Shown here in pieces: positions 1-64,000 of a stretch of 64,000 nucleotides of DNA. Below the pieces are notes generated by a model. It saw only the letters and a list, made by a program, of their open reading frames with translations. It did no database searches and had not been told where the DNA came from. Positions within the stretch are counted from its first letter, which is position 1; every line of letters begins with the position of its first letter. This DNA is from Rhodospirillaceae bacterium (GTDB lineage: Bacteria; Pseudomonadota; Alphaproteobacteria; GCA-2721365). Both the position numbers and the translations under genes were made by a program. The DNA lies in contig PBKC01000073.1 of NCBI GenBank assembly GCA_002721365.1, positions 27,225 to 91,224 on the forward strand, in the 5' to 3' direction.

Positions 1-2
1 AT

Positions 3-1313
3 GGGACGGTCGCTGCATGGAACCCCGCCGCGGAGCGTCTGTTCGGCATCACGGCGGATGCGGCCCTGGGTGCCGACCTCCATACCTTGCTCAACGGAGC
101 CGGAGACCGCCTTGGCGATATGATCGCCGCGACAGGTCGGGGCGAGGCCTTCGAGCGGGAGGAAGTCGACCTTTCCCTGGGCAACGGGCGCCAACTCAGC
201 CTCTCGGTCAGTTTGGTTCCAGTCCGTGGCGGGAACGGTGCGCCGGAGAGTATGACCCTCATTGCCCAGGACCTGGCCGGCTACCAGGCCGCTCAGCGGA
301 CCGATGCGCTGTTGGCGGCGGTGGTTTCGTCCTCCGACGATGCCATCGTCAGCAAATCGCTCGAAGGCATTATCACCAGCTGGAATGCCGGTGCCGAAGC
401 CTTGCTGGGTTATACGGCCGAGGAGGTGATCGGCCGCCATATCTCGATGATCGCTCCGCCAGGGCGGAAGGACGAGATGCCGACCATTCTCGCGCGGATC
501 GCCGCCGGCAGCCGGGTCGACCATTTCGACACCCAGCGTCTCCGTAAGGATGGCCACCTCATCGACGTCTCGCTGACCGTATCGCCGATCCGGGACGGGA
601 CCGGACGCATCATCGGCGCGTCGAAGATCGCTCGCGACGTGACCGAGCGGAAGCGGAACGAGGCGCGGACGCGGCTGCTGCTCAGCGAACTCGACCACCG
701 GACCAAGAACATGCTGGCCATCGTGCAAAGCGTTCTGCGCCTGACCCAGGCCGACAACATCCGTGACTTCGTCTCGGTCGTCGAAGGACGGGTGCAGGCG
801 TTGGCCAGGGTTCACACCGAAATCGCGCACCATCGTTGGGATGGTGCCTATCTCGATTCTCTGCTGCGGATGAACGTTACGCGGGGCGTCTACCGGGATG
901 TCGAGATCAAAGGCGGGCCTACGGTTTTCCTTGGCCCGCAGGCAGCGGAAACGATCGGCATCGTTTTCTATGAACTCGCCACCAATGCAGCCCGCCACGG
1001 CGCCATGTCGATGAAGGGCGGCCGGGTCGAGGTCGACTGGGAGTTGACGGAGTCCCGAGACCTTATCCTCCGCTGGTTCGAACATGGCAGTCGCGGGTTG
1101 GATGGGCAGGCCCGGCGGGGGTTCGGCATGCGGGTGATCGAACGGCTGGTCCCCGAACAGATCCAGGGCGGCGCCCAAATCGACTGGATGGCGGATGGCC
1201 TGCAGTGCACGTTCACCATTCCAAGCGCTGCGCTCGCGCCGCCGCCTTCTCAGATACCCCCCGATCGCGAAGAAACCCTGTCGCCATCGCCCGCGCCGAA
1301 GGACTCGGGCTGA
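3..1313 (+). CDS. PAS-domain sensor histidine kinase, HWE/HisKA_2 type (5' end cut by window edge)
   Basis: Frame 3 is open from base 3 (GTVAAWNPAAERLFGI, PAS-like). A second PAS follows (IITSWNAGAEALLGYTAEEVIGRHISMI), then an HWE-type phosphoacceptor box (LLSELDHRTKNMLAIVQSVL) and an ATPase region (YELATNAARHGA). The listed ORF 87..1313 is the same frame. Confidence 0.9.
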   Translation, partial: GTVAAWNPAAERLFGITADAALGADLHTLLNGAGDRLGDMIAATGRGEAFEREEVDLSLGNGRQLSLSVSLVPVRGGNGAPESMTLIAQDLAGYQAAQRTDALLAAVVSSSDDAIVSKSLEGIITSWNAGAEALLGYTAEEVIGRHISMIAPPGRKDEMPTILARIAAGSRVDHFDTQRLRKDGHLIDVSLTVSPIRDGTGRIIGASKIARDVTERKRNEARTRLLLSELDHRTKNMLAIVQSVLRLTQADNIRDFVSVVEGRVQALARVHTEIAHHRWDGAYLDSLLRMNVTRGVYRDVEIKGGPTVFLGPQAAETIGIVFYELATNAARHGAMSMKGGRVEVDWELTESRDLILRWFEHGSRGLDGQARRGFGMRVIERLVPEQIQGGAQIDWMADGLQCTFTIPSAALAPPPSQIPPDREETLSPSPAPKDSG

Positions 1314-1334
1314 CGAGGGCTTCCCGCAGTCTAT

Positions 1335-1380
1335 CGACAAAAACGGCCCCGTCCGTGGAGAAAGGGGCCGTTCTCGTTGT
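1335..1380. terminator. Stem-loop between convergent genes; intrinsic terminator best formed on the minus strand (end of the 5754->1420 cluster)
   Basis: 9-bp stem AACGGCCCC (1342-1350) / GGGGCCGTT (1364-1372). On the minus strand the hairpin is followed directly by TTTGTCG. On the plus strand it is followed by CTCGTTGT. It lies between the stops at 1313 (+) and 1420 (-). Confidence 0.6.
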
Positions 1381-1419
1381 GCCGGCAGAATCAGCCGGTG
1401 CGACGGTTTTGATCTGACC

Positions 1420-2034
1420 TCAGCGGCCGCCGCCGCCTCCACCGCCATGTCGCATCTTTGGGCCGCCGCCCGGACCGCCGGGCATCCGGCGCTGGAACGG
1501 GTCTTCGACACCTTGCTCCGTGGCCCGTTCGCGGACACGCGCGCGAAGCTCGGCCCGGATGCGATCCCGTTCTTCCATCGATTGCGCGTTCCGCATCCGG
1601 TCGCGGAACTGCAATCGTTCGCGCTCGGTCAGCAGATTGCCGCCCGGCATCGGATCGTCGGCGTTCCAGCCTCCCTGGCGCATGCCGGCAGCCGGCATTT
1701 CATCGGGTAGGGCGATGCCCTTTTGGCGGGCCCGTTCCTGCATGAGCCGGTGATGTTCCGTACGGATGCGTTCACGCTCTTCCAGGCTCTCGGCATCCCG
1801 CAGTCTGTCACGAAGCTGTTGGCGCTCCTCGTTGGTCATCATCTCGCTGCCGTAGATCCGATCGCGGTCCTGAATCTGGTCGCGGTCGCGATCCTGCAGG
1901 CGGTCCTGGTCTTGATCCCGGAGACGATCCTGATCCTGCTGGCGGTCGCGATCCTGATCCTGGGCCATGGCCGCCGGGGCGATCGCGGTTAGGGCGACCA
2001 GCGCGATCGCGGCCAACATCGTTGTCTTGCGCAT
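1420..2034 (-). CDS. Secreted repeat protein, ZraP/CpxP/Spy-like (LTXXQ-type helical repeats) with Gly-rich C-terminus
   Basis: ATG at 2034 preceded by GAGGAGA. Signal peptide MRKTTMLAAIALVALTAIAPAAMA. A DQ/DR repeat tract follows. There are two copies of a (M/L)TxEERxQxRDRxRxAxSxEERxRIRxE unit. The protein ends ...KMRHGGGGGGGR. Confidence 0.8.
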   Translation of the reverse strand: MRKTTMLAAIALVALTAIAPAAMAQDQDRDRQQDQDRLRDQDQDRLQDRDRDQIQDRDRIYGSEMMTNEERQQLRDRLRDAESLEERERIRTEHHRLMQERARQKGIALPDEMPAAGMRQGGWNADDPMPGGNLLTERERLQFRDRMRNAQSMEERDRIRAELRARVRERATEQGVEDPFQRRMPGGPGGGPKMRHGGGGGGGR

Positions 2035-2059
2035 CGTTCTCTCCTCGACTGGTGAGGGC

Positions 2060-2998
2060 CTACATCTCGTGGACGGTGTAGATGGCCTCCCGCACTGCTT
2101 CTGCGCCAGCCTGCACCTGATCGACCTGTGCTTCGGTCATCGCCGGCAGACCGAGGATGGCGTTGAGGGCGACGACCGTGTCGTCGGTTACCGGCATCGT
2201 CTTGTCCGATGCCGCACCGAGAAAGATCGCGGCCAGATCCTCGCGCGACGCAGGCGTGACACCCGAAAGCTCAGTGGTGCCGTCGGTGACGACTTCTTTG
2301 TAGAGGGCAAGGTTCTGAAGCGGCGAATCGATCCGGACCAGGTCAGGATGCGCCAACAGATAGGCGGCTGCCTCGGGGGCCGTCATCGAATACCAGTCGG
2401 CGGTATCGCCGTTCCAGCTGCTCAGAGCTTCTCCCAGCGCCTGATCCAGAACATGGGTCGGCGCTCGCGACACGTTCAGGCGGCCGAGCTCGACTTCAGG
2501 AATGCCTTCCTGCGCCCAGGCCGGGCGGCCACCTTGGCGGGTGTCGTCCGCATTGAAGTCCTGTTCTCCGCCGCCGCCGCGCCCGGCATGGCCGGCGCTG
2601 CCGCCCTTGCCGCCGTGATCGCTGCCGTCGGTATGGTCGTGATCCTCTGCTGTGTGATCCTCGCCATCGGCGTGATCTCCACCGCTACCGCCACGACCCT
2701 TGCCGCTGCTGCCATGCTCCGAGCCGTCTTCGTGGTCGTGGGTATCGCCATCGGTATGGTCGTGCGTCGTATCCGCACCCGCGCCGGCCGCATCCAGGTC
2801 ATGGCCTCCACCGCCATGGCCCCCTCCGCCGCCGCCATGACCGCCGCCGCCATGGCCACCGCCACCCCCGGCTCCGCCGCCCTGATGCTGCGCATAGGCG
2901 GTCGCAATACCGAACTCGCCCTGGGCGAGTTGGTTCAGCCCGACCGGAATCGCAGCGAGCGCGACGACGGCCGCTGAAGCCATGAGACGTGTCTTCAT
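2060..2998 (-). CDS. Secreted Gly/His/Asp-rich protein, paralogue A of an unrecognised family
   Basis: ATG at 2998. Signal peptide MKTRLMASAAVVALAAIPV...AYA. Low-complexity region with (G4-6H) repeats and a DH-rich tract (THDHTDGDTHDHEDGSEHG...DHTAEDHDHTDGSDHG). The C-terminal domain shares EVELGRLN, IDSPLQNLALY and FLGAASDK motifs with the 3145..4368 product. Confidence 0.85.
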   Translation of the reverse strand: MKTRLMASAAVVALAAIPVGLNQLAQGEFGIATAYAQHQGGGAGGGGGHGGGGHGGGGGGHGGGGHDLDAAGAGADTTHDHTDGDTHDHEDGSEHGSSGKGRGGSGGDHADGEDHTAEDHDHTDGSDHGGKGGSAGHAGRGGGGEQDFNADDTRQGGRPAWAQEGIPEVELGRLNVSRAPTHVLDQALGEALSSWNGDTADWYSMTAPEAAAYLLAHPDLVRIDSPLQNLALYKEVVTDGTTELSGVTPASREDLAAIFLGAASDKTMPVTDDTVVALNAILGLPAMTEAQVDQVQAGAEAVREAIYTVHEM

Positions 2999-3083
2999 GT
3001 CGAACTCTTCATTTCTTGAAGCCGGCGCGAGCCGCTATCGGTGTCGCGCGGCATGAACCCACCGGGATAGGGCTGGGGACGGG

Positions 3084-3108
3084 GCGGGAGCCGCAATGCG
3101 GCCCCCGC
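3084..3108 (-). other. GC-rich intercistronic stem-loop between paralogue B and paralogue A
   Basis: Plus strand GCGGGAGCCGC-AAT-GCGGCCCCCGC gives an 11-bp stem with one G-U pair on the minus-strand RNA. No U-run follows, so it is not a canonical terminator. It may be an mRNA processing or stability element. Confidence 0.3.
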
Positions 3109-3144
3109 TGATTAAACGCCCGTCTCAGGCCCGAAGGCTTGCCG

Positions 3145-4368
3145 TCAGTGCGAGCCTTCTTCGACAGACGTCGCCGGCACTTCGTACTCGTGGATGTAGT
3201 TCACCACGGCACGGGAGTCGTCCACCGCCTGCGCGAAGCCCGCGGCAGCGGTGGCAGAGACGTCCTCGCCACCGAAGACGGCGTCGAAGATATTGACCTC
3301 GGTCACCGTCCAGGTGCCGTCACCGTCCGGATCGACGAGCACCTCCGCGGTGACGTCGCCATAGGTGCTTTCGCGGTCGTAGCTCACGCTCGTCAGGTCG
3401 ATATAGCTGCCGGTCGACGGATCGTTCACGCCGAGGATGTTGTTGGTGTACATCACCTCATCCAGCGAAAGCGGCGTGTACTTGTCGGCCGCGGCACCCA
3501 ACAGCACCGCAGCGGAGATCAGATCCTCGGCGGTGAGCTGCCCGTCGGTCAGGTTCGAGAACGCGCTGCTGACGACCGGGTTGGTCAGGCCTTCGATCGT
3601 GCCGTCGTCGATCAGGTCGAGGTAGAGGCCCATGTTCTCCAGCGGGGAGTCGATGGTCTTCCACTCGCCGTCGACCAGGACCTCCAGCCGGCCGGCCGCG
3701 TCGGTGCGGACGTCGGTCGCCGCATTCAGCGTGGCAAGGGCCTCGTCCGTCGCCCGCTCGGTGACCATGTCCGGCGCGCGGCCCATGTTCAGACGGCCCA
3801 GTTCGACTTCCTGCGTCAAGGTCTCGTCGACCGGATGGCCTTCCTCGTCGAGCGGAATCAGCGAGCCGTCTTCGGCGATCGGCTGCGGATAGCCGTCGGG
3901 ATCTTCATAAGGCTCCGTCGTGCCGTTGCCGTCACGGTCTTCCCAGACATAAAGGACCGGTTCGCCATTGTCGTTCCGGACGATGACGTAAAGGTCGCCG
4001 TACAGGCTGCCGCGATCGGTCGACGGCTTGCCGCCGCCGCCAGGCTTCTCGGCACCGCGGCCCGCGTGGTCCGGCCGGTCGGAATCGGGATCGGGCGTGC
4101 CCGCGTCGGGGTTGCCGCTACCATGTTCGCCACCGCCGTGACCGCCACCGCCGTGGCCGCCACCGCCGCCGCCGGCACCGCCACCGTGGCCGCCACCGCC
4201 ACCACCTTGGCCCTGGCCACCACCGCCGCCACCGCCGTGGTCCTGCGCGAACGCCTTCGAGACGACGACGTTCACGCCGTCATGAGAAGAAAACCCAACA
4301 GGGGCAACAATGAAAGCCACTGCAGCTGCGCTGGACAGCAGTGTGTTTCGCAAAACAGACTGAGACAT
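3145..4368 (-). CDS. Secreted Gly/His-rich protein, paralogue B (longest; extra DxDxDG-like loops)
   Basis: The listed ORF 3145..4473 is trimmed to the ATG at 4368 (MSQSVLRNTLLSSAAAVAFIVAPV...), which is preceded by GAAGAGG. It contains (G6-7H) repeats and motifs EVELGRLNMGRAP, IDSPLENMGLY and LLGAAADK. The insert and C-terminal extension carry EDRDGNGT and DPDGDGT loops. Confidence 0.85.
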   Translation of the reverse strand: MSQSVLRNTLLSSAAAVAFIVAPVGFSSHDGVNVVVSKAFAQDHGGGGGGGQGQGGGGGGHGGGAGGGGGGHGGGGHGGGEHGSGNPDAGTPDPDSDRPDHAGRGAEKPGGGGKPSTDRGSLYGDLYVIVRNDNGEPVLYVWEDRDGNGTTEPYEDPDGYPQPIAEDGSLIPLDEEGHPVDETLTQEVELGRLNMGRAPDMVTERATDEALATLNAATDVRTDAAGRLEVLVDGEWKTIDSPLENMGLYLDLIDDGTIEGLTNPVVSSAFSNLTDGQLTAEDLISAAVLLGAAADKYTPLSLDEVMYTNNILGVNDPSTGSYIDLTSVSYDRESTYGDVTAEVLVDPDGDGTWTVTEVNIFDAVFGGEDVSATAAAGFAQAVDDSRAVVNYIHEYEVPATSVEEGSH

Positions 4369-4490
4369 TACTGCAACCTCTTCTTTGTATGTGTTTCCCG
4401 CACAATGGCCAGATTTCTGGTTCATCTTATAATTTTGATGAAGGATGTCCTTTATCCAGATTAAACTGGCCAAGATATTCGTGTATTCGG

Positions 4491-4946
4491 TCAGCGACGA
4501 TAGATTTTATTCTCGATGTTCCAGCCGCCGCTGGGGCAAACGAAATCCTCGCCGCCAGCGCCACCACCGGTGATTCCGCTGGTGGTATAGGCGCCGCCGA
4601 CATCGGGTTCGATGACATCGACCCGATCGCCGCCACCCGGGCCGCCGCCCTGTCCGCCACCGGCGCGACCCGGCCCGAAACCGCCACGGCCGCTGCCGTC
4701 CTGGAAGGGGCATGCCGGATTGGCGCCCTTGTGCTGGCCACCGCCATGACCGCCGCCTCCATGGCCGCCGCCGCAACCGCCGCCGCCACAACCACCGCCG
4801 CCGGCGTGATCGCCGTCGTCATGGCCCTGGGCCAAGGCCTGGGCGCCAAAATGAAGTCCTTCTGCAGACTGATGGATGGGCATGGCGAAGACCGCGATGG
4901 TCGCCACGCCGACGAGAAGACTCAGCGCCTTCTTGCGAAAGCTCAT
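4491..4946 (-). CDS. Small secreted Gly/His/Cys-rich protein
   Basis: The listed ORF 4491..5120 is trimmed to the ATG at 4946, preceded by AGGAGA. Signal peptide MSFRKKALSLLVGVATIAVFAMP. Sequence includes GHDDGDHAGGGGCGGGGCGGGHGGGGHGGGQH, then PACPF and FVCPSGGW (4 Cys in total). Confidence 0.75.
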   Translation of the reverse strand: MSFRKKALSLLVGVATIAVFAMPIHQSAEGLHFGAQALAQGHDDGDHAGGGGCGGGGCGGGHGGGGHGGGQHKGANPACPFQDGSGRGGFGPGRAGGGQGGGPGGGDRVDVIEPDVGGAYTTSGITGGGAGGEDFVCPSGGWNIENKIYRR

Positions 4947-4980
4947 ATCCGTGTTCTCCTGTTCGACTGTGGTTGTGCCG

Positions 4981-5754
4981 TCAGCGCCGGCCCGCCTGAA
5001 CGATCCGGGCCTGGTCCGCGATGGCATTCGCCTGCTGCTCGCTCGTGGTGACGCAGAGAACGGTGTTGACCGTGTCGATAACGTCAGTGGAAACCGGGCG
5101 CGTGGCGATGATGCCGACATATGTGCCTGCGGTTGCTGTATCGACCGCGGACTGTTCCAAGGCTTCCTGATAGTTCGCCAGGATGTAGATCGGCGAACGG
5201 AAGCTCTCTGGGCTGAATTCTGGTGCGAGATAGACCTGGGCGATGTTCAGCCGCTCGAGATTTCTGCCGGACAGCCGCCGGTTCGGCGACATCTGAGCCG
5301 GGTCGTAATCGGCGCAACGGTCGCCACGTCCGAGCAGCAGATCCTCGCCGCCGATGCCGCCGCCGACCGACTCGAGGAACGTCGAATCGGATGCGAGGTC
5401 TTCGTCGTCACCGGGAGGGGGCGCCGGTGGCTCGTCGCTCTCGGCGCCGCCGAACCGGTTCTGGTTGACGCCGCCGGGGCCTGTCGAGTTGCCTTGTCCG
5501 CCTGAGTTGTCGCCGGCGCCGGCATTGGTGCCGCCAGCACCGTGGCTGGAACTGCTCGGACCAGCCGTGCCGCTGGTCGCGGTTCCGCCTGATCCTTCCG
5601 TGGCACCTGCCCGGTTCTGGTTATTCTGGGCATAGGCCGGTTTGCCGAGCGCAGAGTAGGTGGCGAAACCGCCTGGATCGTCGGGTAGGGAGGCAAAGCC
5701 GAAAGCCATTACGGCGACTGCTCCCCCCGAGAGCAGTTTGTTCCAGCTCTTCAT
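4981..5754 (-). CDS. Secreted Gly/Ser/Asn-rich protein, divergent paralogue C
   Basis: ATG at 5754 preceded by GAGGAGGAAAA. Signal peptide MKSWNKLLSGGAVAVMAFGFASL. The C-terminal part aligns by eye with paralogues A and B: RNLERLNIAQ vs EVELGRLNVS, PIYILANYQEAL vs SPLQNLALYKEV, and TYVGIIATRPVSTDVIDTVNTVL vs AIFLGAASDKTMPVTDDTVVALNAIL. Confidence 0.8.
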   Translation of the reverse strand: MKSWNKLLSGGAVAVMAFGFASLPDDPGGFATYSALGKPAYAQNNQNRAGATEGSGGTATSGTAGPSSSSHGAGGTNAGAGDNSGGQGNSTGPGGVNQNRFGGAESDEPPAPPPGDDEDLASDSTFLESVGGGIGGEDLLLGRGDRCADYDPAQMSPNRRLSGRNLERLNIAQVYLAPEFSPESFRSPIYILANYQEALEQSAVDTATAGTYVGIIATRPVSTDVIDTVNTVLCVTTSEQQANAIADQARIVQAGRR

Positions 5755-6134
5755 GTTCGGTTTTCCTCCTCTGCGACGTCTTCAGTTACCGTGTTCTGAT
5801 AGGGTAAGAGCGGATTCCCAGAAACAAACTGGATCAAATGGCCGCGTCAAATTTCACAGTCAGAATTTGCGAATGTGCGCATAGAAGCATCTAGCGGTCG
5901 CTCCAAGTGCCTGCGACACGGGAATTCAGGAGCGGGAAACGACGACACAACGTTGGTGCGCCAAGTGGTGCCCGCAGCCGGAAGCATCCCTCCGCAGCCG
6001 CGCACCGCGATAATCGTTAAAGCCAGTCTTGCAGACCGCATGCGCCGCAAGACGCAGCAAAAGTTTAATGCAGTTTCCGATCCGATCGTTCCATCTGCTG
6101 ATGTTTCAAGCGGATATGGAGCGCGCGAGGACTG

Positions 6135-7772
6135 CTAGTATTGAACGCCGAAACGTATAAAGATCTGGTTTCGTACGTAGTCGGCGGCGGAATTTTCCGA
6201 ATCGCGCTTCTGATAGCGGTAGTCGGCGCCGACGAAATAGTTGCTGTTGATCAGATAGCGGATGCCACCGCCAAGGCTGGTCTCACGATCGGTCCGAGTG
6301 CTGCTCTCGAAATCGCTTTCCGCGTAGGAGGCACGGAGGGTCGCGAACAGGTTGCGAATGATCTGATATTCGACTTCCGCTCCATAGGAGCTGAGGACGT
6401 AGCCCGGCGAGCCGATCAACGTGGTTTCCTCGATCGTCCGGTCCGTCCACCCCGAAAGAACGGTCGACGGGATGGGACGCCAGTAGACGCTGCCGCTGAA
6501 GGCCATCTCACTGAAATCTTCCAGCAGAATGTCGTCGTAATCCCGACGCATGTAGCCGACGGCCGCTTCCGCGCTCAACTTGCCGGTGATCCGCGCCGTC
6601 ATGCCGCTCATGACGCGGACGCCCGTCGAGTCACGGTCGAACCCGAAATCGTCGACGGCCGTATCGTAGGTGCGGATGTCGACGGTGCCCTGGACGAAGG
6701 GCTGGATAACGTCGGTAAGGGCGTAGCTCAGCCGGCCACCGACGGAATATCGGGTCCGGTCACGGTCGTCGTTGTTGAAGACGACCGCCGCGGCCGGGGT
6801 GTCGTCGAAATCCAGCCGGTCGACGTCGATGCCGCCCCTGACCGAAATCCCGGCAAAGGCATGGTAGGCACCGAGATAGGCGGTGGTATTCCGGTAGATC
6901 GTTGGTTCCAGCCCGTTGACGTCGTCGGGCGAATCGCGGTCTTCGTGGTCGCGTCCGTAGGCGAGCCCGCCGAAGACCTCGGTATCGTCGTCGATATCGT
7001 ATCGACCTTCACCGCTGAGGTCGTAGTCGATCGAGTTCTCGGAGGAGAAGTCTTCGTAGCGGACGACGTCCGTACCGACCTCGAAATTCAGCGCGTGCTT
7101 GTCCCAATCCGAGTTCAGGTAAAGCGTCGGCGCGAACACGGCGACGCGGTCGATCCTTTCGTTGGTCGGCGTCGCGAAGATGTTGTCGTCCCAGTAACCG
7201 GCGACCAGCAGTTCCGGGTAGAGCACGAACGATCCCACATCGTATCCGAGAGTGCGCTGCCGACGTACCTGCGGGGGCTGCTGCGAATCGCCGAGGGCGC
7301 CCGTCGCGCCGGTGGTGGCCGGTGCGCCTTCCTCAGCCCCTTCGCTGACCCGGGCGGACGGCAGGCTTGGTGGCGGCTCCAGCGCCACAACAGCACTTAC
7401 GGCCCGCGTGGCGGCTTCCGCGACCGCCGCCCGGACCGCCGGCGGTGCCGCATCCGCGATGCGGGCGACGATGGACCGATAGACGGGAAGGTTGTTGCCG
7501 CGGAACGTCAGGACCGGCCGCGCGGCGGCATCCGCCAAGGAAGCGGCGCTATCGGGGGTGCCGACAAGCGCCGGATTGGCGGAGATCGCTGCATCCAACG
7601 CGTTCAGCAGGGCTGCGGGGCCTTCGCTCGCCGCATCCGACAACTGGGTCGCGACCGATTCCGAAACAGGGGCGGCCATGACCGGCAGGGCGCCCACTAG
7701 TCCCAGAGAAAGGATCGCTGCTCCAAATGTCGATATTGCCCGCGCTTTAGTCGTTCCGATGCTCGATCCCAC
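6135..7772 (-). CDS. Outer-membrane beta-barrel protein (BBP2/DUF2320-like)
   Basis: GTG start at 7772 with AAGGTGG upstream. Signal peptide ...AILSLGLVGALPVMAAP, followed by an Ala-rich linker. Alternating-residue beta-strand pattern from YDVGSFVLYPELLVAGYWDDNIFAT onward. C-terminus ...IFIRFGVQY is an aromatic terminal residue typical of OMPs. Confidence 0.85.
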   Translation of the reverse strand: MGSSIGTTKARAISTFGAAILSLGLVGALPVMAAPVSESVATQLSDAASEGPAALLNALDAAISANPALVGTPDSAASLADAAARPVLTFRGNNLPVYRSIVARIADAAPPAVRAAVAEAATRAVSAVVALEPPPSLPSARVSEGAEEGAPATTGATGALGDSQQPPQVRRQRTLGYDVGSFVLYPELLVAGYWDDNIFATPTNERIDRVAVFAPTLYLNSDWDKHALNFEVGTDVVRYEDFSSENSIDYDLSGEGRYDIDDDTEVFGGLAYGRDHEDRDSPDDVNGLEPTIYRNTTAYLGAYHAFAGISVRGGIDVDRLDFDDTPAAAVVFNNDDRDRTRYSVGGRLSYALTDVIQPFVQGTVDIRTYDTAVDDFGFDRDSTGVRVMSGMTARITGKLSAEAAVGYMRRDYDDILLEDFSEMAFSGSVYWRPIPSTVLSGWTDRTIEETTLIGSPGYVLSSYGAEVEYQIIRNLFATLRASYAESDFESSTRTDRETSLGGGIRYLINSNYFVGADYRYQKRDSENSAADYVRNQIFIRFGVQY

Positions 7773-7842
7773 CGGTGCAGGCCCCCACCTTCATTCTCGT
7801 TCGATAGCCGAGGCAACTGGCTATCTTTATCCAATTGCAGCG

Positions 7843-7871
7843 AAATTAATGGGTCACCCAGGGCCGTGCAA
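7843..7871 (-). promoter_or_regulatory. Candidate sigma70-type promoter for the OMP gene
   Basis: Minus strand reads TTGCAC (7871-7866), then 17 nt, then TAATTT (7848-7843), inside a visibly AT-richer stretch about 70 nt upstream of the GTG start. Confidence 0.35.
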
Positions 7872-7905
7872 CACTGCTGCTGTAGGTAATATCCGCATGT
7901 TCCGG

Positions 7906-7948
7906 CCGAAAAGCACAGGACTGTTGCGCAAAGGCAACAGTCCTGTGC
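7906..7948 (-). terminator. Rho-independent terminator (minus strand)
   Basis: Perfect 15-bp stem GCACAGGACTGTTGC (7913-7927) / GCAACAGTCCTGTGC (7934-7948) with a 6-nt loop. On the minus strand it is followed by TTTTCGG. It lies downstream of the small ORF 8118..8216 and upstream of the OMP promoter. Confidence 0.75.
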
Positions 7949-8117
7949 CTCATATCGAAGCCGCCCCTTCGGGTGAGGACGGGACGGCTCTCGGGCGGTC
8001 GATGCGGACGGCCGGCAGTCCTGGCGGAGGACAGGAGGTCGGGCGGTCCGGCCGATGCGGCTCGGCCGCTGGGGGAGCACCGAGCCGATCGCGACTGACG
8101 AAGAAGTCGGCTAGGAA

Positions 8118-8216
8118 TTACTTCTTCTTGCCGCCGACGCTGCCGGCCGGCTTGGCGCCCGGCTTGCTGGCGGTGGAACCAGGCTTCTGACCGGGTTTCT
8201 GGGTCTTCGGATCCAT
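8118..8216 (-). CDS. Small (32 aa) Lys/Pro/Gly-rich protein, hypothetical
   Basis: Below the ORF-track size cut-off; I translated it by hand as MDPKTQKPGQKPGSTASKPGAKPAGSVGGKKK. ATG at 8216 is preceded by AAAGGACAAGGA. Third codon positions are mostly G/C, like the genuine genes here. It has its own downstream terminator (7906-7948) and is divergent from the LysR gene. Confidence 0.45.
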   Translation of the reverse strand: MDPKTQKPGQKPGSTASKPGAKPAGSVGGKKK

Positions 8217-8290
8217 CGTCCTTGTCCTTTCGTACCCGGCGACGAGCCGCCGGGTGACGGGTATTTAGGGCTTGTGGAAATATCGAGAAA

Positions 8291-8305
8291 GCGAAATATT
8301 TTCGC
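8291..8305. promoter_or_regulatory. Palindrome in the AT-rich divergent promoter region (candidate LysR-type binding site)
   Basis: GCGAAA-TAT-TTTCGC (6-bp arms) at 8291-8305. A second inverted repeat is AATATCGA (8279-8286) / TCGATATT (8323-8330). Both lie within the AT-rich 8270-8335 stretch between the small ORF and the LysR start. Confidence 0.35.
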
Positions 8306-8336
8306 GGTTAAATTCGTTATTTTCGATATTACGGCG

Positions 8337-9200
8337 ATGGACATCGAAGACGCCCGAACCTTCATGGAGATCGTCGAGGCCGGCAGCTTCGTCCATGCCG
8401 CCATAAGGCTGAACGTTACGCAGTCGACGGTCAGCGCCCGGATCAAGGAGCTGGAGCTCCGCCTCGGTCAGCCGCTCTTCGTGCGCAGCAAAGCCGGAGC
8501 GACAATGACGCCTGCCGGGCTGCGCTTCCGCCGCCATGCGGAGACCATCCTCAAGGCGTGGCGCCAGGCGCGGCAGGAGATCGCGCTTCCCCCGGACTAC
8601 CGGGCGGTGCTCGCCGTCGGCGGCCAGTTCAGTCTGTGGGATGGATTTCTTTTGGAGTGGCTGCGGCGGATGCGGACCCTCGCCCCGGATATCGCCTTGC
8701 GGACCGAGGTGGCACAGTCCGACGAACTGATGCGCCAGCTCTCGGAGGGCGTTCTCGATCTCGGGGTCATGTATACGCCCCAGAGCCGGGCCGGACTGTC
8801 GGTCGAACAGCTTCTGGTCGATACCATGATCCTGGTCTCGACGGAGCGCGGATCCGGCGGGGTCGGCGATCCCGGCTATGTCTACGTGGACTGGGGGCCT
8901 GAGTTCCAGGCCGCCCACAGCCTCGCGTTTCCCGACCTGCAGACGCCGGGGCTGGCGATCTCGCTGGGGGCGCTGGCGCTTCAGCACCTGTTGGCGGTCG
9001 GTGGATCCGGCTTCCTGCCGGCCCGTGTCGTGGCGCCGCTTCTGGCGGCAGGACGGCTGTTCAGGGTCGGCGATGCGCCTGAATTCGCGCGGCCCGCCTA
9101 TGCGGTCTACCGGGCCGGCAGCGAGGACGAGGCGATGGCCGAAGCCCTCCACCTGCTCCGCGAGTTGGCGGCGGAGAAGGCGGAAGGCAACGGCAAGTGA
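8337..9200 (+). CDS. LysR family transcriptional regulator
   Basis: ATG at 8337 (MDIEDARTFMEIVEAGSFVHAAIRLNVTQSTVSARIKELELRLGQPLFVR) matches the canonical LTTR wHTH. A substrate-binding-like C-terminal domain follows. Confidence 0.9.
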   Translation: MDIEDARTFMEIVEAGSFVHAAIRLNVTQSTVSARIKELELRLGQPLFVRSKAGATMTPAGLRFRRHAETILKAWRQARQEIALPPDYRAVLAVGGQFSLWDGFLLEWLRRMRTLAPDIALRTEVAQSDELMRQLSEGVLDLGVMYTPQSRAGLSVEQLLVDTMILVSTERGSGGVGDPGYVYVDWGPEFQAAHSLAFPDLQTPGLAISLGALALQHLLAVGGSGFLPARVVAPLLAAGRLFRVGDAPEFARPAYAVYRAGSEDEAMAEALHLLRELAAEKAEGNGK

Positions 9201-9206
9201 GGGGGC

Positions 9207-10091
9207 TCAGCCGATCTCGCCGGTGACCCAGTAGTCGATCCGGGCCTTGTTGTTGGCGATGTAGTTGTCGACGGCTTCTTCGTAGGAGGTCTCGTTCGCC
9301 TCGAACATCATCGCTTCCAGATCGTCGAGCGGCAGGTACATCCGGGTCAGGAACTCGGCCACGTCGGGGTGATCCTGATAGAGCCCCTTGCGGGCCAGCA
9401 CATGCACGCGCTCGAGCCCGCCCAGCACATGCTTCGGGTCCTTGAGGTAACGGAGGTCCCAGCGGGCGAACATCCAGTGCGGGCTCCAGCCGGTGACGAC
9501 GATCCACTCGTCGCGGCGGATCGCACGGTCGAGCGCGGCGGTCATCGCCGCACCGCTGGCCGAAATCAGCTCGTAGTCGTCCAGACCGTATTCCTCGATC
9601 GCGTTCTCGGAGGCCTGCATCAGCCCGGCGCCGGGATCGATGCCCTGAATCTTGTCACCGAACTTGTCCGCGATGCCGTCCTTCTTCAGGTCGGCGATCG
9701 AGCTCACCTGGTTCTCGGGCACATAGGCCGGCACCACCCAGCCGAGCCGGGCACGGGTATAGAGCGGACCCAGATTGACCACCTCGCCGGCGAACTTCTT
9801 CCAATAGTTCTGGTGGGTCACCGGCAGCCACGACATCAGCATGACGTCGAGGTCCTCGTTGGCCACGCCCTGATACTGAATGCCGATATCGGCCATGGTC
9901 ATGTTGACCGTGTAGCCCATCCGGTCTTCCAGAATCTTGGTCGCGAGCTTGGTGACGGCCTCGGCGTCCGACCATGCGGTCCAGCCGATGGTGATTTCCT
10001 TGTCCTGGGCCGCGGCCGGCCCGAGGCTCGCACCGGCCACGACCAGGGCGGCGGCGAGGCAGGTGGCGGCTCGTCTGAAGAACTCCGTCAT
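9207..10091 (-). CDS. proX: Glycine betaine/proline ABC transporter substrate-binding protein
   Basis: ORF trimmed to the ATG at 10091 (MTEFFRRAATCLAAALVVAGASLGPAAAQDKEITIGWTAWSDAEAV...). It has a signal peptide and OpuAC-type sequence, and sits last in a proV-proW-proX order. Confidence 0.88.
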   Translation of the reverse strand: MTEFFRRAATCLAAALVVAGASLGPAAAQDKEITIGWTAWSDAEAVTKLATKILEDRMGYTVNMTMADIGIQYQGVANEDLDVMLMSWLPVTHQNYWKKFAGEVVNLGPLYTRARLGWVVPAYVPENQVSSIADLKKDGIADKFGDKIQGIDPGAGLMQASENAIEEYGLDDYELISASGAAMTAALDRAIRRDEWIVVTGWSPHWMFARWDLRYLKDPKHVLGGLERVHVLARKGLYQDHPDVAEFLTRMYLPLDDLEAMMFEANETSYEEAVDNYIANNKARIDYWVTGEIG

Positions 10092-10164
10092 GCTGTCTCT
10101 CCTCTTCCTCTGATGGTTTGCGGTAGGCGGCAAGCGCGCCGCCCGGTGACCCGTTCGGGCCCGT

Positions 10165-11040
<876 letters not shown>

Positions 11041-11043
11041 GGT

Positions 11044-12234
11044 TCAGGCCTCCTGGTCGAGGGTTTGAAGAAGGACCGTCTTCGATATCGCTCCGCGATA
11101 TCGCCCATCGGCCTCGACCACCGGCACCGGGCAGGGGCTGCCGGCGACCTGGCCGATGACCTCGCTCAGGGCGGTATCGGCCTGAACCGCCTGGACGTCG
11201 TCCAGGATCGCGCCGCTGAAACCGGGGTCGTCGCCGTCGAGTGCCTCGCGCAGCGAAGAGACCGAGACCACGCCCTGGAAGCGGCGGTGGCGGTCGATGA
11301 CGTAGCCGTACTCGCGATCATAGTCCCGGAGCATCCGCGCCGCCGCCTCGACACCCTTGTCGGCCCGGTCGATGACAGTCACCTGCTCCCGCCGGGCGAC
11401 GTCGCCGGCCGTCAGGACCTTCGACGCCGGCACGCTGCGGAAGAAGGATTCGACGTAGTCGTCGGCGGGGTTCTTGAGAATTTCCTGCGGCGTCCCGATC
11501 TGGACGATCCGACCGCCGGCCATGATGGCGATGCGGTCGCCGATGCGGAGCGCTTCGTCGAGGTCATGGGAGACGAAGACGATCGTCCGTTCGCTGTCCG
11601 CCTGCAAACGCAGCAGTTCGTCCTGCATTTCCGCCCGGATCAAGGGGTCGAGCGCCGAGAACGCCTCGTCCATCAGCATGATCGATGGGTCCGTGGCCAG
11701 CGCCCGGGCAAGGCCCACCCGCTGTTGCATACCGCCCGACAACTCGGACGGGTAGCTGCCGGCGTTGGCCTTGAGCCCGACCTTGTCGAGCGCCGCCAGC
11801 GCCCGCTCCTGCCGTTCCTCGGCGGGAACCCCGGCAATCTCCATCCCGAAGGCGACGTTCTCGGCGACCTTCAGATGCGGCATCAGGGCGAATGACTGGA
11901 ACACCATGCTCATGTCGCGACGCCTGAGGTCGATCAGCTCGGCCCGCGACATCGCCGTCACGTCCTTGCCGTCTATGGTGATGCGGCCGCTGGTCGGCTC
12001 GATCAGCCGGTTGAGAAGCCGGATGAGCGTCGACTTTCCCGATCCCGACAGCCCCATCAGCACGAAGATCTCGCCCGTCCGCACGGTCAGCGATGCGTCG
12101 GCGACTCCGATGGTCTGGCCCGTCCGTTCGTATATCGCGTCCTTGTCCTGCCCTTCTTTCAGCAGCGCCAAGGCGGCGTCGGGACGGCCTCCGAAAATCT
12201 TGTAGACGTTCTCGACGACGAGCTTATCGGACAT
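11044..12234 (-). CDS. proV: Glycine betaine/proline ABC transporter ATP-binding protein with C-terminal CBS pair
   Basis: Walker [10 protein letters not shown], signature [15 protein letters not shown], Walker [13 protein letters not shown]. The C-terminal CBS-like region ([17 protein letters not shown]...) is typical of ProV/OpuAA. Confidence 0.93.
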
Positions 12235-12619
12235 GAACCAAAATCGATCGGGGGCGTCGGTCCAGGTTGGACCGTCGCTACAATAGACTGCGCTACGACG
12301 ATAGCCAAACCATATATCCCTGGGCCGCCGCCGATCAAGTCAGCGGCCAATATTTCCCGAAATCACAGTCCGTCAGCAGCGTTTGTATTCGGCGAAGGAC
12401 GCCAAATCATCATGAGAAGTAAACGCCCAATGTTATCCATGAAGGATATATTCGAGATTTTTTCAGAGAATAATTTCGTTTCTTTGGGCGTGTGTTGGGA
12501 ATCGGGACGAGGCAACCATGTGAGATGATTGCGCGACGACGCATCGGGAGCAAGGTGCTGCGGGGTGAGGCGCCGTGTTCCGACTTCCGTTGGATGGTCC
12601 AACGGCGGCGAAGCGGTTT

Positions 12620-13273
12620 CTAGGACTGGGTGCCGCCCCAGCGCTCCTGGAGGCTCGCCAGATTGGCGCTATGGGTAATGAGGACGACCTCGTCACGCTC
12701 CTTCACCGTCGTATCACCGTCGGGTATCAGGAAGCCGTCGCCCCGATAGATGCAGACCGCCCGTGACTTCTCGGGCAGGCCGAGATCGGCGATCGTGCCT
12801 GCTTCGTCCTTGCCGGCGATGAAGGAGAAGAAGCGGACGTCGCCCTTGATCATCGTCGAGATCTCGAACACGTCGCGGCCGTTCACCAGATCGGCGAGAA
12901 TCCGGGCGATCGTCCGATGGGGAACGATCGTGTCCTGAAGGCCGAGTTCGATGCAGATATGCTCGAATTCGGGGTCGTGGATCTGCGTCACCACGCGCTG
13001 GAAACCGAGCGACCGGCCGACCAGAGCGGCCAGGATGTTGTCCTGGTCGTCGTTGGTGAGGCAGAGCAGAAGGTCCGTGCCCTTCGGCCCTACCTCGCGA
13101 AGGATCGCCGGGCGGCTGCCGTCTCCGTGGATGAAGCCGCAGTCGAGTTGTTGGGCGAGCTGCTCGACCTTGTCCTTGTCGCGCTCGACCATGATCACGT
13201 CATGACCCTGGTGAAGCAGAATCTCGGCCGTGGCGATCGCCTCCTGGCTGCCGCCGATCAGGACTACTCTCAT
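12620..13273 (-). CDS. trkA: TrkA-family K+ uptake regulatory protein (RCK N+C domains)
   Basis: ORF trimmed to the ATG at 13273 (MRVVLIGGSQEAIATAEILLHQGHDVIMVERD). This is a Rossmann GxGxxA-type TrkA-N followed by TrkA-C. The ATGA overlap with the trkH stop at 13270-13273 suggests translational coupling. Confidence 0.88.
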   Translation of the reverse strand: MRVVLIGGSQEAIATAEILLHQGHDVIMVERDKDKVEQLAQQLDCGFIHGDGSRPAILREVGPKGTDLLLCLTNDDQDNILAALVGRSLGFQRVVTQIHDPEFEHICIELGLQDTIVPHRTIARILADLVNGRDVFEISTMIKGDVRFFSFIAGKDEAGTIADLGLPEKSRAVCIYRGDGFLIPDGDTTVKERDEVVLITHSANLASLQERWGGTQS

Positions 13274-14733
13274 CGCGTTTCCGCCTTTCTTCCGATCCAG
13301 GTCGAGGGGAACAGCAGCAACAGAATGGCAACGATCTCCAGCCGCCCAAGCAGCATGCCCGCGCACAGCGCCATCTTGAGCGGCGTTTCGAGCTGGGGCG
13401 CGGTGATGCCGACGCTGAGGCCGGTGGTGCTGACCGCCGAAACCACGTCGCACAGGGCATCGAGCGGAGCATGACCGTTCAGCAGAAACAGGGACCAGAT
13501 CGCGACGATGGTTGCCGCGTGAAGGAAGACGATGCCGAGACCGATCTGAATCTGTTCATGGCTGAGCGGCCGTCCACCCACCGAGACGGCGACCACCGCA
13601 TGGCCCGGCAGGCGCGCCCGCAGGAAGACGAGCTGGAGCAGGCGCAGAAGCACCAGCAATCGGACGATCTTGATCCCGCCCGCCGTCGAACCCGCGTCGC
13701 CGCCGATGAACATCGACAGGATCAGGACGAGCTTGGATCCCTGATCGATCCCCGCAAGCGACAGAGTGGTGAAGCCGGCGGTCGACTGCGCCGATACCGC
13801 GACGAGCGGCGCGTTCATGACCACCGAACGCCAGTCGTAAAGTCCCGATCCCGCCATGGTCAGGGCGAGCAGCACCGTGGTCGCCGCCGCCGCGAGGATC
13901 AGCGTCCGGACCTCGGTATCGCCCCAGATCGCCCGCGGTCCCTTGAGCCTCGCGCGTTCGTACGTCGCAAACGAGACGGCGGCCGCGAGGCAGAGGGCGA
14001 TGACCACGGCCTGAGCGGCCCATCCCGACGGTGCCGCGAGGCTGCGGTCATACGGCGCGAACCCGCCGGTCGAGACGGCGCCCAGGACGTAGAGGAGGGC
14101 ATCGAACGGTGACATGCCGAGAAGCAGAAGAAGACATATGCCCGTCACCGTCAGCATGGCGTAGACGGTGAACGAGCGGATGGCGCGGGTCCGCGTGCTG
14201 CCGATCAGGTCTTCGGGACCGGTGTCGGTCCCGACCAGCCGTTTGGCGACCGGTCCCGGCTGCAGGATCAGCGCCACGGCCAGCACTACGATCACCAGGC
14301 CCCAGTACCATTGAAGCCAGGCCCGGGCGAACAGAAAGGCGGGATGGCGGGTGTCGAGATCCACCAGGGTGGTGAGCCCGGTGGTGGTGACGGCCGAGAC
14401 CGATTCGAAGAGGGCGTCCTCCCAAGAGAGACCGTCGCCGGCGAGGGGCCAGGCGACGATCGCCGAAGCGCCGATGAACAGCAGCGCCAGGACGACCATC
14501 GCTTCGTTGGCGCCGATCTCCCGTGGCGCCGAGAGCCGCAGAGAGGGCAGCCCCAGGGCGAATAATGCGGCCATTGCGCCGGCGAAACGGAACGCCCGCT
14601 CGTCCGCTCCCGTCGCAACCGAGACGGCCAGCGGCACCAGCAGCATGGCGCCCAGCGAGAGCAGCAGGTAGCCGGTGTACTTGGCGACGACCCGGTAGCG
14701 GATGCCGAGGATCAGCGTGTGATAACGCGCCAC
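13270..14733 (-). CDS. trkH: TrkH/KtrB-family potassium transporter membrane subunit
   Basis: GTG start at 14733. Polytopic membrane protein with repeated pore-loop motifs (SAVTTTGL, GAVSTGGF, SAQSTAGF, SAVSTTGL) characteristic of the four M1-P-M2 repeats. Confidence 0.9.
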   Translation of the reverse strand: MARYHTLILGIRYRVVAKYTGYLLLSLGAMLLVPLAVSVATGADERAFRFAGAMAALFALGLPSLRLSAPREIGANEAMVVLALLFIGASAIVAWPLAGDGLSWEDALFESVSAVTTTGLTTLVDLDTRHPAFLFARAWLQWYWGLVIVVLAVALILQPGPVAKRLVGTDTGPEDLIGSTRTRAIRSFTVYAMLTVTGICLLLLLGMSPFDALLYVLGAVSTGGFAPYDRSLAAPSGWAAQAVVIALCLAAAVSFATYERARLKGPRAIWGDTEVRTLILAAAATTVLLALTMAGSGLYDWRSVVMNAPLVAVSAQSTAGFTTLSLAGIDQGSKLVLILSMFIGGDAGSTAGGIKIVRLLVLLRLLQLVFLRARLPGHAVVAVSVGGRPLSHEQIQIGLGIVFLHAATIVAIWSLFLLNGHAPLDALCDVVSAVSTTGLSVGITAPQLETPLKMALCAGMLLGRLEIVAILLLLFPSTWIGRKAETR

Positions 14734-14776
14734 GATGTCTCCTCGGCGATCCGGGTCGTTCGCTCGGTCGTCCGGA

Positions 14777-15544
14777 CTAGAGCATCCACTGCCCGCCCGT
14801 AATGTTCACGGACTGTCCGGTCATGTATCCGGACTCCTTCGAGGCCAGGAAGGCAGCCAAGCCCGCCACGTCCTCGGGCTCGCCGAGGCGGCCCATGGGA
14901 ATGCCTGCGGTGCGGCTTTCCGCGCTCGGCAGGCCGAGCTGGCGGGAGACTTCCTCGGCCTCGTCGCGAAGGCCGGTGTGAATGATGATGCCGGGGCAGA
15001 GGGCGTTTACCCGGATATGCGGCGCGACTTCCTTGGCAAGCGATTGGGTGATTCCGATCACCGCCGCCTTGGTGGCGCCGTAACCGCCGAAATGGGAATT
15101 GCCGATCTTCCCGGTCCACGAGGCCATGTTGATGATCGTGCCGCCGCCCTGCTCCATCATCCGCGGCACCGCTGCCTTGCATCCGTGGAACACGCCGTCG
15201 ACGTTGACTCGGAACAGGAGTGCCCAATCCTCCTCGGACATGTCGACGATTCTGCCGAGGCGCAGGACACCGGCATTGTTGACCATGATGTCGAGGCGCC
15301 CCAGCGTCGAAACCGTCTCGCCCACCGCCCGGTCGACATCGTCGAAACGGGTGACGTTGGCGACCAGGGCGATCGCCTGGCGGCCCAGGGCGGTGATCTC
15401 TTCGATGACTGCGGTCGCCGCCTCGGACGAAATGTCCAGAATGGCGACATCGCAGCCTTCGCGCGCAAGCCGCAAGGCAATGGCGCGGCCGATGCCCGAT
15501 CCACCGCCGGTGACCAGGGCCACGTTCCCCTCCAGTTGATACAT
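14777..15544 (-). CDS. SDR family oxidoreductase
   Basis: MYQLEGNVALVTGGGSGIGRAIALRLAREG contains the TGxxxGxG motif. Also NNAG, and a catalytic YxxxK region (GGYGATKAAVIGITQSLA). Confidence 0.92.
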   Translation of the reverse strand: MYQLEGNVALVTGGGSGIGRAIALRLAREGCDVAILDISSEAATAVIEEITALGRQAIALVANVTRFDDVDRAVGETVSTLGRLDIMVNNAGVLRLGRIVDMSEEDWALLFRVNVDGVFHGCKAAVPRMMEQGGGTIINMASWTGKIGNSHFGGYGATKAAVIGITQSLAKEVAPHIRVNALCPGIIIHTGLRDEAEEVSRQLGLPSAESRTAGIPMGRLGEPEDVAGLAAFLASKESGYMTGQSVNITGGQWML

Positions 15545-15667
15545 GCGTTCCCTTTCCCGTGTTCGTCCCGATTAAAGCGTTGGGTTCTCGGGCTACATAA
15601 CATGGATGACCCATCCCGGCCTGCGTGGGAAAACGGGGCACGACATGCGGCGAGGAGCGAACGAAGC

Positions 15668-16651
15668 GTGCGGATCGCGACATTCAATCTGGAGAATCTC
15701 GACGACGGACCGGACGTTGAGCCGCCGCTGGCGGCCCGCCTGTCGATCCTTCGCCCGCAGATCCTGCGGCTCCGCGCCGACGTGCTGTGCTTTCAGGAGG
15801 TCAACGGGCAGCGGGCCGGGAAGGCGCAACCGCGTAATCTCGCCGCGCTCGATACCTTGATCGATCCCCTGCCATGCCGCGATTTCTATCGTGCGGCCTC
15901 GGAAAGTCCGGGCGGTGGACCCAGCGACCGCCACAATCTGGTGGTGCTCAGCCGTTTTCCGATCGTCTCCGCTGCCCAGTATCGCAACGATCTGGTTGAA
16001 GCGCCGGCCTACCGTCCCGCCACGGCCTACCCGCATGCGGACTCGGCCCAGCCGTTGATATGGGATAGGCCCATCCTCCACGTGACAGTGCGTCTCGAAG
16101 ACGGCCGGCCGCTCCATCTCATCAATCTGCATCTCCGCGCGCCTTCTGCGGCGCCGGTGGAGGGGCAGAAACTCGATTCGTCGACCTGGCGCACGGCCTC
16201 AGGCTGGGGCGAGGGCTGTTATATCGCCAGCATGAAGCGCTCGGGTCAGGCGCTGGAGGCGCGGCTTCTCGTCGACCGCCTGTTCGATGCCGAACCGGAG
16301 GCGCTGATTCTGGTCTGTGGCGATCTCAACGCCACCGAGGACGAGGTGCCGGTCCGTATCCTTCGCGGCAGCGACGAGGACACGAACAACGGTGCTCTGG
16401 CGGCGCGCGCGCTGGTGCCGCTCGAAAGGTCGGTCGATCCCGGCCGGCGCTTCTCGGTGCTGCATCACGGCCGGCCGCAGATGCTCGACCACATCCTGGC
16501 ATCCCACGCCATGCTGGGCCTGTACACAGGCATCGAGATCCACAACGAGCACCTCAGCGACGAGATGGCCCCCGACATCCATGTCGCTGCGGCGCCCGAG
16601 TCCTATCATGCGCCGGTGGTAGCGTCCTTTGTGCCGCCCGAGGGCGGTTGA
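15668..16651 (+). CDS. Endonuclease/exonuclease/phosphatase (EEP) family protein
   Basis: The real gene is the C-terminal part of listed ORF 14735..16651. VRIATFNLENLDD..., LCFQEVN, VVLSRFPI and CGDLNATEDE match EEP motifs. GTG at 15668 is preceded by GAGGAG. The in-frame ATG at 15602 has no RBS and is the alternative start. The 5' remainder of the listed ORF is antisense to the SDR gene. Confidence 0.8.
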   Translation: MRIATFNLENLDDGPDVEPPLAARLSILRPQILRLRADVLCFQEVNGQRAGKAQPRNLAALDTLIDPLPCRDFYRAASESPGGGPSDRHNLVVLSRFPIVSAAQYRNDLVEAPAYRPATAYPHADSAQPLIWDRPILHVTVRLEDGRPLHLINLHLRAPSAAPVEGQKLDSSTWRTASGWGEGCYIASMKRSGQALEARLLVDRLFDAEPEALILVCGDLNATEDEVPVRILRGSDEDTNNGALAARALVPLERSVDPGRRFSVLHHGRPQMLDHILASHAMLGLYTGIEIHNEHLSDEMAPDIHVAAAPESYHAPVVASFVPPEGG

Positions 16652-16710
16652 TCGGGGTCGCCAGCGCGCCGCGAATTCGGCATTCTGACGAAAAGTCCAG
16701 GGAGGACGGG

Positions 16711-17625
16711 TTGGTTCCGGCAGTCGCCGCGTTCCGCGGCATCTATCCCATGCTCTATGCATATTTCGACGGAACGGGGGCGCTGGATCGCGCCGCCATG
16801 CGCCGTCAGGTCGACGCGTGCATCGGCGCCGGCGTCCATGGCATGGCCGTGCTCGGGCTGGCGACCGAGGTCGGCAAGCTTTCCGATAGTGAGCGCCGCC
16901 AGCTTCTCGAATGGGTCGCCGAGGACGTCGATGGGCGCGTTCCTTTCGCCGTCACGGTGACCGGCGCCACGGTCGAAGCGCAGACGAGCTTCGCCAACGC
17001 CGCCGCCGCTGTCGGCGCCTCGTGGGTGATCCTGCAGCCGCCGCCCGAGCGCGGATTGCCGGAAGCCGACTATGTCCGGTTCTTCGGTGCGGTGGCCGAC
17101 GGCGCGACCCTGCCGGTGGCGATCCAGAACGCGCCCGATTATCTTGGTGTCGGTCTGTCGCCCGAGTCGATCCGGACGCTCAACCGCAATCATCCAAATT
17201 TCTGCCTTCTCAAGGGCGAAGGTCCGGCTCTCGACATCCGCCGGGTGATCGAGGAGACGGCGGGTGAGGTCGCGGTCTTCAACGGCCGTGGCGGACTCGA
17301 GCTCACCGACAATCTGCGGGCGGGCTGTGCGGGGATGGTCCCGGCACCTGAATGCGTCGACGTCCAGGTCCGTATTTTCGACCTCATGGCGACGGGAATT
17401 CCCGAAGACGCCGTAGAGGCGGAACGGCTCTACGCAGAGATTCTCCCGCTCGTCGTCTTCGTGATGCAGTCGGTCGACACACTGCTCTGTTACGGCAAGC
17501 GGGTGGCGGCACGGCGCCTTGTCCTGGGGGACGTGCACGACCGTATGCCGGCCCTGGTGCCTACGCCGTTCGGGGTGGCTGCGGCCGAGCGGCACGCGGC
17601 GGCTCTCGCCGATTTTCCGGGCTGA
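16711..17625 (+). CDS. Dihydrodipicolinate synthase/N-acetylneuraminate lyase family (class I aldolase) protein
   Basis: FRGIYPMLYAYFDGTGALDRAAMRRQVDACIGAGVHGMAVLGLATEVGKLSDSERRQLL matches DapA-family N-terminal conservation. TTG at 16711 is preceded by AGGGAGGA. The track start (TTG 16648) is an alternative. Confidence 0.8.
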   Translation: MVPAVAAFRGIYPMLYAYFDGTGALDRAAMRRQVDACIGAGVHGMAVLGLATEVGKLSDSERRQLLEWVAEDVDGRVPFAVTVTGATVEAQTSFANAAAAVGASWVILQPPPERGLPEADYVRFFGAVADGATLPVAIQNAPDYLGVGLSPESIRTLNRNHPNFCLLKGEGPALDIRRVIEETAGEVAVFNGRGGLELTDNLRAGCAGMVPAPECVDVQVRIFDLMATGIPEDAVEAERLYAEILPLVVFVMQSVDTLLCYGKRVAARRLVLGDVHDRMPALVPTPFGVAAAERHAAALADFPG

Positions 17626-17632
17626 GGGCGCC

Positions 17633-18259
17633 ATGGCCGCTGAGGACGTCCTTGACCAGCTTCGCAAGGCGCGGATCGTGCCGGTGGTGCGTACCGCGGA
17701 TGTGGAACTCGCCGAACTTGCCGTCGCCTGGCTGGCCGAAGCCGGTTTTCGGACTTTCGAGATCACGCTGACCATTCCGGGCGCCGTGGATTTCATTCGC
17801 AGGCTCGTCGACGGCACGCCCTATCTCGTTGGCGCCGGCACGGTGATGTCCGTCGAGGACGCGTCGCGCTGCCTCGACGCGGGTGCGCGCTTCATCGTGT
17901 CGCCGGCCGTGGTTTCCGAACTGCCGCCTTACGCCGGCGCCGCCGGTGCGGCGACCATGCTGGGGGCGATGACACCGACCGAGGTCCGGGCTGCGCGTCT
18001 GGCCGGGGCCGACGCGGTCAAGATATTCCCGGCGTCCAGTGCCGGCGGGCCCGCCCATATCAAGGCGCTTCGGGCCGTGTTTCCCGACGTTCCGCTGGTC
18101 CCCACCGGCGGTATCGGAATCGCCGATATCGGTGACTACATCGCCGCCGGTGCCGCGCTGGTCGGCGTCGGCGGCAAGCTCATCGACGAAGCCAGCCTGC
18201 GCGACGGTGAGCGCGAGAAGTTTCTTCTCGTCGCCCGGCACGCGCTGGCCTCCGTCTGA
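17633..18259 (+). CDS. eda: 2-dehydro-3-deoxyphosphogluconate (KDPG) / 4-hydroxy-2-oxoglutarate aldolase
   Basis: ATG at 17633 (MAAEDVLDQLRKARIVPVVRTADVELA...FEITLTIPGAVDFI...GAGTV...VSPA...KIFPA...PTGGI) gives the Eda-type motif order. Confidence 0.88.
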   Translation: MAAEDVLDQLRKARIVPVVRTADVELAELAVAWLAEAGFRTFEITLTIPGAVDFIRRLVDGTPYLVGAGTVMSVEDASRCLDAGARFIVSPAVVSELPPYAGAAGAATMLGAMTPTEVRAARLAGADAVKIFPASSAGGPAHIKALRAVFPDVPLVPTGGIGIADIGDYIAAGAALVGVGGKLIDEASLRDGEREKFLLVARHALASV

Positions 18260-18305
18260 ACGCCAACAGGATGTTCCGCGGTCGGCGGAGAAAGTGACGG
18301 CACCC

Positions 18306-19232
18306 ATGTCTCCGGACATCGTTTGTCTCGGCGAACCCTTGGTCGAGTTCAACCAGATGCGGTCGGCGGAAACGCCTGCGAACTATCTGGCCGGTTTCGG
18401 CGGCGATACCTCGAACTGCGCCGTCGCCGCGGCGCGGCAGGGCGCTACGGTCGGGTATATGACCGTCGTCGGCGCCGATCCCTTCGGCGACGCGCTGCTC
18501 GACCTGTGGCGGCGCGAGGGGGTGGATTTCGCCGAGGTCGGGTGCGACCCGTCCGCCAACACCGGCATCTATTTCGTCACCCATGCCGATGACGGTCACC
18601 ATTTCACCTACTTTCGGGCGGGGTCGGCAGCGAGCCGGATGGAGCCGAAGGACCTGTCGGCGTCCTACATTGCCGGAGCGAAGGTCCTGCATGTCTCCGG
18701 GATCAGCCAGGCGATCAGCAACAGCGCCTGCGACACCATCTTTACCGCCATCGAGGTCGCGCGGCGGAACGGTGTCCGCGTTTCCTACGATACCAATCTC
18801 AGGCTGAAGCTGTGGTCGATCCATCGGGCGCGCGCGGTGATCCATGCCGCCCTGGCCCTGTCGGACATCGCGCTTCCGGGCTATGACGACGCGACGAAAC
18901 TCACCGGACTCGACGATCCGGACGCCATCGTCGACTTTTACCTGGGGCTCGGCGTACCGCTGGTCGTTCTGAAGCAGGGCAAGATGGGAGCCCTGGTCGC
19001 GACGCCCACCGAACGACGGCGTGTGGAAGGGCATGTCGTCGATGTGGTCGATGCCACCGCGGCCGGCGATACGTTCAACGGCGCTTTCCTTGCCGAGATC
19101 GTCGCCGGGCGGGATCCTTTTGCCGCTGCGGCCTACGGCAATGCCGCCGCAGCCCTGTCCACCGGAGGCTATGGCGCGGTCGAACCGATCCCGCGGCGAA
19201 AGGAAGTCGAAGCCCTGCTCGGTCGGGGGTAG
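18306..19232 (+). CDS. kdgK: PfkB-family sugar kinase, 2-dehydro-3-deoxygluconokinase-like
   Basis: ATG at 18306 (MSPDIVCLGEPLVEFNQ...AGFGGDTSNCAVAAARQG). The C-terminal DATAAGDTFNGAF is the PfkB signature. It is adjacent to eda. Confidence 0.85.
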   Translation: MSPDIVCLGEPLVEFNQMRSAETPANYLAGFGGDTSNCAVAAARQGATVGYMTVVGADPFGDALLDLWRREGVDFAEVGCDPSANTGIYFVTHADDGHHFTYFRAGSAASRMEPKDLSASYIAGAKVLHVSGISQAISNSACDTIFTAIEVARRNGVRVSYDTNLRLKLWSIHRARAVIHAALALSDIALPGYDDATKLTGLDDPDAIVDFYLGLGVPLVVLKQGKMGALVATPTERRRVEGHVVDVVDATAAGDTFNGAFLAEIVAGRDPFAAAAYGNAAAALSTGGYGAVEPIPRRKEVEALLGRG

Positions 19233-19348
19233 AGGTTGCCGGGGCGTAATATTCTGTTAGCCCCTCCGTGGCAGGCTTGCGTGGGGCGACGGAACTGCCG
19301 TATCCAGCGGCTTTCCGGCGTCGACGGACGCAGCGTTGGGAGAACACG

Positions 19349-20779
19349 ATGGCGGCGACGATCTTCCCGGTAGTTCTGGCCGGCGGGGCGGGGACACGGC
19401 TGTGGCCGATGTCGAGGCAGCAATATCCGAAGCAGTTCCTCGGGCTGATGTCCGACCAATCGATTCTTCAGGAAACGGTCCTGCGCGCCAACCGCGGCTT
19501 CGCACCGCCGATCCTGGTCACCGGCAGCGACTACCGTTTCCTCGTCGCCGAGCAGCTTCGCCAGATCCGCGTCCAGCCGGCCGAGATCATCCTGGAGCCG
19601 GTGGCGCGCAACACCGCGCCGGCGATCGCCGTCGCCGCGCTGATCGTCGCCGAGACCGACCCAGGTGCCGTCCTGCTCGTCATGCCGTCCGATCATGCGA
19701 TCCGCGACACCGCAGCCTTTGCCCGCGCGATCGAGACCGCGGCCCAGGCCGCGGAGGCCGGCAAGCTGGTGACCTTCGGCATCACGCCCGGCGGGCCCAA
19801 GACCGGTTACGGCTACATCCGGCAGGCAAGTCCGATGGCGGGCGTCGATGGCGCTTTCGGCATCGAGCGCTTCGTCGAGAAGCCGGAGGCCGCCGTCGCC
19901 GAAAAAATGCTCGCCGAGGGCGGCTGGCTGTGGAACAGCGGTATCTTCGCCTTCCGCGCCGACCGCTATCTGGAGGAACTGGAGCGCTTCGAGCCGGCGA
20001 TGATGGCCGCTTGCCGCGAGGTCGTGGCCAAGCGCGAGAGGGACCTCGATTTCTCGCGCCTCGATGAGGCCGCTTTCTCCGCCGCGCCTTCAATCTCGAT
20101 CGACTATGCGGTCATGGAACGCACCGAAGACGCGGTCGTCGTTCCGGTCGACATGGGATGGAGCGACCTGGGATCCTGGCCGACCCTGTGGGAGGAAGGC
20201 GACCGCGACGGTAACGAGAACGTCGTCGTCGGCGATGCGATCGTCGAGAACGTCAACCGCTCCTATGTCCGCAGCGACGGCATGCTGGTGGCGGTCTCGG
20301 GCGTCGACGACGTGATCGTCGTCGCCACCAAGGACGCAGTGCTGGTCGCCGACCGCGGCGAGGTCGACCGGGTCAAGGGGCTGGTCGAGCAGATGAAGGC
20401 CGCCGACCGCTACGAGTACAAGACCCATCTCGAAGTCCACCGCCCGTGGGGCAGTTATCAGACCGTTGATGCCGGCGACCGCTTCCAGGTCAAGCGGATC
20501 ACCGTGAAGCCCGGCGCCAAGCTCTCCCTGCAGATGCATCACCATCGCGCCGAGCACTGGGTGGTGGTCAGCGGCACTGCCCTGGTGACCCGCGGCCAGG
20601 AGACGATTCTTCTCCGCGAGAACGAGTCGACCTTCATTCCGCTGGGCGTCGAGCATCGGCTGGAAAATCCCGGCAAGCTCACCCTGCACCTGATCGAGGT
20701 TCAGTCGGGGGCCTATCTGGGCGAGGACGACATCGTCCGCTTCGACGACCAGTACGGACGGACCGGCACCAACACCTGA
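19349..20779 (+). CDS. manC: Mannose-1-phosphate guanylyltransferase / mannose-6-phosphate isomerase (bifunctional, type II PMI)
   Basis: ATG at 19349 after GGGAGA. MAATIFPVVLAGGAGTRLWPMSRQQYPKQFL is the nucleotidyltransferase N-terminus. The C-terminal cupin reads RPWGSYQTVDAGDRFQVKRITVKPGAKLSLQMHHHRAEHWVVVSG. Confidence 0.93.
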   Translation: MAATIFPVVLAGGAGTRLWPMSRQQYPKQFLGLMSDQSILQETVLRANRGFAPPILVTGSDYRFLVAEQLRQIRVQPAEIILEPVARNTAPAIAVAALIVAETDPGAVLLVMPSDHAIRDTAAFARAIETAAQAAEAGKLVTFGITPGGPKTGYGYIRQASPMAGVDGAFGIERFVEKPEAAVAEKMLAEGGWLWNSGIFAFRADRYLEELERFEPAMMAACREVVAKRERDLDFSRLDEAAFSAAPSISIDYAVMERTEDAVVVPVDMGWSDLGSWPTLWEEGDRDGNENVVVGDAIVENVNRSYVRSDGMLVAVSGVDDVIVVATKDAVLVADRGEVDRVKGLVEQMKAADRYEYKTHLEVHRPWGSYQTVDAGDRFQVKRITVKPGAKLSLQMHHHRAEHWVVVSGTALVTRGQETILLRENESTFIPLGVEHRLENPGKLTLHLIEVQSGAYLGEDDIVRFDDQYGRTGTNT

Positions 20780-21070
20780 CGGGACGGCCGCCGATTTTAT
20801 CAGCCTATCCGTCGCCCCGCTTTCGCGTTTGGGGATGCACACATCTCTGGAACGGCCTGTGCCCGGTTCTCCTGCCGTCATGGCACCGCTTGGCGGTGCC
20901 ATCCACGACTTTCGGCGGTTCCGTCGGGGTCTGCGGCAGACTCGGCAAACTCGTGGATCGCATGGCCGAGCCATGCGATGACGAATAACATCAATGGGTT
21001 GTCATGGGACCCCTATCCCGCTGGATGTGTGAATCCCCTAGCGCGTAAGCGGGGGCCCAGGCGAGTGGCA

Positions 21071-21104
21071 CGTCATCTGGATTCCCGCTTCCGCGGGAAT
21101 GACG
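21071..21104. repeat. REP-like hairpin element (GTCATTCCCGC...GCGGGAATGAC class)
   Basis: ATTCCCGC (21081-21088) - TTCC - GCGGGAAT (21093-21100), flanked by CGTC/GACG. The off-frame translation gives VIPAEAGIQ, the signature pseudo-peptide of a widespread proteobacterial intergenic repeat. It lies between convergent gene ends. Confidence 0.5.
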
Positions 21105-21150
21105 AGAAGGGGATAAGGCGCTGAAATAGCTCTGTAATTTTGGGCCAGCC

Positions 21151-22119
21151 TCAAAGAGCAGGGCGAACGAAGCGCTGTTCGACCACCTCGCGGCCCCACT
21201 GGTTGCCCGGCCGTTCTTCCGCCAGGACGAAGCCCGCGGACTCGTAGAGCCTGCGGGCGGCGTCCAGGCCCCGGAACGCCCACAGCACGGTCTCCGCGAA
21301 GCCCAGGCGGTCGCAGAACGCGACCGCTTCGCCGAGCAGGCGCCGGCCCACGCCGGCACCCCGATACCCGTCGGCAACGATGAACCATCGGAGATGGGCC
21401 GCGCTCGGTCCCATGTCCTCGCCGTCGATGGCGACGGTGCCGACGATCTGCTCGCCGTAGACGGCGCTCCACAGACCGTTCGCCGGCCTGTCCAGCCGTG
21501 ACGCGAACGCGGCGAACTCCGTCGCCACCTTGCTTTCGAAGAATTGGCCGAAGCCCGCTTCCCGTGCGTAGAAGCGGGCATGCATCTCCGCCGCACGGCC
21601 GATCACGCCCGGTCGGTAGCCCGCGACGAGCTCGGCCGCGTCGACCGAGAGGCGCTCGTTCCGCCTGATCGCTTCCAGGGCGTCGGCATAGACGCGGATG
21701 CCGTTCAATACCACGGAGCCGCGATCGGCGGGCATGCGGTCGAGCGCGGCGCGCACCTGCTCTTCGGCGAAAGCGTTGATGGCGGAGAGGGTCGCCTTGC
21801 CGCGGTCGGTCAGGGCGAGCCGCTTGGCGCGGCCGTCTTCGGCGCTGGCCGTGACCGCCAGCAGGTCCGCGTCGATCAGCCGGCGGAGAAGGCGGCTGAC
21901 GCTTGATTTTTCGAGGTTGAGCCGCTCCCCGAGGTCTCGGGCGGTGACGGCTTCGGACCGGCCGATCTCAATGACCGCGTGAACCGCCGAGGGCGACAGG
22001 TTCGTTCCGGCAAGGGTCGGGCGCATGAATCCGAGTTCGCGAACCAGCTTCCGCGACGCGTTGCGGATGCCGTCGACGAGGGAGGGGGAAGCGCTCTGCA
22101 TGACGAGACCGTGAGGCAT
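21151..22119 (-). CDS. Bifunctional MarR-type HTH regulator / GNAT N-acetyltransferase
   Basis: The N-terminal half is a MarR wHTH (LSPSAVHAVIEIGRSEAVTARDLGERLNLEKSSVSRLLRRLIDADLL). The C-terminal half is GNAT (WFIVADGYRGAGVGRRLLGEAVAFCDRLGF). The ATG at 22119 or at 22101 could be the start. Confidence 0.88.
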   Translation of the reverse strand: MPHGLVMQSASPSLVDGIRNASRKLVRELGFMRPTLAGTNLSPSAVHAVIEIGRSEAVTARDLGERLNLEKSSVSRLLRRLIDADLLAVTASAEDGRAKRLALTDRGKATLSAINAFAEEQVRAALDRMPADRGSVVLNGIRVYADALEAIRRNERLSVDAAELVAGYRPGVIGRAAEMHARFYAREAGFGQFFESKVATEFAAFASRLDRPANGLWSAVYGEQIVGTVAIDGEDMGPSAAHLRWFIVADGYRGAGVGRRLLGEAVAFCDRLGFAETVLWAFRGLDAARRLYESAGFVLAEERPGNQWGREVVEQRFVRPAL

Positions 22120-22120
22120 T

Positions 22121-22139
22121 TAGTTGTATTATACAACTA
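22121..22139. promoter_or_regulatory. Perfect 19-bp palindrome, candidate MarR operator
   Basis: TAGTTGTAT-T-ATACAACTA has 9-bp perfect arms. It starts 2 nt upstream of the MarR-GNAT ATG, in the AT-rich divergent region shared with the Sel1/SLT gene. Confidence 0.6.
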
Positions 22140-22241
22140 TTATTGCGCTGTTTCGCGAATCGGATCGCCTGGCGTTCATACCTCCTAAGGATTTTGCCGG
22201 TAGCGTCCGTCCCGTCGCCAATGAACGCCCGAGGAGTGGGG

Positions 22242-23081
22242 ATGAAAGTCGTTCTGCGGACCGCGTTTTCGGTCGCTTTTCTGTGTGTCGCGGCTTCGGT
22301 CTTCGCCGATGAGTCGCCGACGCCGGAGCAGGCCTACCGGCAGGCGGTCCGGTACGAGAACGGCGAAGGCATCGGCCGCGACTATGCGAAGGCCTATGGG
22401 CTTTACTGCCAGGCGGCGGAGGCCGGCAACGCGGACGCGGCACGCGCGCTGGGCTGGATGTATCTGAATGGCCGCGGGATGGAACGCGATCTCGGGGCGG
22501 CGATCTACTGGCTTCGGAAAGCCGCGGCCGGCGGCAGCGTCCACGCAGCGAATCTTCTTGAGCATTTCCCCACCGCCCAGCCGGCCGGTGCCGCCGATGC
22601 CGGATGCACCCGGCCGTCGGCACCGACGACCGAGGCGGCGGCGCCCGTGGTTCCCGTCCGCGCCCCCGCCGAATACGCGGCGCTGGCCGATGCCTTGGCT
22701 CCGCAATACGACCTCGACCCGCAGCTCGTTCTCGCGGTGATGGCCGTCGAGTCGGGGTTTCGGCCCGACGCGGTTTCCCACCGCAACGCCCAGGGGCTGA
22801 TGCAGCTCATTCCCGCGACCGCGGACCGTTTCGGGGTCGCCGATCCTTTCGATCCGAAGCAGAACGTGAAGGGCGGGGTCCGCTATCTGCGGACGCTGAT
22901 CGACCTGTTCAAGGGCGACCTTCGCCTCGCCTTGGCCGCCTACAATGCCGGCGAGGGTACGGTGATGCGCTATGGCGGCGTGCCGCCCTATCCCGAGACC
23001 CGGACCTATCTCGAGCGGATCGCCCGGCATTACCCGCTGAATGCCCTGCCGCCGAAACAGGTCGCCGCACTCGCGCACTGA
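22242..23081 (+). CDS. Sel1-repeat / lytic transglycosylase (SLT domain) protein, secreted
   Basis: ATG at 22242 after GAGGAG. Signal peptide MKVVLRTAFSVAFLCVAASVFA. Sel1 repeats (YENGEGIGRDYAKAYGLYCQAAEAGNADAARALGWMYLNGRG). SLT motifs (AVESGFRPDAVSHRNAQGLMQLIP...AAYNAGEG). Confidence 0.88.
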   Translation: MKVVLRTAFSVAFLCVAASVFADESPTPEQAYRQAVRYENGEGIGRDYAKAYGLYCQAAEAGNADAARALGWMYLNGRGMERDLGAAIYWLRKAAAGGSVHAANLLEHFPTAQPAGAADAGCTRPSAPTTEAAAPVVPVRAPAEYAALADALAPQYDLDPQLVLAVMAVESGFRPDAVSHRNAQGLMQLIPATADRFGVADPFDPKQNVKGGVRYLRTLIDLFKGDLRLALAAYNAGEGTVMRYGGVPPYPETRTYLERIARHYPLNALPPKQVAALAH

Positions 23082-23140
23082 CCATATCCGTTCGGGCGAC
23101 GATCCTACTCAGGGCCGGTATTCCGCAGTAAGCTCGGCGC

Positions 23141-24274
23141 ATGGCGCGCCGGTCGATCCCGAACGTCCTTTTCTCCACCACCCGGTCGTGGAACCCCGGC
23201 GACGACTTCATTCTCTATGGGGTGAGGCGGCTTCTCGAGCCGCTGATCGGGCCGTTCAACCCGATCGTCTTCAATCGCCAGCCGGCCCTTCATCAGCTTC
23301 GCCTCCGCCTTGATCAGGAGACCGAGGTGGTGACGGGGGATGGCCGTGTGCGCGCCAATCTCTACCGGGCGATCGCCCCGCATCTCTATCACGGCGACAA
23401 TTCCTGGCATGAGGGGCTGGACCCTGCCGGCATCGATCTCGCGGTCTTCGCGGGGACGCCGGAATGGTTCGGCGCAATGACCGACCCATTGACCCGCATG
23501 CTGCTGGCCAAGGCGGTGCCGACGCTCTATCTGGGCATCGGCATCCTCGAAACCTCGCGCGACCTCTCCTTCGACGCATTGCCGCGGAACGACCGTTACC
23601 TGCTCGCCCAGGCCAGGCTGGTGACGGTGCGCGATCCCGACTGCGCGAAGCTTCTCGGTCCCGTTTCGCCGATCTCCCTGCCATGCCCGGCGTTGTTCTC
23701 GGCCGCGGCGGCGCGGCCCCGGAGCGGACTCCGCCGGATCGCGCTCTCGACCCAGCTCAGTGGCGACGGACAGATGCAGGCAATCGACGCGGCGACTGCC
23801 GCCTTTACGCGGGATTTGTTTGTGGCGCTCAGCGAACGTTACGACTGTGCGCTGATCGCTCATTTCGCGGACGAAGCCGTGACCCTGCGCGATGCGGTCG
23901 GGGACGACGTGCCGGTTATCTACTCCTACGATCCCCGCGACTACGAGGCGCTCTATGACGGGTTCGACCTCACGGTGACGACCCGCGTCCACGGGGCAGG
24001 TCTCTGCGCTTCGCTCGGCATCCCCGGCTTCGTGGTCAGCCATTCGGCCCGCTCGGCGACGACCGAAGGGTTTCTGGCGGTGACGATCGATCCGGAGCGG
24101 GATACGGTCGAGTCGGTGATTGCGCGGATTGAAGCTCTCGACATCGCGGCCGCGAGCGCGCGTCTGGTCGAACATCGCGCCGAGACCGCAGCCGCCTATC
24201 ATCGCCACCTGGCGCCGGTCTTGGCGAAGGCGGGGCTGTTGGTCGAAAATGGGGACGGGAGGGCCGAAGCGTGA
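23141..24274 (+). CDS. Polysaccharide pyruvyl transferase family protein
   Basis: N-terminal TTRSWNPGDDFILYGVRRLL and C-terminal VTTRVHGAGLCASLGIPGFVV are typical PS_pyruv_trans features. Confidence 0.8.
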   Translation: MARRSIPNVLFSTTRSWNPGDDFILYGVRRLLEPLIGPFNPIVFNRQPALHQLRLRLDQETEVVTGDGRVRANLYRAIAPHLYHGDNSWHEGLDPAGIDLAVFAGTPEWFGAMTDPLTRMLLAKAVPTLYLGIGILETSRDLSFDALPRNDRYLLAQARLVTVRDPDCAKLLGPVSPISLPCPALFSAAAARPRSGLRRIALSTQLSGDGQMQAIDAATAAFTRDLFVALSERYDCALIAHFADEAVTLRDAVGDDVPVIYSYDPRDYEALYDGFDLTVTTRVHGAGLCASLGIPGFVVSHSARSATTEGFLAVTIDPERDTVESVIARIEALDIAAASARLVEHRAETAAAYHRHLAPVLAKAGLLVENGDGRAEA

Positions 24275-24789
24275 GCGAAGCGGTCAAGATCAACGTCGGC
24301 TGCGGCTTGGACTACCGGCCGGGCTTCGTCAACGTTGACGGCAATCCTGACTTGCCGCGGGTCGACAAGGTGATCGACTTCGACAGCGACCGGCTCTCGG
24401 CCCATTTCGCGCCGGACTCGGTCGATCTCGTCATGGCCAACGACTTCATCGAGCACCACGTCCATTGGCATGCGGTGAAGCTCTTGAAGGACTTCTTCCT
24501 GGTGCTGAAGCCGGGCGGGGGGCTGTCGATGCAGCTTCCGGACGTCGAGACGATCATGGCCGCGACCTCGATCCCGGTCGAAACCCGCATCTTCCTCCTC
24601 TATGGCGGCCAGGACTTTTATCTCGGCGAGGAGAACCCGGAGCACCGGAAGCGCTTCCCGCACTACCACTGCCACAAGTTCGGCTACACCCGGGGGACGA
24701 TGACCCGTGAGCTGGAAGCGATCGGCTTCGTCGACGTCGAAAGTTGGGGCAAAAAGACCGACTTCGTGATCTTCGCCAAGAAGCCCTGA
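24271..24789 (+). CDS. Class I SAM-dependent methyltransferase
   Basis: GTG start overlaps the upstream stop (GTGA at 24271-24274). VKINVGCGLDYRPGFVNVD is motif I and DLVMANDFIEHH...LKPGGGL is post-I/II-like. Confidence 0.8.
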   Translation: MSEAVKINVGCGLDYRPGFVNVDGNPDLPRVDKVIDFDSDRLSAHFAPDSVDLVMANDFIEHHVHWHAVKLLKDFFLVLKPGGGLSMQLPDVETIMAATSIPVETRIFLLYGGQDFYLGEENPEHRKRFPHYHCHKFGYTRGTMTRELEAIGFVDVESWGKKTDFVIFAKKP

Positions 24790-24801
24790 CCGGCGACGTT
24801 C

Positions 24802-24903
24802 TTGATCTGATTCAAACGATTAGAGGGTGATCGCGCTCTATTCCTTTGAATTAGATCAAGATTCACGTCTCAGATCGATTCGATCTGAGACGATCTTGAT
24901 CTA
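24802..24903. repeat. Nested palindromic intergenic element (REP/MITE-like; possible bidirectional terminator)
   Basis: Hairpin 1: TTGATCTGATTCAAA (24802-24816) / TTTGAATTAGATCAA (24845-24859), 14 of 15 paired. Hairpin 2: TAGATCAAGAT (24852-24862) + CGTCTCAGATCG (24866-24877) - ATT - CGATCTGAGACG (24881-24892) + ATCTTGATCTA (24893-24903), 23 paired bases with a 3-nt bulge. The two hairpins share 24852-24859. The stop codon of the 24901..25563 gene lies in the last arm. Confidence 0.7.
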
Positions 24904-25563
24904 GCCGTAGCGGTGAAGCGCGGCGCCGTTCTCGCGCAGCCAGCCGCGATGGGTGCGATAGTCGGGCGCGATCGATTCGACGATGCGCCAGAAGCGCTCC
25001 GAATGGTTGAGCTCGACCAGATGGGCGACTTCGTGGGCGACCACGTAGCGCATTACCGATTCCGGCGCGAGGATCAGCCGCCACGAGAACGACAGCGTTC
25101 CCCGGCTGCTGCAGCTCCCCCAGCGCGAGCGGGTATCGCGGACCGAGAGTCCCAGGATCCGCCGGCCGACGGAACCCGCCATGGCCTCGGCGTGCCGGGC
25201 CAGGTGGCTCCGGGCAGCGCTTCGCATCCAGCGCTTGGTCCGGTTAGCGAGTTCCGATGGCGGGCCGGGCACGACCAGCCGCGACGCTTCCAGCCGCGGC
25301 CGTCCGCATTCCGCCGCAGCACTGACAAGCGCCCGGTCGGCACCAAGGATCGGCACGACGGCGCCATCGACGAAGGGCACCTTGGGGGCGACGCCCGCGA
25401 GCTGCTTCTCGACCCAGTCCCAGCGCGCGCGCATGAACGCCTCGCCCTGTCGCTTCGACACGCCGGGGGGCAGGACCAGCTCGACGGTGCCGAGGGCATC
25501 GACTCGCAGCAGCAGGCGCTTGGCGCGTGTACTGCGGCGAATGGTGACGTCGACGGCGGTCAT
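24901..25563 (-). CDS. YgjP-like (DUF45/M48-type) metal-dependent hydrolase
   Basis: HEVAHLVELNHSERFWRIVESIAPDY contains an HExxH motif in the typical YgjP/SprT-like context. Confidence 0.85.
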   Translation of the reverse strand: MTAVDVTIRRSTRAKRLLLRVDALGTVELVLPPGVSKRQGEAFMRARWDWVEKQLAGVAPKVPFVDGAVVPILGADRALVSAAAECGRPRLEASRLVVPGPPSELANRTKRWMRSAARSHLARHAEAMAGSVGRRILGLSVRDTRSRWGSCSSRGTLSFSWRLILAPESVMRYVVAHEVAHLVELNHSERFWRIVESIAPDYRTHRGWLRENGAALHRYG

Positions 25564-25768
25564 AGGGGCTTCCGGGTTCCTTGTCGGGCGGTGTCCGAGT
25601 GACCGCAGAATTATACTCCGCTTGCCCGAGGCGATGCCGCATTGCCGAAGGGGAAGGAAGGCGAAAGCCGCTCCCCATCCCTCAAATCCGTGTGAAAGAT
25701 GAGATTCGTTCGCACGCCCTGCTGATCACGGGGTTAGGCTGTCGCCGCACGATCGCGAGGGAGGGCAG

Positions 25769-27202
25769 GTGATGGGTTGGGCAGAGGCAGCACCCTGGCT
25801 GGCATTGATGGGATATGGCGCGCTGATCTGGCGCCTGACGCCCCGAAACGTGTCGGATGCCCAGTTTTTCGAGGGCGGATCGGCGCGGGGCGGCGAACCC
25901 GGCCTCTGGCTGCTGGTCGCCAGCGCGGCAATTACCTGGATCTTCGCCAAATCCATCGCCAATGCCGCCAGCCTGGGCGCCGCCTTCGGCTGGTGGGGCG
26001 GGATTGGCTACGCGTTCTACTATTTCAGCTTCGCGGTTGTCGGCATCGCCGTCTACATGATCCGCACCCGCGGCGGCTTCGCATCGCTGTCGAGCTTCCT
26101 GGTCGCCAAATACGGCCCGTTCTGCGCCAAGCTGTTCCTGGCCGCCATCGCTATCCGGCTGTTCAACGAGGTGTGGTCGAACACCAAGGTGTCGGCGCTC
26201 TATTTCGGTGCGGAAGGCGGCACCGGCTACTGGATGGCCGCCCTCGCGGTGACCGCGTTCACCCTGTTCTACTCCTGGCGGGGCGGGCTGCGGTCGAGCC
26301 TTCTCACCGACGGGGCTCAGATGCTTCTGGCGGCGGTGCTGCTGGTCGTCATTCTGGCGGTCATCGGCCCCGGCCTCGTCGCCCATGGACCGCTGGAAAC
26401 GCCGCCGGAGGCGCGGGCGGCGGGAATCACCTTCGCCCTCCTGGCCCTGGTCCAGGTGCTCTCCTACGGCTTTCATGACCCGGTCCTGACCGACCGGGCC
26501 TTCATCACCAGCCCGAAACGGATGGTGAAAGCCTTCCTGCTGGCCGGTCTGGTGTCGGGCGGCTTCATCCTGCTGTTCTCGATCATCGGCCTCTACGCCC
26601 ATGCGAACGGCCTTGAGGGTAATCCGAGCGTCGCGGTGCCCGCCGTTTTCGGCCTGCCGATGCTGCTGGTGTTCAACGTCATCATGCTGACCAGCGCCGG
26701 CTCGACCCTCGACTCGACCTTCGCGTCGACGGCCAAGCTCGGCGCGCGGGACTGGCAGAACGACTTCGCGCCGCCGACACCGCGACATTCGCAGCGCGGG
26801 CGCTGGTTCATGGTGGCGATCGCCTTGCTGGGCAACTTGCCGCTTCTTTCGATCTATCTCGGCGACAAGATCGGTCCGGCGGTGATCGCCGCGACGACGA
26901 TCAGCGGGACGATGGTGATGGGGTTGGCGCCGATCTTCCTGTTGGCGTGGCTCCGGCCCGCAGGGCGGCTCAGCTTCCACATGGCTTTCTGGCCCGGTCT
27001 CGCGCTCGGCGTGATCATGACGGTCGAAAGCGCCACCGGCCTCTCGATCATTCCGGCTTCGATCGACCTCGGCAGCGGGAAATATGCCGACGACCTCGGC
27101 GTCAATCTGTTCGGTCTGGCGCTCTGCACCGGCGGCTACCTTGCCGGCGCGGCGATCTCGGCGATGCTGCCGCGGGCGGCTGCTGGCCGAATGGGCGCTT
27201 GA
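25769..27202 (+). CDS. Polytopic membrane transporter, sodium:solute symporter-like
   Basis: 477-aa hydrophobic protein with about 12-13 predicted helices by eye and a GTG/ATG start pair at 25769/25772. Family assignment is tentative. Confidence 0.7.
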   Translation: MMGWAEAAPWLALMGYGALIWRLTPRNVSDAQFFEGGSARGGEPGLWLLVASAAITWIFAKSIANAASLGAAFGWWGGIGYAFYYFSFAVVGIAVYMIRTRGGFASLSSFLVAKYGPFCAKLFLAAIAIRLFNEVWSNTKVSALYFGAEGGTGYWMAALAVTAFTLFYSWRGGLRSSLLTDGAQMLLAAVLLVVILAVIGPGLVAHGPLETPPEARAAGITFALLALVQVLSYGFHDPVLTDRAFITSPKRMVKAFLLAGLVSGGFILLFSIIGLYAHANGLEGNPSVAVPAVFGLPMLLVFNVIMLTSAGSTLDSTFASTAKLGARDWQNDFAPPTPRHSQRGRWFMVAIALLGNLPLLSIYLGDKIGPAVIAATTISGTMVMGLAPIFLLAWLRPAGRLSFHMAFWPGLALGVIMTVESATGLSIIPASIDLGSGKYADDLGVNLFGLALCTGGYLAGAAISAMLPRAAAGRMGA

Positions 27203-27216
27203 AGGGGAGAAGCGAA

Positions 27217-28008
27217 ATGGGGCGCATCAGGGTCGGTATCGGCGGTTGGACGTTCGCGCCGTGGCGCGGCAGCTTCTACCCGCAGGGGCTGCCGCAGAAG
27301 CGTGAGCTCGACTATGCCAGCCGCCATCTGACCTCGATCGAGATCAACGGGACCTATTACGGCTCGCAGAAGCCCGAGAGCTTCGCCAAATGGCGTGACG
27401 AAACGCCGGAGGATTTCGTCTTCGCGGTCAAGGGGCCGCGCTTCACGACCAACCGTCGGGTGTTGGCCGAAGCCGGAGACTCGATCGAACGCTTCTTCGC
27501 CAGTGGCGTCATGGAGCTCAAGGAGAAACTGGGTCCGGTGAACTGGCAGTTCCTCCCCACCAAGGCATTCGATCCGGCCGATTTCGAGGGGTTCCTCCAG
27601 CGCCTGCCGCGACAGGTGGACGGGAGGCTGATCCGGCATGCGGTCGAAGTCCGGCACGAGAGCTTTCGGAAACCCGAATTCGTCGACCTTGCCCGCCGGT
27701 ATGGCGTCGCTGTCGTCCTATCGGCGGGCGGCGAATACCCTCAGATTGCCGATATCACCGCCGACTTCGTCTATGCGCGAATCATGGGAACCCGCGAAGA
27801 GGAGCCGGCGGGCTATGACGACCCGTCGCTCGATCTCTGGACAGATCGCGCCCGGACCTGGGCGGCAGGCCAGGCACCGGCCGATTTGGGAAGCGTATCG
27901 ACCCAACAGGATGCGGCGAATGGCCGCGACGTGTTCCTTTACGTGATAAGCGGCTGCAAGCCCCGAAACCCGGCCGCTGCCGTGGCGCTGATCGAACGGT
28001 TGGGCTGA
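27217..28008 (+). CDS. DUF72 domain-containing protein
   Basis: ATG at 27217 after GGGGAG. MGRIRVGIGGWTFAPWRGSFYPQGLPQKRELDYASRHLTSIEINGTYY...FVFAVKGPRF matches DUF72 conservation. The 5' part of listed ORF 26947..28008 overlaps the transporter gene and was discarded. Confidence 0.85.
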   Translation: MGRIRVGIGGWTFAPWRGSFYPQGLPQKRELDYASRHLTSIEINGTYYGSQKPESFAKWRDETPEDFVFAVKGPRFTTNRRVLAEAGDSIERFFASGVMELKEKLGPVNWQFLPTKAFDPADFEGFLQRLPRQVDGRLIRHAVEVRHESFRKPEFVDLARRYGVAVVLSAGGEYPQIADITADFVYARIMGTREEEPAGYDDPSLDLWTDRARTWAAGQAPADLGSVSTQQDAANGRDVFLYVISGCKPRNPAAAVALIERLG

Positions 28009-28012
28009 CGGC

Positions 28013-29356
28013 TCAGCTTCCCGCGACCGTCATCCCGTCGACCCGCAGGGTCGGGACGTTGATGCCGTACCGGAAAACGAGGTCATTGGCGGGGGTCATC
28101 TTCGGGAACATCTGCAAGATGTTGCCGGCGACCGTGAGGCCGCTGACCGGATATGCGATCTCGCCCTTCTCGATCCAGAAGCCCGCCGCGCCGCGGCTGT
28201 AGTCGCCGGTCACGGCGTTGAAGCTCATCCCCATCATCTCGGTGATGTAGAAGCCATCGTCGATGGCGGCGATCAGCGCTTCAGGGCTGTCCTCGCCCGG
28301 CTCCATGTAAAGGTTGGTGGGGGCGGGCGACGGCGTCGAATCGGTGCTGCGGGCCGCGTGACCCGTTGTCGGCAGGTTCAGTTGCCGCGCCGAGCGGGCG
28401 TCGAGAAGCCAGGTCAGCAGATTGCCGTCCTCGACGATGTTGCGGTGGACCGTGGCCACGCCTTCGCCGTCGAACGGCTTCGACGCCAGGCCGCGCGGCC
28501 GATGGGGATCGTCGACGATGACGGTTCCCGGCGCGAAGATCCGCTTTCCCATCTTGTCCTTGAGGAAACTCGTACCGCGAGCGATCGCGGGGCCGGCGAT
28601 GGCACCGGCCAGAAGCCGCAGAAAGCCGTTGGAGACGCGCGGGTCGAAGACCACGGGGACCTGGCACGACTTGACCCGGCGCGGATTGAGCCGCTTGACC
28701 GCGCGCTCCCCGGCACGCCGGCCGATCTCCGCCGGGGAGACGAGTTCGGAGCCATAGCGAGCGATCATGTATTCGTAATCGCGTTCCATCTGGGTGCCGG
28801 AGCCCGCCACCACCGAGGCGCTGATACCGAACTGCGAAGTCGGATAACTGCCGCCGAATCCGTCGGTGTTGGCAAGGGTTACGCGGTTCCGGGACCAACT
28901 CGCGGTGCCGCCTTCGGAATTGGTGATTCCCTCGACCGACATGGCCGCGTCCTCGGCCGCTGCGGCAAGTTCGGTCAGGCGCTCCACGGTGGGTTCGTGC
29001 GGGTCGCAGAGGTCGAGATCGGGGACTTCGGTCGCCAGCATCTGACGTTCGGCGAGGCCGCAATAGGCGTCCTCAGGGACCGCGCGCGCCATGGCGACCG
29101 CCCTCTCGACCAGCTCGTCGAGAGCGCTTTCCTGAATGTCGGTCGAAGAGACCACCGCCTGACGATGGCCGATCAGCACCCGCAGACCGACATCGTTGCT
29201 CTCAGACCGTTCCAGATCCTCGGGCTTCCCCAACCGCCACGATGCGGCGAGAGATGTCGATTCGACCATCAGGGCGTCCGCGGCCTCGGCTCCGGCTCCG
29301 CGTGCCTTGGCGAGCAGGTCGTGGAGCAGGTTCAGGGCGAAGTCGCTTTTGGCCAT
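28013..29356 (-). CDS. pmbA: TldD/PmbA family metalloprotease
   Basis: 447 aa. MAKSDFALNLLHDLLAKARGAGAEAADALMVESTSLAASWRLGKPE... The C-terminal GDYSRGAAGFWIEKGEIAYPV is typical of PmbA. Confidence 0.9.
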   Translation of the reverse strand: MAKSDFALNLLHDLLAKARGAGAEAADALMVESTSLAASWRLGKPEDLERSESNDVGLRVLIGHRQAVVSSTDIQESALDELVERAVAMARAVPEDAYCGLAERQMLATEVPDLDLCDPHEPTVERLTELAAAAEDAAMSVEGITNSEGGTASWSRNRVTLANTDGFGGSYPTSQFGISASVVAGSGTQMERDYEYMIARYGSELVSPAEIGRRAGERAVKRLNPRRVKSCQVPVVFDPRVSNGFLRLLAGAIAGPAIARGTSFLKDKMGKRIFAPGTVIVDDPHRPRGLASKPFDGEGVATVHRNIVEDGNLLTWLLDARSARQLNLPTTGHAARSTDSTPSPAPTNLYMEPGEDSPEALIAAIDDGFYITEMMGMSFNAVTGDYSRGAAGFWIEKGEIAYPVSGLTVAGNILQMFPKMTPANDLVFRYGINVPTLRVDGMTVAGS

Positions 29357-29486
29357 CAGGTCCTCGTAACGGCGATTGAGAGAAGCAGGGGAACCGGTCT
29401 CTATATAGGCGCGCGACCGAGCACACCAATGCCGTCCGCCGTTTCGGCGGCGGCGGCATTGGCGGGTCGTCGGAAATTTGGGGCGT

Positions 29487-30320
29487 TCAGGCGAGGGCCA
29501 AGGCGGGGCTGTGCCCTACCTTGAAGTCGTTAAGCCCGCACCGGTCGACGCCTCGCATCAGCCACAGCGGCCGGTTGATGAAATCCACCGCGCCGGAGCG
29601 GCGGGTGAGTTCGGCACCGAACTCCCGATCGAAATGCGACGTGGTCGGCATGAAGCGGAGAACGTAGCCCGCCCGGCGTTTGGGCGAGCGGTTCGGCATC
29701 GAGCCGTGGATCAGATAGACGTCGTGCAGCGAAATCTGTCCCGGCTCCAGGATCACGTCGCGGGCCTCGGCTTCGTCGAACTCGTTGTCTTCGAGCTTCT
29801 GGTTCAGCGTGTAGACATCGGTCGAGGCGAGGTTGTGGTGACGCACCCGCTGGGTCCGGTGCGAACCGGGTATGATGCGCAGGCAGCCGTTCTCCGGCGT
29901 CGATTCGTCCAGGGCGATCCAGGCCGAGCAGGTCGCCAGCGGGCGGATCGGCCAGTATTCCCCGTCCTGATGCCAGGGGGTCTCCTTACCCGAGTTGGCG
30001 GGTTTGCCGAACACGGTCGTGCCCCAGAGAAGGAAGTCCGGGCCGATGACCTGCTCGACCATGTCGAGGATTTCCGGCGTCCGGGCGAACTCCAGCCATT
30101 CCTCCCGTCCGCGGAGGCCCTGGCAGCCGCCCTCCATGATGTGCGGACAGTACATGGCGTCGGGAGACACGGTTGGGTTGTCGCGGATCAGGCGGTCCAG
30201 CGCCTCGCGCATCTGGCCCAGCAGCGACTCCGGCAACCGCCATTGCGGCACCACCAAGCCGTCTTTCCGATAAGTCTCGACTTCGGCTTCCGAAAGCCGC
30301 GCGTGTCCCGCTTGTGCCAT
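29487..30320 (-). CDS. Phytanoyl-CoA dioxygenase (PhyH) family Fe(II)/2-oxoglutarate oxygenase
   Basis: LSEAEVETYRKDGLVVP, TPWHQDGEYWPIRP (HxD facial triad region) and HGSMPNRSPKRRAGYVLRF. Confidence 0.85.
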   Translation of the reverse strand: MAQAGHARLSEAEVETYRKDGLVVPQWRLPESLLGQMREALDRLIRDNPTVSPDAMYCPHIMEGGCQGLRGREEWLEFARTPEILDMVEQVIGPDFLLWGTTVFGKPANSGKETPWHQDGEYWPIRPLATCSAWIALDESTPENGCLRIIPGSHRTQRVRHHNLASTDVYTLNQKLEDNEFDEAEARDVILEPGQISLHDVYLIHGSMPNRSPKRRAGYVLRFMPTTSHFDREFGAELTRRSGAVDFINRPLWLMRGVDRCGLNDFKVGHSPALALA

Positions 30321-30395
30321 TTCCGTCCCTTTCTACGCCGGCTTGCGCCGTGTCAATCGGCACAGAATAGCTTCCGCGCTTCGGCGGGGACAGGT

Positions 30396-31703
30396 TCAGT
30401 TCATGCCCTGGGAGGCCGAAATCTCCGAATCCAGGAAGTCGCGCGCCTGCTTCAGCGCTTCGGTATAGGCCTGCATTCCCAGACGGTCGCGACCATTCCC
30501 GGCGGCGATCCGGAACTGGAGAAACTGCCCATTCTCGCCCGTTTCGTCGGTGTAGTGCATTTCCACCATCGTGCGGCCGTCCGCATCCCGGCTGACCGAC
30601 GCTTCGGCGAGGCTGAGGGTGGGCGCCGCGGCGGAGGAAGCCTGATCGGGTGCCGGGGCAGCCGTCGCCGGCTCGGGCTTGCTGGCGGGCGGGGTCGGGC
30701 GAACCGACGGGGTCGCTTCAGACGGCGCAGCGGATTCGGCGGCGGCGACATCCGTATCGCCCTTCGGAATGCCTGCTTCGATGACGTTGTCTGCGATTTC
30801 GGCCAAACCGTCGGCAATGGTCGGAACGTTGTAGATCTTGTTGTTCCGGATCTCGACCGGCGTGCCCATCCAGTTCTTCACCAGCGTGCCGCCGGTGTGG
30901 TGATTGATGAACGTGTTGTCCTCGATCACCAGACGGTTGTCCTTGTACTCCATGCCTTCCGGGCCATAGGCGATGAAGATGCTGTTTATGCCTTTTCCGG
31001 TTCCCTGGATGATCTTGTTGCCGCGGATCTCGCCGACGCCGCCGTTGGACATGTCGACGCTGTAGCTTGCGACGGTCTTCGCATCGTCCAGGACGGAATC
31101 TATGACATGCGTTTCCGCGGCGCGGCTCTTGATATGATGGCCGATCTTGGTGTCGTGGAAATAGGAATTCTTCACCGTCAGCTTGGCGATCCGGTTCACG
31201 TAGATCCCGTGCGTCCTGCCGCGGCCATAACCGTTCCGGGCGAACTCGCTGTCTTCGATGAGGATCTCGCCGCCCTTGGCGGTCGCCGCGAGGATGCCGT
31301 CCTCGTTGTCATGGAAGTAGCAGTTCCGGATGGTGAGCTTGCCACCCTCGTAACGGATACCGGCGCCGTTGCGGTCCCGGACGGTGGCACCAGAAAATTC
31401 GAGGTTCTCCAGGGTGATGTCGCCGGAGGTGATGAAGATCCCCTTGCCGTTGCCGATCTGGAGCGTTGCCTCGATATGGGCCCTGCCGTCGACGCCGATG
31501 ATCGTCAGGTCGTGCTTGATCTCGGCGAAATCGTTCGCGTAGAGGCCGGCACGGACGTAGACCGTGTCGCCCGGCTGCGAGTCCTTCACCGCCGAGGCGA
31601 TCGTCTTATGGGGTTCGTCCGGCCCCACCCAAATCTCTGCCGCTGCCGCGATCCCGGTGCTGGCGATGAGCATGAGGAAAGCGGCTGTCGATCTTGCGAG
31701 CAT
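30396..31703 (-). CDS. Secreted right-handed parallel beta-helix repeat protein with PA-rich linker and small C-terminal domain
   Basis: Signal peptide MLARSTAAFLMLIASTGIAAAA. Repeated beta-helix rungs (GAGIRYEGGKLTIRNCYFHDNEDGILA, ILIEDSEFARNG, LTVKNSYFHDT, LVIEDNTFINH, VEIRNNKIYN). A Pro/Ala-rich linker and a ~90-aa C-terminal module follow. Confidence 0.85.
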   Translation of the reverse strand: MLARSTAAFLMLIASTGIAAAAEIWVGPDEPHKTIASAVKDSQPGDTVYVRAGLYANDFAEIKHDLTIIGVDGRAHIEATLQIGNGKGIFITSGDITLENLEFSGATVRDRNGAGIRYEGGKLTIRNCYFHDNEDGILAATAKGGEILIEDSEFARNGYGRGRTHGIYVNRIAKLTVKNSYFHDTKIGHHIKSRAAETHVIDSVLDDAKTVASYSVDMSNGGVGEIRGNKIIQGTGKGINSIFIAYGPEGMEYKDNRLVIEDNTFINHHTGGTLVKNWMGTPVEIRNNKIYNVPTIADGLAEIADNVIEAGIPKGDTDVAAAESAAPSEATPSVRPTPPASKPEPATAAPAPDQASSAAAPTLSLAEASVSRDADGRTMVEMHYTDETGENGQFLQFRIAAGNGRDRLGMQAYTEALKQARDFLDSEISASQGMN

Positions 31704-31817
31704 TCGGGCCTCCCGTGACGTTTCGTCGATGACTGCTGCGATGGGGCGGCGGGCCGCGCCGGTCTAGACCCTATCTGGCGTCGACCCCGGGCTGCCGCCA
31801 CCCCGGCAGTTAACACG

Positions 31818-32738
31818 TCACATGTTGAGGTAGTTGAGCGGAAGGCCCGGTCGCGGCCATTCGGCGGCCACCAGCCGGCCGCCCGTCGACAAGGTTATGA
31901 AGGCGGTTCTGAGGTCGGGCCCGCCGAAACAGATATTCGTGGCATAGGGATCGTCCGTCGGGATGTGCTCGACCTTCGACCCGTCCGGCGCGACGACGGT
32001 GATGCCGCCTTCCATCAGCGTGCCCACGCAGATGTTGCCGGCACTGTCGACGGCCAGGGAGTCGAAGCGCTTGTAGCCGGGGACACCGGTCACCAGCCGT
32101 CCGCCGTTGACCGACGGCCAGAGTTCCTTCTCCAGCTCGCCAGGACGTTTGATCGGCCAGGCCCAGAGCCGTCCGGGCTCGGTCTCGGCGACGTAGAGGG
32201 TCTTTTCGTCGGGCGACAGGCCGACGCCGTTGGGCGTCACGGCGGGGAAGACCACTTCCGTGATCGCACTGCCGTCCGCCTTCGCGTAATAGACCGCGCC
32301 GCGATCCTGCTCACGCGGCCGAACCTTGCCGAGGTCGGTGAAGTAGAACCCGCCCTGGGAGTCGAAGACGAGGTCGTTCGGCCCTTTGAGCGGATTACCG
32401 CCGCATTCGGTGTAAAGCACCTCGACCGCGCCGGTTTCGATGTCCACCCGCTCGATCCGGCCGCCGCTGTAGTCGCTGGCCTGGAGATGAGGGCGCAGCA
32501 TCCCGCGCTCTTCGACGAAATCGAAGCCGCCATTGTTGCAGATGTAGCATTTGCCGTCGGGGCCCATGGCGGCGCCGTTGGGCCCGCCACCCGTTTCGGC
32601 GATGACCGAGACTCGGCCGTCGGGCGAGACCCGGCTCAAGGTGCGCCGTTCGATCTCCACCAGGATCACACTTCCGTCCGGCATGGCGATCGGTCCCTCC
32701 GGGAACCGGAGACCGGACGCGATCTCACGAAACTGCAT
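31818..32738 (-). CDS. SMP-30/gluconolactonase/LRE family protein
   Basis: MQFREIASGLRFPEGPIAMPDGSVILVEI..., GPNGAAMGPDG, PNDLVFDSQGGFYFTD, PNGVGLSPDEKTLYVAE. I prefer the ATG at 32738, which is preceded by AGGGAGGA, over the upstream ATG at 32774, which has poor RBS spacing. Confidence 0.88.
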   Translation of the reverse strand: MQFREIASGLRFPEGPIAMPDGSVILVEIERRTLSRVSPDGRVSVIAETGGGPNGAAMGPDGKCYICNNGGFDFVEERGMLRPHLQASDYSGGRIERVDIETGAVEVLYTECGGNPLKGPNDLVFDSQGGFYFTDLGKVRPREQDRGAVYYAKADGSAITEVVFPAVTPNGVGLSPDEKTLYVAETEPGRLWAWPIKRPGELEKELWPSVNGGRLVTGVPGYKRFDSLAVDSAGNICVGTLMEGGITVVAPDGSKVEHIPTDDPYATNICFGGPDLRTAFITLSTGGRLVAAEWPRPGLPLNYLNM

Positions 32739-32827
32739 GGTTCGATATCCTCCCTGTACGTTTTCGTTGGGCATTGTGACACCGCAAACTCCCGCGCCCG
32801 GCGGGACGGCGTGGATGATCGGCCGGT

Positions 32828-33493
32828 TCAGCCGTCCGACAGCGGGCCTCCGCCACAGCCCCTCAAGGTCCGATCACCGACCCGGACGGTTACGGTGTCG
32901 CGTAGGGGAACGCCGCTCGGCGCTACGCAGGGGTTGTGACGGACTTCGACGACGACCTGGTGCTGATTGTTCGTTGCCGTGTAGGTGAAGCCATTGGCGG
33001 CCTGTGTCTTTTCGGGGGTCGGCGCCTCGATCTTGGTAGCCCCGTAGTCGATCTCGAGGACGAGTTGCGCACCGTCCGCGTGAAGCAGCCATCCCGGTTC
33101 GTTGCCTCGCGCGACATAGACCTTGGAGTCTTCGGATGCATGGTCCCGCACTTCCCGGCAGGTAGGGTAGGTTCGGTCGCCGATCGTCAGAGTGGCTTCG
33201 CGTCCCTTGTTCCAGAACTCGATCGGACCCGATTCCGTCTCACCGGTGTAGCGGGCGCCGGACGCGGATATCGCCCGCTGCAGTCCGTAGCTCCGTCCTT
33301 CCGTGGCAAGGCGGAGCGATTCTTCGACGAAGGTGGCATCGACCCTTGTTGGCCCGCACGCGAACGTCGCGGCGATCGGTTCGGCAGGCCCCCCGGCGCT
33401 GCCCGATTGCTCGAAGGACCCACCGCCATCCGGCGACCCGCAGGAGGACAGGAAAGTGACCAGGAGAACCGCGGCGGGACCTTGAAGGCGCAT
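32828..33493 (-). CDS. Lipoprotein with MliC-like (lysozyme-inhibitor) domain plus second beta-rich domain
   Basis: ORF trimmed to the ATG at 33493. Lipobox in MRLQGPAAVLLVTFLSSC. The first domain, FACGPTRVDATF...ASGARYTGE...FWNKGREATL, resembles MliC. The second domain reads ARGNEPGWLLH.... Confidence 0.78.
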   Translation of the reverse strand: MRLQGPAAVLLVTFLSSCGSPDGGGSFEQSGSAGGPAEPIAATFACGPTRVDATFVEESLRLATEGRSYGLQRAISASGARYTGETESGPIEFWNKGREATLTIGDRTYPTCREVRDHASEDSKVYVARGNEPGWLLHADGAQLVLEIDYGATKIEAPTPEKTQAANGFTYTATNNQHQVVVEVRHNPCVAPSGVPLRDTVTVRVGDRTLRGCGGGPLSDG

Positions 33494-33679
33494 CAATCGT
33501 CGGACCTTTCCTCGTTGTGATCCCCGGCCGTCCGTCGAATCATCGGCGCATGGGCGTTGACGAATCCGTGACTTGACCGAACTGGCGGGAGTCATGGCAA
33601 ATAACTGCGACTCGCTCGCACATTCATTGTCGGCCAGATCACACCCAAGACATGTCTGATGCAACATGAGGAATACCTG

Positions 33680-34267
33680 ATGCTCTATCGGTTCTCGAAG
33701 AACCTAATGACGTCCGCGTTGATTGCCGTACCGCTTGCCGCCGGCGCGGTTCCGGCGATGGCTGCCGAGTACAAGCTCGATCCGGCGCATTCGTTCATCG
33801 TGTTCAAGATCAAGCATCTCGGGTTCAGCTGGCTCGTCGGCCGGTTCAACAGTTTCGACGGCACGATTGAATACGACCCCGAGACGGGGCCCGAGTCGCA
33901 GTCGATCTCCGTGACCATCGACGCCGCGAGCCTCGATACCAATCATGCCGAGCGCGACAAGCATCTCCGCAGCGACGATTTCTTCAACGTCTCGGAATAT
34001 CCCACCGTCACTTTCGAGAGCACAGGTTATGAGGGGGACGAGACGGGTGGTACCCTCTCCGGCGAACTTACCTTCCTCGGCGTCACCAAGCCGATCTCGT
34101 TCGAAGTTCGAAAGGTGGGTGAAGGCGCCGATCCGTGGGGCGGCTACCGCGCAGGGTTCGAAGGAAGCTACACGATGACCCGCGGTGATTTCGGCATGGA
34201 CTACGATCTTGGCCCTGCGTCGCGGACCGTCGAGATCGACCTCTATGTCGAGGGTATCCGTCAGTAG
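33680..34267 (+). CDS. YceI family periplasmic polyisoprenoid-binding protein
   Basis: ATG at 33680 after GAGGAA. Signal peptide followed by YKLDPAHSFIVFKIKHLGFSWLVGRFNSFDGTIEYD and TNHAERDKHLRSDDFFNV, which are YceI hallmarks. Confidence 0.9.
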   Translation: MLYRFSKNLMTSALIAVPLAAGAVPAMAAEYKLDPAHSFIVFKIKHLGFSWLVGRFNSFDGTIEYDPETGPESQSISVTIDAASLDTNHAERDKHLRSDDFFNVSEYPTVTFESTGYEGDETGGTLSGELTFLGVTKPISFEVRKVGEGADPWGGYRAGFEGSYTMTRGDFGMDYDLGPASRTVEIDLYVEGIRQ

Positions 34268-34274
34268 TAGTCGT

Positions 34275-34814
34275 ATGCTGGCCAACGGTCCCGACCGCTA
34301 TGGGTTGGTAAGCAAGTTGCTTCACTGGCTCATCGCGGCGGGTATCGTCGGCCTCGTCATCCTCGGCTGGTGGATGGTGGGGCTCAGCTACTACGACGCC
34401 TGGTACAACCGGGGCCTGGCTCTACACAGGGCCTTCGGCCTGATCGTGCTGGCGCTTGCGATTCTGTTCGTCGGCTGGCGGCTGCTTTCGCCGCCGCCAA
34501 GGCTTCAGCAGACGCTCAAGCCTTGGGAGAGGGCGGCCGCGAACACGGTGCATGTCGTGCTGCTGGCCGCAATGGTGGCGATCCCGACCTCCGGCTATTT
34601 CATCTCCACCTCGGCCGGGGCCGGGGTGCCGATCTTCGGTTTGTTCGAGGTGCCCGCCCTCACAGCCGTTCCCGATCGCCTGCGCGATCTCGCCATCGCC
34701 GTTCACTACTATCTGGCCTATGGCGTGATTGCCGTGGCCGCGATGCATGCCGGCGCTGCCTTGAAGCATCAGTTCATCGATCGCGACGGAACTTTGAAAC
34801 GGATGCTCTGGTAG
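34275..34814 (+). CDS. Cytochrome b561 family protein
   Basis: ATG at 34275. RYGLVSKLLHWLIAAGIVGLV...LHRAFGLIVL...VHVVLLAAM...HAGAALKH supplies the His ligands of a YceJ-type b561. This is the classic yceI-yceJ pairing. Confidence 0.88.
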   Translation: MLANGPDRYGLVSKLLHWLIAAGIVGLVILGWWMVGLSYYDAWYNRGLALHRAFGLIVLALAILFVGWRLLSPPPRLQQTLKPWERAAANTVHVVLLAAMVAIPTSGYFISTSAGAGVPIFGLFEVPALTAVPDRLRDLAIAVHYYLAYGVIAVAAMHAGAALKHQFIDRDGTLKRMLW

Positions 34815-34820
34815 CGACCC

Positions 34821-36053
34821 TTATTCGTTTGGCGGTGTTGGATCGGGGAGACCGAAGACCTCATGCGGGGCCTCGACACCACGCAGACAGTGCGCTCCCA
34901 AGGGACGCCAGTCCCCAGGCCGATGGCGGGCGACCTCGGCGGTTGTGAGCACGGGCATGCCGATCGACTTGGTAAGGTCCTGCAGGCGGGCGGTTTCATT
35001 GACTGCAACCCCGACCACGCCGAATTCGACCCGTTCCGGTACACCGACATTGCCGTAGACCAGGTCACCCAGGTGAAGGCCGATGCCGAAGGACAGGGTC
35101 TTGAGGTAGGGACTTTCGGCGGTCGCGCGCACGACGTTTCGCCGCTCGAGGGCATCCGTGGCAGCGGTCAGAGCCCGTCCACAGGCGTCGGCCTCTGCAT
35201 CGGCGCCATCGTGCACGGGAAAGATGGCCAGCACCGCATCGCCGATCAGTTGCAGGACCTCTCCTCCGGCGGCGAGCACGGCGCCTGCCGTGCATTCGAA
35301 ATAGCTGTTGACCACCTCGAGCAGGGCGCTCGGTGGCAAGGCGCTGGCGATCGCGGTGGAGTTCCGCATATCGCTGTACCAGACGACGGCCCGGATCGCC
35401 TCGCCGTCGCCGCGTTTTATCTGTCCTTGAAGAACGCGGCTGCCCGATTCCGGGCCCAGATAGGCGGAGAGGACGTTGCTCGCTATCTGCTCCCGGATCG
35501 CGATCTTCAGGACGACCGCGAGGTACCGCTCGATCCGCAACAGAATCTGGACCTCGTCGTCACGGAACCCGCCCGATCGGTCGGTCGTCCATGACGCAAT
35601 GATCCCGGATTGACTGATCGAGGAGAACTGCACCATGCAGCCCAGCCAGTCGGTGGCGCCCGCCGCCTGGCGTTCCTGTAGCACCGGAAAGTCGAGCTGC
35701 GCGTCCGGGCCCTCCAGCTTTCGCCGCATGACGAAGGTGTTCGTCTCCAGCATGTGGGAGAACGGGCTGTTCCGCCATTCCTCGGTGTTCTCGGCGATGC
35801 CGTGAAGATGATCGACGCTTGTGACCGCTTTTTCTCGCTGCCACAGAACCGAGATCGCCGACACCAGCGGGTGCAGCGTTCGGAACGAGACAAGGACCCG
35901 ACACAAGGGAATTCCCGCGTCGAGCAGCCGGTCGCAGCAACCGCCGATGACCGACTCGGCATCGGTATCGTCGAGAGCCCGCTCCAGCAGCCAGTCCACC
36001 ACGGTACCCACAGGATCGTCCCGCTCGGCCGCGGCGAGCAACTCGGTCGTCAT
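34821..36053 (-). CDS. Adenylate/guanylate cyclase (class III) with uncharacterised N-terminal domain
   Basis: C-terminal CHD: AVVWYSDMRNSTAIA...GGEVLQLIGDAVLAIFP...GIGLHLGDLVYGNVG...FGVVGVAVNETARLQDL. I did not recognise the ~200-aa N-terminal region. Confidence 0.88.
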   Translation of the reverse strand: MTTELLAAAERDDPVGTVVDWLLERALDDTDAESVIGGCCDRLLDAGIPLCRVLVSFRTLHPLVSAISVLWQREKAVTSVDHLHGIAENTEEWRNSPFSHMLETNTFVMRRKLEGPDAQLDFPVLQERQAAGATDWLGCMVQFSSISQSGIIASWTTDRSGGFRDDEVQILLRIERYLAVVLKIAIREQIASNVLSAYLGPESGSRVLQGQIKRGDGEAIRAVVWYSDMRNSTAIASALPPSALLEVVNSYFECTAGAVLAAGGEVLQLIGDAVLAIFPVHDGADAEADACGRALTAATDALERRNVVRATAESPYLKTLSFGIGLHLGDLVYGNVGVPERVEFGVVGVAVNETARLQDLTKSIGMPVLTTAEVARHRPGDWRPLGAHCLRGVEAPHEVFGLPDPTPPNE

Positions 36054-36093
36054 GGCCGGTATCCCGACCTTTCCGCCGGTTGCGGCGATCGCA

Positions 36094-36816
36094 TCAGCCG
36101 TCTCGCGCCGCCTGGACGAAAGCGGCGAAGATTCGCGTGTCGGCCATGCTGATGGCGAATTCCGGGTGCCATTGTACGCCGAGACAAAAACGATAGCGGG
36201 TCGACTCTATTCCTTCGACCACGCCGTCGGGGGCCAGGGCGTCGACCACGCATTCCGGTGCCGCGAAGTCCACAGCCTGATGGTGAGCGCTGTTCACGGC
36301 GATCGTCTCGCTGCCGACGATACGGTGGAGCAGCGTGCCGTGGACGATGGTGACCTCGTGGCCCGCTTCGTTGCGCGGATTCGGCTGTTCATGCGCCAGG
36401 GCGTTGGGGATCGAGTCGGGAATATGCTGTATGAGACTGCCGCCCAAGGCCACATTGAGAAGCTGCTGACCGCCGCATATGCCAAGGACGGGGATGTTCC
36501 GGGCTAGCGCGCCGCGCGTCACCGCGAGCTCGAATCGGGTCCGCTTGTCTTTCGTCACGACGCTTTCATGTCGGGCATCGGCGCCGAACAGGACCGGGTC
36601 GACATCGAAGGCGCCCCCCGTGACGATCAGTCCCTGCAGGCGATCAAGATAGGCTTCGGCGCTTTCCGGCTCGTGCGGCAGCGCCACCGGCAACCCGCCG
36701 GCGCGGATCACCGCTTCGCAATAGTTCTGCCGGATCGCGTACCAAGGGAACTTCGAGTAGCCGCCGGCTTCTTCGCTGTCCAGGGTGAGGCCGATGAGGG
36801 GCGGGCGATCATGCAT
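36094..36816 (-). CDS. Gamma-glutamyl-GABA hydrolase-like class I glutamine amidotransferase (peptidase C26)
   Basis: PVLGICGGQQLLNVALGG supplies the nucleophile Cys. HHQAV and GVQWHPE are motifs typical of PuuD/C26. Confidence 0.88.
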   Translation of the reverse strand: MHDRPPLIGLTLDSEEAGGYSKFPWYAIRQNYCEAVIRAGGLPVALPHEPESAEAYLDRLQGLIVTGGAFDVDPVLFGADARHESVVTKDKRTRFELAVTRGALARNIPVLGICGGQQLLNVALGGSLIQHIPDSIPNALAHEQPNPRNEAGHEVTIVHGTLLHRIVGSETIAVNSAHHQAVDFAAPECVVDALAPDGVVEGIESTRYRFCLGVQWHPEFAISMADTRIFAAFVQAARDG

Positions 36817-36888
36817 GCCGACAGTCTAGTGGTGGGGCGGGGATCGCGGAAGGGTTGACGGGGGGGCGGCCTGTTCTAGGTTTTGCCG

Positions 36889-37338
36889 ATGGTGGCACCG
36901 GACTACATGGGGATGGCATTCATCGAAGCCGAAGCGGCCGGTCGCCGGGGCGAAGTTCCTGTCGGCGCTGTCGTCGTCGATTCGGCGGGAACTGTGCTGG
37001 CGCGGGCCGGAAACGAGATCGAAGAACGGCGCGACCCGACGGCCCATGCCGAAATGCTGGCTTTGCGGGAAGCCTGCCGAACGACCGGCAGCCCTCGACT
37101 CTCCGACTGCGACCTCTATGTGACCCTGGAGCCGTGCCCGATGTGTGCCCAGGCGATCGCGTTTGCACGCATCAGGCGAGTCTATTATGGGGCCGCCGAC
37201 CCCAAAGGTGGCGGCGTCGACCACGGGGCCCGCATATTCGCCGCACCGTCATGCCATCACAGGCCTGAGGTTTATGGCGGCATCCAGGAGATTCGCGCTG
37301 CCGGCCTGCTCAAGGAATTCTTCGCCACACGTCGTTGA
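36889..37338 (+). CDS. tadA: tRNA adenosine(34) deaminase
   Basis: MGMAFIEAEAAGRRGEVPVGAVVV...DPTAHAEMLALREA...TLEPCPMCAQAI are the CDA zinc motifs HAE and PCxxC. The start is the ATG at 36889 or the TTG at 36883. Confidence 0.92.
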   Translation: MVAPDYMGMAFIEAEAAGRRGEVPVGAVVVDSAGTVLARAGNEIEERRDPTAHAEMLALREACRTTGSPRLSDCDLYVTLEPCPMCAQAIAFARIRRVYYGAADPKGGGVDHGARIFAAPSCHHRPEVYGGIQEIRAAGLLKEFFATRR

Positions 37339-37345
37339 GGAGGAG

Positions 37346-37714
37346 ATGAGCGAGGAGACGTCCCAGGACATTGTTCATCGTTACGTTGCTGAACTGCTCC
37401 AGCACGCGCAATCGGCTCTCTGGCCCGAGCGGCGTGCAGCTCTGCAGTCGTTTCGCGAAGGGATTGATCGTAGTGACCGGGGGGATGTCGAAGCAGCTCT
37501 CGACGGGCTCGGTGTCGAGCTGCGAAACGAGGATGACGGCGCCGAGGTTCTGTTCCGGATCGTCCTTACGGTGTACCTGACCCAGCTCGACGATTCCGAG
37601 ATCACCAATCCGGATCAGGCGGCCCTTTTCCTCTGGTCTTTGGACGAGCATCACATCGAGCGCGCTGAGATGTGGTTTCAGGCCCATCCCGAGCATCCGC
37701 AGACCGTCGCGTGA
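37346..37714 (+). CDS. Hypothetical acidic cytoplasmic protein (122 aa)
   Basis: ATG at 37346 lies directly after a strong GAGGAGGAG and 8 nt after the tadA stop. The composition is gene-like and I recognised no family. Confidence 0.6.
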   Translation: MSEETSQDIVHRYVAELLQHAQSALWPERRAALQSFREGIDRSDRGDVEAALDGLGVELRNEDDGAEVLFRIVLTVYLTQLDDSEITNPDQAALFLWSLDEHHIERAEMWFQAHPEHPQTVA

Positions 37715-37966
37715 CAGCGGACGGCGGTGGTTCGCAACAAGGTCGCCAGACGGTCGTAATCGCTTGGTGAATATGATGTTTCGCCGGATGCGGTCTCTGC
37801 GTCTTGACATGCTTGGGACCCGCCATCATTTCTCGCCGACGCGCGATCGCTGGACGCCACTTTTTGCGTTGGATCGTGAAGTCCTTTTTGATATCAACCG
37901 CGCTTCCTGCCGGGGCCGAGTGCCCCTTCGTAGGGTGGAGCGAGAACTGCCTTCGGGGGTACTTCG

Positions 37967-38392
37967 ATGGACAACACTGCATACCTGACGTTTCCCATTC
38001 CAGACCGCGATGTCGAGACGCAGACCGACCCGTTCGTCGTCCGCAACGGTCTGCGTTTCGCTGGCACTCACCTGCTGATCGACCTGTGGGGAGGGCGCGG
38101 GATGGACGACATAGAGTACGTCGAACACAGTCTGCGCCGGGCCGCTGAGGCTTGCGGCGCAACCGTTCTCAATGTGGATCTGCATCGGTTTCAGCCGACC
38201 GGCGTGTCTGGTGTCGCCGTGCTGGCCGAGTCGCATATCAGCATCCACACATGGCCGGAGAACGATTACGCGGCGATCGACATCTTCGTGTGCGGGAAGT
38301 GCGATCCGTATCTGGCCGTTCCGGTGCTGCGCCAGGCTTTTGCGCCTGAGAAGATCCAACTCGCCGAACATAAGCGTGGTCTGACCGAATGA
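37967..38392 (+). CDS. speD: S-adenosylmethionine decarboxylase proenzyme (small prokaryotic class)
   Basis: GVSGVAVLAESHISIHTWPENDYAAIDIFVCG contains the E-S self-cleavage site and the conserved HTWPE context. Confidence 0.92.
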   Translation: MDNTAYLTFPIPDRDVETQTDPFVVRNGLRFAGTHLLIDLWGGRGMDDIEYVEHSLRRAAEACGATVLNVDLHRFQPTGVSGVAVLAESHISIHTWPENDYAAIDIFVCGKCDPYLAVPVLRQAFAPEKIQLAEHKRGLTE

Positions 38393-39240
38393 AGTGGCTG
38401 GTGGAGGAGCTTTACGCTCCGATTCACCAAGCCCTCCGCATCGACGTCTCGATCCACCATGGGCGTTCCGACTTCCAGCAGATCGATATTTTCGAGAATG
38501 CGGTTCTCGGGAAGGTGCTCGCGCTTGACGGTGTGATCCAGACCACCGAGCGGGACGAGCATGTCTACCATGAGATGCTGACGCATGTGCCGATCATGGC
38601 CCATGGCGCCGTCAAGCACGTGCTGATCATCGGCGGCGGCGATGGCGGCATGCTGGAAGAGGTGCTCAAGCATCCGGTCGAATCGGCGACCATGGTGGAG
38701 ATCGACGGCGAAGTGGTGTCGCTCAGCCGTCAGCACCTTCCGAGCATTTGCGGACAGGCGTTCGATGACCCGCGCGCCGACGTGATTATCGGTGACGGAG
38801 CGGCGTTCATGCGGGAATCGGACAAACGATTCGACGTCATCATCGTCGACTCGTCTGATCCGATCGGTCCGGCCGAGGTCTTGTTCCGTCAGGAATTCTA
38901 CGCGGCCTGCCGGGCACGGCTGACGCCGGGTGGCGTTCTGGTCACGCAGAATGGTGTGGTCTTCTACCAGCAGGACGAGGTGCTGGGGACCCATCGTTGC
39001 TTCCGGAATGTATTCCAGAAGCATGGCTTCTATTTTGCCGCTGTTCCCATGTATGTCGGTGGTAATATGGCGTTCGGGTGGGCGAGCGACGCGCTCGATC
39101 TCCTGGCGATTGACCGAGATGCGCTGAACGGGCGGTGGGAGAAGGCGGGCATCACGACCGACTACTACAATCCCGACATCCACGCGGCTTCGATGGCGTG
39201 TCCGAGTGCGCTGAAGCGGCGGTTGGAGCAGGGCGTTTAG
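38389..39240 (+). CDS. speE: Spermidine synthase (polyamine aminopropyltransferase)
   Basis: ATGA overlap with the speD stop. QQIDIFEN...LALDGVIQTTERDEHVYHEMLTHVP...VLIIGGGDGGMLEEVLKH...IIVDSSDPIGPA. Confidence 0.93.
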   Translation: MKWLVEELYAPIHQALRIDVSIHHGRSDFQQIDIFENAVLGKVLALDGVIQTTERDEHVYHEMLTHVPIMAHGAVKHVLIIGGGDGGMLEEVLKHPVESATMVEIDGEVVSLSRQHLPSICGQAFDDPRADVIIGDGAAFMRESDKRFDVIIVDSSDPIGPAEVLFRQEFYAACRARLTPGGVLVTQNGVVFYQQDEVLGTHRCFRNVFQKHGFYFAAVPMYVGGNMAFGWASDALDLLAIDRDALNGRWEKAGITTDYYNPDIHAASMACPSALKRRLEQGV

Positions 39241-39428
39241 ATGGCTCGCCGCGGTGTGGTGGTAAACTGCTGCGTCACAGGTGTGCTTTTCAGGCAACGT
39301 CGACGGTAAAATATATTGGTTTCCTTAACTTGGCGGGGCGATAAGGTTTGACGGGCAAAGGATGGTCCGGTACCAACATTGCCACGCTGGGTTGTCAGAT
39401 AATTCGATTCGAGGGGCAGAGGTTCGAA

Positions 39429-40508
39429 ATGCGAAAGCTGGGTCTAGTGACCACCCTGGCATTGGCGGGGGCGGTCTTCGCCACGCCAGGCCAAGCGTCG
39501 GAGCAGGCGTCGCCGGATACGTCGCCTGATAACTTCACCACGGTGGTGGCTTCCACGGTGGTCGCGGCGCCGGTTGTGACCGAGGTGACGACGACCACCA
39601 ACCTCAAGACAATTACTCGCGGCATTAGCCGGCTGGCGCCGGGTGGCGGTGGCGGTGGAACCGGCGTTGGTGCGCCCGGTCAGGCGCAGACCAGCTTCCT
39701 CGAAGGTCAGCAGGGCATGGCTGCCGGCGGCGGTGAAGGAAAGCTCGGCATCTGGGTCAACTCCGGTTGGTCTGACATCGAGAACGATCTGTCCTCGACG
39801 GCCATGGACGGCGATGTCTTCTCGGTGTTCGGCGGTGCTGACTACATGGTCACCGATCGCCTCTTCCTCGGCGTGTCTGCCGGTTGGGAGACCAGCGACA
39901 TCGACACGACCTTCAACCGAGGCACGATCGAGTCGGACGGCTTCACGATCGCGCCCTACGCCTTGTTCGTTATCAACAACTGGCTGACCTTCGACGCCAG
40001 TGCCGGTTACTCGTGGCTCAACTATGACACGACCCGGACGAATCTCGGCGGGACGCTCGTCAACGGCAGCTTCGACTCCAACCGGTGGTTCGCGTCGGCC
40101 AACTTGACCGGCTACTACTCGGTCAACAACTGGAACCTGTCGGGCTCCGTCGGCTACCTCTACACGAAGGAGGAGCAGGACAGCTTCACCGAGAGTGACG
40201 GTACGCTGAACCGCGACCAGACGGTCAAGCTCGGTCAGATCAACGTTGGCGCGACGGTCGGTTACTCGCTGGGCAAGATGGAGCCGTATGTGACGGCGAC
40301 CTACCAGATCGACACCACACGGACCGATATCGTCGTCGGTACCAATCAGGCTCAGCCGGCTAACGATGAAACCGGCTTCATCCTCGGTGGCGGTGTCCGC
40401 TTCTCCCTCAGCGACCGTGTCAGCGGCGCTCTGGAAGCGACCACCGAAGAAGGCCGCGAGGACGTGAGCAGCACGACGGTCAACGGTACGATCAGGATCC
40501 GCTTCTGA
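39429..40508 (+). CDS. Autotransporter-type outer-membrane beta-barrel protein with very short passenger
   Basis: ATG at 39429. Signal peptide MRKLGLVTTLALAGAVFATPGQA. About 80 aa of Thr/Val/Gly-rich passenger. Then an autotransporter beta-domain pattern (LGIWVNSGWSDIEND...FSVFGGADYMVTDRLFLGVSAGWE...) ending IRIRF. Confidence 0.82.
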   Translation: MRKLGLVTTLALAGAVFATPGQASEQASPDTSPDNFTTVVASTVVAAPVVTEVTTTTNLKTITRGISRLAPGGGGGGTGVGAPGQAQTSFLEGQQGMAAGGGEGKLGIWVNSGWSDIENDLSSTAMDGDVFSVFGGADYMVTDRLFLGVSAGWETSDIDTTFNRGTIESDGFTIAPYALFVINNWLTFDASAGYSWLNYDTTRTNLGGTLVNGSFDSNRWFASANLTGYYSVNNWNLSGSVGYLYTKEEQDSFTESDGTLNRDQTVKLGQINVGATVGYSLGKMEPYVTATYQIDTTRTDIVVGTNQAQPANDETGFILGGGVRFSLSDRVSGALEATTEEGREDVSSTTVNGTIRIRF

Positions 40509-40515
40509 TCCCTTC

Positions 40516-41394
40516 GTGACCGGACATTTCACGGCAAAGAGGGCCCAGCGTTTACGCTGGGCCCTTTTTCTTGTTGGGGTTCTCGGCCTCAGCGGCTGTA
40601 AATCGGGCGGGTGGATCGGCGATAACCGCGAGCTCGCGCGAGACATTGCCGGGTCCAACGGGTTCGTGGAGCGTCGTTTCGATGCCGGCTTGTTCTTCTT
40701 GGCGGGCTTCGAGAAAAGGGGAACCACGCCGCAGAAGCCGCTCGTCGTCTACATAGAAGGCGATGGGCATGCGTGGTCGAGCCGCTATCACATTTCTCCG
40801 GACCCGACGCCCTGGAATCCGGTGTCGTTGCGCCTCGCCGTCCAGGATTCGGCCCCGAACGTGCTGTACCTCGCACGCCCATGCCAGTTTACGGTCGGCA
40901 GTGAGCGGCGGAATTGCTCGCCTGCCTATTGGACGACGCACCGCTTCGCGCCCGAAGTCATTGAGAGCGCCAACAAGGCGATCGAACGGGTGAAGGCCGA
41001 GGCCCGGGCATCGGGCGTCGCACTGGTGGGCTATTCCGGCGGAGGGTCCGTTGCGGCGCTGGTGGCGGCCGAGCGATCAGACGTCGTACGTCTGACGACG
41101 TTGGCTGCGAATCTCGACCACGCCCTCTGGACCCGGCAGCATGAGATCACGCCTCTCAGCGGCTCTTTGAATGCGGCGGATGTCGCGTCCCGGCTGCAAG
41201 AGGTGCCGCAGGTCCATTTTATTGGTGGCAGCGATGATGTCGTGCCCGCTTCTGTGATCGAGTCTTATGTGCGACGGATGACCGATACCAGTCATGTCCG
41301 GACAGTCGTCGTTCCGGGCTACGACCATGATTGCTGCTGGATCGAGGCGTGGCCCGATCTCAATCGACAGAGTCTGCTGGCCGAGTCCAGGTAA
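40516..41394 (+). CDS. Lipoprotein, alpha/beta-hydrolase fold (VirJ/DUF-type)
   Basis: The GTG at 40516 gives a well-formed lipoprotein signal (MTGHFTAKRAQRLRWALFLVGVLGLSGC). LVGYSGGGSVAAL is a nucleophile-elbow-like motif. No alternative in-frame start would retain the signal peptide. Confidence 0.72.
   Translation: MTGHFTAKRAQRLRWALFLVGVLGLSGCKSGGWIGDNRELARDIAGSNGFVERRFDAGLFFLAGFEKRGTTPQKPLVVYIEGDGHAWSSRYHISPDPTPWNPVSLRLAVQDSAPNVLYLARPCQFTVGSERRNCSPAYWTTHRFAPEVIESANKAIERVKAEARASGVALVGYSGGGSVAALVAAERSDVVRLTTLAANLDHALWTRQHEITPLSGSLNAADVASRLQEVPQVHFIGGSDDVVPASVIESYVRRMTDTSHVRTVVVPGYDHDCCWIEAWPDLNRQSLLAESR
40540..40572 (+). terminator. Rho-independent terminator downstream of the autotransporter gene
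   Basis: AGGGCCCAGCG (40540-40550) - TTTA - CGCTGGGCCCT (40555-40565), followed by TTTTCTT. It lies inside the 5' end of the next ORF. Confidence 0.75.
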
Positions 41395-41430
41395 CGTTTT
41401 TCGGCGGCTACCGAAAGTGACGGGGGCCGG

Positions 41431-42267
41431 GTGACACAGCGACGTTTCGGCATGACGGCGTCGACGGCATGGCTGTTGGCCGCCGTCTGTCTCGTGCCGG
41501 TTTACGTTAGTACCTTCGATGTATGGCGGTGGCTGCTCGCCGTCGTTCCCTATGACGGAGCATCCGCTATTCCCATCCTCGCGGCTGTCGCGGTCGCAGG
41601 ATGGGCGGTTCTTACGTTGCACCGGCGGCGGCAGGAAGGCCGCGGGTCCTGGTTGGCATTAGGGGCCGCAGTCGCGTTAGGGGTGTTGGCCCTCGCCATG
41701 ATCGACCCGCATTATCCGGCCAAGCGGATACATCTCGTCGAATATATCGCCCTGGCCTTTGTCCTTCGCCGGGCGGCCGCTGAGCATCTGTCGGGGACCG
41801 GCTTGCTTTTGGCGACGGCGGCCATCGCTGCGTTGCTCGGTGTTCACGACGAGCTTCTTCAAGGCGCTCATCCCGATCGGCGGTTCGCTCTCGTCGATGT
41901 CGGCGTCAATGCGTTGGCTGGTTGCGTCGGCGCGCTGATCGGATATGCGACCGATCTGTTCGCGGGCGTGGAGCGGTCAGCGTCGGTCAGCCGTTCTGGC
42001 GAGTCGGTGGCGCCTGTCATCGCGGCTGCCTGGATGATGTTTGCGGTCCTTCTTGCCGTATTCGCCGTCAGCCGGTCGGTGGGAAAGGACCAGTTCTCGC
42101 TTTGGATGTTTCTTCCAATGTTCGGAGCAGGATTCAACTGGTTGCTCGTTCGCGAGGACCGCAGCGCGTCGGGCGCCCGCTGGGCCGTCGATGTGATCGT
42201 GCTGTTCGGGCTGGCGACGGCTCTCGTTCCTGGACTGGTCGATGTCGCGGCATTCGATTTCCGTTAG
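41431..42267 (+). CDS. VanZ-like family membrane protein
   Basis: Multi-TM protein. KRIHLVEYIALAFVLRR...VHDELLQGAHPDRRFALVDVGVNALAGCVGALIG resembles the VanZ core. The start is the GTG at 41431 or the ATG at 41452. Confidence 0.7.
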   Translation: MTQRRFGMTASTAWLLAAVCLVPVYVSTFDVWRWLLAVVPYDGASAIPILAAVAVAGWAVLTLHRRRQEGRGSWLALGAAVALGVLALAMIDPHYPAKRIHLVEYIALAFVLRRAAAEHLSGTGLLLATAAIAALLGVHDELLQGAHPDRRFALVDVGVNALAGCVGALIGYATDLFAGVERSASVSRSGESVAPVIAAAWMMFAVLLAVFAVSRSVGKDQFSLWMFLPMFGAGFNWLLVREDRSASGARWAVDVIVLFGLATALVPGLVDVAAFDFR

Positions 42268-43861
42268 TCTCGCGGCGCTCCTGCTCGTCGTTGCGGCCGT
42301 CCTGGCGGTCGTTCAGCATGCCGCGCCGAAGCCGCTCAACGTCATTTTTCTCACGGTCGAAAGCTTCCGGGCGGATGCGATCGGCCCGGAACGCACACCG
42401 CATCTTTGGGCGGCAGCAGCAGAAGGCACCCGCTATACGGGCCACCGGGCGGTTTCGGCCTGGACCGCCGCGAACATCGTTTCGCTGTTGAGCGGTCTTT
42501 CGCCCCTTGAGCACGGTGTTCACACGCGCGGGCGCTCTCTGGCACCGGCATGGAAGACGGCGCTCGAAGACCTGGCGGCACGTGGATGGCGTGTGGCCGG
42601 CCTTCAGCCTTTCATGCAGGTGCAGGTGTTCGATAATCTCGGCCTCTCCATCGCCCCCGGCGAGAACTGGCGGCGATGGGCGGCCGATGCTGCTTTGTCG
42701 GAGCAACCCTTCGTGCTCTGGCACCATTATCTGGAGACGCACCTTCCCTATGCGCCGACAGCGGCTTTCATGCCGGATTGGCGTGCTTTGTTGCCCGAAG
42801 GTGACCCGAAGGCCGAAGCGCGTGTCGCGACGGTAGCGAAGGACCCCGCCATCCCGGCGGGTTCCGTCGATTTTTCGGTATCCGACCGGCCGGCGATCGA
42901 AACCCTCTACCGTGCGGGAGTCACGGAGTTCGACGCTTGGTTCGATGGCTTCTGGCGCTATCTGAACGAGTCGGGGCTCAGGCGCGATACGGTCGTGGTG
43001 CTGACGTCCGATCACGGCGAAGAACTGCTGGAGCGTGGGAACGTCGGTCACGCCTCGACGACCCGCGCCGCCCATCTTCATGAGGAAATCGTCCACATCC
43101 CGCTGATCATCTGGCTGCCGCCGGGGGACGGACGCCTGCCGGCAGGAGGCGTGGTCGACAGCATGAACGATCACCTGGACCTCATGCCTACGGTCCTCGA
43201 CTTGCTGGGCGTCGAGCCGACCACCGCTCTCGAAGGAGTCAGCCTGCTGCGCGGTGGAAAACAACGCTGGTTCGGCATGACCAGTCGCGGCGGCTATGCC
43301 GAAAAAGCGCCGGAAGCGCCGCTCAGCTTCGTCTATGGGGTAATCGACGGGCGGTGGAAGCTGCAGAGTGAGGAAACGGATGACGAAGCCGGTTGTGACT
43401 CGCTCTACGACCTGGATGCGGATCCGGGCGAATTGGCGAACCTTGCGGCCGACCGTCCGGAACAGGTCGCCCGGCTGCATGCGCTGATCGAGACCAGGAA
43501 CGGCCAGGCGAGGCGCCCCGCCGCGGCGGGTGTCGCGACCTCGGCTATGGGGCCGCCGCCGGAATGGGTATTGCCGGAAGGAAGCGGCAGCTTCGGATAT
43601 GACGACCTTGCCGGCAGGTTTCGCCTCGCCTGGTCGGGGCCGGCAGATGCCGACTACGTGCTTCAGTATCGGGTGGGAGAAGGGTTGCTGTCGTTCGACG
43701 GAACCCTGGACGTTCACGGCACCGAAAAGGATTTCGGGACCATCGAGCGGAGCTATTGGGAAACTTGGGTCGTTCCTTACAGCCCCTATCGCGTCCGCGT
43801 CGGATATGCGGGAGACGATCCGCGCTGGAGCCCCTGGCTGGACCTGACCGCCAAACCTTGA
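42242..43861 (+). CDS. Sulfatase-like hydrolase/transferase (alkaline-phosphatase superfamily), membrane-anchored
   Basis: An N-terminal TM helix, then NVIFLTVESFRADAIG, SAWTAANIVSLLSGL and VVVLTSDHGEELLERGNVGHA. A ~90-aa C-terminal beta-rich extension follows. Confidence 0.85.
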   Translation: MSRHSISVSLAALLLVVAAVLAVVQHAAPKPLNVIFLTVESFRADAIGPERTPHLWAAAAEGTRYTGHRAVSAWTAANIVSLLSGLSPLEHGVHTRGRSLAPAWKTALEDLAARGWRVAGLQPFMQVQVFDNLGLSIAPGENWRRWAADAALSEQPFVLWHHYLETHLPYAPTAAFMPDWRALLPEGDPKAEARVATVAKDPAIPAGSVDFSVSDRPAIETLYRAGVTEFDAWFDGFWRYLNESGLRRDTVVVLTSDHGEELLERGNVGHASTTRAAHLHEEIVHIPLIIWLPPGDGRLPAGGVVDSMNDHLDLMPTVLDLLGVEPTTALEGVSLLRGGKQRWFGMTSRGGYAEKAPEAPLSFVYGVIDGRWKLQSEETDDEAGCDSLYDLDADPGELANLAADRPEQVARLHALIETRNGQARRPAAAGVATSAMGPPPEWVLPEGSGSFGYDDLAGRFRLAWSGPADADYVLQYRVGEGLLSFDGTLDVHGTEKDFGTIERSYWETWVVPYSPYRVRVGYAGDDPRWSPWLDLTAKP

Positions 43862-43869
43862 CCCTGAAG

Positions 43870-45906
43870 TCAGCGGGCCGCCGCCGCGTCCCGGATCGTC
43901 CGCTCGGTTGCGTCGTCCACCGCCAGGACGTTCTTGATGCCGCCGTCCAGGCTCTCCACCAGTCGTTTCAAACCTTCGGACGCTGTCGCCGGGTCGAGGA
44001 TCATGACCGAGCCCGAAAACCAGAGGCCCACCGGATCGTGACGGTTGTGGGTCAGCAGGCGCCCCGCCCATTGGCGGACGGCGGCCGTTTCTCCGCGATC
44101 GTTGAGCCAGGTGAGATAGAGATAGGCGATGTCGGAACGCCCGGGCGCCTTCCGTAGAAAGCTGTCGAGCCGTTCGGGCCACTGCGCGACGAGTCGGCTT
44201 CGGACGGAGTCCAGCGACGGCTCCTTGAGGGCGAAGACCAGATCGGTCGTCACCAGGAGAACCGCGACCTGCAGGCGAAGGCTCGCCCCCTTCGCCAATC
44301 GTGAATCCGCGGCACACAGAAGATCGGCAAAGCGTACGGCCTCGCCTTGCGTCGGTGGGGCACCCTGACGCGTTCTCTGCTCGACCATGTCCGAGAACCG
44401 GCGCAGCGCCACCGAGAGGTGGATGCCGCCGCGGCCGTGATCGTCCAGCAGGGCGGCGCAATCCGCGTTGGATACGGTCGGTCCGCCCGGCTCGGTCGCT
44501 CGCGTGTTCGCGCGTATCGCCTCCGATGCTTCGGCGGCGACAACCAGCGTGTCTCGGGCGGCGAATCCCTGGACGCAGGTCACGATGACCAGAACGGCCG
44601 CGATCAACGGCCTCATGACCGCCGCTCGTCGGGTGGGCGAAGGCATGGGAACCTTGGCGAGGCCGGCGATCGCCAACGCGAAGAACGGCACGCTGCCGGG
44701 CAGCTGGAACCAGAGTGCGGAGAGCGCTGTCACCATGGCCGCAAACACCCCGGCCGTGCGGATTTCACGGCGTCGACAGCAGAGCGGCACGGATATCGGG
44801 AGCGCCCAGGCCAGCAGCAAGCCGATGATTCCGGAGGCGAGCAGACTTTCGATCAGGAAGTTGTGGCTGTGGAAATGGACTTGCCGTCGCACGCCGTCCC
44901 AGTCTGCGGTCCCGGCGAACCCTTGCAGGTCGATTCGCTCGATCGGCATGTGGGCGACGACCGAATCGGCGTGGTGCCCCCAGCCTTGACCGGTGAGGAG
45001 GATCGTCGGGTCGGAGGCCAGTGTGCGGCTGGCGATGATCTGGTGGAGATAACGGGACTCGATCGCGGCCTCCATGCCGCGGCTGCCGACCGCATAGACC
45101 GCCGCCGTAGCTGCCAGCGGCGCCAGGATCGCTGCGATCACCGCCAGCCACCGACACAACCGTTCGCGCCTGCGGACGAGCCATAGAACGGACCATGTGG
45201 CGGGCACCGCGGTGACTGCCAGTGCGATGGCCGCCCTGTTGCCCGAGATCACGATGATCGCAAGCCCGAGCAGAACGGTAAGCCAGCGCATCGACGATCG
45301 GCGCGGCCGGATCATCGTTAGAACGATGACCACCAGATCGACGGCGAAGAAGGCAAGGTAGTCGTAAAACCAGAACGGCGCCCACGCCCAATGGGCCTGG
45401 GTATGCAGGGTGAGGCCCGTAACCGCAAGGGTGCTGGCCAGCGCGAACCAGCCGACCGCTTGGCGCAGCCGTCGGATCCGCATCACCATCAGGCCGCCGG
45501 CGATCAGCGTGGCGAGGTCGAGAAACCAGATGGCACCTTCGCCGAGCTCCGGGGTGCCGAACAAGGAAAGCTGCGGCATGGCGTCGAAAGGCGAGACGGC
45601 GAGGCTCCAAAGCCCCAGCGCCGCCGGCAGAAGGACGAATGGATGCGTCAATGATCGCAACGTCCGTCGATGGCCGCCCCAGGCCATCAGCGCGAGGCCC
45701 AGGGCGGTCAGCGCCGAAACCCCGTGCAGCCCCGCCGTCACCGGCTCGGACTGGAACCACCAGCCGATCTGGAACGGCGGCAGCGCCAGGAAAACGATGA
45801 GCAGCCCGGCCGCGACACCGAGCGTCGTCAGGCCGAGGCCGATTCGTGTCGGCCAGGCCGTAGGACGAGCGCTGGGGAAAGGCGTTGCGGCTGCCGACGT
45901 CAGCAC
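43870..45906 (-). CDS. O-antigen ligase/polymerase (Wzy_C) family membrane protein with helical-repeat C-terminal domain
   Basis: GTG start. More than 10 TM helices. A periplasmic loop carries GWGHHADSV...HFHSHNFLIESLLASGIIGLLL, the Wzy_C signature region. A ~230-aa soluble helical C-terminal region follows. Confidence 0.82.
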   Translation of the reverse strand: MLTSAAATPFPSARPTAWPTRIGLGLTTLGVAAGLLIVFLALPPFQIGWWFQSEPVTAGLHGVSALTALGLALMAWGGHRRTLRSLTHPFVLLPAALGLWSLAVSPFDAMPQLSLFGTPELGEGAIWFLDLATLIAGGLMVMRIRRLRQAVGWFALASTLAVTGLTLHTQAHWAWAPFWFYDYLAFFAVDLVVIVLTMIRPRRSSMRWLTVLLGLAIIVISGNRAAIALAVTAVPATWSVLWLVRRRERLCRWLAVIAAILAPLAATAAVYAVGSRGMEAAIESRYLHQIIASRTLASDPTILLTGQGWGHHADSVVAHMPIERIDLQGFAGTADWDGVRRQVHFHSHNFLIESLLASGIIGLLLAWALPISVPLCCRRREIRTAGVFAAMVTALSALWFQLPGSVPFFALAIAGLAKVPMPSPTRRAAVMRPLIAAVLVIVTCVQGFAARDTLVVAAEASEAIRANTRATEPGGPTVSNADCAALLDDHGRGGIHLSVALRRFSDMVEQRTRQGAPPTQGEAVRFADLLCAADSRLAKGASLRLQVAVLLVTTDLVFALKEPSLDSVRSRLVAQWPERLDSFLRKAPGRSDIAYLYLTWLNDRGETAAVRQWAGRLLTHNRHDPVGLWFSGSVMILDPATASEGLKRLVESLDGGIKNVLAVDDATERTIRDAAAAR

Positions 45907-45935
45907 GATAGGGGGCCGGCGTTCAGCTCAGTCGC

Positions 45936-46952
45936 TCAGTTGGACCGGGCGGCCGGACTCTTCGCGCCGCCCAGATGCAGGGCGCCGAGGCTCCGGCGCC
46001 ACGCGATTCCGGCGCCGACGAGAATGAACCGCGCCATCACGATTCCGGTGACGAGGGTCATGAAGCTCGACGGATAATAGCGGGTGAAGTGCTTGCGCAG
46101 GAAACGGACCAGCGAGCGATGTTTGGCGTAGGCGACGCGGAACGGCGCCCGCCGGCTGCAAACGCCCTGGGTATGCTCGACCACCGCATGAGGAACGAAG
46201 ACGATCCGCCATCCTGCCGCGGTGAAGCGGAGGCACCAGTCCAGGTCCTCGAAATGCATGAAGTAGTCGCCGTCCATCATGCCGACGCTGGCGAGCGCAT
46301 TCCGCCTCACCATCATGCAGGCCCCCGAGATCGCCTGAACCGCCGTCGACTTCTCAGGCAGGGGGTCGGCGTTGCGGTTGAAGTCGCGGAACCTCGGATG
46401 CTCCGGCATCAGCCGGTGCAGCCCCAGCGTTGTGCAGAAGATACGCCACGGGTTTGGAATATCGCGCCGTGCGCCCCGCTGCTCGCTCCCGTCTGGATTG
46501 ACGACGCGTGGTCCGACCATGCCGGCGCTGGGATCCTTTTCCAACATGCCCTTGAGAGCGGCCAAGGCTCCCGGATAGACGCGGCAGTCAGGATTGATGA
46601 GGGCGAGGAACTCTCCCTCCGCAAGGCGGATGCCCTCGTTGCAGGCGTTGGCGAACCCCGTGTTGTCCCCGAGCCTCACGATCTGAAGCGCGTGGTGCTC
46701 GCTATCCGGGAGGCGCGACAAGCTGTCGTCGGTCGAATCGTTGTCGACGACGATGATTTCGTGGGGAATGCGGCTCGCAACGACGCTGGCGACCGCATCG
46801 GCCAGGTACCGACCGGCATTGTAGTTGACGATGATCACCGATATCAGGCCCTTCCGGATCTGCGCCGGAAAGTCGGTCACCTCGGGTATCGGCGGCTCGG
46901 AACGGGGCGGCTTGGCAGTGGCGGGCACCGGCACGGGAGAGGTGGTCTCCAT
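45936..46952 (-). CDS. Family 2 glycosyltransferase
   Basis: ISVIIVNYNAGRYLADAVASVVAS...IIVVDNDSTDDS contains the DxD region. GACMMVRRNAL...FMHFEDLDWCLR follows. Confidence 0.92.
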   Translation of the reverse strand: METTSPVPVPATAKPPRSEPPIPEVTDFPAQIRKGLISVIIVNYNAGRYLADAVASVVASRIPHEIIVVDNDSTDDSLSRLPDSEHHALQIVRLGDNTGFANACNEGIRLAEGEFLALINPDCRVYPGALAALKGMLEKDPSAGMVGPRVVNPDGSEQRGARRDIPNPWRIFCTTLGLHRLMPEHPRFRDFNRNADPLPEKSTAVQAISGACMMVRRNALASVGMMDGDYFMHFEDLDWCLRFTAAGWRIVFVPHAVVEHTQGVCSRRAPFRVAYAKHRSLVRFLRKHFTRYYPSSFMTLVTGIVMARFILVGAGIAWRRSLGALHLGGAKSPAARSN

Positions 46953-47067
46953 CGATAATGCATCCTGCCCCCGGTCGACTCCGTCGCGCCGCAGGGCAAT
47001 CCCGACGTGAATATGCTATCACCCGCGCAACGGGAAAACCAATATCACTCCGAGAGATACGTCAGGC

Positions 47068-48441
47068 ATGACTGAGGAGCGCGACCGAAATCCGTCGCTG
47101 TCGATCATCGCGCGCGTCGCCGCCGCTTCGGTTCGCGCGAAATATCACCTCGGACGGGTTTCAGGCGGGCTGCTGCTGGCTGGCGCGGTCCTCGATCCGT
47201 TCGTCTATGCCGGCATCCTCTATTTCGTGCTGGCGGCCGTGTTCGAGCGATCGGGATTCGACCGCTTCCAGTTTCTGCTGATCGGTTTCATCTCGTTCCG
47301 GTGGACGTTCAGCTGCCTGCTCGACGCCACGAACTTCATCGAACTTCGCGAGCGCATGCGCGAAACCACCGCCACCCCGGCGATGGCGGCATTGGCGGTG
47401 ATCCTCGCGCCGCCGACGCTGGTCTTCTTCCTGTCGCTTCTTACCGCCATTCTGTTCTCGCTCATCTGGAACGCGCCCGAGCAGAGTTTTGCCGCGCTGG
47501 GTTGGCTGTTTCTGATCGTGCCGATCCAGGCGATCTGGAACGCGACGCTGATTCTGCTGCTGGACCGGCTGAAGGCGCGCGGCATCCTCTCGACGGACAC
47601 GCCGCTGATCGTCGTGGCAGCCGTCCTGTGGATCATGTCGCCGACGATGTATCGGTTTGAGGAGGTGCCGACGGCTTACAACGAGCTGTTCACGACCTTC
47701 AATCCGGCTTCTCACATGTTGGCCGCCTACCAGAACAGCTACTGGTTCGGGTTGCCGATCAGCCTGAAGGTGATTCCCGCCGCCGGGGTGCTGGGGCTGG
47801 TTCTGCTCTACCTGATGCGGGATCGCCGACCATCGTGGCAGAGCAGGGGGACGCGTGCCGAAGGGGGGGCGACCGACCGCGTTCCGAGGCTCGTGGTGAC
47901 GACGCGGAAGGATATGCCCGGCGGGCGTTATGTGGCCGATGACGGTGCCGTGGTCTTCGAGCCGTGGCGGGGGCAGACCAAGAACCTGCGCGGGGAGGAC
48001 GTGGCACGGCTGGTGGCTGCCTCCTGGTCCGACACCATGGAGGAGACGCGCAAGGCCACCGGGGCGATCCGGCAGACGTCCGGGCTCGAACGGTTGTACG
48101 AGGACGATCTCGCCATCTATCCGGACTGGGCGCTTGGACAACTCACCTTCGCGACGGCCGTTACCTCATCGCTTCCTCGGATCGTTCTGGACGGCGTGCT
48201 GGACAGCGCCGAGCCCAGCTTCGTGCGGGACGCTTGGCGCAGGCTCGAAGAAGAGGCTTTGGCCGGCCGGGCGATCACGGTAGTGACGTACCGGCTTCTG
48301 ACCTTGCCGGAAGGTGCCCGGGGACGGTTCGAAGTTCTGCGCGGAGGTACGGTCACGCGGACCGGCGGTATCGGTCCGGACCTCGACGAAACCTACAGGT
48401 ATTTCCGAGACACCGGCCTGCTACCCGATGACCCGGTCTAG
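47068..48441 (+). CDS. ABC-2 type polysaccharide-export permease (Wzm/KpsM-like) fused to a degenerate nucleotide-binding-domain-like C-terminal region
   Basis: Residues 1-250 form a six-helix ABC-2 permease pattern. Residues ~251-457 are soluble and align by eye with the C-terminal two thirds of Wzt/TagH-type NBDs, but with the catalytic motifs replaced (see finding). Confidence 0.8.
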   Translation: MTEERDRNPSLSIIARVAAASVRAKYHLGRVSGGLLLAGAVLDPFVYAGILYFVLAAVFERSGFDRFQFLLIGFISFRWTFSCLLDATNFIELRERMRETTATPAMAALAVILAPPTLVFFLSLLTAILFSLIWNAPEQSFAALGWLFLIVPIQAIWNATLILLLDRLKARGILSTDTPLIVVAAVLWIMSPTMYRFEEVPTAYNELFTTFNPASHMLAAYQNSYWFGLPISLKVIPAAGVLGLVLLYLMRDRRPSWQSRGTRAEGGATDRVPRLVVTTRKDMPGGRYVADDGAVVFEPWRGQTKNLRGEDVARLVAASWSDTMEETRKATGAIRQTSGLERLYEDDLAIYPDWALGQLTFATAVTSSLPRIVLDGVLDSAEPSFVRDAWRRLEEEALAGRAITVVTYRLLTLPEGARGRFEVLRGGTVTRTGGIGPDLDETYRYFRDTGLLPDDPV

Positions 48442-48745
48442 CCGCCTGATTATCGGCTCTCTGGTCATGGCTGCGACCATCGGCCTTTACGTCGTCTCAG
48501 CCCTCGACTCGCCCGTTCTGAATGCCGACCGTCGGCATGAACAACAGCGTCTGCTTCAGGAACGCGCGGCCGCCGCTCATGACGAGGCCGATGAACGCGC
48601 GCTCGCCGAAGCGTATTGGACCCGTTATCCGGACGTGGCGAAAAGCGATGCCTTCGGCCGTGGCGGGCAGCTAGGCGTTTACGGCGCCCGCGAGCACTAC
48701 CAGCGCTATGGGCGAACGGAAGGGCGCAAATGGGGGCTGGAATAG
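48428..48745 (+). CDS. Small membrane-anchored protein with Y-x3-YPDV...HY-x3-G-x2-EGR motif
   Basis: ATG at 48428 overlaps the upstream gene by 14 nt. TM helix LIIGSLVMAATIGLYVV. AEAYWTRYPDVAKSD...GAREHYQRYGRTEGRKW is a motif I associate with glycan-biosynthesis accessory proteins. Its 3' end overlaps the next gene by 16 nt. Confidence 0.6.
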   Translation: MTRSSRLIIGSLVMAATIGLYVVSALDSPVLNADRRHEQQRLLQERAAAAHDEADERALAEAYWTRYPDVAKSDAFGRGGQLGVYGAREHYQRYGRTEGRKWGLE

Positions 48746-49620
48746 CGCCTGACGGTCCGGTTCTGGTCACCGGCGCGTCCGGGCAGGTCGGGGAAGGTGT
48801 GGTCGATCGGCTGCGAGCCGCCGGCCGGCCGGTAATCGCCCTCCGTCACCGTTCGGACGTCGCCGCCCGATGGCCCGGCATCGACTGGGTCGCGGCCGAT
48901 CTCAAGAACGGCACCGTCGATTTTGGCGGGCGTCGGCCGGTCGCGGTGGTTCACGCGGCCGGGCTTTGGATGTTGCCGCCGCATCTCCCGGGGTTGATCG
49001 AGGCCGGCGTTCGGCGGGTGGTCTGTTTCGGCTCCACCTCTCTGTTCGGCAAGCTGGGCTCGGTCGATTCCGCCGAACGGCGCATGGTCGAACGCCTCGC
49101 CACGGCCGAAGCGGCGGTCGCCGAGATCTGCGATGCGGCCGCTATAGCCTGGACGGTGCTGCGGCCGAACCTGATCTATGGCCGCGGGACCGACCGGAAC
49201 GTCACCAGCGCCGCCCGTTTCATCCTGCGGACAGGGGTCTATCCGATCGCGGCGCCCGCAAGCGGATTGCGACAACCGGTGCATGCCGACGACCTGGGGG
49301 CAGCGGCCATCGCGGCGCTGGAGGCGCCCGCGACCGCCGGCCGGGCCTACAATCTGGGTGGCGGCGAGACCCTTACCTATCGTGAGATGATCGGCCGCAT
49401 CTTCGATGCTCTCGGCAAGCCGCGCCGGTTGCTGCCGGTTCCGGGGCTCGCTTCGCTGGTCGGCGCGGCGGGCGTTCTACTCCGCAAACCGTCGCTCAAT
49501 GCCGATGTCATCCGGCGGATGAACCGCGATCTCGCCTTCGACGACGGTGCTGCCGGCCGCGACTTCGGCTATGCCCCACGGCCTTTCCTGTCAGGCGGTC
49601 GTGCCGACCTTGGATTGTAG
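48730..49620 (+). CDS. NAD-dependent epimerase/dehydratase family protein
   Basis: ATG at 48730. VLVTGASGQVGEGVVDRL is the Rossmann GxxGxxG motif. The remainder is SDR-extended-like. Confidence 0.82.
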   Translation: MGAGIAPDGPVLVTGASGQVGEGVVDRLRAAGRPVIALRHRSDVAARWPGIDWVAADLKNGTVDFGGRRPVAVVHAAGLWMLPPHLPGLIEAGVRRVVCFGSTSLFGKLGSVDSAERRMVERLATAEAAVAEICDAAAIAWTVLRPNLIYGRGTDRNVTSAARFILRTGVYPIAAPASGLRQPVHADDLGAAAIAALEAPATAGRAYNLGGGETLTYREMIGRIFDALGKPRRLLPVPGLASLVGAAGVLLRKPSLNADVIRRMNRDLAFDDGAAGRDFGYAPRPFLSGGRADLGL

Positions 49621-49783
49621 GAAGTCGCGATACCGGCTCGCGCCCCGGCAAAAATGGATTCCGTCATGTATTCCTGTTATTTAACGGGAGAACGCGGCTT
49701 CAGCGGCCGCAGAGCTTGATCGTCGGGCATTCGAGGGCCCGACACGGGTCGTCGCGGAACGCGGGCGGCTACCGGGAGTTGCG

Positions 49784-51211
49784 ATGGCGATAGCGCGCGG
49801 TCGCGGTCAAAGCCGCGGACCCGACATATGGCCGGGCTTCGTCGACGCCCTGTCGACGTTGCTGATGGTCATCATCTTCCTGTTGATGCTGTTCTTCCTC
49901 GCCCAGTTCTTTCTCGGCGAGGCACTGTCCGGGCGCGACGCCGCATTGCAGCGTCTGACGGAGCAGGTGAACGAGCTCACGGAACTTCTGTCGCTCGAGC
50001 GGCAGGCGAATGCGGATCTGCGCCTGAGCGTCGCCCAGCTTTCGGCCGAGCTTCAGGATTCGACGGCGGCGCGGGACGACCTGAACAGCGCTCTGGCCGT
50101 GTCGAAACGTCAGCAGGAGGATCTGCAGCGGCGCCTCGACATGATCCTGTCCCAGCGCGCCGACCTGGCGGACAAGGTCGAGTCGGAATCCGAGAACGCC
50201 CGGTCGATGCAGGTCGAGCTGGAGGAGTTGCGTGCCGCACGGGCCGAGCTCGAAAGCAAGCTCGCTGCCGATAAGGAAACCATCGACCTCCAGATGCGGG
50301 AACTCGTCAGCCTGCGTCGCGATGTCGCCGCATTGCGCAAACTGCGCTCGGAACTCGAGACCGAGGTCAACCGACTGGCGACGACCCTGATGTCGGCCAA
50401 TGAGGAACTCACCACTCTGCGCGACCGGCGCAAGGAACTGGAAGCCAAGCTGAGCACGGAAGAAGAGCGTACCGCCCTCGCTCAGAAAGAGATCGACGAC
50501 AAGGACGTCCGCATCGCCGAGCTGCAGAGCCAGGTCGAGGAGACGTCGGGCGCGCTCGACCGCGAACGTCTCCAGAGCGCTCAGGCGCAGGAGATGGTGG
50601 AGCGGCTGAACCAGCAGATCACCCAGCTCCGGGATCAGCTGGCGCGAATCCAGGCGGCGTTGGAAGCGTCGGAGGAAAAGGTTCGCGACCAGAACATCCA
50701 GATCGCCGATCTGGGCCGTCGGCTCAACGTCGCTCTCGCCAACAAGGTCGAGGAACTGGCGCGCTACCGGTCGGAGTTCTTCGGCCGCCTGCGCGAAATT
50801 CTCGGCGGCCGGCAGGATGTCCGCATCGAAGGCGACCGCTTCGTCTTTCAGTCGGAGGTGCTGTTCGATCCCGGCTCGGCGGACCTGGGTGAGGGAGCGA
50901 AGACCCAGCTCGCCGATCTGTCGGAGGCGCTGCTCGACATCGCTGCCAAGATCCCGGACGACATCAACTGGATTCTTCAGGTCGAAGGCCACACCGACAA
51001 GCGGCCGATCAGCAGCTCGATCTACCCGTCGAACTGGGAGCTGTCGACCGCGCGCGCGGTGTCGGTCGCCAAATACCTGATCAGCCAGGGCGTGCCGCCG
51101 TCGCGGATCTCAGCGGCCGGTTATGGCGAGTATCAGCCGATCGACCCGGGCGATGACGAAATCGCCTATCGCCGCAACCGGCGCATCGAGCTCAAGCTGA
51201 CCTCGCGCTGA
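49784..51211 (+). CDS. Membrane-anchored coiled-coil protein with C-terminal OmpA/MotB peptidoglycan-binding domain
   Basis: GGGAG RBS. MotB-like N-terminus (WPGFVDALSTLLMVIIFLLMLFF). About 280 aa of heptad-rich coiled coil. OmpA_C-like end (VEGHTDKRPI...SNWELSTARAVSVAKYL...AGYGEYQPI...NRRIELKL). Confidence 0.9.
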   Translation: MAIARGRGQSRGPDIWPGFVDALSTLLMVIIFLLMLFFLAQFFLGEALSGRDAALQRLTEQVNELTELLSLERQANADLRLSVAQLSAELQDSTAARDDLNSALAVSKRQQEDLQRRLDMILSQRADLADKVESESENARSMQVELEELRAARAELESKLAADKETIDLQMRELVSLRRDVAALRKLRSELETEVNRLATTLMSANEELTTLRDRRKELEAKLSTEEERTALAQKEIDDKDVRIAELQSQVEETSGALDRERLQSAQAQEMVERLNQQITQLRDQLARIQAALEASEEKVRDQNIQIADLGRRLNVALANKVEELARYRSEFFGRLREILGGRQDVRIEGDRFVFQSEVLFDPGSADLGEGAKTQLADLSEALLDIAAKIPDDINWILQVEGHTDKRPISSSIYPSNWELSTARAVSVAKYLISQGVPPSRISAAGYGEYQPIDPGDDEIAYRRNRRIELKLTSR

Positions 51212-51254
51212 GGAAGACGCGCCGGCGACCGGGATCGCGCGAGGCGATCGCGCT

Positions 51255-52235
51255 TTAACCGCCGATCTTGTTCGCCAGTTCGGGGATCGCCTTCACCACG
51301 CCGTCGAGAATGCCGGGTTCGGAAATGGCGTGGCCGGCATCCGGCACCAGCCGCAGCTCGGCCGCGGGCCACCGTTTGGCGAGTGCGGCGGCGTTGGTCG
51401 GTGGGCAGAGCATGTCGTAGCGGCCCTGCACGATGATGCCCGGAATGTCGGCCAGCCGCTCGGCGCGGTCGAGGAGTTGCCCCGGAGCCATGAAACAGTC
51501 GTGCCGAAAATAGTGCCATTCGACGAAGGGCGTGTTCGGGCTCGGGGAGTCGGCCGTGACCGTGTCGTCGTAAAGCGCCGTGGGTAGCGTGAAGCGGGAA
51601 GGCTTCAGGACCGACAGTGCCTGCTCGAAGTCGTGCCAGATCCGCGCTGCCGGCAGGCTGACCCGCGGGTCGGGATCGAGAAGCCGGCTTCCATAGGCGG
51701 TCAGAGGGTCGCCGCGTTCTTCCGCGGGCAAGGGTGCCACGAAAGCGCGCCACAGCTCGGGGAAGAACGTGCGCGCGCCGGCGCCGAACGCCCAGTCGAC
51801 CTCCGCCCGGCTGCCTAGGAAGACCGCCCGCAATACCAGCCCCGTCACCCGGTCCGGATGGTCCTCGGCATAGGCGAGAGCCAAAGTCGACCCCCAGGAT
51901 CCGCCGACCACCATCCAGCGTTCGATCCCGAGGGTGGCGCGAATCACCTCCATATCCTCGACCAGCGCCGGGGTCGTGTTCTCCTCCAGCCTGCGCTTCG
52001 GCGTACTGCGGCCGGCACCCCGCTGGTCGAACAGCACCATGCGGAACCGCTGCGGATCGAACAGCCGACGCTGATCCGGGCGGCAGCCGCTTCCCGGCCC
52101 TCCATGCAGGAAGACGACGGGTGTGCCCTCCGGATTGCCGGCTTGTTCGACATAGAGCGTGTGGCCGCCGCCGACCGGCAGCATGCGCGTATCGAATGGG
52201 TCGACCAGGCGGTGAAGGAGAGGTTTGTCGGACAT
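51255..52235 (-). CDS. pip: Prolyl aminopeptidase (proline iminopeptidase)
   Basis: ORF trimmed to the ATG at 52235. LYVEQAGNPEGTPVVFLHGGPGSG...FDQRGAGRSTP...GGSWGSTLALAYA is the serine elbow GGSWG. Confidence 0.92.
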   Translation of the reverse strand: MSDKPLLHRLVDPFDTRMLPVGGGHTLYVEQAGNPEGTPVVFLHGGPGSGCRPDQRRLFDPQRFRMVLFDQRGAGRSTPKRRLEENTTPALVEDMEVIRATLGIERWMVVGGSWGSTLALAYAEDHPDRVTGLVLRAVFLGSRAEVDWAFGAGARTFFPELWRAFVAPLPAEERGDPLTAYGSRLLDPDPRVSLPAARIWHDFEQALSVLKPSRFTLPTALYDDTVTADSPSPNTPFVEWHYFRHDCFMAPGQLLDRAERLADIPGIIVQGRYDMLCPPTNAAALAKRWPAAELRLVPDAGHAISEPGILDGVVKAIPELANKIGG

Positions 52236-52394
52236 CGGGGACTGCGAGCTCGAGCGGCGGATGGCGTTGTGTGCCTCTTCGACGGCATCCGCGCTCGCTC
52301 CCCGACCGGATGACTGAGGTCCGGGCGACGACCAGCGCGACTCTGCTGATATAGCCCGGACTACCGCTATCAACAAGGTTGCCCGCACGGCGGC

Positions 52395-52423
52395 TTGTCA
52401 CCGGAGGGCGGGTTGGTTATATA
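52395..52423 (+). promoter_or_regulatory. Candidate sigma70-type promoter for rpmE
   Basis: TTGTCA (52395-52400), then 17 nt, then TATATA (52418-52423), about 130 nt upstream of the rpmE ATG. Confidence 0.45.
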
Positions 52424-52551
52424 CGCGCTTTCCCGGAACCTGGTTTGCGCTCGCGGATGGCTCGGCGCCGCGACCAGGTCGCGATTTCGTTTCGGAGTGC
52501 CGCCGTCGGCTTCTTTGGCCGGCGTGCGATCGTTCCGTATGGAGCATGGCC

Positions 52552-52776
52552 ATGAAGAAAGATATCCACCCCGACTATCACGAGATCACGGTCGTGATGA
52601 CGGACGGTACCGAGTTCAAGACCCGGTCGACCTGGGGGCAGCCGGGCGACACGATGCGTCTGGACGTGGACCCCAAGACCCATCCGGCCTGGACCGGCGG
52701 CACGGCCCGCCTTGTCGACACCGGCGGTCAGGTGGCGCGGTTCAACAAGCGCTTCGCGGCGTTCAAGCTGTCCTGA
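52552..52776 (+). CDS. rpmE: 50S ribosomal protein L31 (Cys-less form)
   Basis: [29 protein letters not shown]...HPAWTGG...RFNKRF. I prefer the ATG at 52552, with GGAG 8 nt upstream, over the ATG at 52546. Confidence 0.93.
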
Positions 52777-52819
52777 GCGCCGGCCCCCTTTACCGGGGGC
52801 TCGGGCTTAGTCCTCTTCT

Positions 52820-53266
52820 TCAGCCTGCGTCGACCACGAGCCGCTCCAGCGCGGCTCGGATCGACGCGGGAATGGGGACGGTGCGGCTCTGCTCCGTCCG
52901 GTCGACGAAGACATGGACGAAATGGCCGACCGCCGCCGCGTCCTCGTCCTTTCCTTTGAACAGCCCGATTGACCAGGTGACTGCCCGGTTGCCAAGGCGG
53001 GTGACGCTCATTCCGGCTTCGATGATGTCCGGGAACCGCAGCGGCGCGAAATAGCGGCACCGGGTTTCGGCGACCAGGCCGATGGCGTCTGCCTCCGCGA
53101 AGCGGAAATCGCCCTCTTCCACCATGTAGCGGTTCACCGCCGTGTCGAGCAGCTGGTAGTAGACCACGTTGTTCATGTGGCCGTAGATGTCGTTGTCGTT
53201 CCAGCGCGTCTGCATGACCATGAAATAGGGGAAGTCGCTGCGGCGCGGGCGCGTGTCGTCGGTCAT
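52820..53266 (-). CDS. Acyl-CoA thioesterase, 4HBT/YbgC-like hot-dog fold
   Basis: VMQTRWNDNDIYGHMNNVVYYQLLDTAVNRYM matches the 4HBT catalytic-region pattern. Confidence 0.85.
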   Translation of the reverse strand: MTDDTRPRRSDFPYFMVMQTRWNDNDIYGHMNNVVYYQLLDTAVNRYMVEEGDFRFAEADAIGLVAETRCRYFAPLRFPDIIEAGMSVTRLGNRAVTWSIGLFKGKDEDAAAVGHFVHVFVDRTEQSRTVPIPASIRAALERLVVDAG

Positions 53267-53291
53267 GCCCCAGATGTCTCCTCTCAGGGCG

Positions 53292-54080
53292 TCAAAGGAA
53301 GGCGCGAAGGGCGTCCAGGCATTCGTCCGGCTTCTCCACCATCATCATGTGGCCGGCGCCCGGAATCGCCACCAGCCGCGCATCGGCGATGGTATCGCAC
53401 AACCCTTGAGCCTTCTTGGCCGGGGTCATGACGTCGCCTTGGCCCACCACGACCAGAGTCGGACAGCGCACCGCGGCGGCGGCGGCTTCGCCATGGCCGT
53501 AGGCATTGCAGGCTGAGAAGTCGTTGAACAGCACGCCCGGTGCGGCGCGCTTCAGCAACCGGTCGGCCGAGCCGGTCACCCATAGGCCGGGTGCGCGGTA
53601 ACCGCCGATATGGGTGCTACGTCCGACCGCCCAGGTGACGATCATATCGACTGCCTTGTCGGGCTCGTCTCGGGTGGCGTTTAGCAAGGCGTCGTTCACC
53701 GGCATCGCCGCCGTGGCACCGAGCAAAGCGAGCTTGCTCACTCGCTCGGGCGCGCGAGCGGCCGTTTCCAGCGCGGTGATCGCCCCCATGCTGTGGCCGA
53801 CCAGGGCGGCCTTTTCGGCGCCCGCGGCGACGATCAGCGCCGCGACCCAATCGGCCAGCGTCTCGATCGAAGGCAGTGCGGGTCCTTCGGACCGGCCATG
53901 CCCCGGCAGATCGACCGCGAGCACTCCATGACCGTGATGAGCGAAGGAGCGGGCCTGCATCGCCCAAACCGTGTGATCCATTCCCGCGCCGTGCAGGAAG
54001 ATCACTGTGGGATCGGCAGGATCGAATGCGCGACCACCGGTGGCGGCGAAGACGCGCTTTCCGTCAACCGTCAGTTCCAT
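53292..54080 (-). CDS. Alpha/beta hydrolase
   Basis: VIFLHGAGMDHTVW, DLPGHGRSEG and the nucleophile elbow LVGHSMGA. I prefer the ATG at 54080 (MELTV...) to the TTG at 54086. It starts 2 nt after the metY stop. Confidence 0.85.
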   Translation of the reverse strand: MELTVDGKRVFAATGGRAFDPADPTVIFLHGAGMDHTVWAMQARSFAHHGHGVLAVDLPGHGRSEGPALPSIETLADWVAALIVAAGAEKAALVGHSMGAITALETAARAPERVSKLALLGATAAMPVNDALLNATRDEPDKAVDMIVTWAVGRSTHIGGYRAPGLWVTGSADRLLKRAAPGVLFNDFSACNAYGHGEAAAAAVRCPTLVVVGQGDVMTPAKKAQGLCDTIADARLVAIPGAGHMMMVEKPDECLDALRAFL

Positions 54081-54082
54081 GC

Positions 54083-55375
54083 TCAAGCCTTCTGCGATGC
54101 GCGCAATGCCTGGGAGAGATCGCCGATCAGATCGTCCGGATCCTCGAGGCCGATCGAGAGGCGCACGAGCTCCTCTCCGATTCCGGCGGCCGCCAGCGCC
54201 TCGGCATCCATCTGCTGGTGGGTCGTGCTCGCCGGGTGGATCACCAGCGACTTGGCGTCACCGACATTGGCGAGGTGGGAGAAGAGCCCCAGACGCTCGA
54301 TGAAACGCCGCCCCGCCGGGCGTCCCCCCTTGATCCCGAACGAGAAGACCGCGCCGCAGCCCTTCGGCAGAAGCCGCGTCGCCAGTTCGTGATCGGGATG
54401 GCCGGGAAGCTCAGGGTATGCGACCCACTCGACGGCCTCATGCCCATCCAGGAAGGCGACGACCTTGCGCGCGTTCTCGACATGGCGGGCCATCCTGACC
54501 GACAGCGTCTCCACACCCTGCAGCAGGTAGAACGCGTTGGTCGGGCTCATGCAGGCGCCGAAATCGCGCAGGCCCTCGGCGCGGGCCCGCATGATCAGGG
54601 CCTGGGTTCCGAATTCCTCGACGAAGTCGAGACCGTGATAGCCGGCATAGGGTTCGGTCAGGGTCGGAAACTTGCCCGATGCCTCCCAGTCGAAGCTGCC
54701 GCCGTCGACGAGGGCGCCGCCGATCGCGACACCGTGGCCGCCCAGGAACTTGGTGGCCGAATGCATGATGATATCGGCGCCGAGATCGAAGGGCCGGCAC
54801 AGATAGGGCGTGGTGAAGGTGTTGTCGATCATCAAGGGGACACCCGCCTCGTGACCGATCGCCGCGACGGCCGGAATGTCGAGGACTTCGAGTCCCGGAT
54901 TGCCGAGTGCCTCGCCGAACAGCAGGCGCGTCTCCGGACGGATCGCCTTGCGGAAGGCCTCCGGATCGCGCGCATCGACGAACGTTGTCTCGATCCCGAA
55001 GCGGGGCAGGGTATGCGCGAACAGATTCTGGCTGCCCCCGTAGATCGAAGCCGAGGAGACGATATGCCCGCCCGCACCCATCAGCGTTGCAACCGCAAGG
55101 TGCAGGGCCGCCTGGCCGCTGGCGGTGCAGATGGCGCCGACGCCGCCTTCCAGCGCCGCTAGGCGTTCCTCCAGCACCGCGACGGTGGGATTGGAAATCC
55201 GTGAATAGATGTGGCCTGCCCGCTCCAGATTGAACAGAGCCGCGGCCTGTTCCGTATCCCTAAAGACATATGACGTGGTCTGGTAAATCGGGACGGCGCG
55301 CGCACCGACCAATGGGTCCGGCTGCTGCCCGGCATGCAGGCTCAGGGTATCGAACTTGAAAGGAGAGGAAGTCAT
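54083..55375 (-). CDS. metY: O-acetylhomoserine aminocarboxypropyltransferase/sulfhydrylase (PLP, Cys/Met metabolism family)
   Basis: ORF trimmed to the ATG at 55375 after [39 protein letters not shown]...[10 protein letters not shown]...[11 protein letters not shown] supplies the PLP lysine. Confidence 0.92.
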
Positions 55376-55445
55376 GGCGTCACCACTGCGATCGAGCGGC
55401 GAACGATACACGCGGGCACCGTCGCGGTCCACACTGGGCGGCGCC

Positions 55446-55478
55446 GGAAACAGAAGAGCCGCCTACGGGAGGCGGCTC
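55446..55478 (-). terminator. Intrinsic-terminator-like hairpin in the metY leader (candidate attenuator)
   Basis: Minus strand reads GAGCCGCCT-CCCGT-AGGCGGCTC (9-bp stem, 55478-55456), followed by TTCTGTTTCC. It lies about 70 nt upstream of the metY ATG. Confidence 0.5.
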
Positions 55479-55482
55479 AGGC

Positions 55483-55545
55483 TCAGGGAGGCATCCGGAT
55501 GAGGACTGCAGCCGAAACTTGGGTGGCCGCAATCATCATCATCAT
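55483..55545 (-). promoter_or_regulatory. Candidate leader mini-ORF starting with four consecutive Met codons
   Basis: Minus strand ATG ATG ATG ATG ATT GCG ... TGA translates to MMMMIAATQVSAAVLIRMPP (20 aa). The Met codons sit in the loop and arm of the hairpin GCAATCAT/ATGATTGC (55529-55551). The stop codon is 4 nt before the terminator stem. The RBS is weak. Confidence 0.3.
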
Positions 55546-55701
55546 GATTGCCCATATATCTTAACGAAGGTCTAACAAGACTGAAGTTTCATTTGTCACT
55601 TCCGTTGCCCGATGGCTTCGGCCGTCGTCACTTCTGGCGGTGCTTAAGTAAGTAACCGCTGACCTCGACAGCCTCGCGGGCAGGGCACGGGCAGTGCTCG
55701 G

Positions 55702-55887
55702 CTACTGCTTGAAGAATTTCTCGGCAGCGCCGCGATGCCCCTTCTTGTCGGCGATCGCCTGTTCTACCCGTCGAATTTCGGCTTCGAGTTCAGTCTTGTA
55801 GTCACCGAGCGCCTCGATCGACATGGCCGACAGATCCTTGACCGATGACGGCTTCTGTCTCGGCCTGTCTTCTTCAGGATCAAACAT
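55702..55887 (-). CDS. DUF1192 domain-containing protein
   Basis: 61 aa, MFDPEEDRPRQKPSSVKDLSAMSIEALGDYKTELEAEIRRVEQAIADKKGHRGAAEKFF. This is the typical alphaproteobacterial DUF1192 layout. Confidence 0.82.
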   Translation of the reverse strand: MFDPEEDRPRQKPSSVKDLSAMSIEALGDYKTELEAEIRRVEQAIADKKGHRGAAEKFFKQ

Positions 55888-56054
55888 CGCCTCACCTCGT
55901 TTTCGACACCGTGTCGCCGACCGGCTTCCGCCCTTGATCCAAAAGAACGTCTTGGTTGAAAATGAATGGCTTTTGCGTAAGGTTCAAGAAAGCGATTGAA
56001 CGCTACAAACGATAATAACGTATGGCTGCCGTGGGGGCGGGCGCGCGAGATTCG

Positions 56055-56093
56055 ATGATGATGATGTGGCGACAGGGTCTTAGTCTTGGCTGA
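56055..56093 (+). promoter_or_regulatory. Second (ATG)4 mini-ORF, overlapping the TTG start of the MBL hydrolase gene
   Basis: ATG ATG ATG ATG TGG CGA CAG GGT CTT AGT CTT GGC TGA translates to MMMMWRQGLSLG. It ends 8 nt into the downstream ORF in another frame. Confidence 0.25.
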
Positions 56094-56919
56094 CCAGGAC
56101 GCGTTCTTCGTCCGTTTTTGGGGCGTTCGCGGCAGTATCGCTTGCCCCGGTCCCCGGACGATGCGCTATGGCGGCAATACGTCATGCCTGGAGGTGCGCT
56201 GCGGCGACCGTCTGCTGATTTTCGATGCGGGGACCGGCCTGCATTCGCTGGGGTCGAAGCTGATGGCGAACGGCGCGATGCAGGCGGACCTGTTCTTTAG
56301 TCATACGCATTTCGACCATATCTGCGGCTTCCCCTTCTTCGCTCCCGCATTTCGGCCGGACAACGCCTTGCGCATCTGGGCCGGCCATCTGCTGCCGGAA
56401 CGTACTGTCCGCGAAGTGCTGATCTACCTGATGATGGATCCGCTGTTCCCGGTGCCGATCGATACCATGCGGGCCAAGATGACCTTCTGCGACTTCGTCG
56501 CCGGCGAAGAACTTTCGCCCTACGAGGACGTCACGATCCGCACCGCGCCGTTGAACCATCCCAACGGCGCGACCGGGTATCGGGTCGAGTATCAGGGCAA
56601 GTCGATCTGCTACATCACCGATACCGAGCACGTGCCGGGGCACCCGGACGAAAACATCATTGGCCTGATCCGTGGCGCCGACATCGTCATCTATGACTGC
56701 ACCTACACGGATGACGAGTATCCCAGCCACGTGAACTGGGGTCATTCGACCTGGCAGGAGGGCGCGCGACTCGCGGAGGCTGCCGATGTGAAGACCTTCG
56801 TCGTGTTTCACCATGATCCCGATCATGACGACGACTTCATGGATTCGATCGCGACCCAGCTTGCCAAAATCCGCCCTGGCTCGATCGTCGCCCAGGAAGG
56901 GATGACGCTTCGCCCGTGA
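56086..56919 (+). CDS. MBL-fold metallo-hydrolase (PhnP/cyclic-nucleotide-phosphodiesterase-like)
   Basis: FVRFWGVRGSIACPG...GGNTSCLEV...LIFDAGTG...FFSHTHFDHICGFPFF contains the HxHxDH motif. TTG is the only in-frame start that retains the conserved FWGVRGS N-terminus; an in-frame stop lies at 56062. Confidence 0.85.
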   Translation: MADQDAFFVRFWGVRGSIACPGPRTMRYGGNTSCLEVRCGDRLLIFDAGTGLHSLGSKLMANGAMQADLFFSHTHFDHICGFPFFAPAFRPDNALRIWAGHLLPERTVREVLIYLMMDPLFPVPIDTMRAKMTFCDFVAGEELSPYEDVTIRTAPLNHPNGATGYRVEYQGKSICYITDTEHVPGHPDENIIGLIRGADIVIYDCTYTDDEYPSHVNWGHSTWQEGARLAEAADVKTFVVFHHDPDHDDDFMDSIATQLAKIRPGSIVAQEGMTLRP

Positions 56920-56942
56920 CTGGCTCCCGAACTGGTACCGAA

Positions 56943-57923
56943 ATGCGCTGTATCGAGATCGCCGAACCCGGCGGACCCGAGGTCCTGGTGCCGGGAAAGC
57001 GTCCGGCGCCTGAACCCGGCTATGGCGAGGTTCTGATCGACGTCGCCGCGGCCGGCGTCAACCGGCCCGACGTTCTGCAGCGGAAGGGCGGTTATGCGCC
57101 GCCGCCGGGTGCATCCGACATTCCGGGGCTGGAGGTCGCCGGAACCATCGCCGCCATCGGACCCGGCGTCTCGCGCTGGAAGGCGGGCGATGCCGTCTGC
57201 GCACTGGTGAGCGGTGGCGGCTATGCGGAGCTATGCGTGGCGCCCGAGGCGCAGGTCCTGCCGATTCCTGAGGGATACGACGCCGTCCGGGCGGCGGCGT
57301 TGCCCGAAACGTTCTTCACGGTGTGGACGAACGTGTTCGATCGCGGCCGTCTGAAGGGCGGCGAAACCTTCTTGGTCCATGGCGGTTCGAGCGGCATCGG
57401 CACCACGGCGATCCAGCTCGCTTCGGCGTTCGGCGCCCGCGTCTTCGCGACCGCCGGCAGCGCCGAGAAGTGCCGGGCCTGCGAGGACCTCGGGGCCGAG
57501 CGCGGGATCAACTACAAGGACGAGGACTTCGTCGCCGTGGTGAAGGAGGCGACGGACGGCCGCGGCGTCGACCTGATCCTCGACATGGTGGCGGGGGCCT
57601 ATCTGCCGCGCGACGTCGCGGCACTGGCGGTCGAGGGACGGCTGGTGATCATTGCCTTTCTGGGCGGCAGCAAGGTCGAGATGGACTTCCTGCCGGTCAT
57701 GGCGAAACGGCTGACGGTCACCGGCTCGACCTTGAGGCCGCGGAGCGTCGAGCAGAAGGGGCAGATCCGCGACTCGTTGCTGGCGGAGGCGTGGCCGTTG
57801 CTTTCTGCGGGCCGCGTCGGGCCGGTTCTCCACACGACGTTCCCGCTGGAGGACGCTGCCGCCGCACATGCGCTGATGGAAAGCAGCGCCCACATCGGCA
57901 AGATCGTTCTCACCACCGGTTAG
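56943..57923 (+). CDS. NAD(P)H:quinone oxidoreductase (zeta-crystallin/PIG3-type MDR)
   Basis: MRCIEIAEPGGPEVLVPGKRPAPEPGYGEVLIDVAAAGVNRPDVLQRKGGY...LVHGGSSGIGTTAIQLA. I prefer the ATG at 56943; the GTG at 56916 is an alternative. Confidence 0.9.
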   Translation: MRCIEIAEPGGPEVLVPGKRPAPEPGYGEVLIDVAAAGVNRPDVLQRKGGYAPPPGASDIPGLEVAGTIAAIGPGVSRWKAGDAVCALVSGGGYAELCVAPEAQVLPIPEGYDAVRAAALPETFFTVWTNVFDRGRLKGGETFLVHGGSSGIGTTAIQLASAFGARVFATAGSAEKCRACEDLGAERGINYKDEDFVAVVKEATDGRGVDLILDMVAGAYLPRDVAALAVEGRLVIIAFLGGSKVEMDFLPVMAKRLTVTGSTLRPRSVEQKGQIRDSLLAEAWPLLSAGRVGPVLHTTFPLEDAAAAHALMESSAHIGKIVLTTG

Positions 57924-57925
57924 AT

Positions 57926-57950
57926 CGCGTCTCCGGACGCGGATTTCTTT
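57926..57950 (+). terminator. Weak intrinsic terminator after the quinone oxidoreductase gene
   Basis: CGCGTC-TCCG-GACGCG (57926-57941), followed by GATTTCTTT. Confidence 0.4.
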
Positions 57951-58049
57951 AGCTCCGACGAGGTCGCGCCTATATAGAGAGGCGGTTCTCGAGACAAGCT
58001 TCGACCAGTACCGGGGTGCGCACCGCCCCCGAAGAAGGAGGATTGCCCT

Positions 58050-58613
58050 ATGGCACAGCCACTCATGCCGAAAGCAACGGCCGTATGGCTGGTCGACAAC
58101 ACGAGCCTGACGTTCGATCAGATCGCCGAGTTCTGCAATCTGCACCCATTGGAGGTGAAAGGGATCGCGGACGGCGAGGTCGCGGTGGGCATCTTAGGCA
58201 TGGACCCGATCGCGGCCGGCCAGGTCACGCGCGAGGAGATCACGCGCTGCGAGGCCGACCCGAAACTGCGTCTGCAGATTCGGCCGGCGGAGGTCCCGCT
58301 GACCACCGCTCGCCGCAAGGGGCCGCGCTATACCCCGGTGTCGAAACGGCAGGACAGGCCCGATGCGATTGCCTGGCTGTTGAAGTTCCATCCGGAACTC
58401 AACGATGCCCAGATCTCGCGCCTGTTGGGGACGACCAAGGCGACCATCGAAGCGGTCCGTAGCCGTTCGCACTGGAACACGCCCAACATCAAGCCGCGTG
58501 ATCCCGTTCTGCTCGGTATCTGCACGCAGGGCGAGTTCGAGAACGAGGTGGCGAAGGCGCGGCGCGAAGTCGAGCGGGCGCGCCAGCTCGCGGAGAGCGG
58601 CATCCAGGAATAG
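58050..58613 (+). CDS. DUF1013 domain-containing protein (TrcR-like cell-cycle regulator family)
   Basis: Strong GAAGGAGG RBS. MAQPLMPKATAVWLVDNTSLTFDQIAEFCNLHPLEVKGIADGEVA...PRYTPVSKRQDRPDAIAWLLKFHPEL matches the conserved alphaproteobacterial DUF1013 sequence. Confidence 0.88.
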   Translation: MAQPLMPKATAVWLVDNTSLTFDQIAEFCNLHPLEVKGIADGEVAVGILGMDPIAAGQVTREEITRCEADPKLRLQIRPAEVPLTTARRKGPRYTPVSKRQDRPDAIAWLLKFHPELNDAQISRLLGTTKATIEAVRSRSHWNTPNIKPRDPVLLGICTQGEFENEVAKARREVERARQLAESGIQE

Positions 58614-58642
58614 GCCGGTCATCCGTATCTTCCGAGCCGGCG

Positions 58643-60115
58643 ATGACGGATAGCCGGGCCGATCTGGCGTCCAGCGTCGAGCGGTTGGCTGAAGGTCGCG
58701 TTCTCTGCATTGGCGATCTGATGCTCGACCGCTTCGTAAGCGGGGCGGTGGAACGGATTTCGCCGGAGGCGCCGATCCCGGTCCTTCGTGTCGAGGCGGA
58801 GGACGTCATGCTGGGCGGTGCGGGCAATGTCGTCCGCAACCTGCTCTCGCTGGGCGGAAGCTGCCGTTTCGTTTCGGTGGTCGGCGAGGACGCCGACGGC
58901 GACCGCCTGACGGCTATGCTCGAAGGGGAGGGGCGGGTGATGCCCCACCTGCTTCGCGATCCGGCCCGGCGTTCGACGGTCAAGACGCGTTTCGTCGCCG
59001 ACGGACAGCAGCTTCTGCGCACCGACAGCGAGGCCGCACTTCCACTTTCCGACGAACTCGCGGCGCGAGCAGCGGAACGAATTGCCGGCTTTGCCGAAGG
59101 GGCCGGTGCGGTCGTTCTCTCCGACTACGGCAAGGGGACGCTCACCCCGGCTGTGGTCGGGGCCGCACTCGCTGCCGGCGAACAGGCGGGCGTCCGGGTG
59201 ATCGTCGATCCCAAAGGCACCGATTTCGGGCGCTATCGGGGCGCGGCGATCGTAACGCCCAACCGGCGAGAGCTCGCCGAGGCGACGCGGATGCCCGTGG
59301 GGTCGGATGCGGAGGTCGTCGCGGCCGCACGCCATCTGATCGAGAGCTTCGGCTTCGAAGCTGTTCTCGTCACCCGCAGCCAGGAAGGCATGACACTGGT
59401 GTCCGGCGGGGCCCACGAGGCGTCCCAGCACCTTCCGGCGGTAGCGCGAGAAGTATTCGACGTGTCGGGCGCTGGCGACACGGTCATCGCGACATTTGCA
59501 TTGGGCTTGGCTGTCGGCATGCCGCTCCGCGATGCCGCGGAGCTCGCCAATGCCGCGGCCGGCATCGTCGTCGGCAAGGTCGGGACGGCAACCGTCCGTC
59601 CGGCCGAACTGATCCACGCCCTTCACACCAGCGAGATGGAGGCGACCGACCGGAAGGTCGCGCCGGCAGCCGCTGCCGCCGAGATCCTCGCCGGATGGCG
59701 GCGGCGGAACGCCCGCATCGGGTTCACCAATGGCTGCTTCGATCTCCTGCATCCCGGGCATGTTTCGTTACTGCGCCAGGCCCGCGCGGCCTGCGACCGG
59801 CTGGTGGTCGGGCTGAACAGCGATGCGTCCGTTCGCCGCTTGAAGGGTGACGGCCGTCCGGTGCAGAGCGAAACGGCGCGCGCGATGGTGCTGGCCTCGC
59901 TCGCCGCCGTCGATCTCGTCGTCGTTTTCGCCGAGGACACGCCCCTTAGGCTGATCGAGTTGCTGCGGCCCGACGTGCTGATCAAGGGCGCCGACTACAC
60001 GATCGAAACCGTGGTCGGCGCGGACGTCGTCCAGGGATATGGGGGACGGGTGGTTCTCGCCGATCTCGTTCCCGGACACAGCACAACCGAAACGATCGCC
60101 CGGATGGGTCGCTGA
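58643..60115 (+). CDS. hldE: Bifunctional D-glycero-beta-D-manno-heptose-7-phosphate kinase / heptose-1-phosphate adenylyltransferase
   Basis: N-terminal PfkB kinase (VLCIGDLMLDRFVSG...DVSGAGDTVIATF). C-terminal cytidylyltransferase (GFTNGCFDLLHPGHVSLLRQAR...GLNSDASVRRLKG). Confidence 0.93.
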   Translation: MTDSRADLASSVERLAEGRVLCIGDLMLDRFVSGAVERISPEAPIPVLRVEAEDVMLGGAGNVVRNLLSLGGSCRFVSVVGEDADGDRLTAMLEGEGRVMPHLLRDPARRSTVKTRFVADGQQLLRTDSEAALPLSDELAARAAERIAGFAEGAGAVVLSDYGKGTLTPAVVGAALAAGEQAGVRVIVDPKGTDFGRYRGAAIVTPNRRELAEATRMPVGSDAEVVAAARHLIESFGFEAVLVTRSQEGMTLVSGGAHEASQHLPAVAREVFDVSGAGDTVIATFALGLAVGMPLRDAAELANAAAGIVVGKVGTATVRPAELIHALHTSEMEATDRKVAPAAAAAEILAGWRRRNARIGFTNGCFDLLHPGHVSLLRQARAACDRLVVGLNSDASVRRLKGDGRPVQSETARAMVLASLAAVDLVVVFAEDTPLRLIELLRPDVLIKGADYTIETVVGADVVQGYGGRVVLADLVPGHSTTETIARMGR

Positions 60116-60150
60116 GGCGGCGATCATGCGAAGCCGGATCGGTTTTCGGG

Positions 60151-61800
60151 TCAACGATCCGGCGCGATGCTGACCGGTAGCAGCTCGATCTTCCAGTACA
60201 GTCCGTCGACCGCGAAATCGATGTCGACCTTGGCGCCCAGGGTGTTGGCGACCGCTTTTTCGATGAGGGTACGGCCGAAACCCTGCTCGGTCGGCGGGTT
60301 CACTGCCGGTCCGTTCCGCTCCTGCCAGACGATGAGCAGGCCGCCGTCGCCGGTTCGCTGCCATGAGATGTCGATGCGGCCCTCCGGCACCGAAAGCGCG
60401 CCGTACTTGGTGGCGTTGGTCGCCAGTTCATGAAGCGCCATACCGATTTGCTGGGTGGCGTCGGCGTTGAGGCGGACCGGGGGGCCATCGACCGTCAACC
60501 GGCCGCCACCCGTCTCGGCAAATGGCATCAGCTGGACGGAAACCAGCTCCGCCATATCGATGCCCCGCCACTCCGACTTGACCAGCAGGTCGAGCGATGC
60601 GCCCAAAGCGATCAGGCGGCGGGCGAAGCTTTCTTGGAACTCCCGGTAATTCGTCGACCGGCTCATGCTCTGTCGGGCAATGGCGATCGCCAGCGTCAGC
60701 ATGTTCTTGGTGCGGTGAGCGAGTTCGCGCATCAGGTATTGGAGGCGTTGCTCGTGCCGCCGCAGGTCCGTCGATGCCTGGCTGAGTTCGCGGGAGACTT
60801 CGTTCGCTTCGCGCAGCAGCGAAACATGCTCCGAGACCAGTTCGCCCCGTCCCAATGCCCGTGCCGAGGATCGTAGGGCGTCTATGGGAAGCGCCACGCG
60901 CCGGGCGACCAGCGTCGCCAGCAGGACCATGAGAAGAATGAGGCCGCACGACGCGGCGAGGAAGATCCACCACGTCTGCCGCAACGGCGCTTCGAGAACG
61001 CTCAACGGGGTATAGGCGGCCACCATCCAGCCGGAAAATGGCGAGCGACGGTATGCGCGCAGGACCTCCGTTCCGTCGATACTGACGGTTCGGTGAACGC
61101 CAGCGGGTCCGGTGCTGGCTTTTGCGACATGGTCCACGAGGGGTTTTCCCACGGATGCGGCCGGATCCCGCGAGCGGGAGATGATGGCGTCTCGCCGGTC
61201 GGAAACGACGAGCGTCCATCCGAGGTCGACTTCCGGACGATCGAACTGGGTGAGAAGCGAGGTCGCCGATCGGGTGCCGATCAGCACGTAACGCACGGTG
61301 CCGTCGACGAGGACCGGAACCTCGACGTTGAACACATGCTCGCCGGCGACGGCACCTTCGAAAACGTCCGAAATGTTTTCTCGGCCGGTGTCGAGCACGT
61401 ATTGCGAGGATTCGGGGTCCGATGTCGGCGGCAGCGGTGTTCCGTAAGGAACCCGCGTGTTCATGAGCTGCTGCATGGTCTCGTCAACCAGCAGGATATG
61501 CGTGTCCGTTCCGGCCACGGCACGCTGCGCCCGCTCGTGAAACTCCGCAAAATCGCCGATCTGCAGATAGGGCGAGGTAGCGAGCGTCTTCAGGACGACA
61601 GCGAGATTTTCGAGCTCCCGATCGATCTGGCGGCCGACGTCGGCCGCCAGGTCCGTCGCCGTATCAGCGAGGCGCGCGCGCTCGATATTGCTGTAGTAGA
61701 GGATGCCGATGGCGCCGAGCGCGATGGCCGGAGTCAGCAGAATGAGGCCGAAGGCGGCCAGGTAGACGCGCAGCGGCCAATCGCGCCATCGCTTGGTCAT
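60151..61800 (-). CDS. Membrane sensor histidine kinase, Cache-like periplasmic domain + HAMP + HWE kinase core
   Basis: ORF trimmed to the ATG at 61800 (MTKRWRDWPLRVYLAAFGLILLTPAIALGAIGILYY). A second TM and HAMP follow, then MRELAHRTKNMLTLAIAIARQS (HWE H-box) and LHELATNATKYGA. Confidence 0.88.
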   Translation of the reverse strand: MTKRWRDWPLRVYLAAFGLILLTPAIALGAIGILYYSNIERARLADTATDLAADVGRQIDRELENLAVVLKTLATSPYLQIGDFAEFHERAQRAVAGTDTHILLVDETMQQLMNTRVPYGTPLPPTSDPESSQYVLDTGRENISDVFEGAVAGEHVFNVEVPVLVDGTVRYVLIGTRSATSLLTQFDRPEVDLGWTLVVSDRRDAIISRSRDPAASVGKPLVDHVAKASTGPAGVHRTVSIDGTEVLRAYRRSPFSGWMVAAYTPLSVLEAPLRQTWWIFLAASCGLILLMVLLATLVARRVALPIDALRSSARALGRGELVSEHVSLLREANEVSRELSQASTDLRRHEQRLQYLMRELAHRTKNMLTLAIAIARQSMSRSTNYREFQESFARRLIALGASLDLLVKSEWRGIDMAELVSVQLMPFAETGGGRLTVDGPPVRLNADATQQIGMALHELATNATKYGALSVPEGRIDISWQRTGDGGLLIVWQERNGPAVNPPTEQGFGRTLIEKAVANTLGAKVDIDFAVDGLYWKIELLPVSIAPDR

Positions 61801-61882
61801 GCCGTCTCTTGAACCGGTGTCCAGGCTGTCGACAACTTTCGCAGCTTGATCGATGGCGGGCAAGTCTGCGTCTCTTACGGGG

Positions 61883-62374
61883 TCAGATCGGGAATGCGGC
61901 GTCCAGCAACCGGGCGATGTCGGCACGGTCGGCTTCCATGAGCGCCGCGCCGACCATCAAGAAATAAGCATCGAGATTGCGGCCCGCATCGTCCCGCTTT
62001 CCGGCCGCAGTTTGTGGGGCTCCGTCGGGGAGGCACGCCTCATCCGCCAGCACCGACTGCTCGATCCGTTCGGCATCCAGCTCACAAGCGTTGATCTTGG
62101 CGCGAAGCGCCATCGCTTCAGGCCGCCGATCAGGCTTCATTCGTCGGCGAACGGCGCGTAGAGGCTCGATCACGCCGACCCGCCAGTCATGGACCTTCTC
62201 GGCCAGTACGGCCAAGTCGTTCGGCGTCAGCGTGCCGCGCCCGCTTGCCCCATACCAGCAGCAGTAGAGCAGCATGTTGACGTCCGCGCCCAGCCGGCCC
62301 TGAAGACCCAGGGCGGCGGGCGCGAAGCCCGGGCGCTCATAGACGGCGAGGGAGTAGTCCCAGAAATTTCCCAT
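61883..62374 (-). CDS. TIGR02444/DUF2390 family protein
   Basis: ORF trimmed to the ATG at 62374. MGNFWDYSLAVYERPGFAPAALGLQGRLGADVNMLLYCCWYGASGRG is typical of DUF2390. Confidence 0.8.
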   Translation of the reverse strand: MGNFWDYSLAVYERPGFAPAALGLQGRLGADVNMLLYCCWYGASGRGTLTPNDLAVLAEKVHDWRVGVIEPLRAVRRRMKPDRRPEAMALRAKINACELDAERIEQSVLADEACLPDGAPQTAAGKRDDAGRNLDAYFLMVGAALMEADRADIARLLDAAFPI

Positions 62375-62412
62375 GGGCGCCCTGCGGTTCGCGGTGGCAA
62401 CCTTGGGCCCCG

Positions 62413-63369
62413 TCAGCGCACGGCCACGGGTGCCACCGTCGAGCCGGTCCCGCCAGCGACCTTGAGCGGCTGCATGATGAACGCGAATTCCCAAACCTTC
62501 GCAGCCGCCAGGGCGTCGAGCTTCAGATTCTCAAGAAGGTGGATACCGTTCACCACCAACGCGATCTGGTGGACGGGCAGCGACAGCTCAGGGTCGGGGG
62601 TCGGCGCGACTTCGACGGGCCAGTTATCCGAGCCGATCAGGATCGGGTCCTGCTCGGCCAGCCACTCCGCAGCCTCGACGCCGATGCCGGGGCAGGATTT
62701 CACGAAGCGGGAGTTGTCCACCGCCCACAGCTTGCCCCAGCCGGTGTTGATGACGACGGCGTCGCCCGGCCGGAGTTCGACATTCTGACGGGCCAGAGCC
62801 TCCTGGAGGTCGGCGGCCGTGATCTCGTACGTGTCGGGAAGTATCTCAACGCCCTTGAGTGCGGCGACATCGATCAACACGCCGCGCGTCATGATCATGC
62901 CGACGCCGTCGACGCCCAGCTTGGTGAGCCCGCTGCGCGTGGCGATTTCGTCGATGTGGAAGCAGTTGTACAGGCTGTTCTCATGCCCCTGATGGCCGAA
63001 ACCGTCGAGTTGCGTGCCGACATGGCCGATTTCGGTAATGACGAGCTCTTCGTTCGAACTGCGGTGGTTCGACGGCGCGTTGAGATAGGTGCGCTTGGTA
63101 TGGACGTCGAAGCGGCGCGTGCCGAAGAACGGCATGTCGGCGGAGAGAACATGGCCGAGCTCGAAGACTTCGCCGCTCCGGATCAGGCGCGCGGTCTCGG
63201 CGACCCGCTCGGGTGACATGTGGTTGGCGCTCCCTCGCTCGTCGCCCGCTCCCCATTTCGACGGACAGCGTTCCGACTCGGCCGGTGGCGACCAACTGGG
63301 GTCGGCCTGCGCGGCCGAGATACCCAGAGTGGCCACCACCAGTGCCACGCCGACTGCTATGCGTTTCAT
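62413..63369 (-). CDS. Cyclase family protein (kynurenine-formamidase-like), secreted
   Basis: Signal peptide MKRIAVGVALVVATLGISAAQA. RGSANHMSP and HVGTQLDGFGHQ (HxGTHxDxPxH-like metal motif) point to the putative cyclase family. Confidence 0.85.
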   Translation of the reverse strand: MKRIAVGVALVVATLGISAAQADPSWSPPAESERCPSKWGAGDERGSANHMSPERVAETARLIRSGEVFELGHVLSADMPFFGTRRFDVHTKRTYLNAPSNHRSSNEELVITEIGHVGTQLDGFGHQGHENSLYNCFHIDEIATRSGLTKLGVDGVGMIMTRGVLIDVAALKGVEILPDTYEITAADLQEALARQNVELRPGDAVVINTGWGKLWAVDNSRFVKSCPGIGVEAAEWLAEQDPILIGSDNWPVEVAPTPDPELSLPVHQIALVVNGIHLLENLKLDALAAAKVWEFAFIMQPLKVAGGTGSTVAPVAVR

Positions 63370-63494
63370 TTTCCCCTCCCTGGTTCTTGCGATCGTTCGG
63401 TCCGGGCTCGGACTCCGTAGCCGGGAACGCGGTCATCCGGTCGAGACGACGGACTCCGGCTCAGTTCGACTTCGGTGCGTGGTCACGGCCCTCT

Positions 63495-64000
63495 TCAGTC
63501 GCCTAGGCAGACACCGAGCCCACGGGCCGTCGCCACCAGTGCACCGTTCGGGTCGACCGAGGCGTAGCTGGCGATGGCGTCGGCGATGCGAATGTCCACG
63601 ACGGCGCGGCGTTGCCAGGTCACGATCCGGTTGAAGCGCTCCTTGGCGATCAGGTCGACCGCGTTGACGCCGAACGCCGAAGCGATCACCCGATCGAGCG
63701 GCGAGGGCGTGCCGCCGCGCTGGACGTGGCCCAGCACGGTGACGCGGGTCTCGGCGCCGGTCATCTCGCCGATTCGGCCGGCGAGGTAGTGGCCGATACC
63801 GCCGTAACGGGTCCGGCCGGTCGGATCGATTTGGGTGACGGAATCTCCCTGGGCGTTTCTGACCGACTCCGAAACGATGATCTGGCTGTAGTTCTTCCCC
63901 AGCCGCCGCCGGCTCTCGATCTTGTTGCGGATCGATTCCAGCGAGTAGGGGATCTCCGGGATCAGGATCACGTCGGCGGCCCCGGCGATGCCGGCGGTGA
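63495..64000 (-). CDS. 6-phosphofructokinase family protein (ATP- or PPi-dependent), 5' end beyond window
   Basis: The frame stays open to base 64000 (...TAGIAGAADVILIPEIPY). VLGHVQRGGTPSPLDRVIASAFG is the PFK signature region. Confidence 0.88.
   Translation of the reverse strand, partial: TAGIAGAADVILIPEIPYSLESIRNKIESRRRLGKNYSQIIVSESVRNAQGDSVTQIDPTGRTRYGGIGHYLAGRIGEMTGAETRVTVLGHVQRGGTPSPLDRVIASAFGVNAVDLIAKERFNRIVTWQRRAVVDIRIADAIASYASVDPNGALVATARGLGVCLGD

What the first reader, a model, noticed from the sequence alone, without database searches (positions are those of the whole stretch)
1420..5754. Five-gene same-strand cluster encoding only signal-peptide-bearing Gly/His/Asp-rich proteins: candidate undescribed periplasmic metal-handling or envelope system
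Seen: five consecutive minus-strand genes (4981-5754, 4491-4946, 3145-4368, 2060-2998, 1420-2034). Each has a good RBS and an N-terminal signal-peptide-like segment. The gaps are 34, 122, 146 and 25 nt. The array ends at a hairpin plus T-run (1335-1380), and I saw no canonical terminator inside it. Every product has a long Gly-rich low-complexity region. Three have (G4-7H)n tracts, one has a dense Asp/His tract, and the last gene resembles ZraP/CpxP/Spy. I recognise no enzyme, transporter or regulator domain in the cluster. Established: His-rich and Asp/His-rich periplasmic segments (ZnuA loops, ZraP termini) bind Zn/Ni/Cu, and ZraP/CpxP/Spy act in envelope stress. Inference: the locus encodes a periplasmic metal-buffering or chaperone set, or possibly a secreted matrix, built around a protein family I cannot place.
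Basis: partly seen in the sequence, partly recalled or inferred. Interest (0 to 1): 0.8.

Follow-up and report, generated by a model that had tools for sequence, protein, structure and literature searches.

The report
Conserved outer-membrane barrel plus Gly/His-rich proteins
The five genes are real. Together with an overlooked neighbouring outer-membrane barrel gene they form a self-contained cassette conserved across Proteobacteria, built on a protein domain with no known relative or fold, so its function is still unknown but now testable.

Summary
All five minus-strand ORFs, the gaps, the RBSs, the (G4-7H)n and Asp/His tracts and the terminator are as described.

Two corrections:
- The unit most likely includes the upstream same-strand gene 6135-7772, an 18-strand BBP2_2 (PF10082) outer-membrane barrel.
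- Gene E matches no CpxP/Spy/ZraP model. The likeness is compositional only.

C and D share a roughly 150-aa domain (A distantly). It is 52-63% identical to D in relatives from Alpha-, Beta- and Gammaproteobacteria and is also found in Sulfuricurvum. It has no Pfam or NCBIfam model, no PDB sequence hit and no Foldseek match, although the all-helical AF2 model is confident (pLDDT 90.7).

The domain occurs in 262 of 185,579 species genomes. An outer-membrane barrel gene lies in the fetched stretch (10 kb or less each side) in 69 of 82 loci, usually adjacent. A, B and E recur. No enzyme, ABC transporter or metal-homeostasis gene recurs.

Best guess (0.35): Sec-exported proteins with N-terminal Gly/His/Asp-rich disordered tracts are exported through, or anchored at, the dedicated barrel to form a cation-binding envelope or surface layer. 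Purely periplasmic metal buffering remains a live rival.

The cassette is uncharacterised and novel.

The parts
6135..7772 (-). Outer-membrane barrel gene (545 aa). It comprises a signal peptide (1-32), a helical periplasmic N-domain (38-129), a disordered linker (134-173) and an 18-strand BBP2_2 barrel (177-544).
   Evidence: Pfam PF10082 E=4.8e-101. AF2 model pLDDT 85.9 with 18 strands. Foldseek finds only generic large barrels. Close homologues sit next to D-family genes.
5755..6134 (-). 380-nt spacer between the barrel gene and gene A. It presumably holds the promoter of the A-E operon. No recognisable operator was found.
   Evidence: No inverted repeat, no sigma-70-like site on the minus strand, no EcfG-type motif.
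4981..5754 (-). Gene A (257 aa): long pre-sequence, a Gly/Ser/Asn-rich disordered tract, then a C-terminal domain with an invariant Cys pair. It is a distant paralogue of the D domain.
   Evidence: Alignment A5 has C147 and C234 invariant. hhalign A5 vs A2 gives 98% probability, E=1.7e-13, over the last 54 columns. Found in 30 of 82 loci.
4491..4946 (-). Gene B (151 aa): a small secreted protein with 41% Gly, CGGGGC and GGGGH tracts, 4 Cys, and a conserved C-terminal motif G.IGGG.GGE.F[VI]....G.W.....K[IV][LF]RR.
   Evidence: Homologues were read directly. B was detected in 19 loci, 17 of which also carry the helical N-domain of the barrel; the other two B hits look spurious or truncated.
3145..4368 (-). 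Gene C (407 aa): the long paralogue. It has a (G6H)n tract, an extra Asp-rich middle segment, the D-type domain, and a C-terminal extension with a DPDGDG motif.
   Evidence: BLASTP C vs D E=7e-14. A 244-aa hit (P0003) from Minwuia thermotolerans is 75% identical, and the long type recurs in Gammaproteobacteria.
2060..2998 (-). Gene D (312 aa): the core family member. It has a (G4-6H)4 tract, an Asp/His tract, the junction motif RPAWAQEGIPEVELGRLNVSRAP, and a roughly 140-aa all-helical domain.
   Evidence: AF2 pLDDT 90.7 with 8 helices. No PDB or BFVD fold match. 262 species genomes carry it. 646 representative clusters match.
1420..2034 (-). Gene E (204 aa): canonical signal peptide, a Q/D/R-rich repeat region, two copies of a helical motif (M/L)Txx(E)Rxx(L/F)RDR(L/M)RxAxSxEERxRIR, and a Gly-rich tail.
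   Evidence: Alignment A4. E-family genes are in 22 of 82 loci. No Pfam, NCBIfam or PDB match.
1339..1371 (-). Intrinsic terminator closing the array: 7-8 bp G+C stem, 13-nt loop, T5.
   Evidence: Read from the sequence.
2800..2863 (-). Period-15 tandem repeat encoding (GGGGH)n in D. Equivalent arrays lie at 4128-4236 (C) and 4735-4826 (B).
   Evidence: Tandem Repeats Finder. A near-identical relative (P0001) differs from D by one Gly in a Gly run further downstream in the disordered tract (GRGGGGEQ vs GRGGGEQ), outside this array.

Best explanation
The locus is a six-gene, self-contained envelope module. It consists of an 18-strand BBP2_2 outer-membrane barrel (6135-7772) and five Sec-exported partner proteins (A-E).

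A-D share one design. After the pre-sequence the mature N-terminus is a hydrophilic, acidic, Gly-rich disordered tract, usually His- and Asp/Glu-rich. A folded C-terminal domain follows; in C, D and (distantly) A it is one novel helical domain. B has a conserved C-terminal motif instead.

Most likely mechanism (inferred, not shown):
1. The proteins reach the periplasm through Sec.
2. The conserved junction motif (K/R)P(V/A)WAQEGIPEVELGRLNV and the helical domain dock on the barrel. In the alphaproteobacterial type, docking would also involve the barrel's helical periplasmic N-domain together with A and B.
3. The Gly-rich tracts are threaded through, or exported by, the barrel.
4. The cell thereby carries an outer-membrane-anchored or surface layer of disordered Gly/His/Asp-rich chains that can bind divalent cations or protons.
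5. E is a frequent but dispensable periplasmic helper.

Shown: gene content, conservation, co-occurrence, the folds, and the absence of any known family.
Inferred: direction of transport, topology and ligand.
For: 1. Linkage of the D family to a barrel gene. A BBP2_2 barrel is in 52 of 82 loci. An unrelated roughly 270-aa barrel lies directly downstream in 17 more (Rhodobacteraceae). At least 4 of the remaining 13 loci are cut by contig ends.

2. Reciprocal test. Three further homologues of the window's barrel were checked. The two closer ones (40% and 36% identity) again sit beside D-family genes. The most distant one (32% identity) sits in a polysaccharide-export locus without them.

3. Self-contained cassette. 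Unbiased clustering of all ORFs within 7 kb found no other recurrent partner except A, B, E and generic regulators.

4. Co-variation of architecture. The barrel's helical N-domain co-occurs with B (17 of 19 loci). Gamma-type barrels with two fused OmpA-like barrels pair with the long (C-type) plus short (D-type) proteins. Beta-type barrels pair with D plus a long A plus E.

5. Shared tract composition. Distantly related or unrelated families in the cassette carry N-terminal Gly-rich tracts: A, B, C and D in the window, and beta-type A homologues with GGGH tracts elsewhere. In the D family the tract is a median 31% Gly. This implies a shared property that is selected for.

6. Oxidising compartment. 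A has an invariant Cys pair, and no product has a cytoplasmic-type domain.

7. Precedent. The Gly-rich N22 segment at the mature N-terminus of CsgA binds the outer-membrane channel CsgG and suffices to send heterologous proteins to the surface (PMC7217966).

8. Channel size. An 18-strand barrel is in the same size class as AlgE and OprD-type channels, wide enough for an unfolded Gly-rich chain.
Against: - No experiment or structure shows translocation or even contact. AF2-multimer was not available.
- The barrel type is not constant. The roughly 270-aa barrel of Rhodobacteraceae is unlikely to export a folded domain, which favours anchoring or docking over full secretion.
- The helical D domain, not the disordered tract, is the conserved part. 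That could equally mean a periplasmic function.
- 13 of 82 loci show no barrel in the fetched stretch.
- The barrel gene is separated from A by 380 nt and may be transcribed separately. In several genomes it is divergent.
- The curli analogy rests on composition, not homology.
Confidence: 0.35

Rival explanations
1. Periplasmic metal buffer or metallochaperone set. The His/Asp-rich Gly tracts of B, C and D sequester Zn, Ni, Cu or Co in the periplasm. E acts like ZraP or Spy. The barrel is only a co-regulated porin for the same cation.
For: - The D tract has 13% His and 19% Asp+Glu.
- Family-wide His in the tract is a median 7.8%, roughly four times a typical proteome level (the comparison figure is from general knowledge), and 30% of members have at least 10%.
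- B has CGGGGC motifs.
- E homologues end in GGMGGGMGGG tails, which recall the C-terminus of ZraP (the ZraP comparison is from memory).
- Some barrels give a weak CopB hit (E=0.0015, below the cut-off).
Against: - 20% of members have under 2% His in the tract.
- The conserved domain has no Cys and one conserved His.
- No metal transporter, metal sensor or metal-type two-component system recurs nearby. The adjacent two-component systems score best as OmpR/EnvZ-like, below the cut-off.
- E fails the CpxP/Spy/ZraP profiles.
- No copy was found on 72,556 plasmids, where metal-resistance islands often travel.
Confidence: 0.25
2. Accessory or gating subunits of a channel. The D-type helical domain (with A and B) binds the periplasmic face or lumen of the barrel as a plug or regulator, in the manner of LptE in LptD or MtrA in MtrB. 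The disordered tracts act as flexible tethers or capture lines for a substrate that moves through the pore.
For: - Tight genetic coupling, and co-variation of partner sets with barrel architecture.
- The conserved extended junction motif has low pLDDT, as expected of a docking peptide.
- MtrB and plugged TonB-type barrels are among the structural neighbours.
Against: - The Foldseek hits are generic for any large barrel.
- Two to four paralogous partners per barrel is unusual for a plug.
- The partner barrel family changes between lineages while the D domain remains 52-63% identical to the window's D.
Confidence: 0.15
3. Envelope stress protectants. The hydrophilic Gly-rich disordered proteins act like hydrophilins, dehydrins or Asr, protecting the periplasm and outer membrane against osmotic, desiccation or acid stress. 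His and Asp would act as a pH buffer.
For: - The tracts of C and D, and mature E, have GRAVY of -1.3 to -1.7 with well over 6% Gly.
- The window neighbours are osmoprotection genes: a ProU-type glycine-betaine ABC system and TrkA/TrkH.
- OmpR/EnvZ-like two-component systems flank the Rhodobacteraceae version.
- Hosts include an acidophile (Acidocella) and many soil MAGs.
Against: - Flanking genes differ from genome to genome, so the osmoprotection neighbours may be coincidence.
- No general-stress (EcfG-type) promoter lies near the cluster.
- The idea does not explain the strongly conserved folded domain or the dedicated barrel.
Confidence: 0.12
4. Protein accessories of an exopolysaccharide export pore. 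BBP2_2 barrels such as EpsL sit in polysaccharide loci, and A-D would scaffold or anchor a polymer.
For: - The window's barrel hits EpsL and PEP-CTERM-associated barrel models weakly (E about 1e-11, far below the cut-off).
- A more distant homologue lies among Wza, Wzz, Wzy and WecG genes.
Against: - That polysaccharide-linked homologue has no A, B, D or E neighbours.
- No glycosyltransferase or Wza/Wzz-type gene recurs within 7 kb of the cassette in the 82 loci.
Confidence: 0.05

Closest known systems
Curli secretion (type VIII): CsgA N22 segment and the CsgG channel
   Same: - An operon of Sec-exported proteins plus a dedicated outer-membrane channel.
- The substrate's mature N-terminus is a Gly-rich segment that targets it to the channel (PMC7217966). 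That the CsgA segment also contains His is from memory.
- The substrates are disordered in the periplasm.
   Different: - There is no CsgG-type lipoprotein channel, no curlin repeats and no amyloid-type repeat core. No curli family appeared in the Pfam scans.
- The channel here is a monomeric 18-strand barrel.
- The cargo ends in a folded helical domain.
- The Gly tracts are 80-125 aa long, not 22.
Slam / type XI secretion (DUF560 barrel with a periplasmic N-domain and neighbouring cargo genes)
   Same: - A barrel with a helical periplasmic N-terminal domain.
- The barrel is encoded next to the signal-peptide proteins it would serve.
- Several paralogous cargoes occur per locus.
   Different: - PF04575 gives only 13.4 bits against a cut-off of 22.
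- The barrel has 18 strands rather than 14 (the Slam strand count is from memory).
- The cargo are not lipoproteins and have a helical domain, not the beta-barrel domain of Slam cargo.
ZraP / Spy / CpxP periplasmic chaperones (LTXXQ, PF07813; Metal_resist, PF13801)
   Same: Gene E is a small, periplasmic, helical, highly charged protein with (L/M)TxxE(R) motifs and a Gly-rich tail, as ZraP has.
   Different: - There is no match to PF07813 or PF13801 at E<=1.
- NCBIfam CpxP gives E=0.12, 12 bits against a cut-off of 160.
- The E-family profile finds no Spy, CpxP or ZraP chain in the PDB at E<=10.
BBP2_2 / EpsL-type barrels of exopolysaccharide and PEP-CTERM loci
   Same: The barrel is a full-length PF10082 member.
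   Different: - EpsL TIGR03014 scores 45 bits against a cut-off of 275, and TIGR03016 scores 44.7 against 90.85.
- There are no polysaccharide genes in the cassette.
- PF10082 itself has no characterised member that I could find in the literature.
RcsF threaded through OmpA/C/F; LptE in LptD
   Same: A periplasmic folded domain joined to a disordered N-terminal linker that could pass through a barrel lumen.
   Different: - There is no lipobox and no homology.
- The linker is three to four times longer.
- The comparison is from memory and was not tested.

Membership tests
BBP2_2 (PF10082) outer-membrane barrel | Full-length match above the Pfam gathering score | tested here: met
   338.8 bits against a cut-off of 23.7; profile positions 5-378 of 378 are matched. 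This applies to ORF 6135-7772 only.
BBP2_2 (PF10082) outer-membrane barrel | Beta-barrel fold with a signal peptide and a C-terminal aromatic residue | tested here: met
   The AF2 model has 18 strands with pLDDT above 90 in the barrel. The protein ends ...RFGVQY.
EpsL / PEP-CTERM-associated barrel (TIGR03014, TIGR03016) | Score above the NCBIfam cut-off and a polysaccharide or exosortase gene context | tested here: not met
   45.1 bits against 275, and 44.7 against 90.85. No polysaccharide genes recur beside the cassette.
CpxP / Spy / ZraP (PF07813 LTXXQ, PF13801 Metal_resist) | Profile match of gene E or its homologues | tested here: not met
   No Pfam hit at E<=1 for E or for eight homologues. 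NCBIfam CpxP E=0.12. The family profile finds no Spy, CpxP or ZraP chain in the PDB at E<=10.
CpxP / Spy / ZraP | Cradle-shaped helical dimer fold | not tested
Slam / type XI secretion (PF04575, DUF560) | DUF560 barrel above the cut-off; cargo with a C-terminal 8-strand barrel domain | tested here: not met
   13.4 bits against 22. The cargo domain is all-helical.
Curli / type VIII secretion | CsgG-type channel and curlin-repeat subunits | tested here: not met
   No CsgG or curlin-repeat hit in the Pfam scans of the six window proteins or of homologues.
Curli / type VIII secretion | Gly-rich segment at the mature N-terminus that targets the protein to the outer-membrane channel | tested here: inconclusive
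   Gly-rich tracts begin immediately after the predicted AxA|Q site in B, C and D; in A a Gly/Ser/Asn-rich tract (26% Gly) starts within a few residues. Whether they target anything cannot be tested here.
Known metal-binding periplasmic proteins (ZnuA-type loops, PcoE/SilE, CusF and similar) | Homology to a characterised metal-binding family, or a conserved metal site in the fold | tested here: not met
   No Pfam, NCBIfam or PDB match. The conserved columns of the D domain contain no Cys and one His.
Known metal-binding periplasmic proteins | Actual metal binding or metal-responsive expression | not testable with these tools
   Needs ITC or ICP-MS and RNA-seq.
Hydrophilins (Gly above 6% and mean hydrophilicity above 1) | Whole mature protein meets both criteria | tested here: inconclusive
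   Mature E meets them (GRAVY -1.72, 11% Gly). Mature A-D do not (GRAVY -0.48 to -0.73), although the tracts of C and D do (-1.34 and -1.44).

The most novel reading that the evidence does not exclude
The cassette is a previously unrecognised outer-membrane export or display pathway for intrinsically disordered proteins. A dedicated 18-strand BBP2_2 barrel recognises a conserved junction motif and helical domain, and threads long Gly/His/Asp-rich chains to the cell surface. There they would form a metal- or proton-responsive, cross-linkable coat. The D domain would be a new fold that defines the cargo class.
Probability: 0.2. Interest if true: 0.85.

Novelty: categorically new. Interest (0 to 1): 0.62.

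Why it matters
Five of the six proteins belong to families with no Pfam or NCBIfam model, no solved or fold-matched relative and no literature. The sixth belongs to a Pfam family (PF10082) for which I found no characterised member. Even so, the set is kept together, and the core domain remains 52-63% identical to the window's D, across Alpha-, Beta- and Gammaproteobacteria, and it also occurs in a Sulfuricurvum genome.

That level of conservation for a self-contained barrel-plus-secreted-proteins module points to a specific envelope function that current annotation cannot see.

If the barrel exports or anchors the disordered chains, this would be a new route across, or a new structure at, the Gram-negative outer membrane. 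It would also give the BBP2_2 family its first assigned role.

If the chains are instead periplasmic metal or proton buffers, it would be a new class of bacterial Gly/His-rich disordered metal-binding proteins.

Either way, cultured hosts make the question directly testable: Acidocella aquatica, Pandoraea cepalis, Thioclava spp., Roseomonas sp. HF4 and Minwuia thermotolerans.

Tried and rejected
- Pfam and NCBIfam on A-E gave nothing above noise.
- Pfam on all 57 members of the D alignment gave no recurrent weak hit.
- Pfam on homologues of A, B, C and E gave nothing.
- Profile searches of the D and E families against PDB sequences gave nothing.
- Foldseek of the D model against the PDB and BFVD: best E=1.9 and 0.3, TM about 0.2. 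This rules out lysozyme/SLT-like, globin-like, AhpD-like and peptidoglycan-binding folds as confident matches.
- tblastn of the D domain against 72,556 plasmids found no match.
- Literature searches for PF10082, BBP2_2 and DUF2320, and for Gly/His-rich periplasmic disordered proteins, found nothing relevant to this family.
- A general-stress (EcfG) promoter motif is absent near the cluster.
- No sigma-70-like site or operator lies in the A upstream region.
- Heavy-metal two-component systems: the adjacent ones score best as OmpR/EnvZ or CreBC-like, not CopRS/CzcRS-like.
- Crp-type regulators are adjacent in only about 4 loci, so they were rejected as part of the module.
- Multihaem cytochromes lie nearby in only 5 of 82 loci, 4 of them Gammaproteobacteria MAGs, so they were rejected as part of the module.
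- An AMP-binding enzyme is near the cassette in 8 loci at variable positions and was rejected.
- The apparent barrel-D fusion in Thiohalobacter (P0115) lacks the last barrel strands, the D signal peptide and most of the tract. It looks like a deletion remnant, not a functional fusion.
- The small Rhodobacteraceae barrel shows no pairwise similarity to the BBP2_2 barrel or to the fused OmpA-like barrels.

Full report
**1.

The five minus-strand ORFs are at the stated coordinates. I call them A (4981-5754, 257 aa), B (4491-4946, 151 aa), C (3145-4368, 407 aa), D (2060-2998, 312 aa) and E (1420-2034, 204 aa).

- The gaps are 34, 122, 146 and 25 nt.
- Each start is preceded by a purine-rich Shine-Dalgarno-like sequence.
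- E has a canonical 24-aa signal peptide ending AMA|Q.
- A-D have an n-region and a hydrophobic stretch, then an unusual 15-20 aa spacer before an AxA|Q site. This gives pre-sequences of 36-42 aa. The same layout runs through the wider family.
- I could not run SignalP, so the cleavage sites are read from the sequence only.
- The mature proteins are hydrophilic. A-D are acidic (pI 4.1-5.6) and E is near neutral (pI 6.4). The disordered parts of A-D are 26-51% Gly.
- The (G4-7H)n tracts in B, C and D are encoded by imperfect 15-nt tandem repeats.
- D carries the Asp/His tract.
- A hairpin with a T5 run closes the array at about 1339-1371 on the minus strand.

Three corrections are needed. E has only a short Gly tail. 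E is not detectably related to ZraP, CpxP or Spy (see section 5).

**2. The overlooked sixth gene**

ORF 6135-7772 lies on the same strand, 380 nt upstream of A. It is a full-length BBP2_2 (PF10082) outer-membrane protein (E=4.8e-101).

An AF2 model built on 36 homologues (pLDDT 85.9) shows these parts:

| Residues | Feature |
|---|---|
| 1-32 | signal peptide |
| 38-129 | compact helical periplasmic domain (pLDDT about 96) |
| 134-173 | disordered linker |
| 177-544 | 18-strand barrel |

Foldseek finds only generic large barrels: OprD/Occ and AlgE at TM about 0.5, plus TonB-dependent receptors, MtrB and BcsC. The scores against EpsL and PEP-CTERM-associated models are far below their cut-offs. 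I found no paper on PF10082.

**3. The core family**

- C and D share a C-terminal domain (BLASTP E=7e-14).
- A is a distant paralogue. Its family profile aligns to the D-family profile with 98% probability (E=1.7e-13) over the last three helices.
- A profile of the three domains found 741 proteins in the 5.8-billion-protein collection. The 120 listed carry no name beyond 'hypothetical' or 'uncharacterized', and none has a Pfam domain except the Thiohalobacter fusion remnant.
- The domain is well conserved: 52-63% identity to D in relatives from Alpha-, Beta- and Gammaproteobacteria.
- The invariant motifs are (K/R)P(V/A)WAQEGIPEVELGRLNV(A/S)RAP, IDSPLxNL.LY and AAIFLG(S/A)ASDK.
- An exhaustive HMMER pass over 1.84 billion representatives gives 646 clusters at E<=1e-3 and 384 at E<=1e-10. 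The 150 listed are 79-413 aa long, too short to carry a substantial extra domain.
- AF2 predicts a confident all-helical domain of eight helices (pLDDT 90.7, pTM 0.82). The junction motif ahead of it has low confidence, consistent with an extended peptide.
- There is no match in PDB sequences, in PDB structures (best E=1.9, TM 0.2) or in BFVD.
- No Pfam family recurs even weakly across 57 members.
- The conserved columns contain no Cys and one His.

**4. Co-occurrence**

A scan of one genome per species (185,579 species) found 262 confirmed loci. Hosts include:

- Acidocella aquatica, Thioclava spp., Pandoraea cepalis, Defluviimonas, Celeribacter and Puniceibacterium;
- Polaromonas, Bordetella and Sulfuricurvum MAGs;
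- many soil and marine MAGs.

I built profiles for each window protein and mapped them on 82 loci. The counts are:

| Component | Loci (of 82) |
|---|---|
| BBP2_2 barrel | 52 |
| A | 30 |
| B | 19 |
| E | 22 |

Four architectures recur:

- **Alphaproteobacteria:** barrel, A, B, D, sometimes E. The genes are colinear or the barrel is divergent. Examples are L002, L085 and L086.
- **Gammaproteobacteria, Sulfuricurvum and a 'delta' MAG:** a large barrel (BBP2_2 fused to two OmpA-like 8-strand barrels), most often followed by a long C-type and a short D-type protein (some loci have one D-type gene only), sometimes with E.
- **Betaproteobacteria:** barrel, D, one or two long A-type proteins that carry their own GGGH tracts, and E.
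- **Rhodobacteraceae:** D, D, then directly an unrelated roughly 270-aa barrel with no Pfam model (17 loci).

So 69 of 82 loci hold an outer-membrane barrel gene within the fetched stretch (10 kb or less each side), usually adjacent to D. At least four of the remaining 13 are cut by contig ends.

The window carries the superset: barrel, A, B, C, D and E.

The reciprocal test agrees. Three further homologues of the window's barrel were checked. The two closer ones again sit beside D-family genes. The most distant one (32% identity) sits in a Wza/Wzz/Wzy polysaccharide locus without them.

The barrel's helical N-domain co-occurs with B in 17 of the 19 loci where B was detected.

Unbiased clustering of every ORF within 7 kb found no other recurrent partner. 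In particular it found no glycosyltransferases, no dedicated ABC or type I secretion components, no metal pumps and no metal sensors.

Flanking genes differ from genome to genome.

**5. Gene E**

E and its homologues share this layout:

- a signal peptide;
- a Q/D/R- or Q/N-rich low-complexity stretch;
- one or two copies of a helical motif, YG.Q(L/M)MT..ER...R.R(M/L)R.A.(T/S)..ER.R(I/L)R.EHH..MQERA...GV.LP;
- often a Gly- or Gly/Met-rich tail.

None hits LTXXQ, Metal_resist or any other Pfam family. NCBIfam CpxP scores 12 bits against a cut-off of 160. The family profile does not find Spy, CpxP or ZraP among PDB chains at E<=10. Membership is therefore not met. A functional analogy (small charged helical periplasmic helper) remains possible.

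**6. What the disordered tracts say**

In 93 D-family members the tract between the pre-sequence and the junction motif has this median composition:

| Residue class | Median |
|---|---|
| Gly | 31% |
| His | 7.8% |
| Asp+Glu | 12.5% |
| Lys+Arg | 9% |

His is at least 5% in 66% of members, at least 10% in 30%, and under 2% in 20%. Gly-richness is therefore universal. His/acid-richness is common but not obligatory.

The same composition appears in distantly related or unrelated families of the cassette: A of Betaproteobacteria, B, C and D. This argues that the tract itself is under selection.

A near-identical relative of D (P0001) differs by one Gly within a Gly run of the disordered tract. 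So tract length is variable.

**7. Mechanism**

I commit, at 0.35, to a barrel-coupled model. A-D cross the inner membrane by Sec. The junction motif and helical domain dock on the barrel; in the alpha type, docking would also involve the barrel's N-domain together with A and B. The Gly-rich N-terminal tracts are threaded through, or exported by, the 18-strand barrel. The result would be an outer-membrane-anchored or surface layer of Gly/His/Asp-rich chains able to bind cations or protons.

The nearest precedent for the logic is curli. There the Gly-rich N22 segment at the mature N-terminus of CsgA binds the outer-membrane channel CsgG and is sufficient to direct heterologous proteins to the surface (PMC7217966). 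No part here is homologous to curli parts.

What is shown: composition, folds, conservation and linkage. Every transport or topology step is inferred.

The change of barrel type between lineages, above all the small Rhodobacteraceae barrel, favours anchoring or docking over full secretion of a folded domain.

Rivals:

It is supported only by composition, and no metal-related neighbours recur.
- Plug or gating subunits of a channel (0.15).
- Hydrophilin- or Asr-like stress protectants (0.12). In this window the neighbours are a LysR regulator, a ProU-type betaine ABC system and TrkAH, and OmpR/EnvZ-like systems flank the Rhodobacteraceae form. This context is not conserved.
- Polysaccharide-export accessories (0.05).

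**8. Novelty and score**

Five of the six proteins have no model, no fold match, no name and no literature. The sixth belongs to a Pfam family for which I found no characterised member. The cassette is rare (about 0.14% of species genomes) but phylogenetically broad and strongly conserved.

I rate it categorically new at the level of protein family and gene module. The caveat is that the function is unknown and could turn out to be a variation on periplasmic metal or stress buffering.

Interest is 0.62. This is a solid, testable lead rather than a demonstrated new mechanism.

Noticed in passing
window 7913-7948: A perfect 15-nt inverted repeat (GCACAGGACTGTTGC N6 GCAACAGTCCTGTGC) lies about 140-175 nt upstream of the barrel gene start. 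It sits in the 500-nt spacer shared with a divergent LysR-type regulator gene (8274-9200, +). It could be an operator or a hairpin.
   Followed up: partly
window 8274-14733: A block of osmoprotection genes lies next to the cassette: a LysR regulator, an OpuAC-type glycine-betaine binding protein (9207-10280, -), an ABC ATPase with CBS domains (11044-12234, -), and TrkA (12620-13453, -) and TrkH (13270-14733, -). This context is not conserved in other genomes.
   Followed up: partly
window 87-1313 (+) and 1374-1406: A PAS plus HWE-type histidine kinase, closest to blue-light LOV kinases but below the cut-off, converges on gene E. It has its own 13-bp hairpin terminator on the plus strand, so the spacer holds back-to-back terminators.
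   Followed up: no
window 2060-5754; family members: A-D and most D-family members have an odd pre-sequence. The hydrophobic stretch is followed by a 15-20 aa spacer, often with P, G and an aromatic residue, before the AxA site. It is unclear whether this is a long signal peptide, a second recognition element or a signal anchor.
   Followed up: partly
L001 9650-11164 (Thiohalobacter thiocyanaticus, P0115): The barrel gene is broken, and its truncated 3' part is fused in frame to a D gene that lacks its signal peptide and most of its Gly tract. This is probably a decaying copy. A Crp-type regulator gene lies just upstream, as it does in Roseomonas sp. HF4 (L086).
   Followed up: partly
L037-L074 (Rhodobacteraceae), e.g. 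L061 10577-11386: A roughly 270-aa predicted outer-membrane barrel with no Pfam model replaces the BBP2_2 barrel directly downstream of the D-D pair in 17 loci. An OmpR-like response regulator is often on the opposite strand.
   Followed up: partly
L010, L014/L083, L018, L028 (Gammaproteobacteria MAGs): Large multihaem cytochrome genes (8-15 CXXCH motifs) lie near the cassette in these four MAGs. In L083 NapB-type and Fe-S protein genes flank it as well. The association is confined to this lineage.
   Followed up: partly
L017 9057-9557, L024 8952-9608 (B homologues): Some B-family proteins carry twin-arginine-like motifs (SRRRLLK, PRRRLLG) in the n-region, whereas the window's B has FRKKAL. 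The export route of B may therefore differ between lineages.
   Followed up: no
L088 6001-13398: A more distant BBP2_2 homologue (32% identity) sits in a Wza / Wzz-kinase / Wzy / WecG polysaccharide locus without any A, B, D or E gene. This suggests the cassette's barrel is a specialised offshoot of polysaccharide-associated barrels.
   Followed up: partly
window 3145-4368 (protein C): C contains two DxDxDG-like motifs (EDRDGNGT and VDPDGDGT) of the kind that bind calcium in other proteins. They are not conserved in the gammaproteobacterial long paralogue.
   Followed up: no
window 6135-7772: Public annotation (P0121, 514 aa) starts this gene 31 codons downstream, which would remove the signal peptide. 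The GTG start at 7772 restores a normal signal peptide ending VMA|A.
   Followed up: partly

Follow-up and report, generated by a model that had tools for sequence, protein, structure and literature searches.

The window that we analyzed is a 64,000-nucleotide stretch of DNA from a member of the Rhodospirillaceae (contig PBKC01000073.1). On its minus strand lies a gene cluster that begins with an outer-membrane beta-barrel and ends with an exported protein, E. The genes of most interest are A, B, and C. In the order of transcription, the features are as follows.

6135-7772, minus strand: BBP2_2 outer-membrane beta-barrel (PF10082), 545 aa, first gene of the cluster
4981-5754, minus strand: gene C, 257 aa, divergent paralogue (ORF and strong ribosome-binding site)
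about 5629-5754, minus strand: signal peptide of C
about 4984-5334, minus strand: Cys-bracketed domain of C, preceded by a Gly/Ser/Thr/Pro-rich linker
4984-5244, minus strand: stretch of C that is homologous to A (hhalign against the A family, E = 1.9e-12)
4491-4946, minus strand: gene D, 151 aa, small exported Gly/His/Cys-rich protein (ORF and ribosome-binding site)
3145-4368, minus strand: gene B, 407 aa, long "B-type" paralogue (ORF)
about 4246-4368, minus strand: signal peptide of B
about 4012-4245, minus strand: Gly-rich linker of B
3148-4011, minus strand: ordered region of B, with N-terminal beta-hairpins, a helical core, an inserted beta-sheet module, and a closing helix
3919-3942, minus strand: EDRDGNGT, a DxDxDG-like loop within the beta-hairpin insertion of B (translation)
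3424-3810, minus strand: core common to A and B, as found in B, from EVELGRLNMGRAP to NNILGVN (hhalign of the A family against the B family, E = 2.6e-35; translation checked)
3313-3333, minus strand: DPDGDGT loop of B (translation)
2060-2998, minus strand: gene A, 312 aa, short "A-type" paralogue (ORF and ribosome-binding site)
about 2891-2998, minus strand: signal peptide of A
about 2519-2890, minus strand: disordered Gly/His/Asp-rich linker of A, 124 aa with 47 Gly, 16 His, and 18 Asp
2063-2518, minus strand: all-alpha domain of A
1420-2034, minus strand: gene E, 204 aa, exported, last gene of the cluster (ORF and ribosome-binding site)

A, B, and C are genuine open reading frames at these coordinates. 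Each has a Shine-Dalgarno-like sequence 6 to 10 nt upstream, and their GC3 values (0.72 to 0.80) are similar to those of adjacent known genes. The start of B at 4368 is backed by a ribosome-binding site and by the family HMM. In translation, each of the three proteins begins with a signal peptide that ends in A-x-A before a Q. D has a conserved C-terminal motif, ...FVCPSGGWNIENKIYRR, and E has a DQDR repeat tract and two copies of the helical unit MTxEERxxxRDRxRxAxSxEERxRIR (internal repeat E = 1e-13).

Homology and predicted structure of the C-terminal domains

A, B, and C share a common build: a signal peptide, then a Gly-rich linker (about 80 to 125 residues), and then an ordered C-terminal domain. 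The initial annotation had proposed that they are paralogues whose common C-terminal domain is not assignable to a known family, and our profile comparisons and searches of Pfam-A, NCBIfam, and PDB bear this out. First, A and B are clear homologues, and their ordered domains are similar by themselves, with the Gly-rich part left out (BLASTP E = 2e-13); the B-family HMM finds A at a domain E value of 1e-21, and the A-family and B-family profiles match with 99.9% probability (E = 2.6e-35). Second, pairwise comparison of A to C was not significant (E = 0.56), B to C gave no match, and the C-terminus of C scored -3.3 bits against the B-family HMM. The C-family and A-family profiles do match (97.7% probability, E = 1.9e-12, 87 columns), and the match persists without the low-complexity parts (96.6%, E = 5e-10). 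For controls, we reversed the C profile once and shuffled its columns 20 times; compared to the same A profile, these gave a best E value of 0.034. The proposed similarity beyond low complexity is confirmed by these comparisons, and homology of C is demonstrable at the profile level only. One relative, P0249, has both an A/C-like domain and a C domain, arranged in tandem.

All three proteins belong to sizable families. The A family has 731 homologues; those listed are 243 to 284 amino acids long and are either unnamed or named "hypothetical." The B family has at least 662 homologues, of about 400 amino acids, and the C family has 113 representative clusters. A first word-seeded search with C returned no relatives; C also has a syntenic orthologue. 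Because A is more similar to the listed relatives from other genomes (52 to 62% identity) than to B (about 33%), A, B, and C are anciently diverged paralogues in a conserved operon, and recent local triplication is excluded. The local triplication that was proposed initially gives way to ancient paralogy, with each of the three belonging to an old orthologous family. The motifs that had been quoted for the three proteins all occur in the translations. Of the motif pairings for C, the second and the third are reproduced by the profile alignment, but the first (RNLERLNIAQ with EVELGRLNV) is not: in A, the partner of IAQVYLAPEF of C lies about 40 residues past this point.

The initial annotation also raised the possibility that a profile search would place the domain in an annotated Pfam family. 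Neither A, B, nor C matched any Pfam family, even at E ≤ 10, and against NCBIfam there was only noise (E ≥ 0.11, 9 to 13 bits versus cut-offs of 255 to 420). When 48 members of the B family were compared to known families, we found one sub-threshold chance match; for 113 members of the C family, we found fusion partners only. Profile searches of PDB yielded noise from the Gly-rich linkers (E ≥ 0.037). One B-type homologue (P0073) is labeled "SLH domain-containing" in UniProt. Despite this label, P0073 does not match PF00395 at E ≤ 10, and neither do A and B.

AlphaFold2 gave confident models for A (pLDDT 88.4, pTM 0.79, seven helices) and B (pLDDT 87.8, pTM 0.74). The compact all-alpha domain has about 90 to 130 residues in A, B, and C, and B adds beta-hairpin and beta-sheet modules. 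The best Foldseek E value in PDB was 1.1 for the model of A and 0.41 for that of B, TM scores did not exceed 0.29, and the best E value in BFVD was 0.29; neither SLH nor OmpA structures were among the 50 best matches listed. Structure prediction and Foldseek had been suggested as a check, and the outcome was confident models without a match in PDB or BFVD. In that sense, the A/B domain is predicted to be a novel fold.

Both loops of B contain the motif D-x-[DN]-x-[DN]-G, which resembles the DxDxDG calcium loops of EF hands (D-R-D-G-N-G in the hairpin loop and D-P-D-G-D-G in the second). Their presence had been reported correctly, but they are not a family feature. Of 48 relatives, 10 have the first loop, as an insertion that reads W[ED]D[RTQ]D[GN][DN]G. 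The second is found only in roughly the ten closest relatives; the usual sequence at its position is QQPDGSW, with just the D-G pair conserved across the family. Both lie outside the common core, and neither is present in A or C, so DxDxDG is not a conserved family site. The loops are clade-specific insertions that do not define the domain. A check for conserved metal-ligand positions, as had been suggested, found no ligand set common to all three domains: in the profile alignment, the D-K and D-S-P motifs of A and B are missing from C.

Conservation of the cluster and export of its products

The barrel is a clear member of BBP2_2 (338.8 bits versus a cut-off of 23.7, E = 5e-101, model positions 5 to 378 of 378). 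BBP2_2 is the sole widely conserved neighbor of these families and is mostly directly upstream on the same strand: of 85 loci with relatives of A or B, 68 have an adjoining homologous barrel, and 73 of 78 copies are on the same strand. At 22 of 85 B-type loci, mostly from Rhodobacterales, there is no barrel within 7 kb. The full set (the barrel with C-D-B-A-E) is found again in a locus of another genome (L073), and subsets are found as barrel-C-D-A (L084 and L085), barrel-B-A (L086 and L087), and A-C-E (L088). L073, L084, and L085 each have a counterpart of D in the corresponding place; BLASTP was significant for L085 only (E = 3.5e-10) and not for L084 (E = 8.8). Orthologues of E (E = 1e-17 to 1e-19) are beside relatives of A, B, or C in L003, L073, and L088. 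Neither metal transporters nor metal-responsive regulators are among the conserved neighbors. A, B, and C belong to a widespread and unstudied alphaproteobacterial gene cluster that is built around an outer-membrane barrel.

The linkers have the composition of disordered regions. Gly makes up 23 to 32% of the linker in the A, B, and C families; the linker is His-rich (median 9.2%) in the A family only, and the linker of A may be a metal binder. D-like and some C-like proteins contain GH[DE] repeats. The domains are very acidic (pI of about 4.1 to 4.2).

Several features suggest that the C family, and probably A and B as well, is periplasmic. C has two cysteines that are invariant in its family, which probably form a periplasmic disulfide. 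Also, 2 of the 113 C-family representatives have an OmpA peptidoglycan-binding domain at their C-terminus (E = 1e-17 to 1e-18), and another relative has a TonB-like proline-rich spacer. Because of the fusions, the spacer, and the cysteine pair, the C family would reside in the periplasm. In the window, A, B, and C do not contain the OmpA-like domain (PF00691).

Possible roles of the cluster

Our preferred explanation, to which we assign a probability of roughly 0.5, is that A, B, and C are Sec-exported periplasmic partners of the barrel, from an uncharacterized superfamily and tethered by their linkers, and that the linkers of A and D chelate metal. Periplasmic residence, physical contact with the barrel, and metal binding by the linkers are what we infer from these observations. 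A, B, and C are encoded in one operon with the BBP2_2 barrel, the small Gly/His/Cys-rich D, and the Spy/CpxP-like helical E. The helical domains would remain periplasmic, docking on the barrel itself or on its periplasmic N-terminal region. The candidate for the docking peptide is the invariant E-V-E-L-G-R-L-N-V-x-R-A-P, because it is the most conserved segment and yet the part of the models with the lowest confidence (pLDDT 50 to 58 in A and 59 to 76 in B). Conserved but poorly modeled segments are common where folding occurs on a partner. The flexible Gly-rich linkers would cross or probe the periplasm, which would make the set an envelope complex fixed to the outer membrane. In the A and D subfamilies, divalent metal ions would be chelated by His-Asp/Glu clusters in the linkers.

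Known tethers such as OmpA/Pal and the SLH-porins (OmpM) likewise join a barrel in the outer membrane flexibly to a small domain in the periplasm, and the two OmpA fusions in the C family recall the OmpA/Pal arrangement. However, the helical domain is on a different polypeptide from the barrel here, and the window proteins do not match OmpA or SLH in Pfam. Counting against our preferred explanation, 22 of 85 B-type loci lack the barrel and OmpA fusions are rare (2 of 113). Its metal part is weakened by the linkers of B and C, which are not enriched in His, and by the absence of a ligand set common to the three domains. Also, long disorder and adjacency to a barrel fit equally well with secretion through the barrel.

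Under that alternative, which we consider unlikely, the barrel is a dedicated translocon and A through D are its cargo, which would be exported largely unfolded and would form a surface layer, a matrix, or fibers. As in the curli (CsgG, CsgA/B) and Fap (FapF, FapB/C/E) operons, the gene for an outer-membrane channel is followed by several Sec-dependent, paralogous, low-complexity proteins, and long Gly-rich disordered regions could traverse a narrow pore. But the channel is from a different family, A through E do not match the curlin or Fap families in Pfam, and the ordered domains are confidently predicted to be helical bundles instead of amyloid-type repeats. The probable disulfide of C, and the OmpA domain or TonB-like spacer in some of its relatives, favor the periplasm instead. 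The Slam (type XI; DUF560) systems also have a barrel gene directly followed by a presumed client gene, and BBP2_2 proteins weakly match SlipAM (PF04575) below its threshold (E = 1e-4 to 0.056). With a cut-off of 22 bits, the window barrel scores 13.4 and another relative (L001) scores 17.4; the barrel from Peiella (L003) is the sole relative to reach the cut-off, at 22.4 bits, but it scores 246 bits for BBP2_2. Nor do A, B, and C resemble Slam clients: none of them is a lipoprotein, and where the cargo would have a C-terminal 8-stranded barrel, their own domains are predicted to be helical. Lastly, some characterized BBP2_2 proteins (EpsL) are located in exopolysaccharide export clusters (PMC6037834). 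A, B, and C are not barrels themselves, the window barrel does not have polysaccharide-synthesis or PEP-CTERM/exosortase genes beside it, and it is far below the cut-offs for EpsL and TIGR03016.

It seems slightly more doubtful that the cluster is primarily a metal buffer, in which the linkers of A and D and the acidic domains sequester divalent cations (Zn, Ni, Cu, or Ca), the barrel is a porin, and E is a metallochaperone like ZraP or CpxP. The His and Asp content of the A linker, the GH[DE] repeats, the low pI, and the DxDxDG-type loops of a sub-clade of B are consistent with this idea, and A and D resemble His-rich periplasmic metal binders in their His/Asp-rich Gly tracts. E has paired helices, as in the LTXXQ chaperones (ZraP, CpxP, and Spy), with a motif that we take to be LTXXQ-like by its resemblance to CpxP. 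However, E does not match LTXXQ in Pfam, and its match to CpxP in NCBIfam is weak and far below threshold (12.3 bits versus a cut-off of 160, E = 0.12). Furthermore, His-richness is limited to two subfamilies, the loops are lineage specific, no ligand constellation is kept across the three domains, and no transporter or regulator for metals is a conserved neighbor.

It is quite improbable that the domain is a cell-wall or envelope enzyme that uses the polar residues D-S-P...N, D-K, R, and the C-terminal His of A and B: these are invariant in both families (among them R23, R28, S75, N79, D115, K116, R153, and H160 of A) but are not kept in the homologous C family, and no hydrolase or transferase matched in the fold and sequence searches of PDB. 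We rejected, as very improbable, a low-complexity artefact with C as an unrelated or spurious ORF: the pairwise comparisons and the first search with C would fit it, but the similarity of A and B is confined to the ordered region, C has 113 representative relatives and a syntenic orthologue, P0249 joins the two kinds of domain, and the domain-only match of C to A (E = 5e-10) far exceeds the 21 reversed or shuffled controls (E ≥ 0.034).

It is possible, though on balance we doubt it, that the cluster encodes a hitherto unrecognized envelope machine in which a BBP2_2 barrel works with proteins that have a new all-alpha fold and long, disordered Gly-rich tethers, which may be threaded through the barrel or anchored to it. 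Such a machine would connect the outer membrane with the cell wall or would expose His-rich "fishing lines" for metal ions. In both cases, this would be a mechanism without a characterized counterpart that is widespread in the Alphaproteobacteria.

Organization of the gene cluster

Bases 1420 to 7772 contain six consecutive genes, all on the minus strand. Three of them (A, B and C) encode proteins that share an ordered C-terminal domain, and two smaller ones are named D and E.

Genes of the cluster
6135-7772, minus strand: barrel gene, encoding an outer-membrane beta-barrel protein of 545 aa (BBP2_2, PF10082)
4981-5754, minus strand: C, 257 aa (CMM50_13465, "hypothetical protein" in the record)
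4491-4946, minus strand: D, 151 aa, a small exported protein rich in Gly, His and Cys
3145-4368, minus strand: B, 407 aa (CMM50_13455, "hypothetical protein" in the record)
2060-2998, minus strand: A, 312 aa (CMM50_13450, "hypothetical protein" in the record)
1420-2034, minus strand: E, 204 aa, a tract of DQDR repeats and then an internally duplicated helical unit

All six genes have a GC3 of 0.70-0.80, resembling the neighboring known genes. Each of C, D, B, A and E is preceded by a Shine-Dalgarno-like sequence, and their translations all begin with a signal peptide that ends in A-x-A↓Q. The signal peptides of A, B, C and D are unusually long, at 36-42 residues (2891-2998, 4246-4368, 5629-5754 and 4836-4946, respectively): an extra segment of 15-20 residues separates the hydrophobic core from A-x-A↓Q, which is a putative cleavage site in these four proteins.

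The source record is a Rhodospirillaceae MAG. The GenBank version of B has 224 aa (MBL28547.1), which is 183 residues too short: the ribosome-binding site, the signal peptide and the family alignment agree in supporting a product of 407 aa that starts at 4368. Our look-up gave no NCBI protein name for D, and the MAG record probably lacks an annotation for it. Opposite A, B and the barrel gene there are long antisense open reading frames with 336-519 aa (1967-2977, 3139-4464 and 6141-7700, all on the plus strand); we rejected these as genes because they are high-GC shadow ORFs, as expected at 65% G+C.

Promoter and terminator scans were uninformative except for a hairpin after E. This hairpin, with a stem of 13 bp, lies at 1374-1406, between E and a convergent gene for an HWE histidine kinase (87-1313, plus strand), and is probably a bidirectional terminator that closes the cluster. 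The flanks of the window (the HWE kinase, LysR, a glycine-betaine ABC transporter and TrkH) are unrelated housekeeping genes. We considered LysR as a partner of the cluster, but its family was seen in just 5 clustered loci, so we treat it as a coincidence.

Relationship of A, B and C

The initial annotation held that A, B and C share a C-terminal domain that belongs to no assigned family. The finding is real and this central reading stands; every motif quoted in its support is present in the translations where it had been placed. A and B match at E = 2e-13 (BLASTP, ordered part alone), although they are only about 33% identical. An HMM built from 48 B-type relatives matches A at E = 1e-21, and comparing the A-family and B-family profiles gives a probability of 99.9% (E = 2.6e-35).

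C is tied to the A family by profile-profile comparison only. Pairwise BLASTP of C against A is at chance level (E = 0.56), BLASTP against B gives no match, and the B-family HMM scores -3.3 bits on the C-terminus of C. A word-seeded homology search with this C-terminus found no relatives, but an exhaustive phmmer search with C identified 113 representative clusters (E ≤ 1e-3), so the earlier empty result was a failure of sensitivity. tblastn also identified a syntenic orthologue of C (44% identity, E = 2e-22). When 67 C-type proteins were combined into a profile, it matched the A-type profile with 97.7% probability (E = 1.9e-12, 87 columns), or 96.6% (E = 5e-10) if both are trimmed to their ordered domains. 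As controls, a reversed C profile and 20 with shuffled columns were compared with that A profile, and their best E was 0.034. At the profile level, C against B is marginal (E = 4e-4 to 2e-3). Given these matches and controls, we count C as a genuine but distant member of the superfamily, joined to it through A. One relative, the protein P0249, has two tandem copies, one A/C-like and the other of the C type.

The profile alignment reproduces two of the three motif pairings that had been proposed by eye for C, namely the second (LANYQEAL with LALYKEVV) and the third (TYVGIIATRPVSTDVIDTVNTVL with AIFLGAASDKTMPVTDDTVVALNAILGL), but not the first. Low-complexity sequence might have produced the similarity among the three proteins, but this explanation is refuted: both the A-B and the C-A matches survive trimming to the ordered domains.

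The three genes had also been described as a local triplication, which does not hold: each belongs to its own large orthologous family. The A-type family has 731 matches (those listed have 243-284 aa and are 52-62% identical to A), the B-type family has at least 662 matches of about 400 aa, and the C-type family has 113 representatives. Since these are separate large families, and A is far less similar to B than to its own orthologues, the duplications long predate this genome.

Domain architecture and predicted fold

A, B and C follow a common plan: a signal peptide, then a glycine-rich linker, and then the ordered domain. The linkers are 23-32% Gly in all three families. Histidine is enriched only in A-family linkers (median 9.2%, versus 2.2% in B and 1.3% in C), and B-family linkers are rich in Asp. 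In the window, the linker of A has 124 residues, including 47 Gly, 16 His and 18 Asp, and the ordered domains of A and B have a pI of about 4.1-4.2.

AlphaFold2 predicts seven helices for the domain of A (pLDDT 88.4, pTM 0.79). The model for the ordered region of B (pLDDT 87.8, pTM 0.74) shares the helical core of A and adds beta-hairpins at the N-terminus, a meander of three strands and, ahead of the last helix, an inserted beta-sheet module. Conservation is highest in the segment EVELGRLNVxRAP (E, L, G, R, V, R and P are invariant in the A family), yet both models are least confident there. The domain of C is bracketed by two invariant cysteines.

We found no known family or fold for this domain. 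Neither Pfam-A (2025 copy) nor NCBIfam (June 2026) credibly matches A, B, C or D; the 48 B-type members had just sub-threshold chance matches, and matches for the 113 C-type members were limited to fusion partners. Profile searches of the PDB with all three families returned only glycine-linker noise. Foldseek against the PDB gave a best E of 0.41 for B and 1.1 for A, no TM-score exceeded 0.29, and the B model had no usable match in BFVD. This is an unassigned domain superfamily whose fold is absent from the PDB. All named homologues are "hypothetical protein" except for one that UniProt automatically labels "SLH domain-containing protein." By eye, DKTxPVTxDxVxAxNxILGL does resemble an SLH helix (ITRAExAxxLxRALGL), but neither Pfam nor Foldseek supports this relationship.

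Two loops in B, EDRDGNGT and DPDGDGT, had been noted as resembling calcium-binding loops. Both are present, but they are add-ons outside the shared core: EDRDGNGT sits in a hairpin insertion that is found in 10 of 48 B-type relatives, and the DPDGDGT position reads QQPDGSW in most of them. The clade with the insertion keeps the pattern D-x-D-[GN]-[DN]-G, and the sets of sequences that have one loop or the other do not coincide. They may bind calcium in this lineage.

A conserved barrel neighbor and possible functions

Relatives of B are present in 288 of 185,579 species-representative genomes. Most of these are Rhodobacterales, Sphingomonadales, Caulobacterales, Rhodospirillales or Hyphomicrobiales; a few are Gammaproteobacteria or Nitrospirota MAGs. 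Outside Alphaproteobacteria, the barrel and B, sometimes with A, occur together in two Nitrospirota MAGs (L075 and L082) and two loci from Gammaproteobacteria (L037 and L074), which could reflect horizontal transfer or binning errors.

We clustered the flanking ORFs of 85 non-redundant loci (fetched loci and the window) all against all. Just one neighbor is widely conserved: 68 of 85 loci encode a barrel homologous to the BBP2_2 protein of the window. Of its 78 copies, 73 share the strand, and the usual position is directly upstream. Some Rhodobacterales loci have the barrel and B-type genes apart from each other. Beyond the barrel, the only conserved neighbors are a lipoprotein-like family in 16 loci (L002 9326-9919 and 15 others) and E-like genes in seven. 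The lipoprotein-like proteins have about 200 aa and no Pfam match; their genes follow the B-type gene on the same strand and rank second in frequency among the neighbors.

Loci with an A-type gene mostly have a short barrel (430-545 aa), as in the window. At loci with B only, the partner has roughly 810 aa, with BBP2_2, OmpA-membrane-like and OMP_b-brl segments; it may be one barrel of unusual size or several barrels fused together.

Long barrel partners with three barrel models in series (BBP2_2, OmpA_membrane, OMP_b-brl)
L001, 5464-7887
L002, 5444-7903
L003, 5326-7761

Subsets of the cluster recur: L073 has the entire set (C, D, B, A, E and the barrel); in L084 and L085 the barrel comes with C, D and A, and in L086 and L087 with B and A; L088, whose organism has a lower GC content, combines A with a C-OmpA fusion and E. 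We therefore count D and E as conserved members. Counterparts of D lie at the same position in L073, L084 and L085, and D has a conserved C-terminal motif, FVCxxxGxWxxxxKIxRR. Orthologues of E adjoin relatives of A, B or C in L003, L073 and L088. The two repeats of E match each other at E = 1e-13; E has no significant family match, and its helical unit resembles the LTXXQ motif of CpxP/Spy. In two genomes the B-type gene that follows the barrel gene is duplicated in tandem (L003 8001-10437, the same as L008 6626-9095; and L057 6578-9284). In one lineage, genes for an MtrB/PioB-type barrel and a multihaem cytochrome are directly upstream of the BBP2_2-B-A module (L086 1196-4399 and L087 423-2993).

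Homology, export signals, composition, a confident but unmatched fold, and conserved linkage to the barrel are established. As for mechanism, we propose that A, B and C would act in the periplasm, tethered by their linkers, as partners of the BBP2_2 barrel. The conserved segment EVELGRLN may serve as a docking peptide, and the linkers of A and D, rich in His and Asp, may bind metal. We consider this the most likely reading, with a probability of about 0.5.

Alternatively, A, B, C and D might be substrates that are exported through the barrel. Against a surface location, two of 113 C-type representatives have an OmpA peptidoglycan-binding domain at the C-terminus (E = 1e-17 to 1e-18), a third relative has a long PPVV spacer resembling that of TonB, and C has its invariant cysteine pair; these thin hints from sequence point to the periplasm, and we think export as substrates improbable. 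We give a similarly low chance to a cluster that is primarily a metal-handling system: the linkers of A and D would suit it, and among the A, B and C linkers His enrichment is confined to the A family. That the domain, with its unmatched fold, is an enzyme seems very unlikely.

In the literature on BBP2_2/PF10082 and on His/Gly-rich periplasmic proteins, we found nothing about A, B or C; the sole relevant result was that EpsL carries PF10082 (PMC6037834). If A, B and C are partners of the barrel, a large family of outer-membrane proteins, whose functional context is so far limited to exopolysaccharide clusters, would gain its first one beyond them; a new protein fold and a testable case of disordered glycine-rich tethers acting in the periplasm would follow as well. 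At minimum, curated domain models are due for the three families, so that these genes are no longer annotated as unrelated hypotheticals. Overall, the superfamily is set in a conserved, unstudied envelope gene cluster whose relatives extend to Alphaproteobacteria that are common in the sea and in soil (Rhodobacterales, Sphingomonadales, Caulobacterales and Rhodospirillales); with its proposed function, the cluster is a concrete target for experiments.
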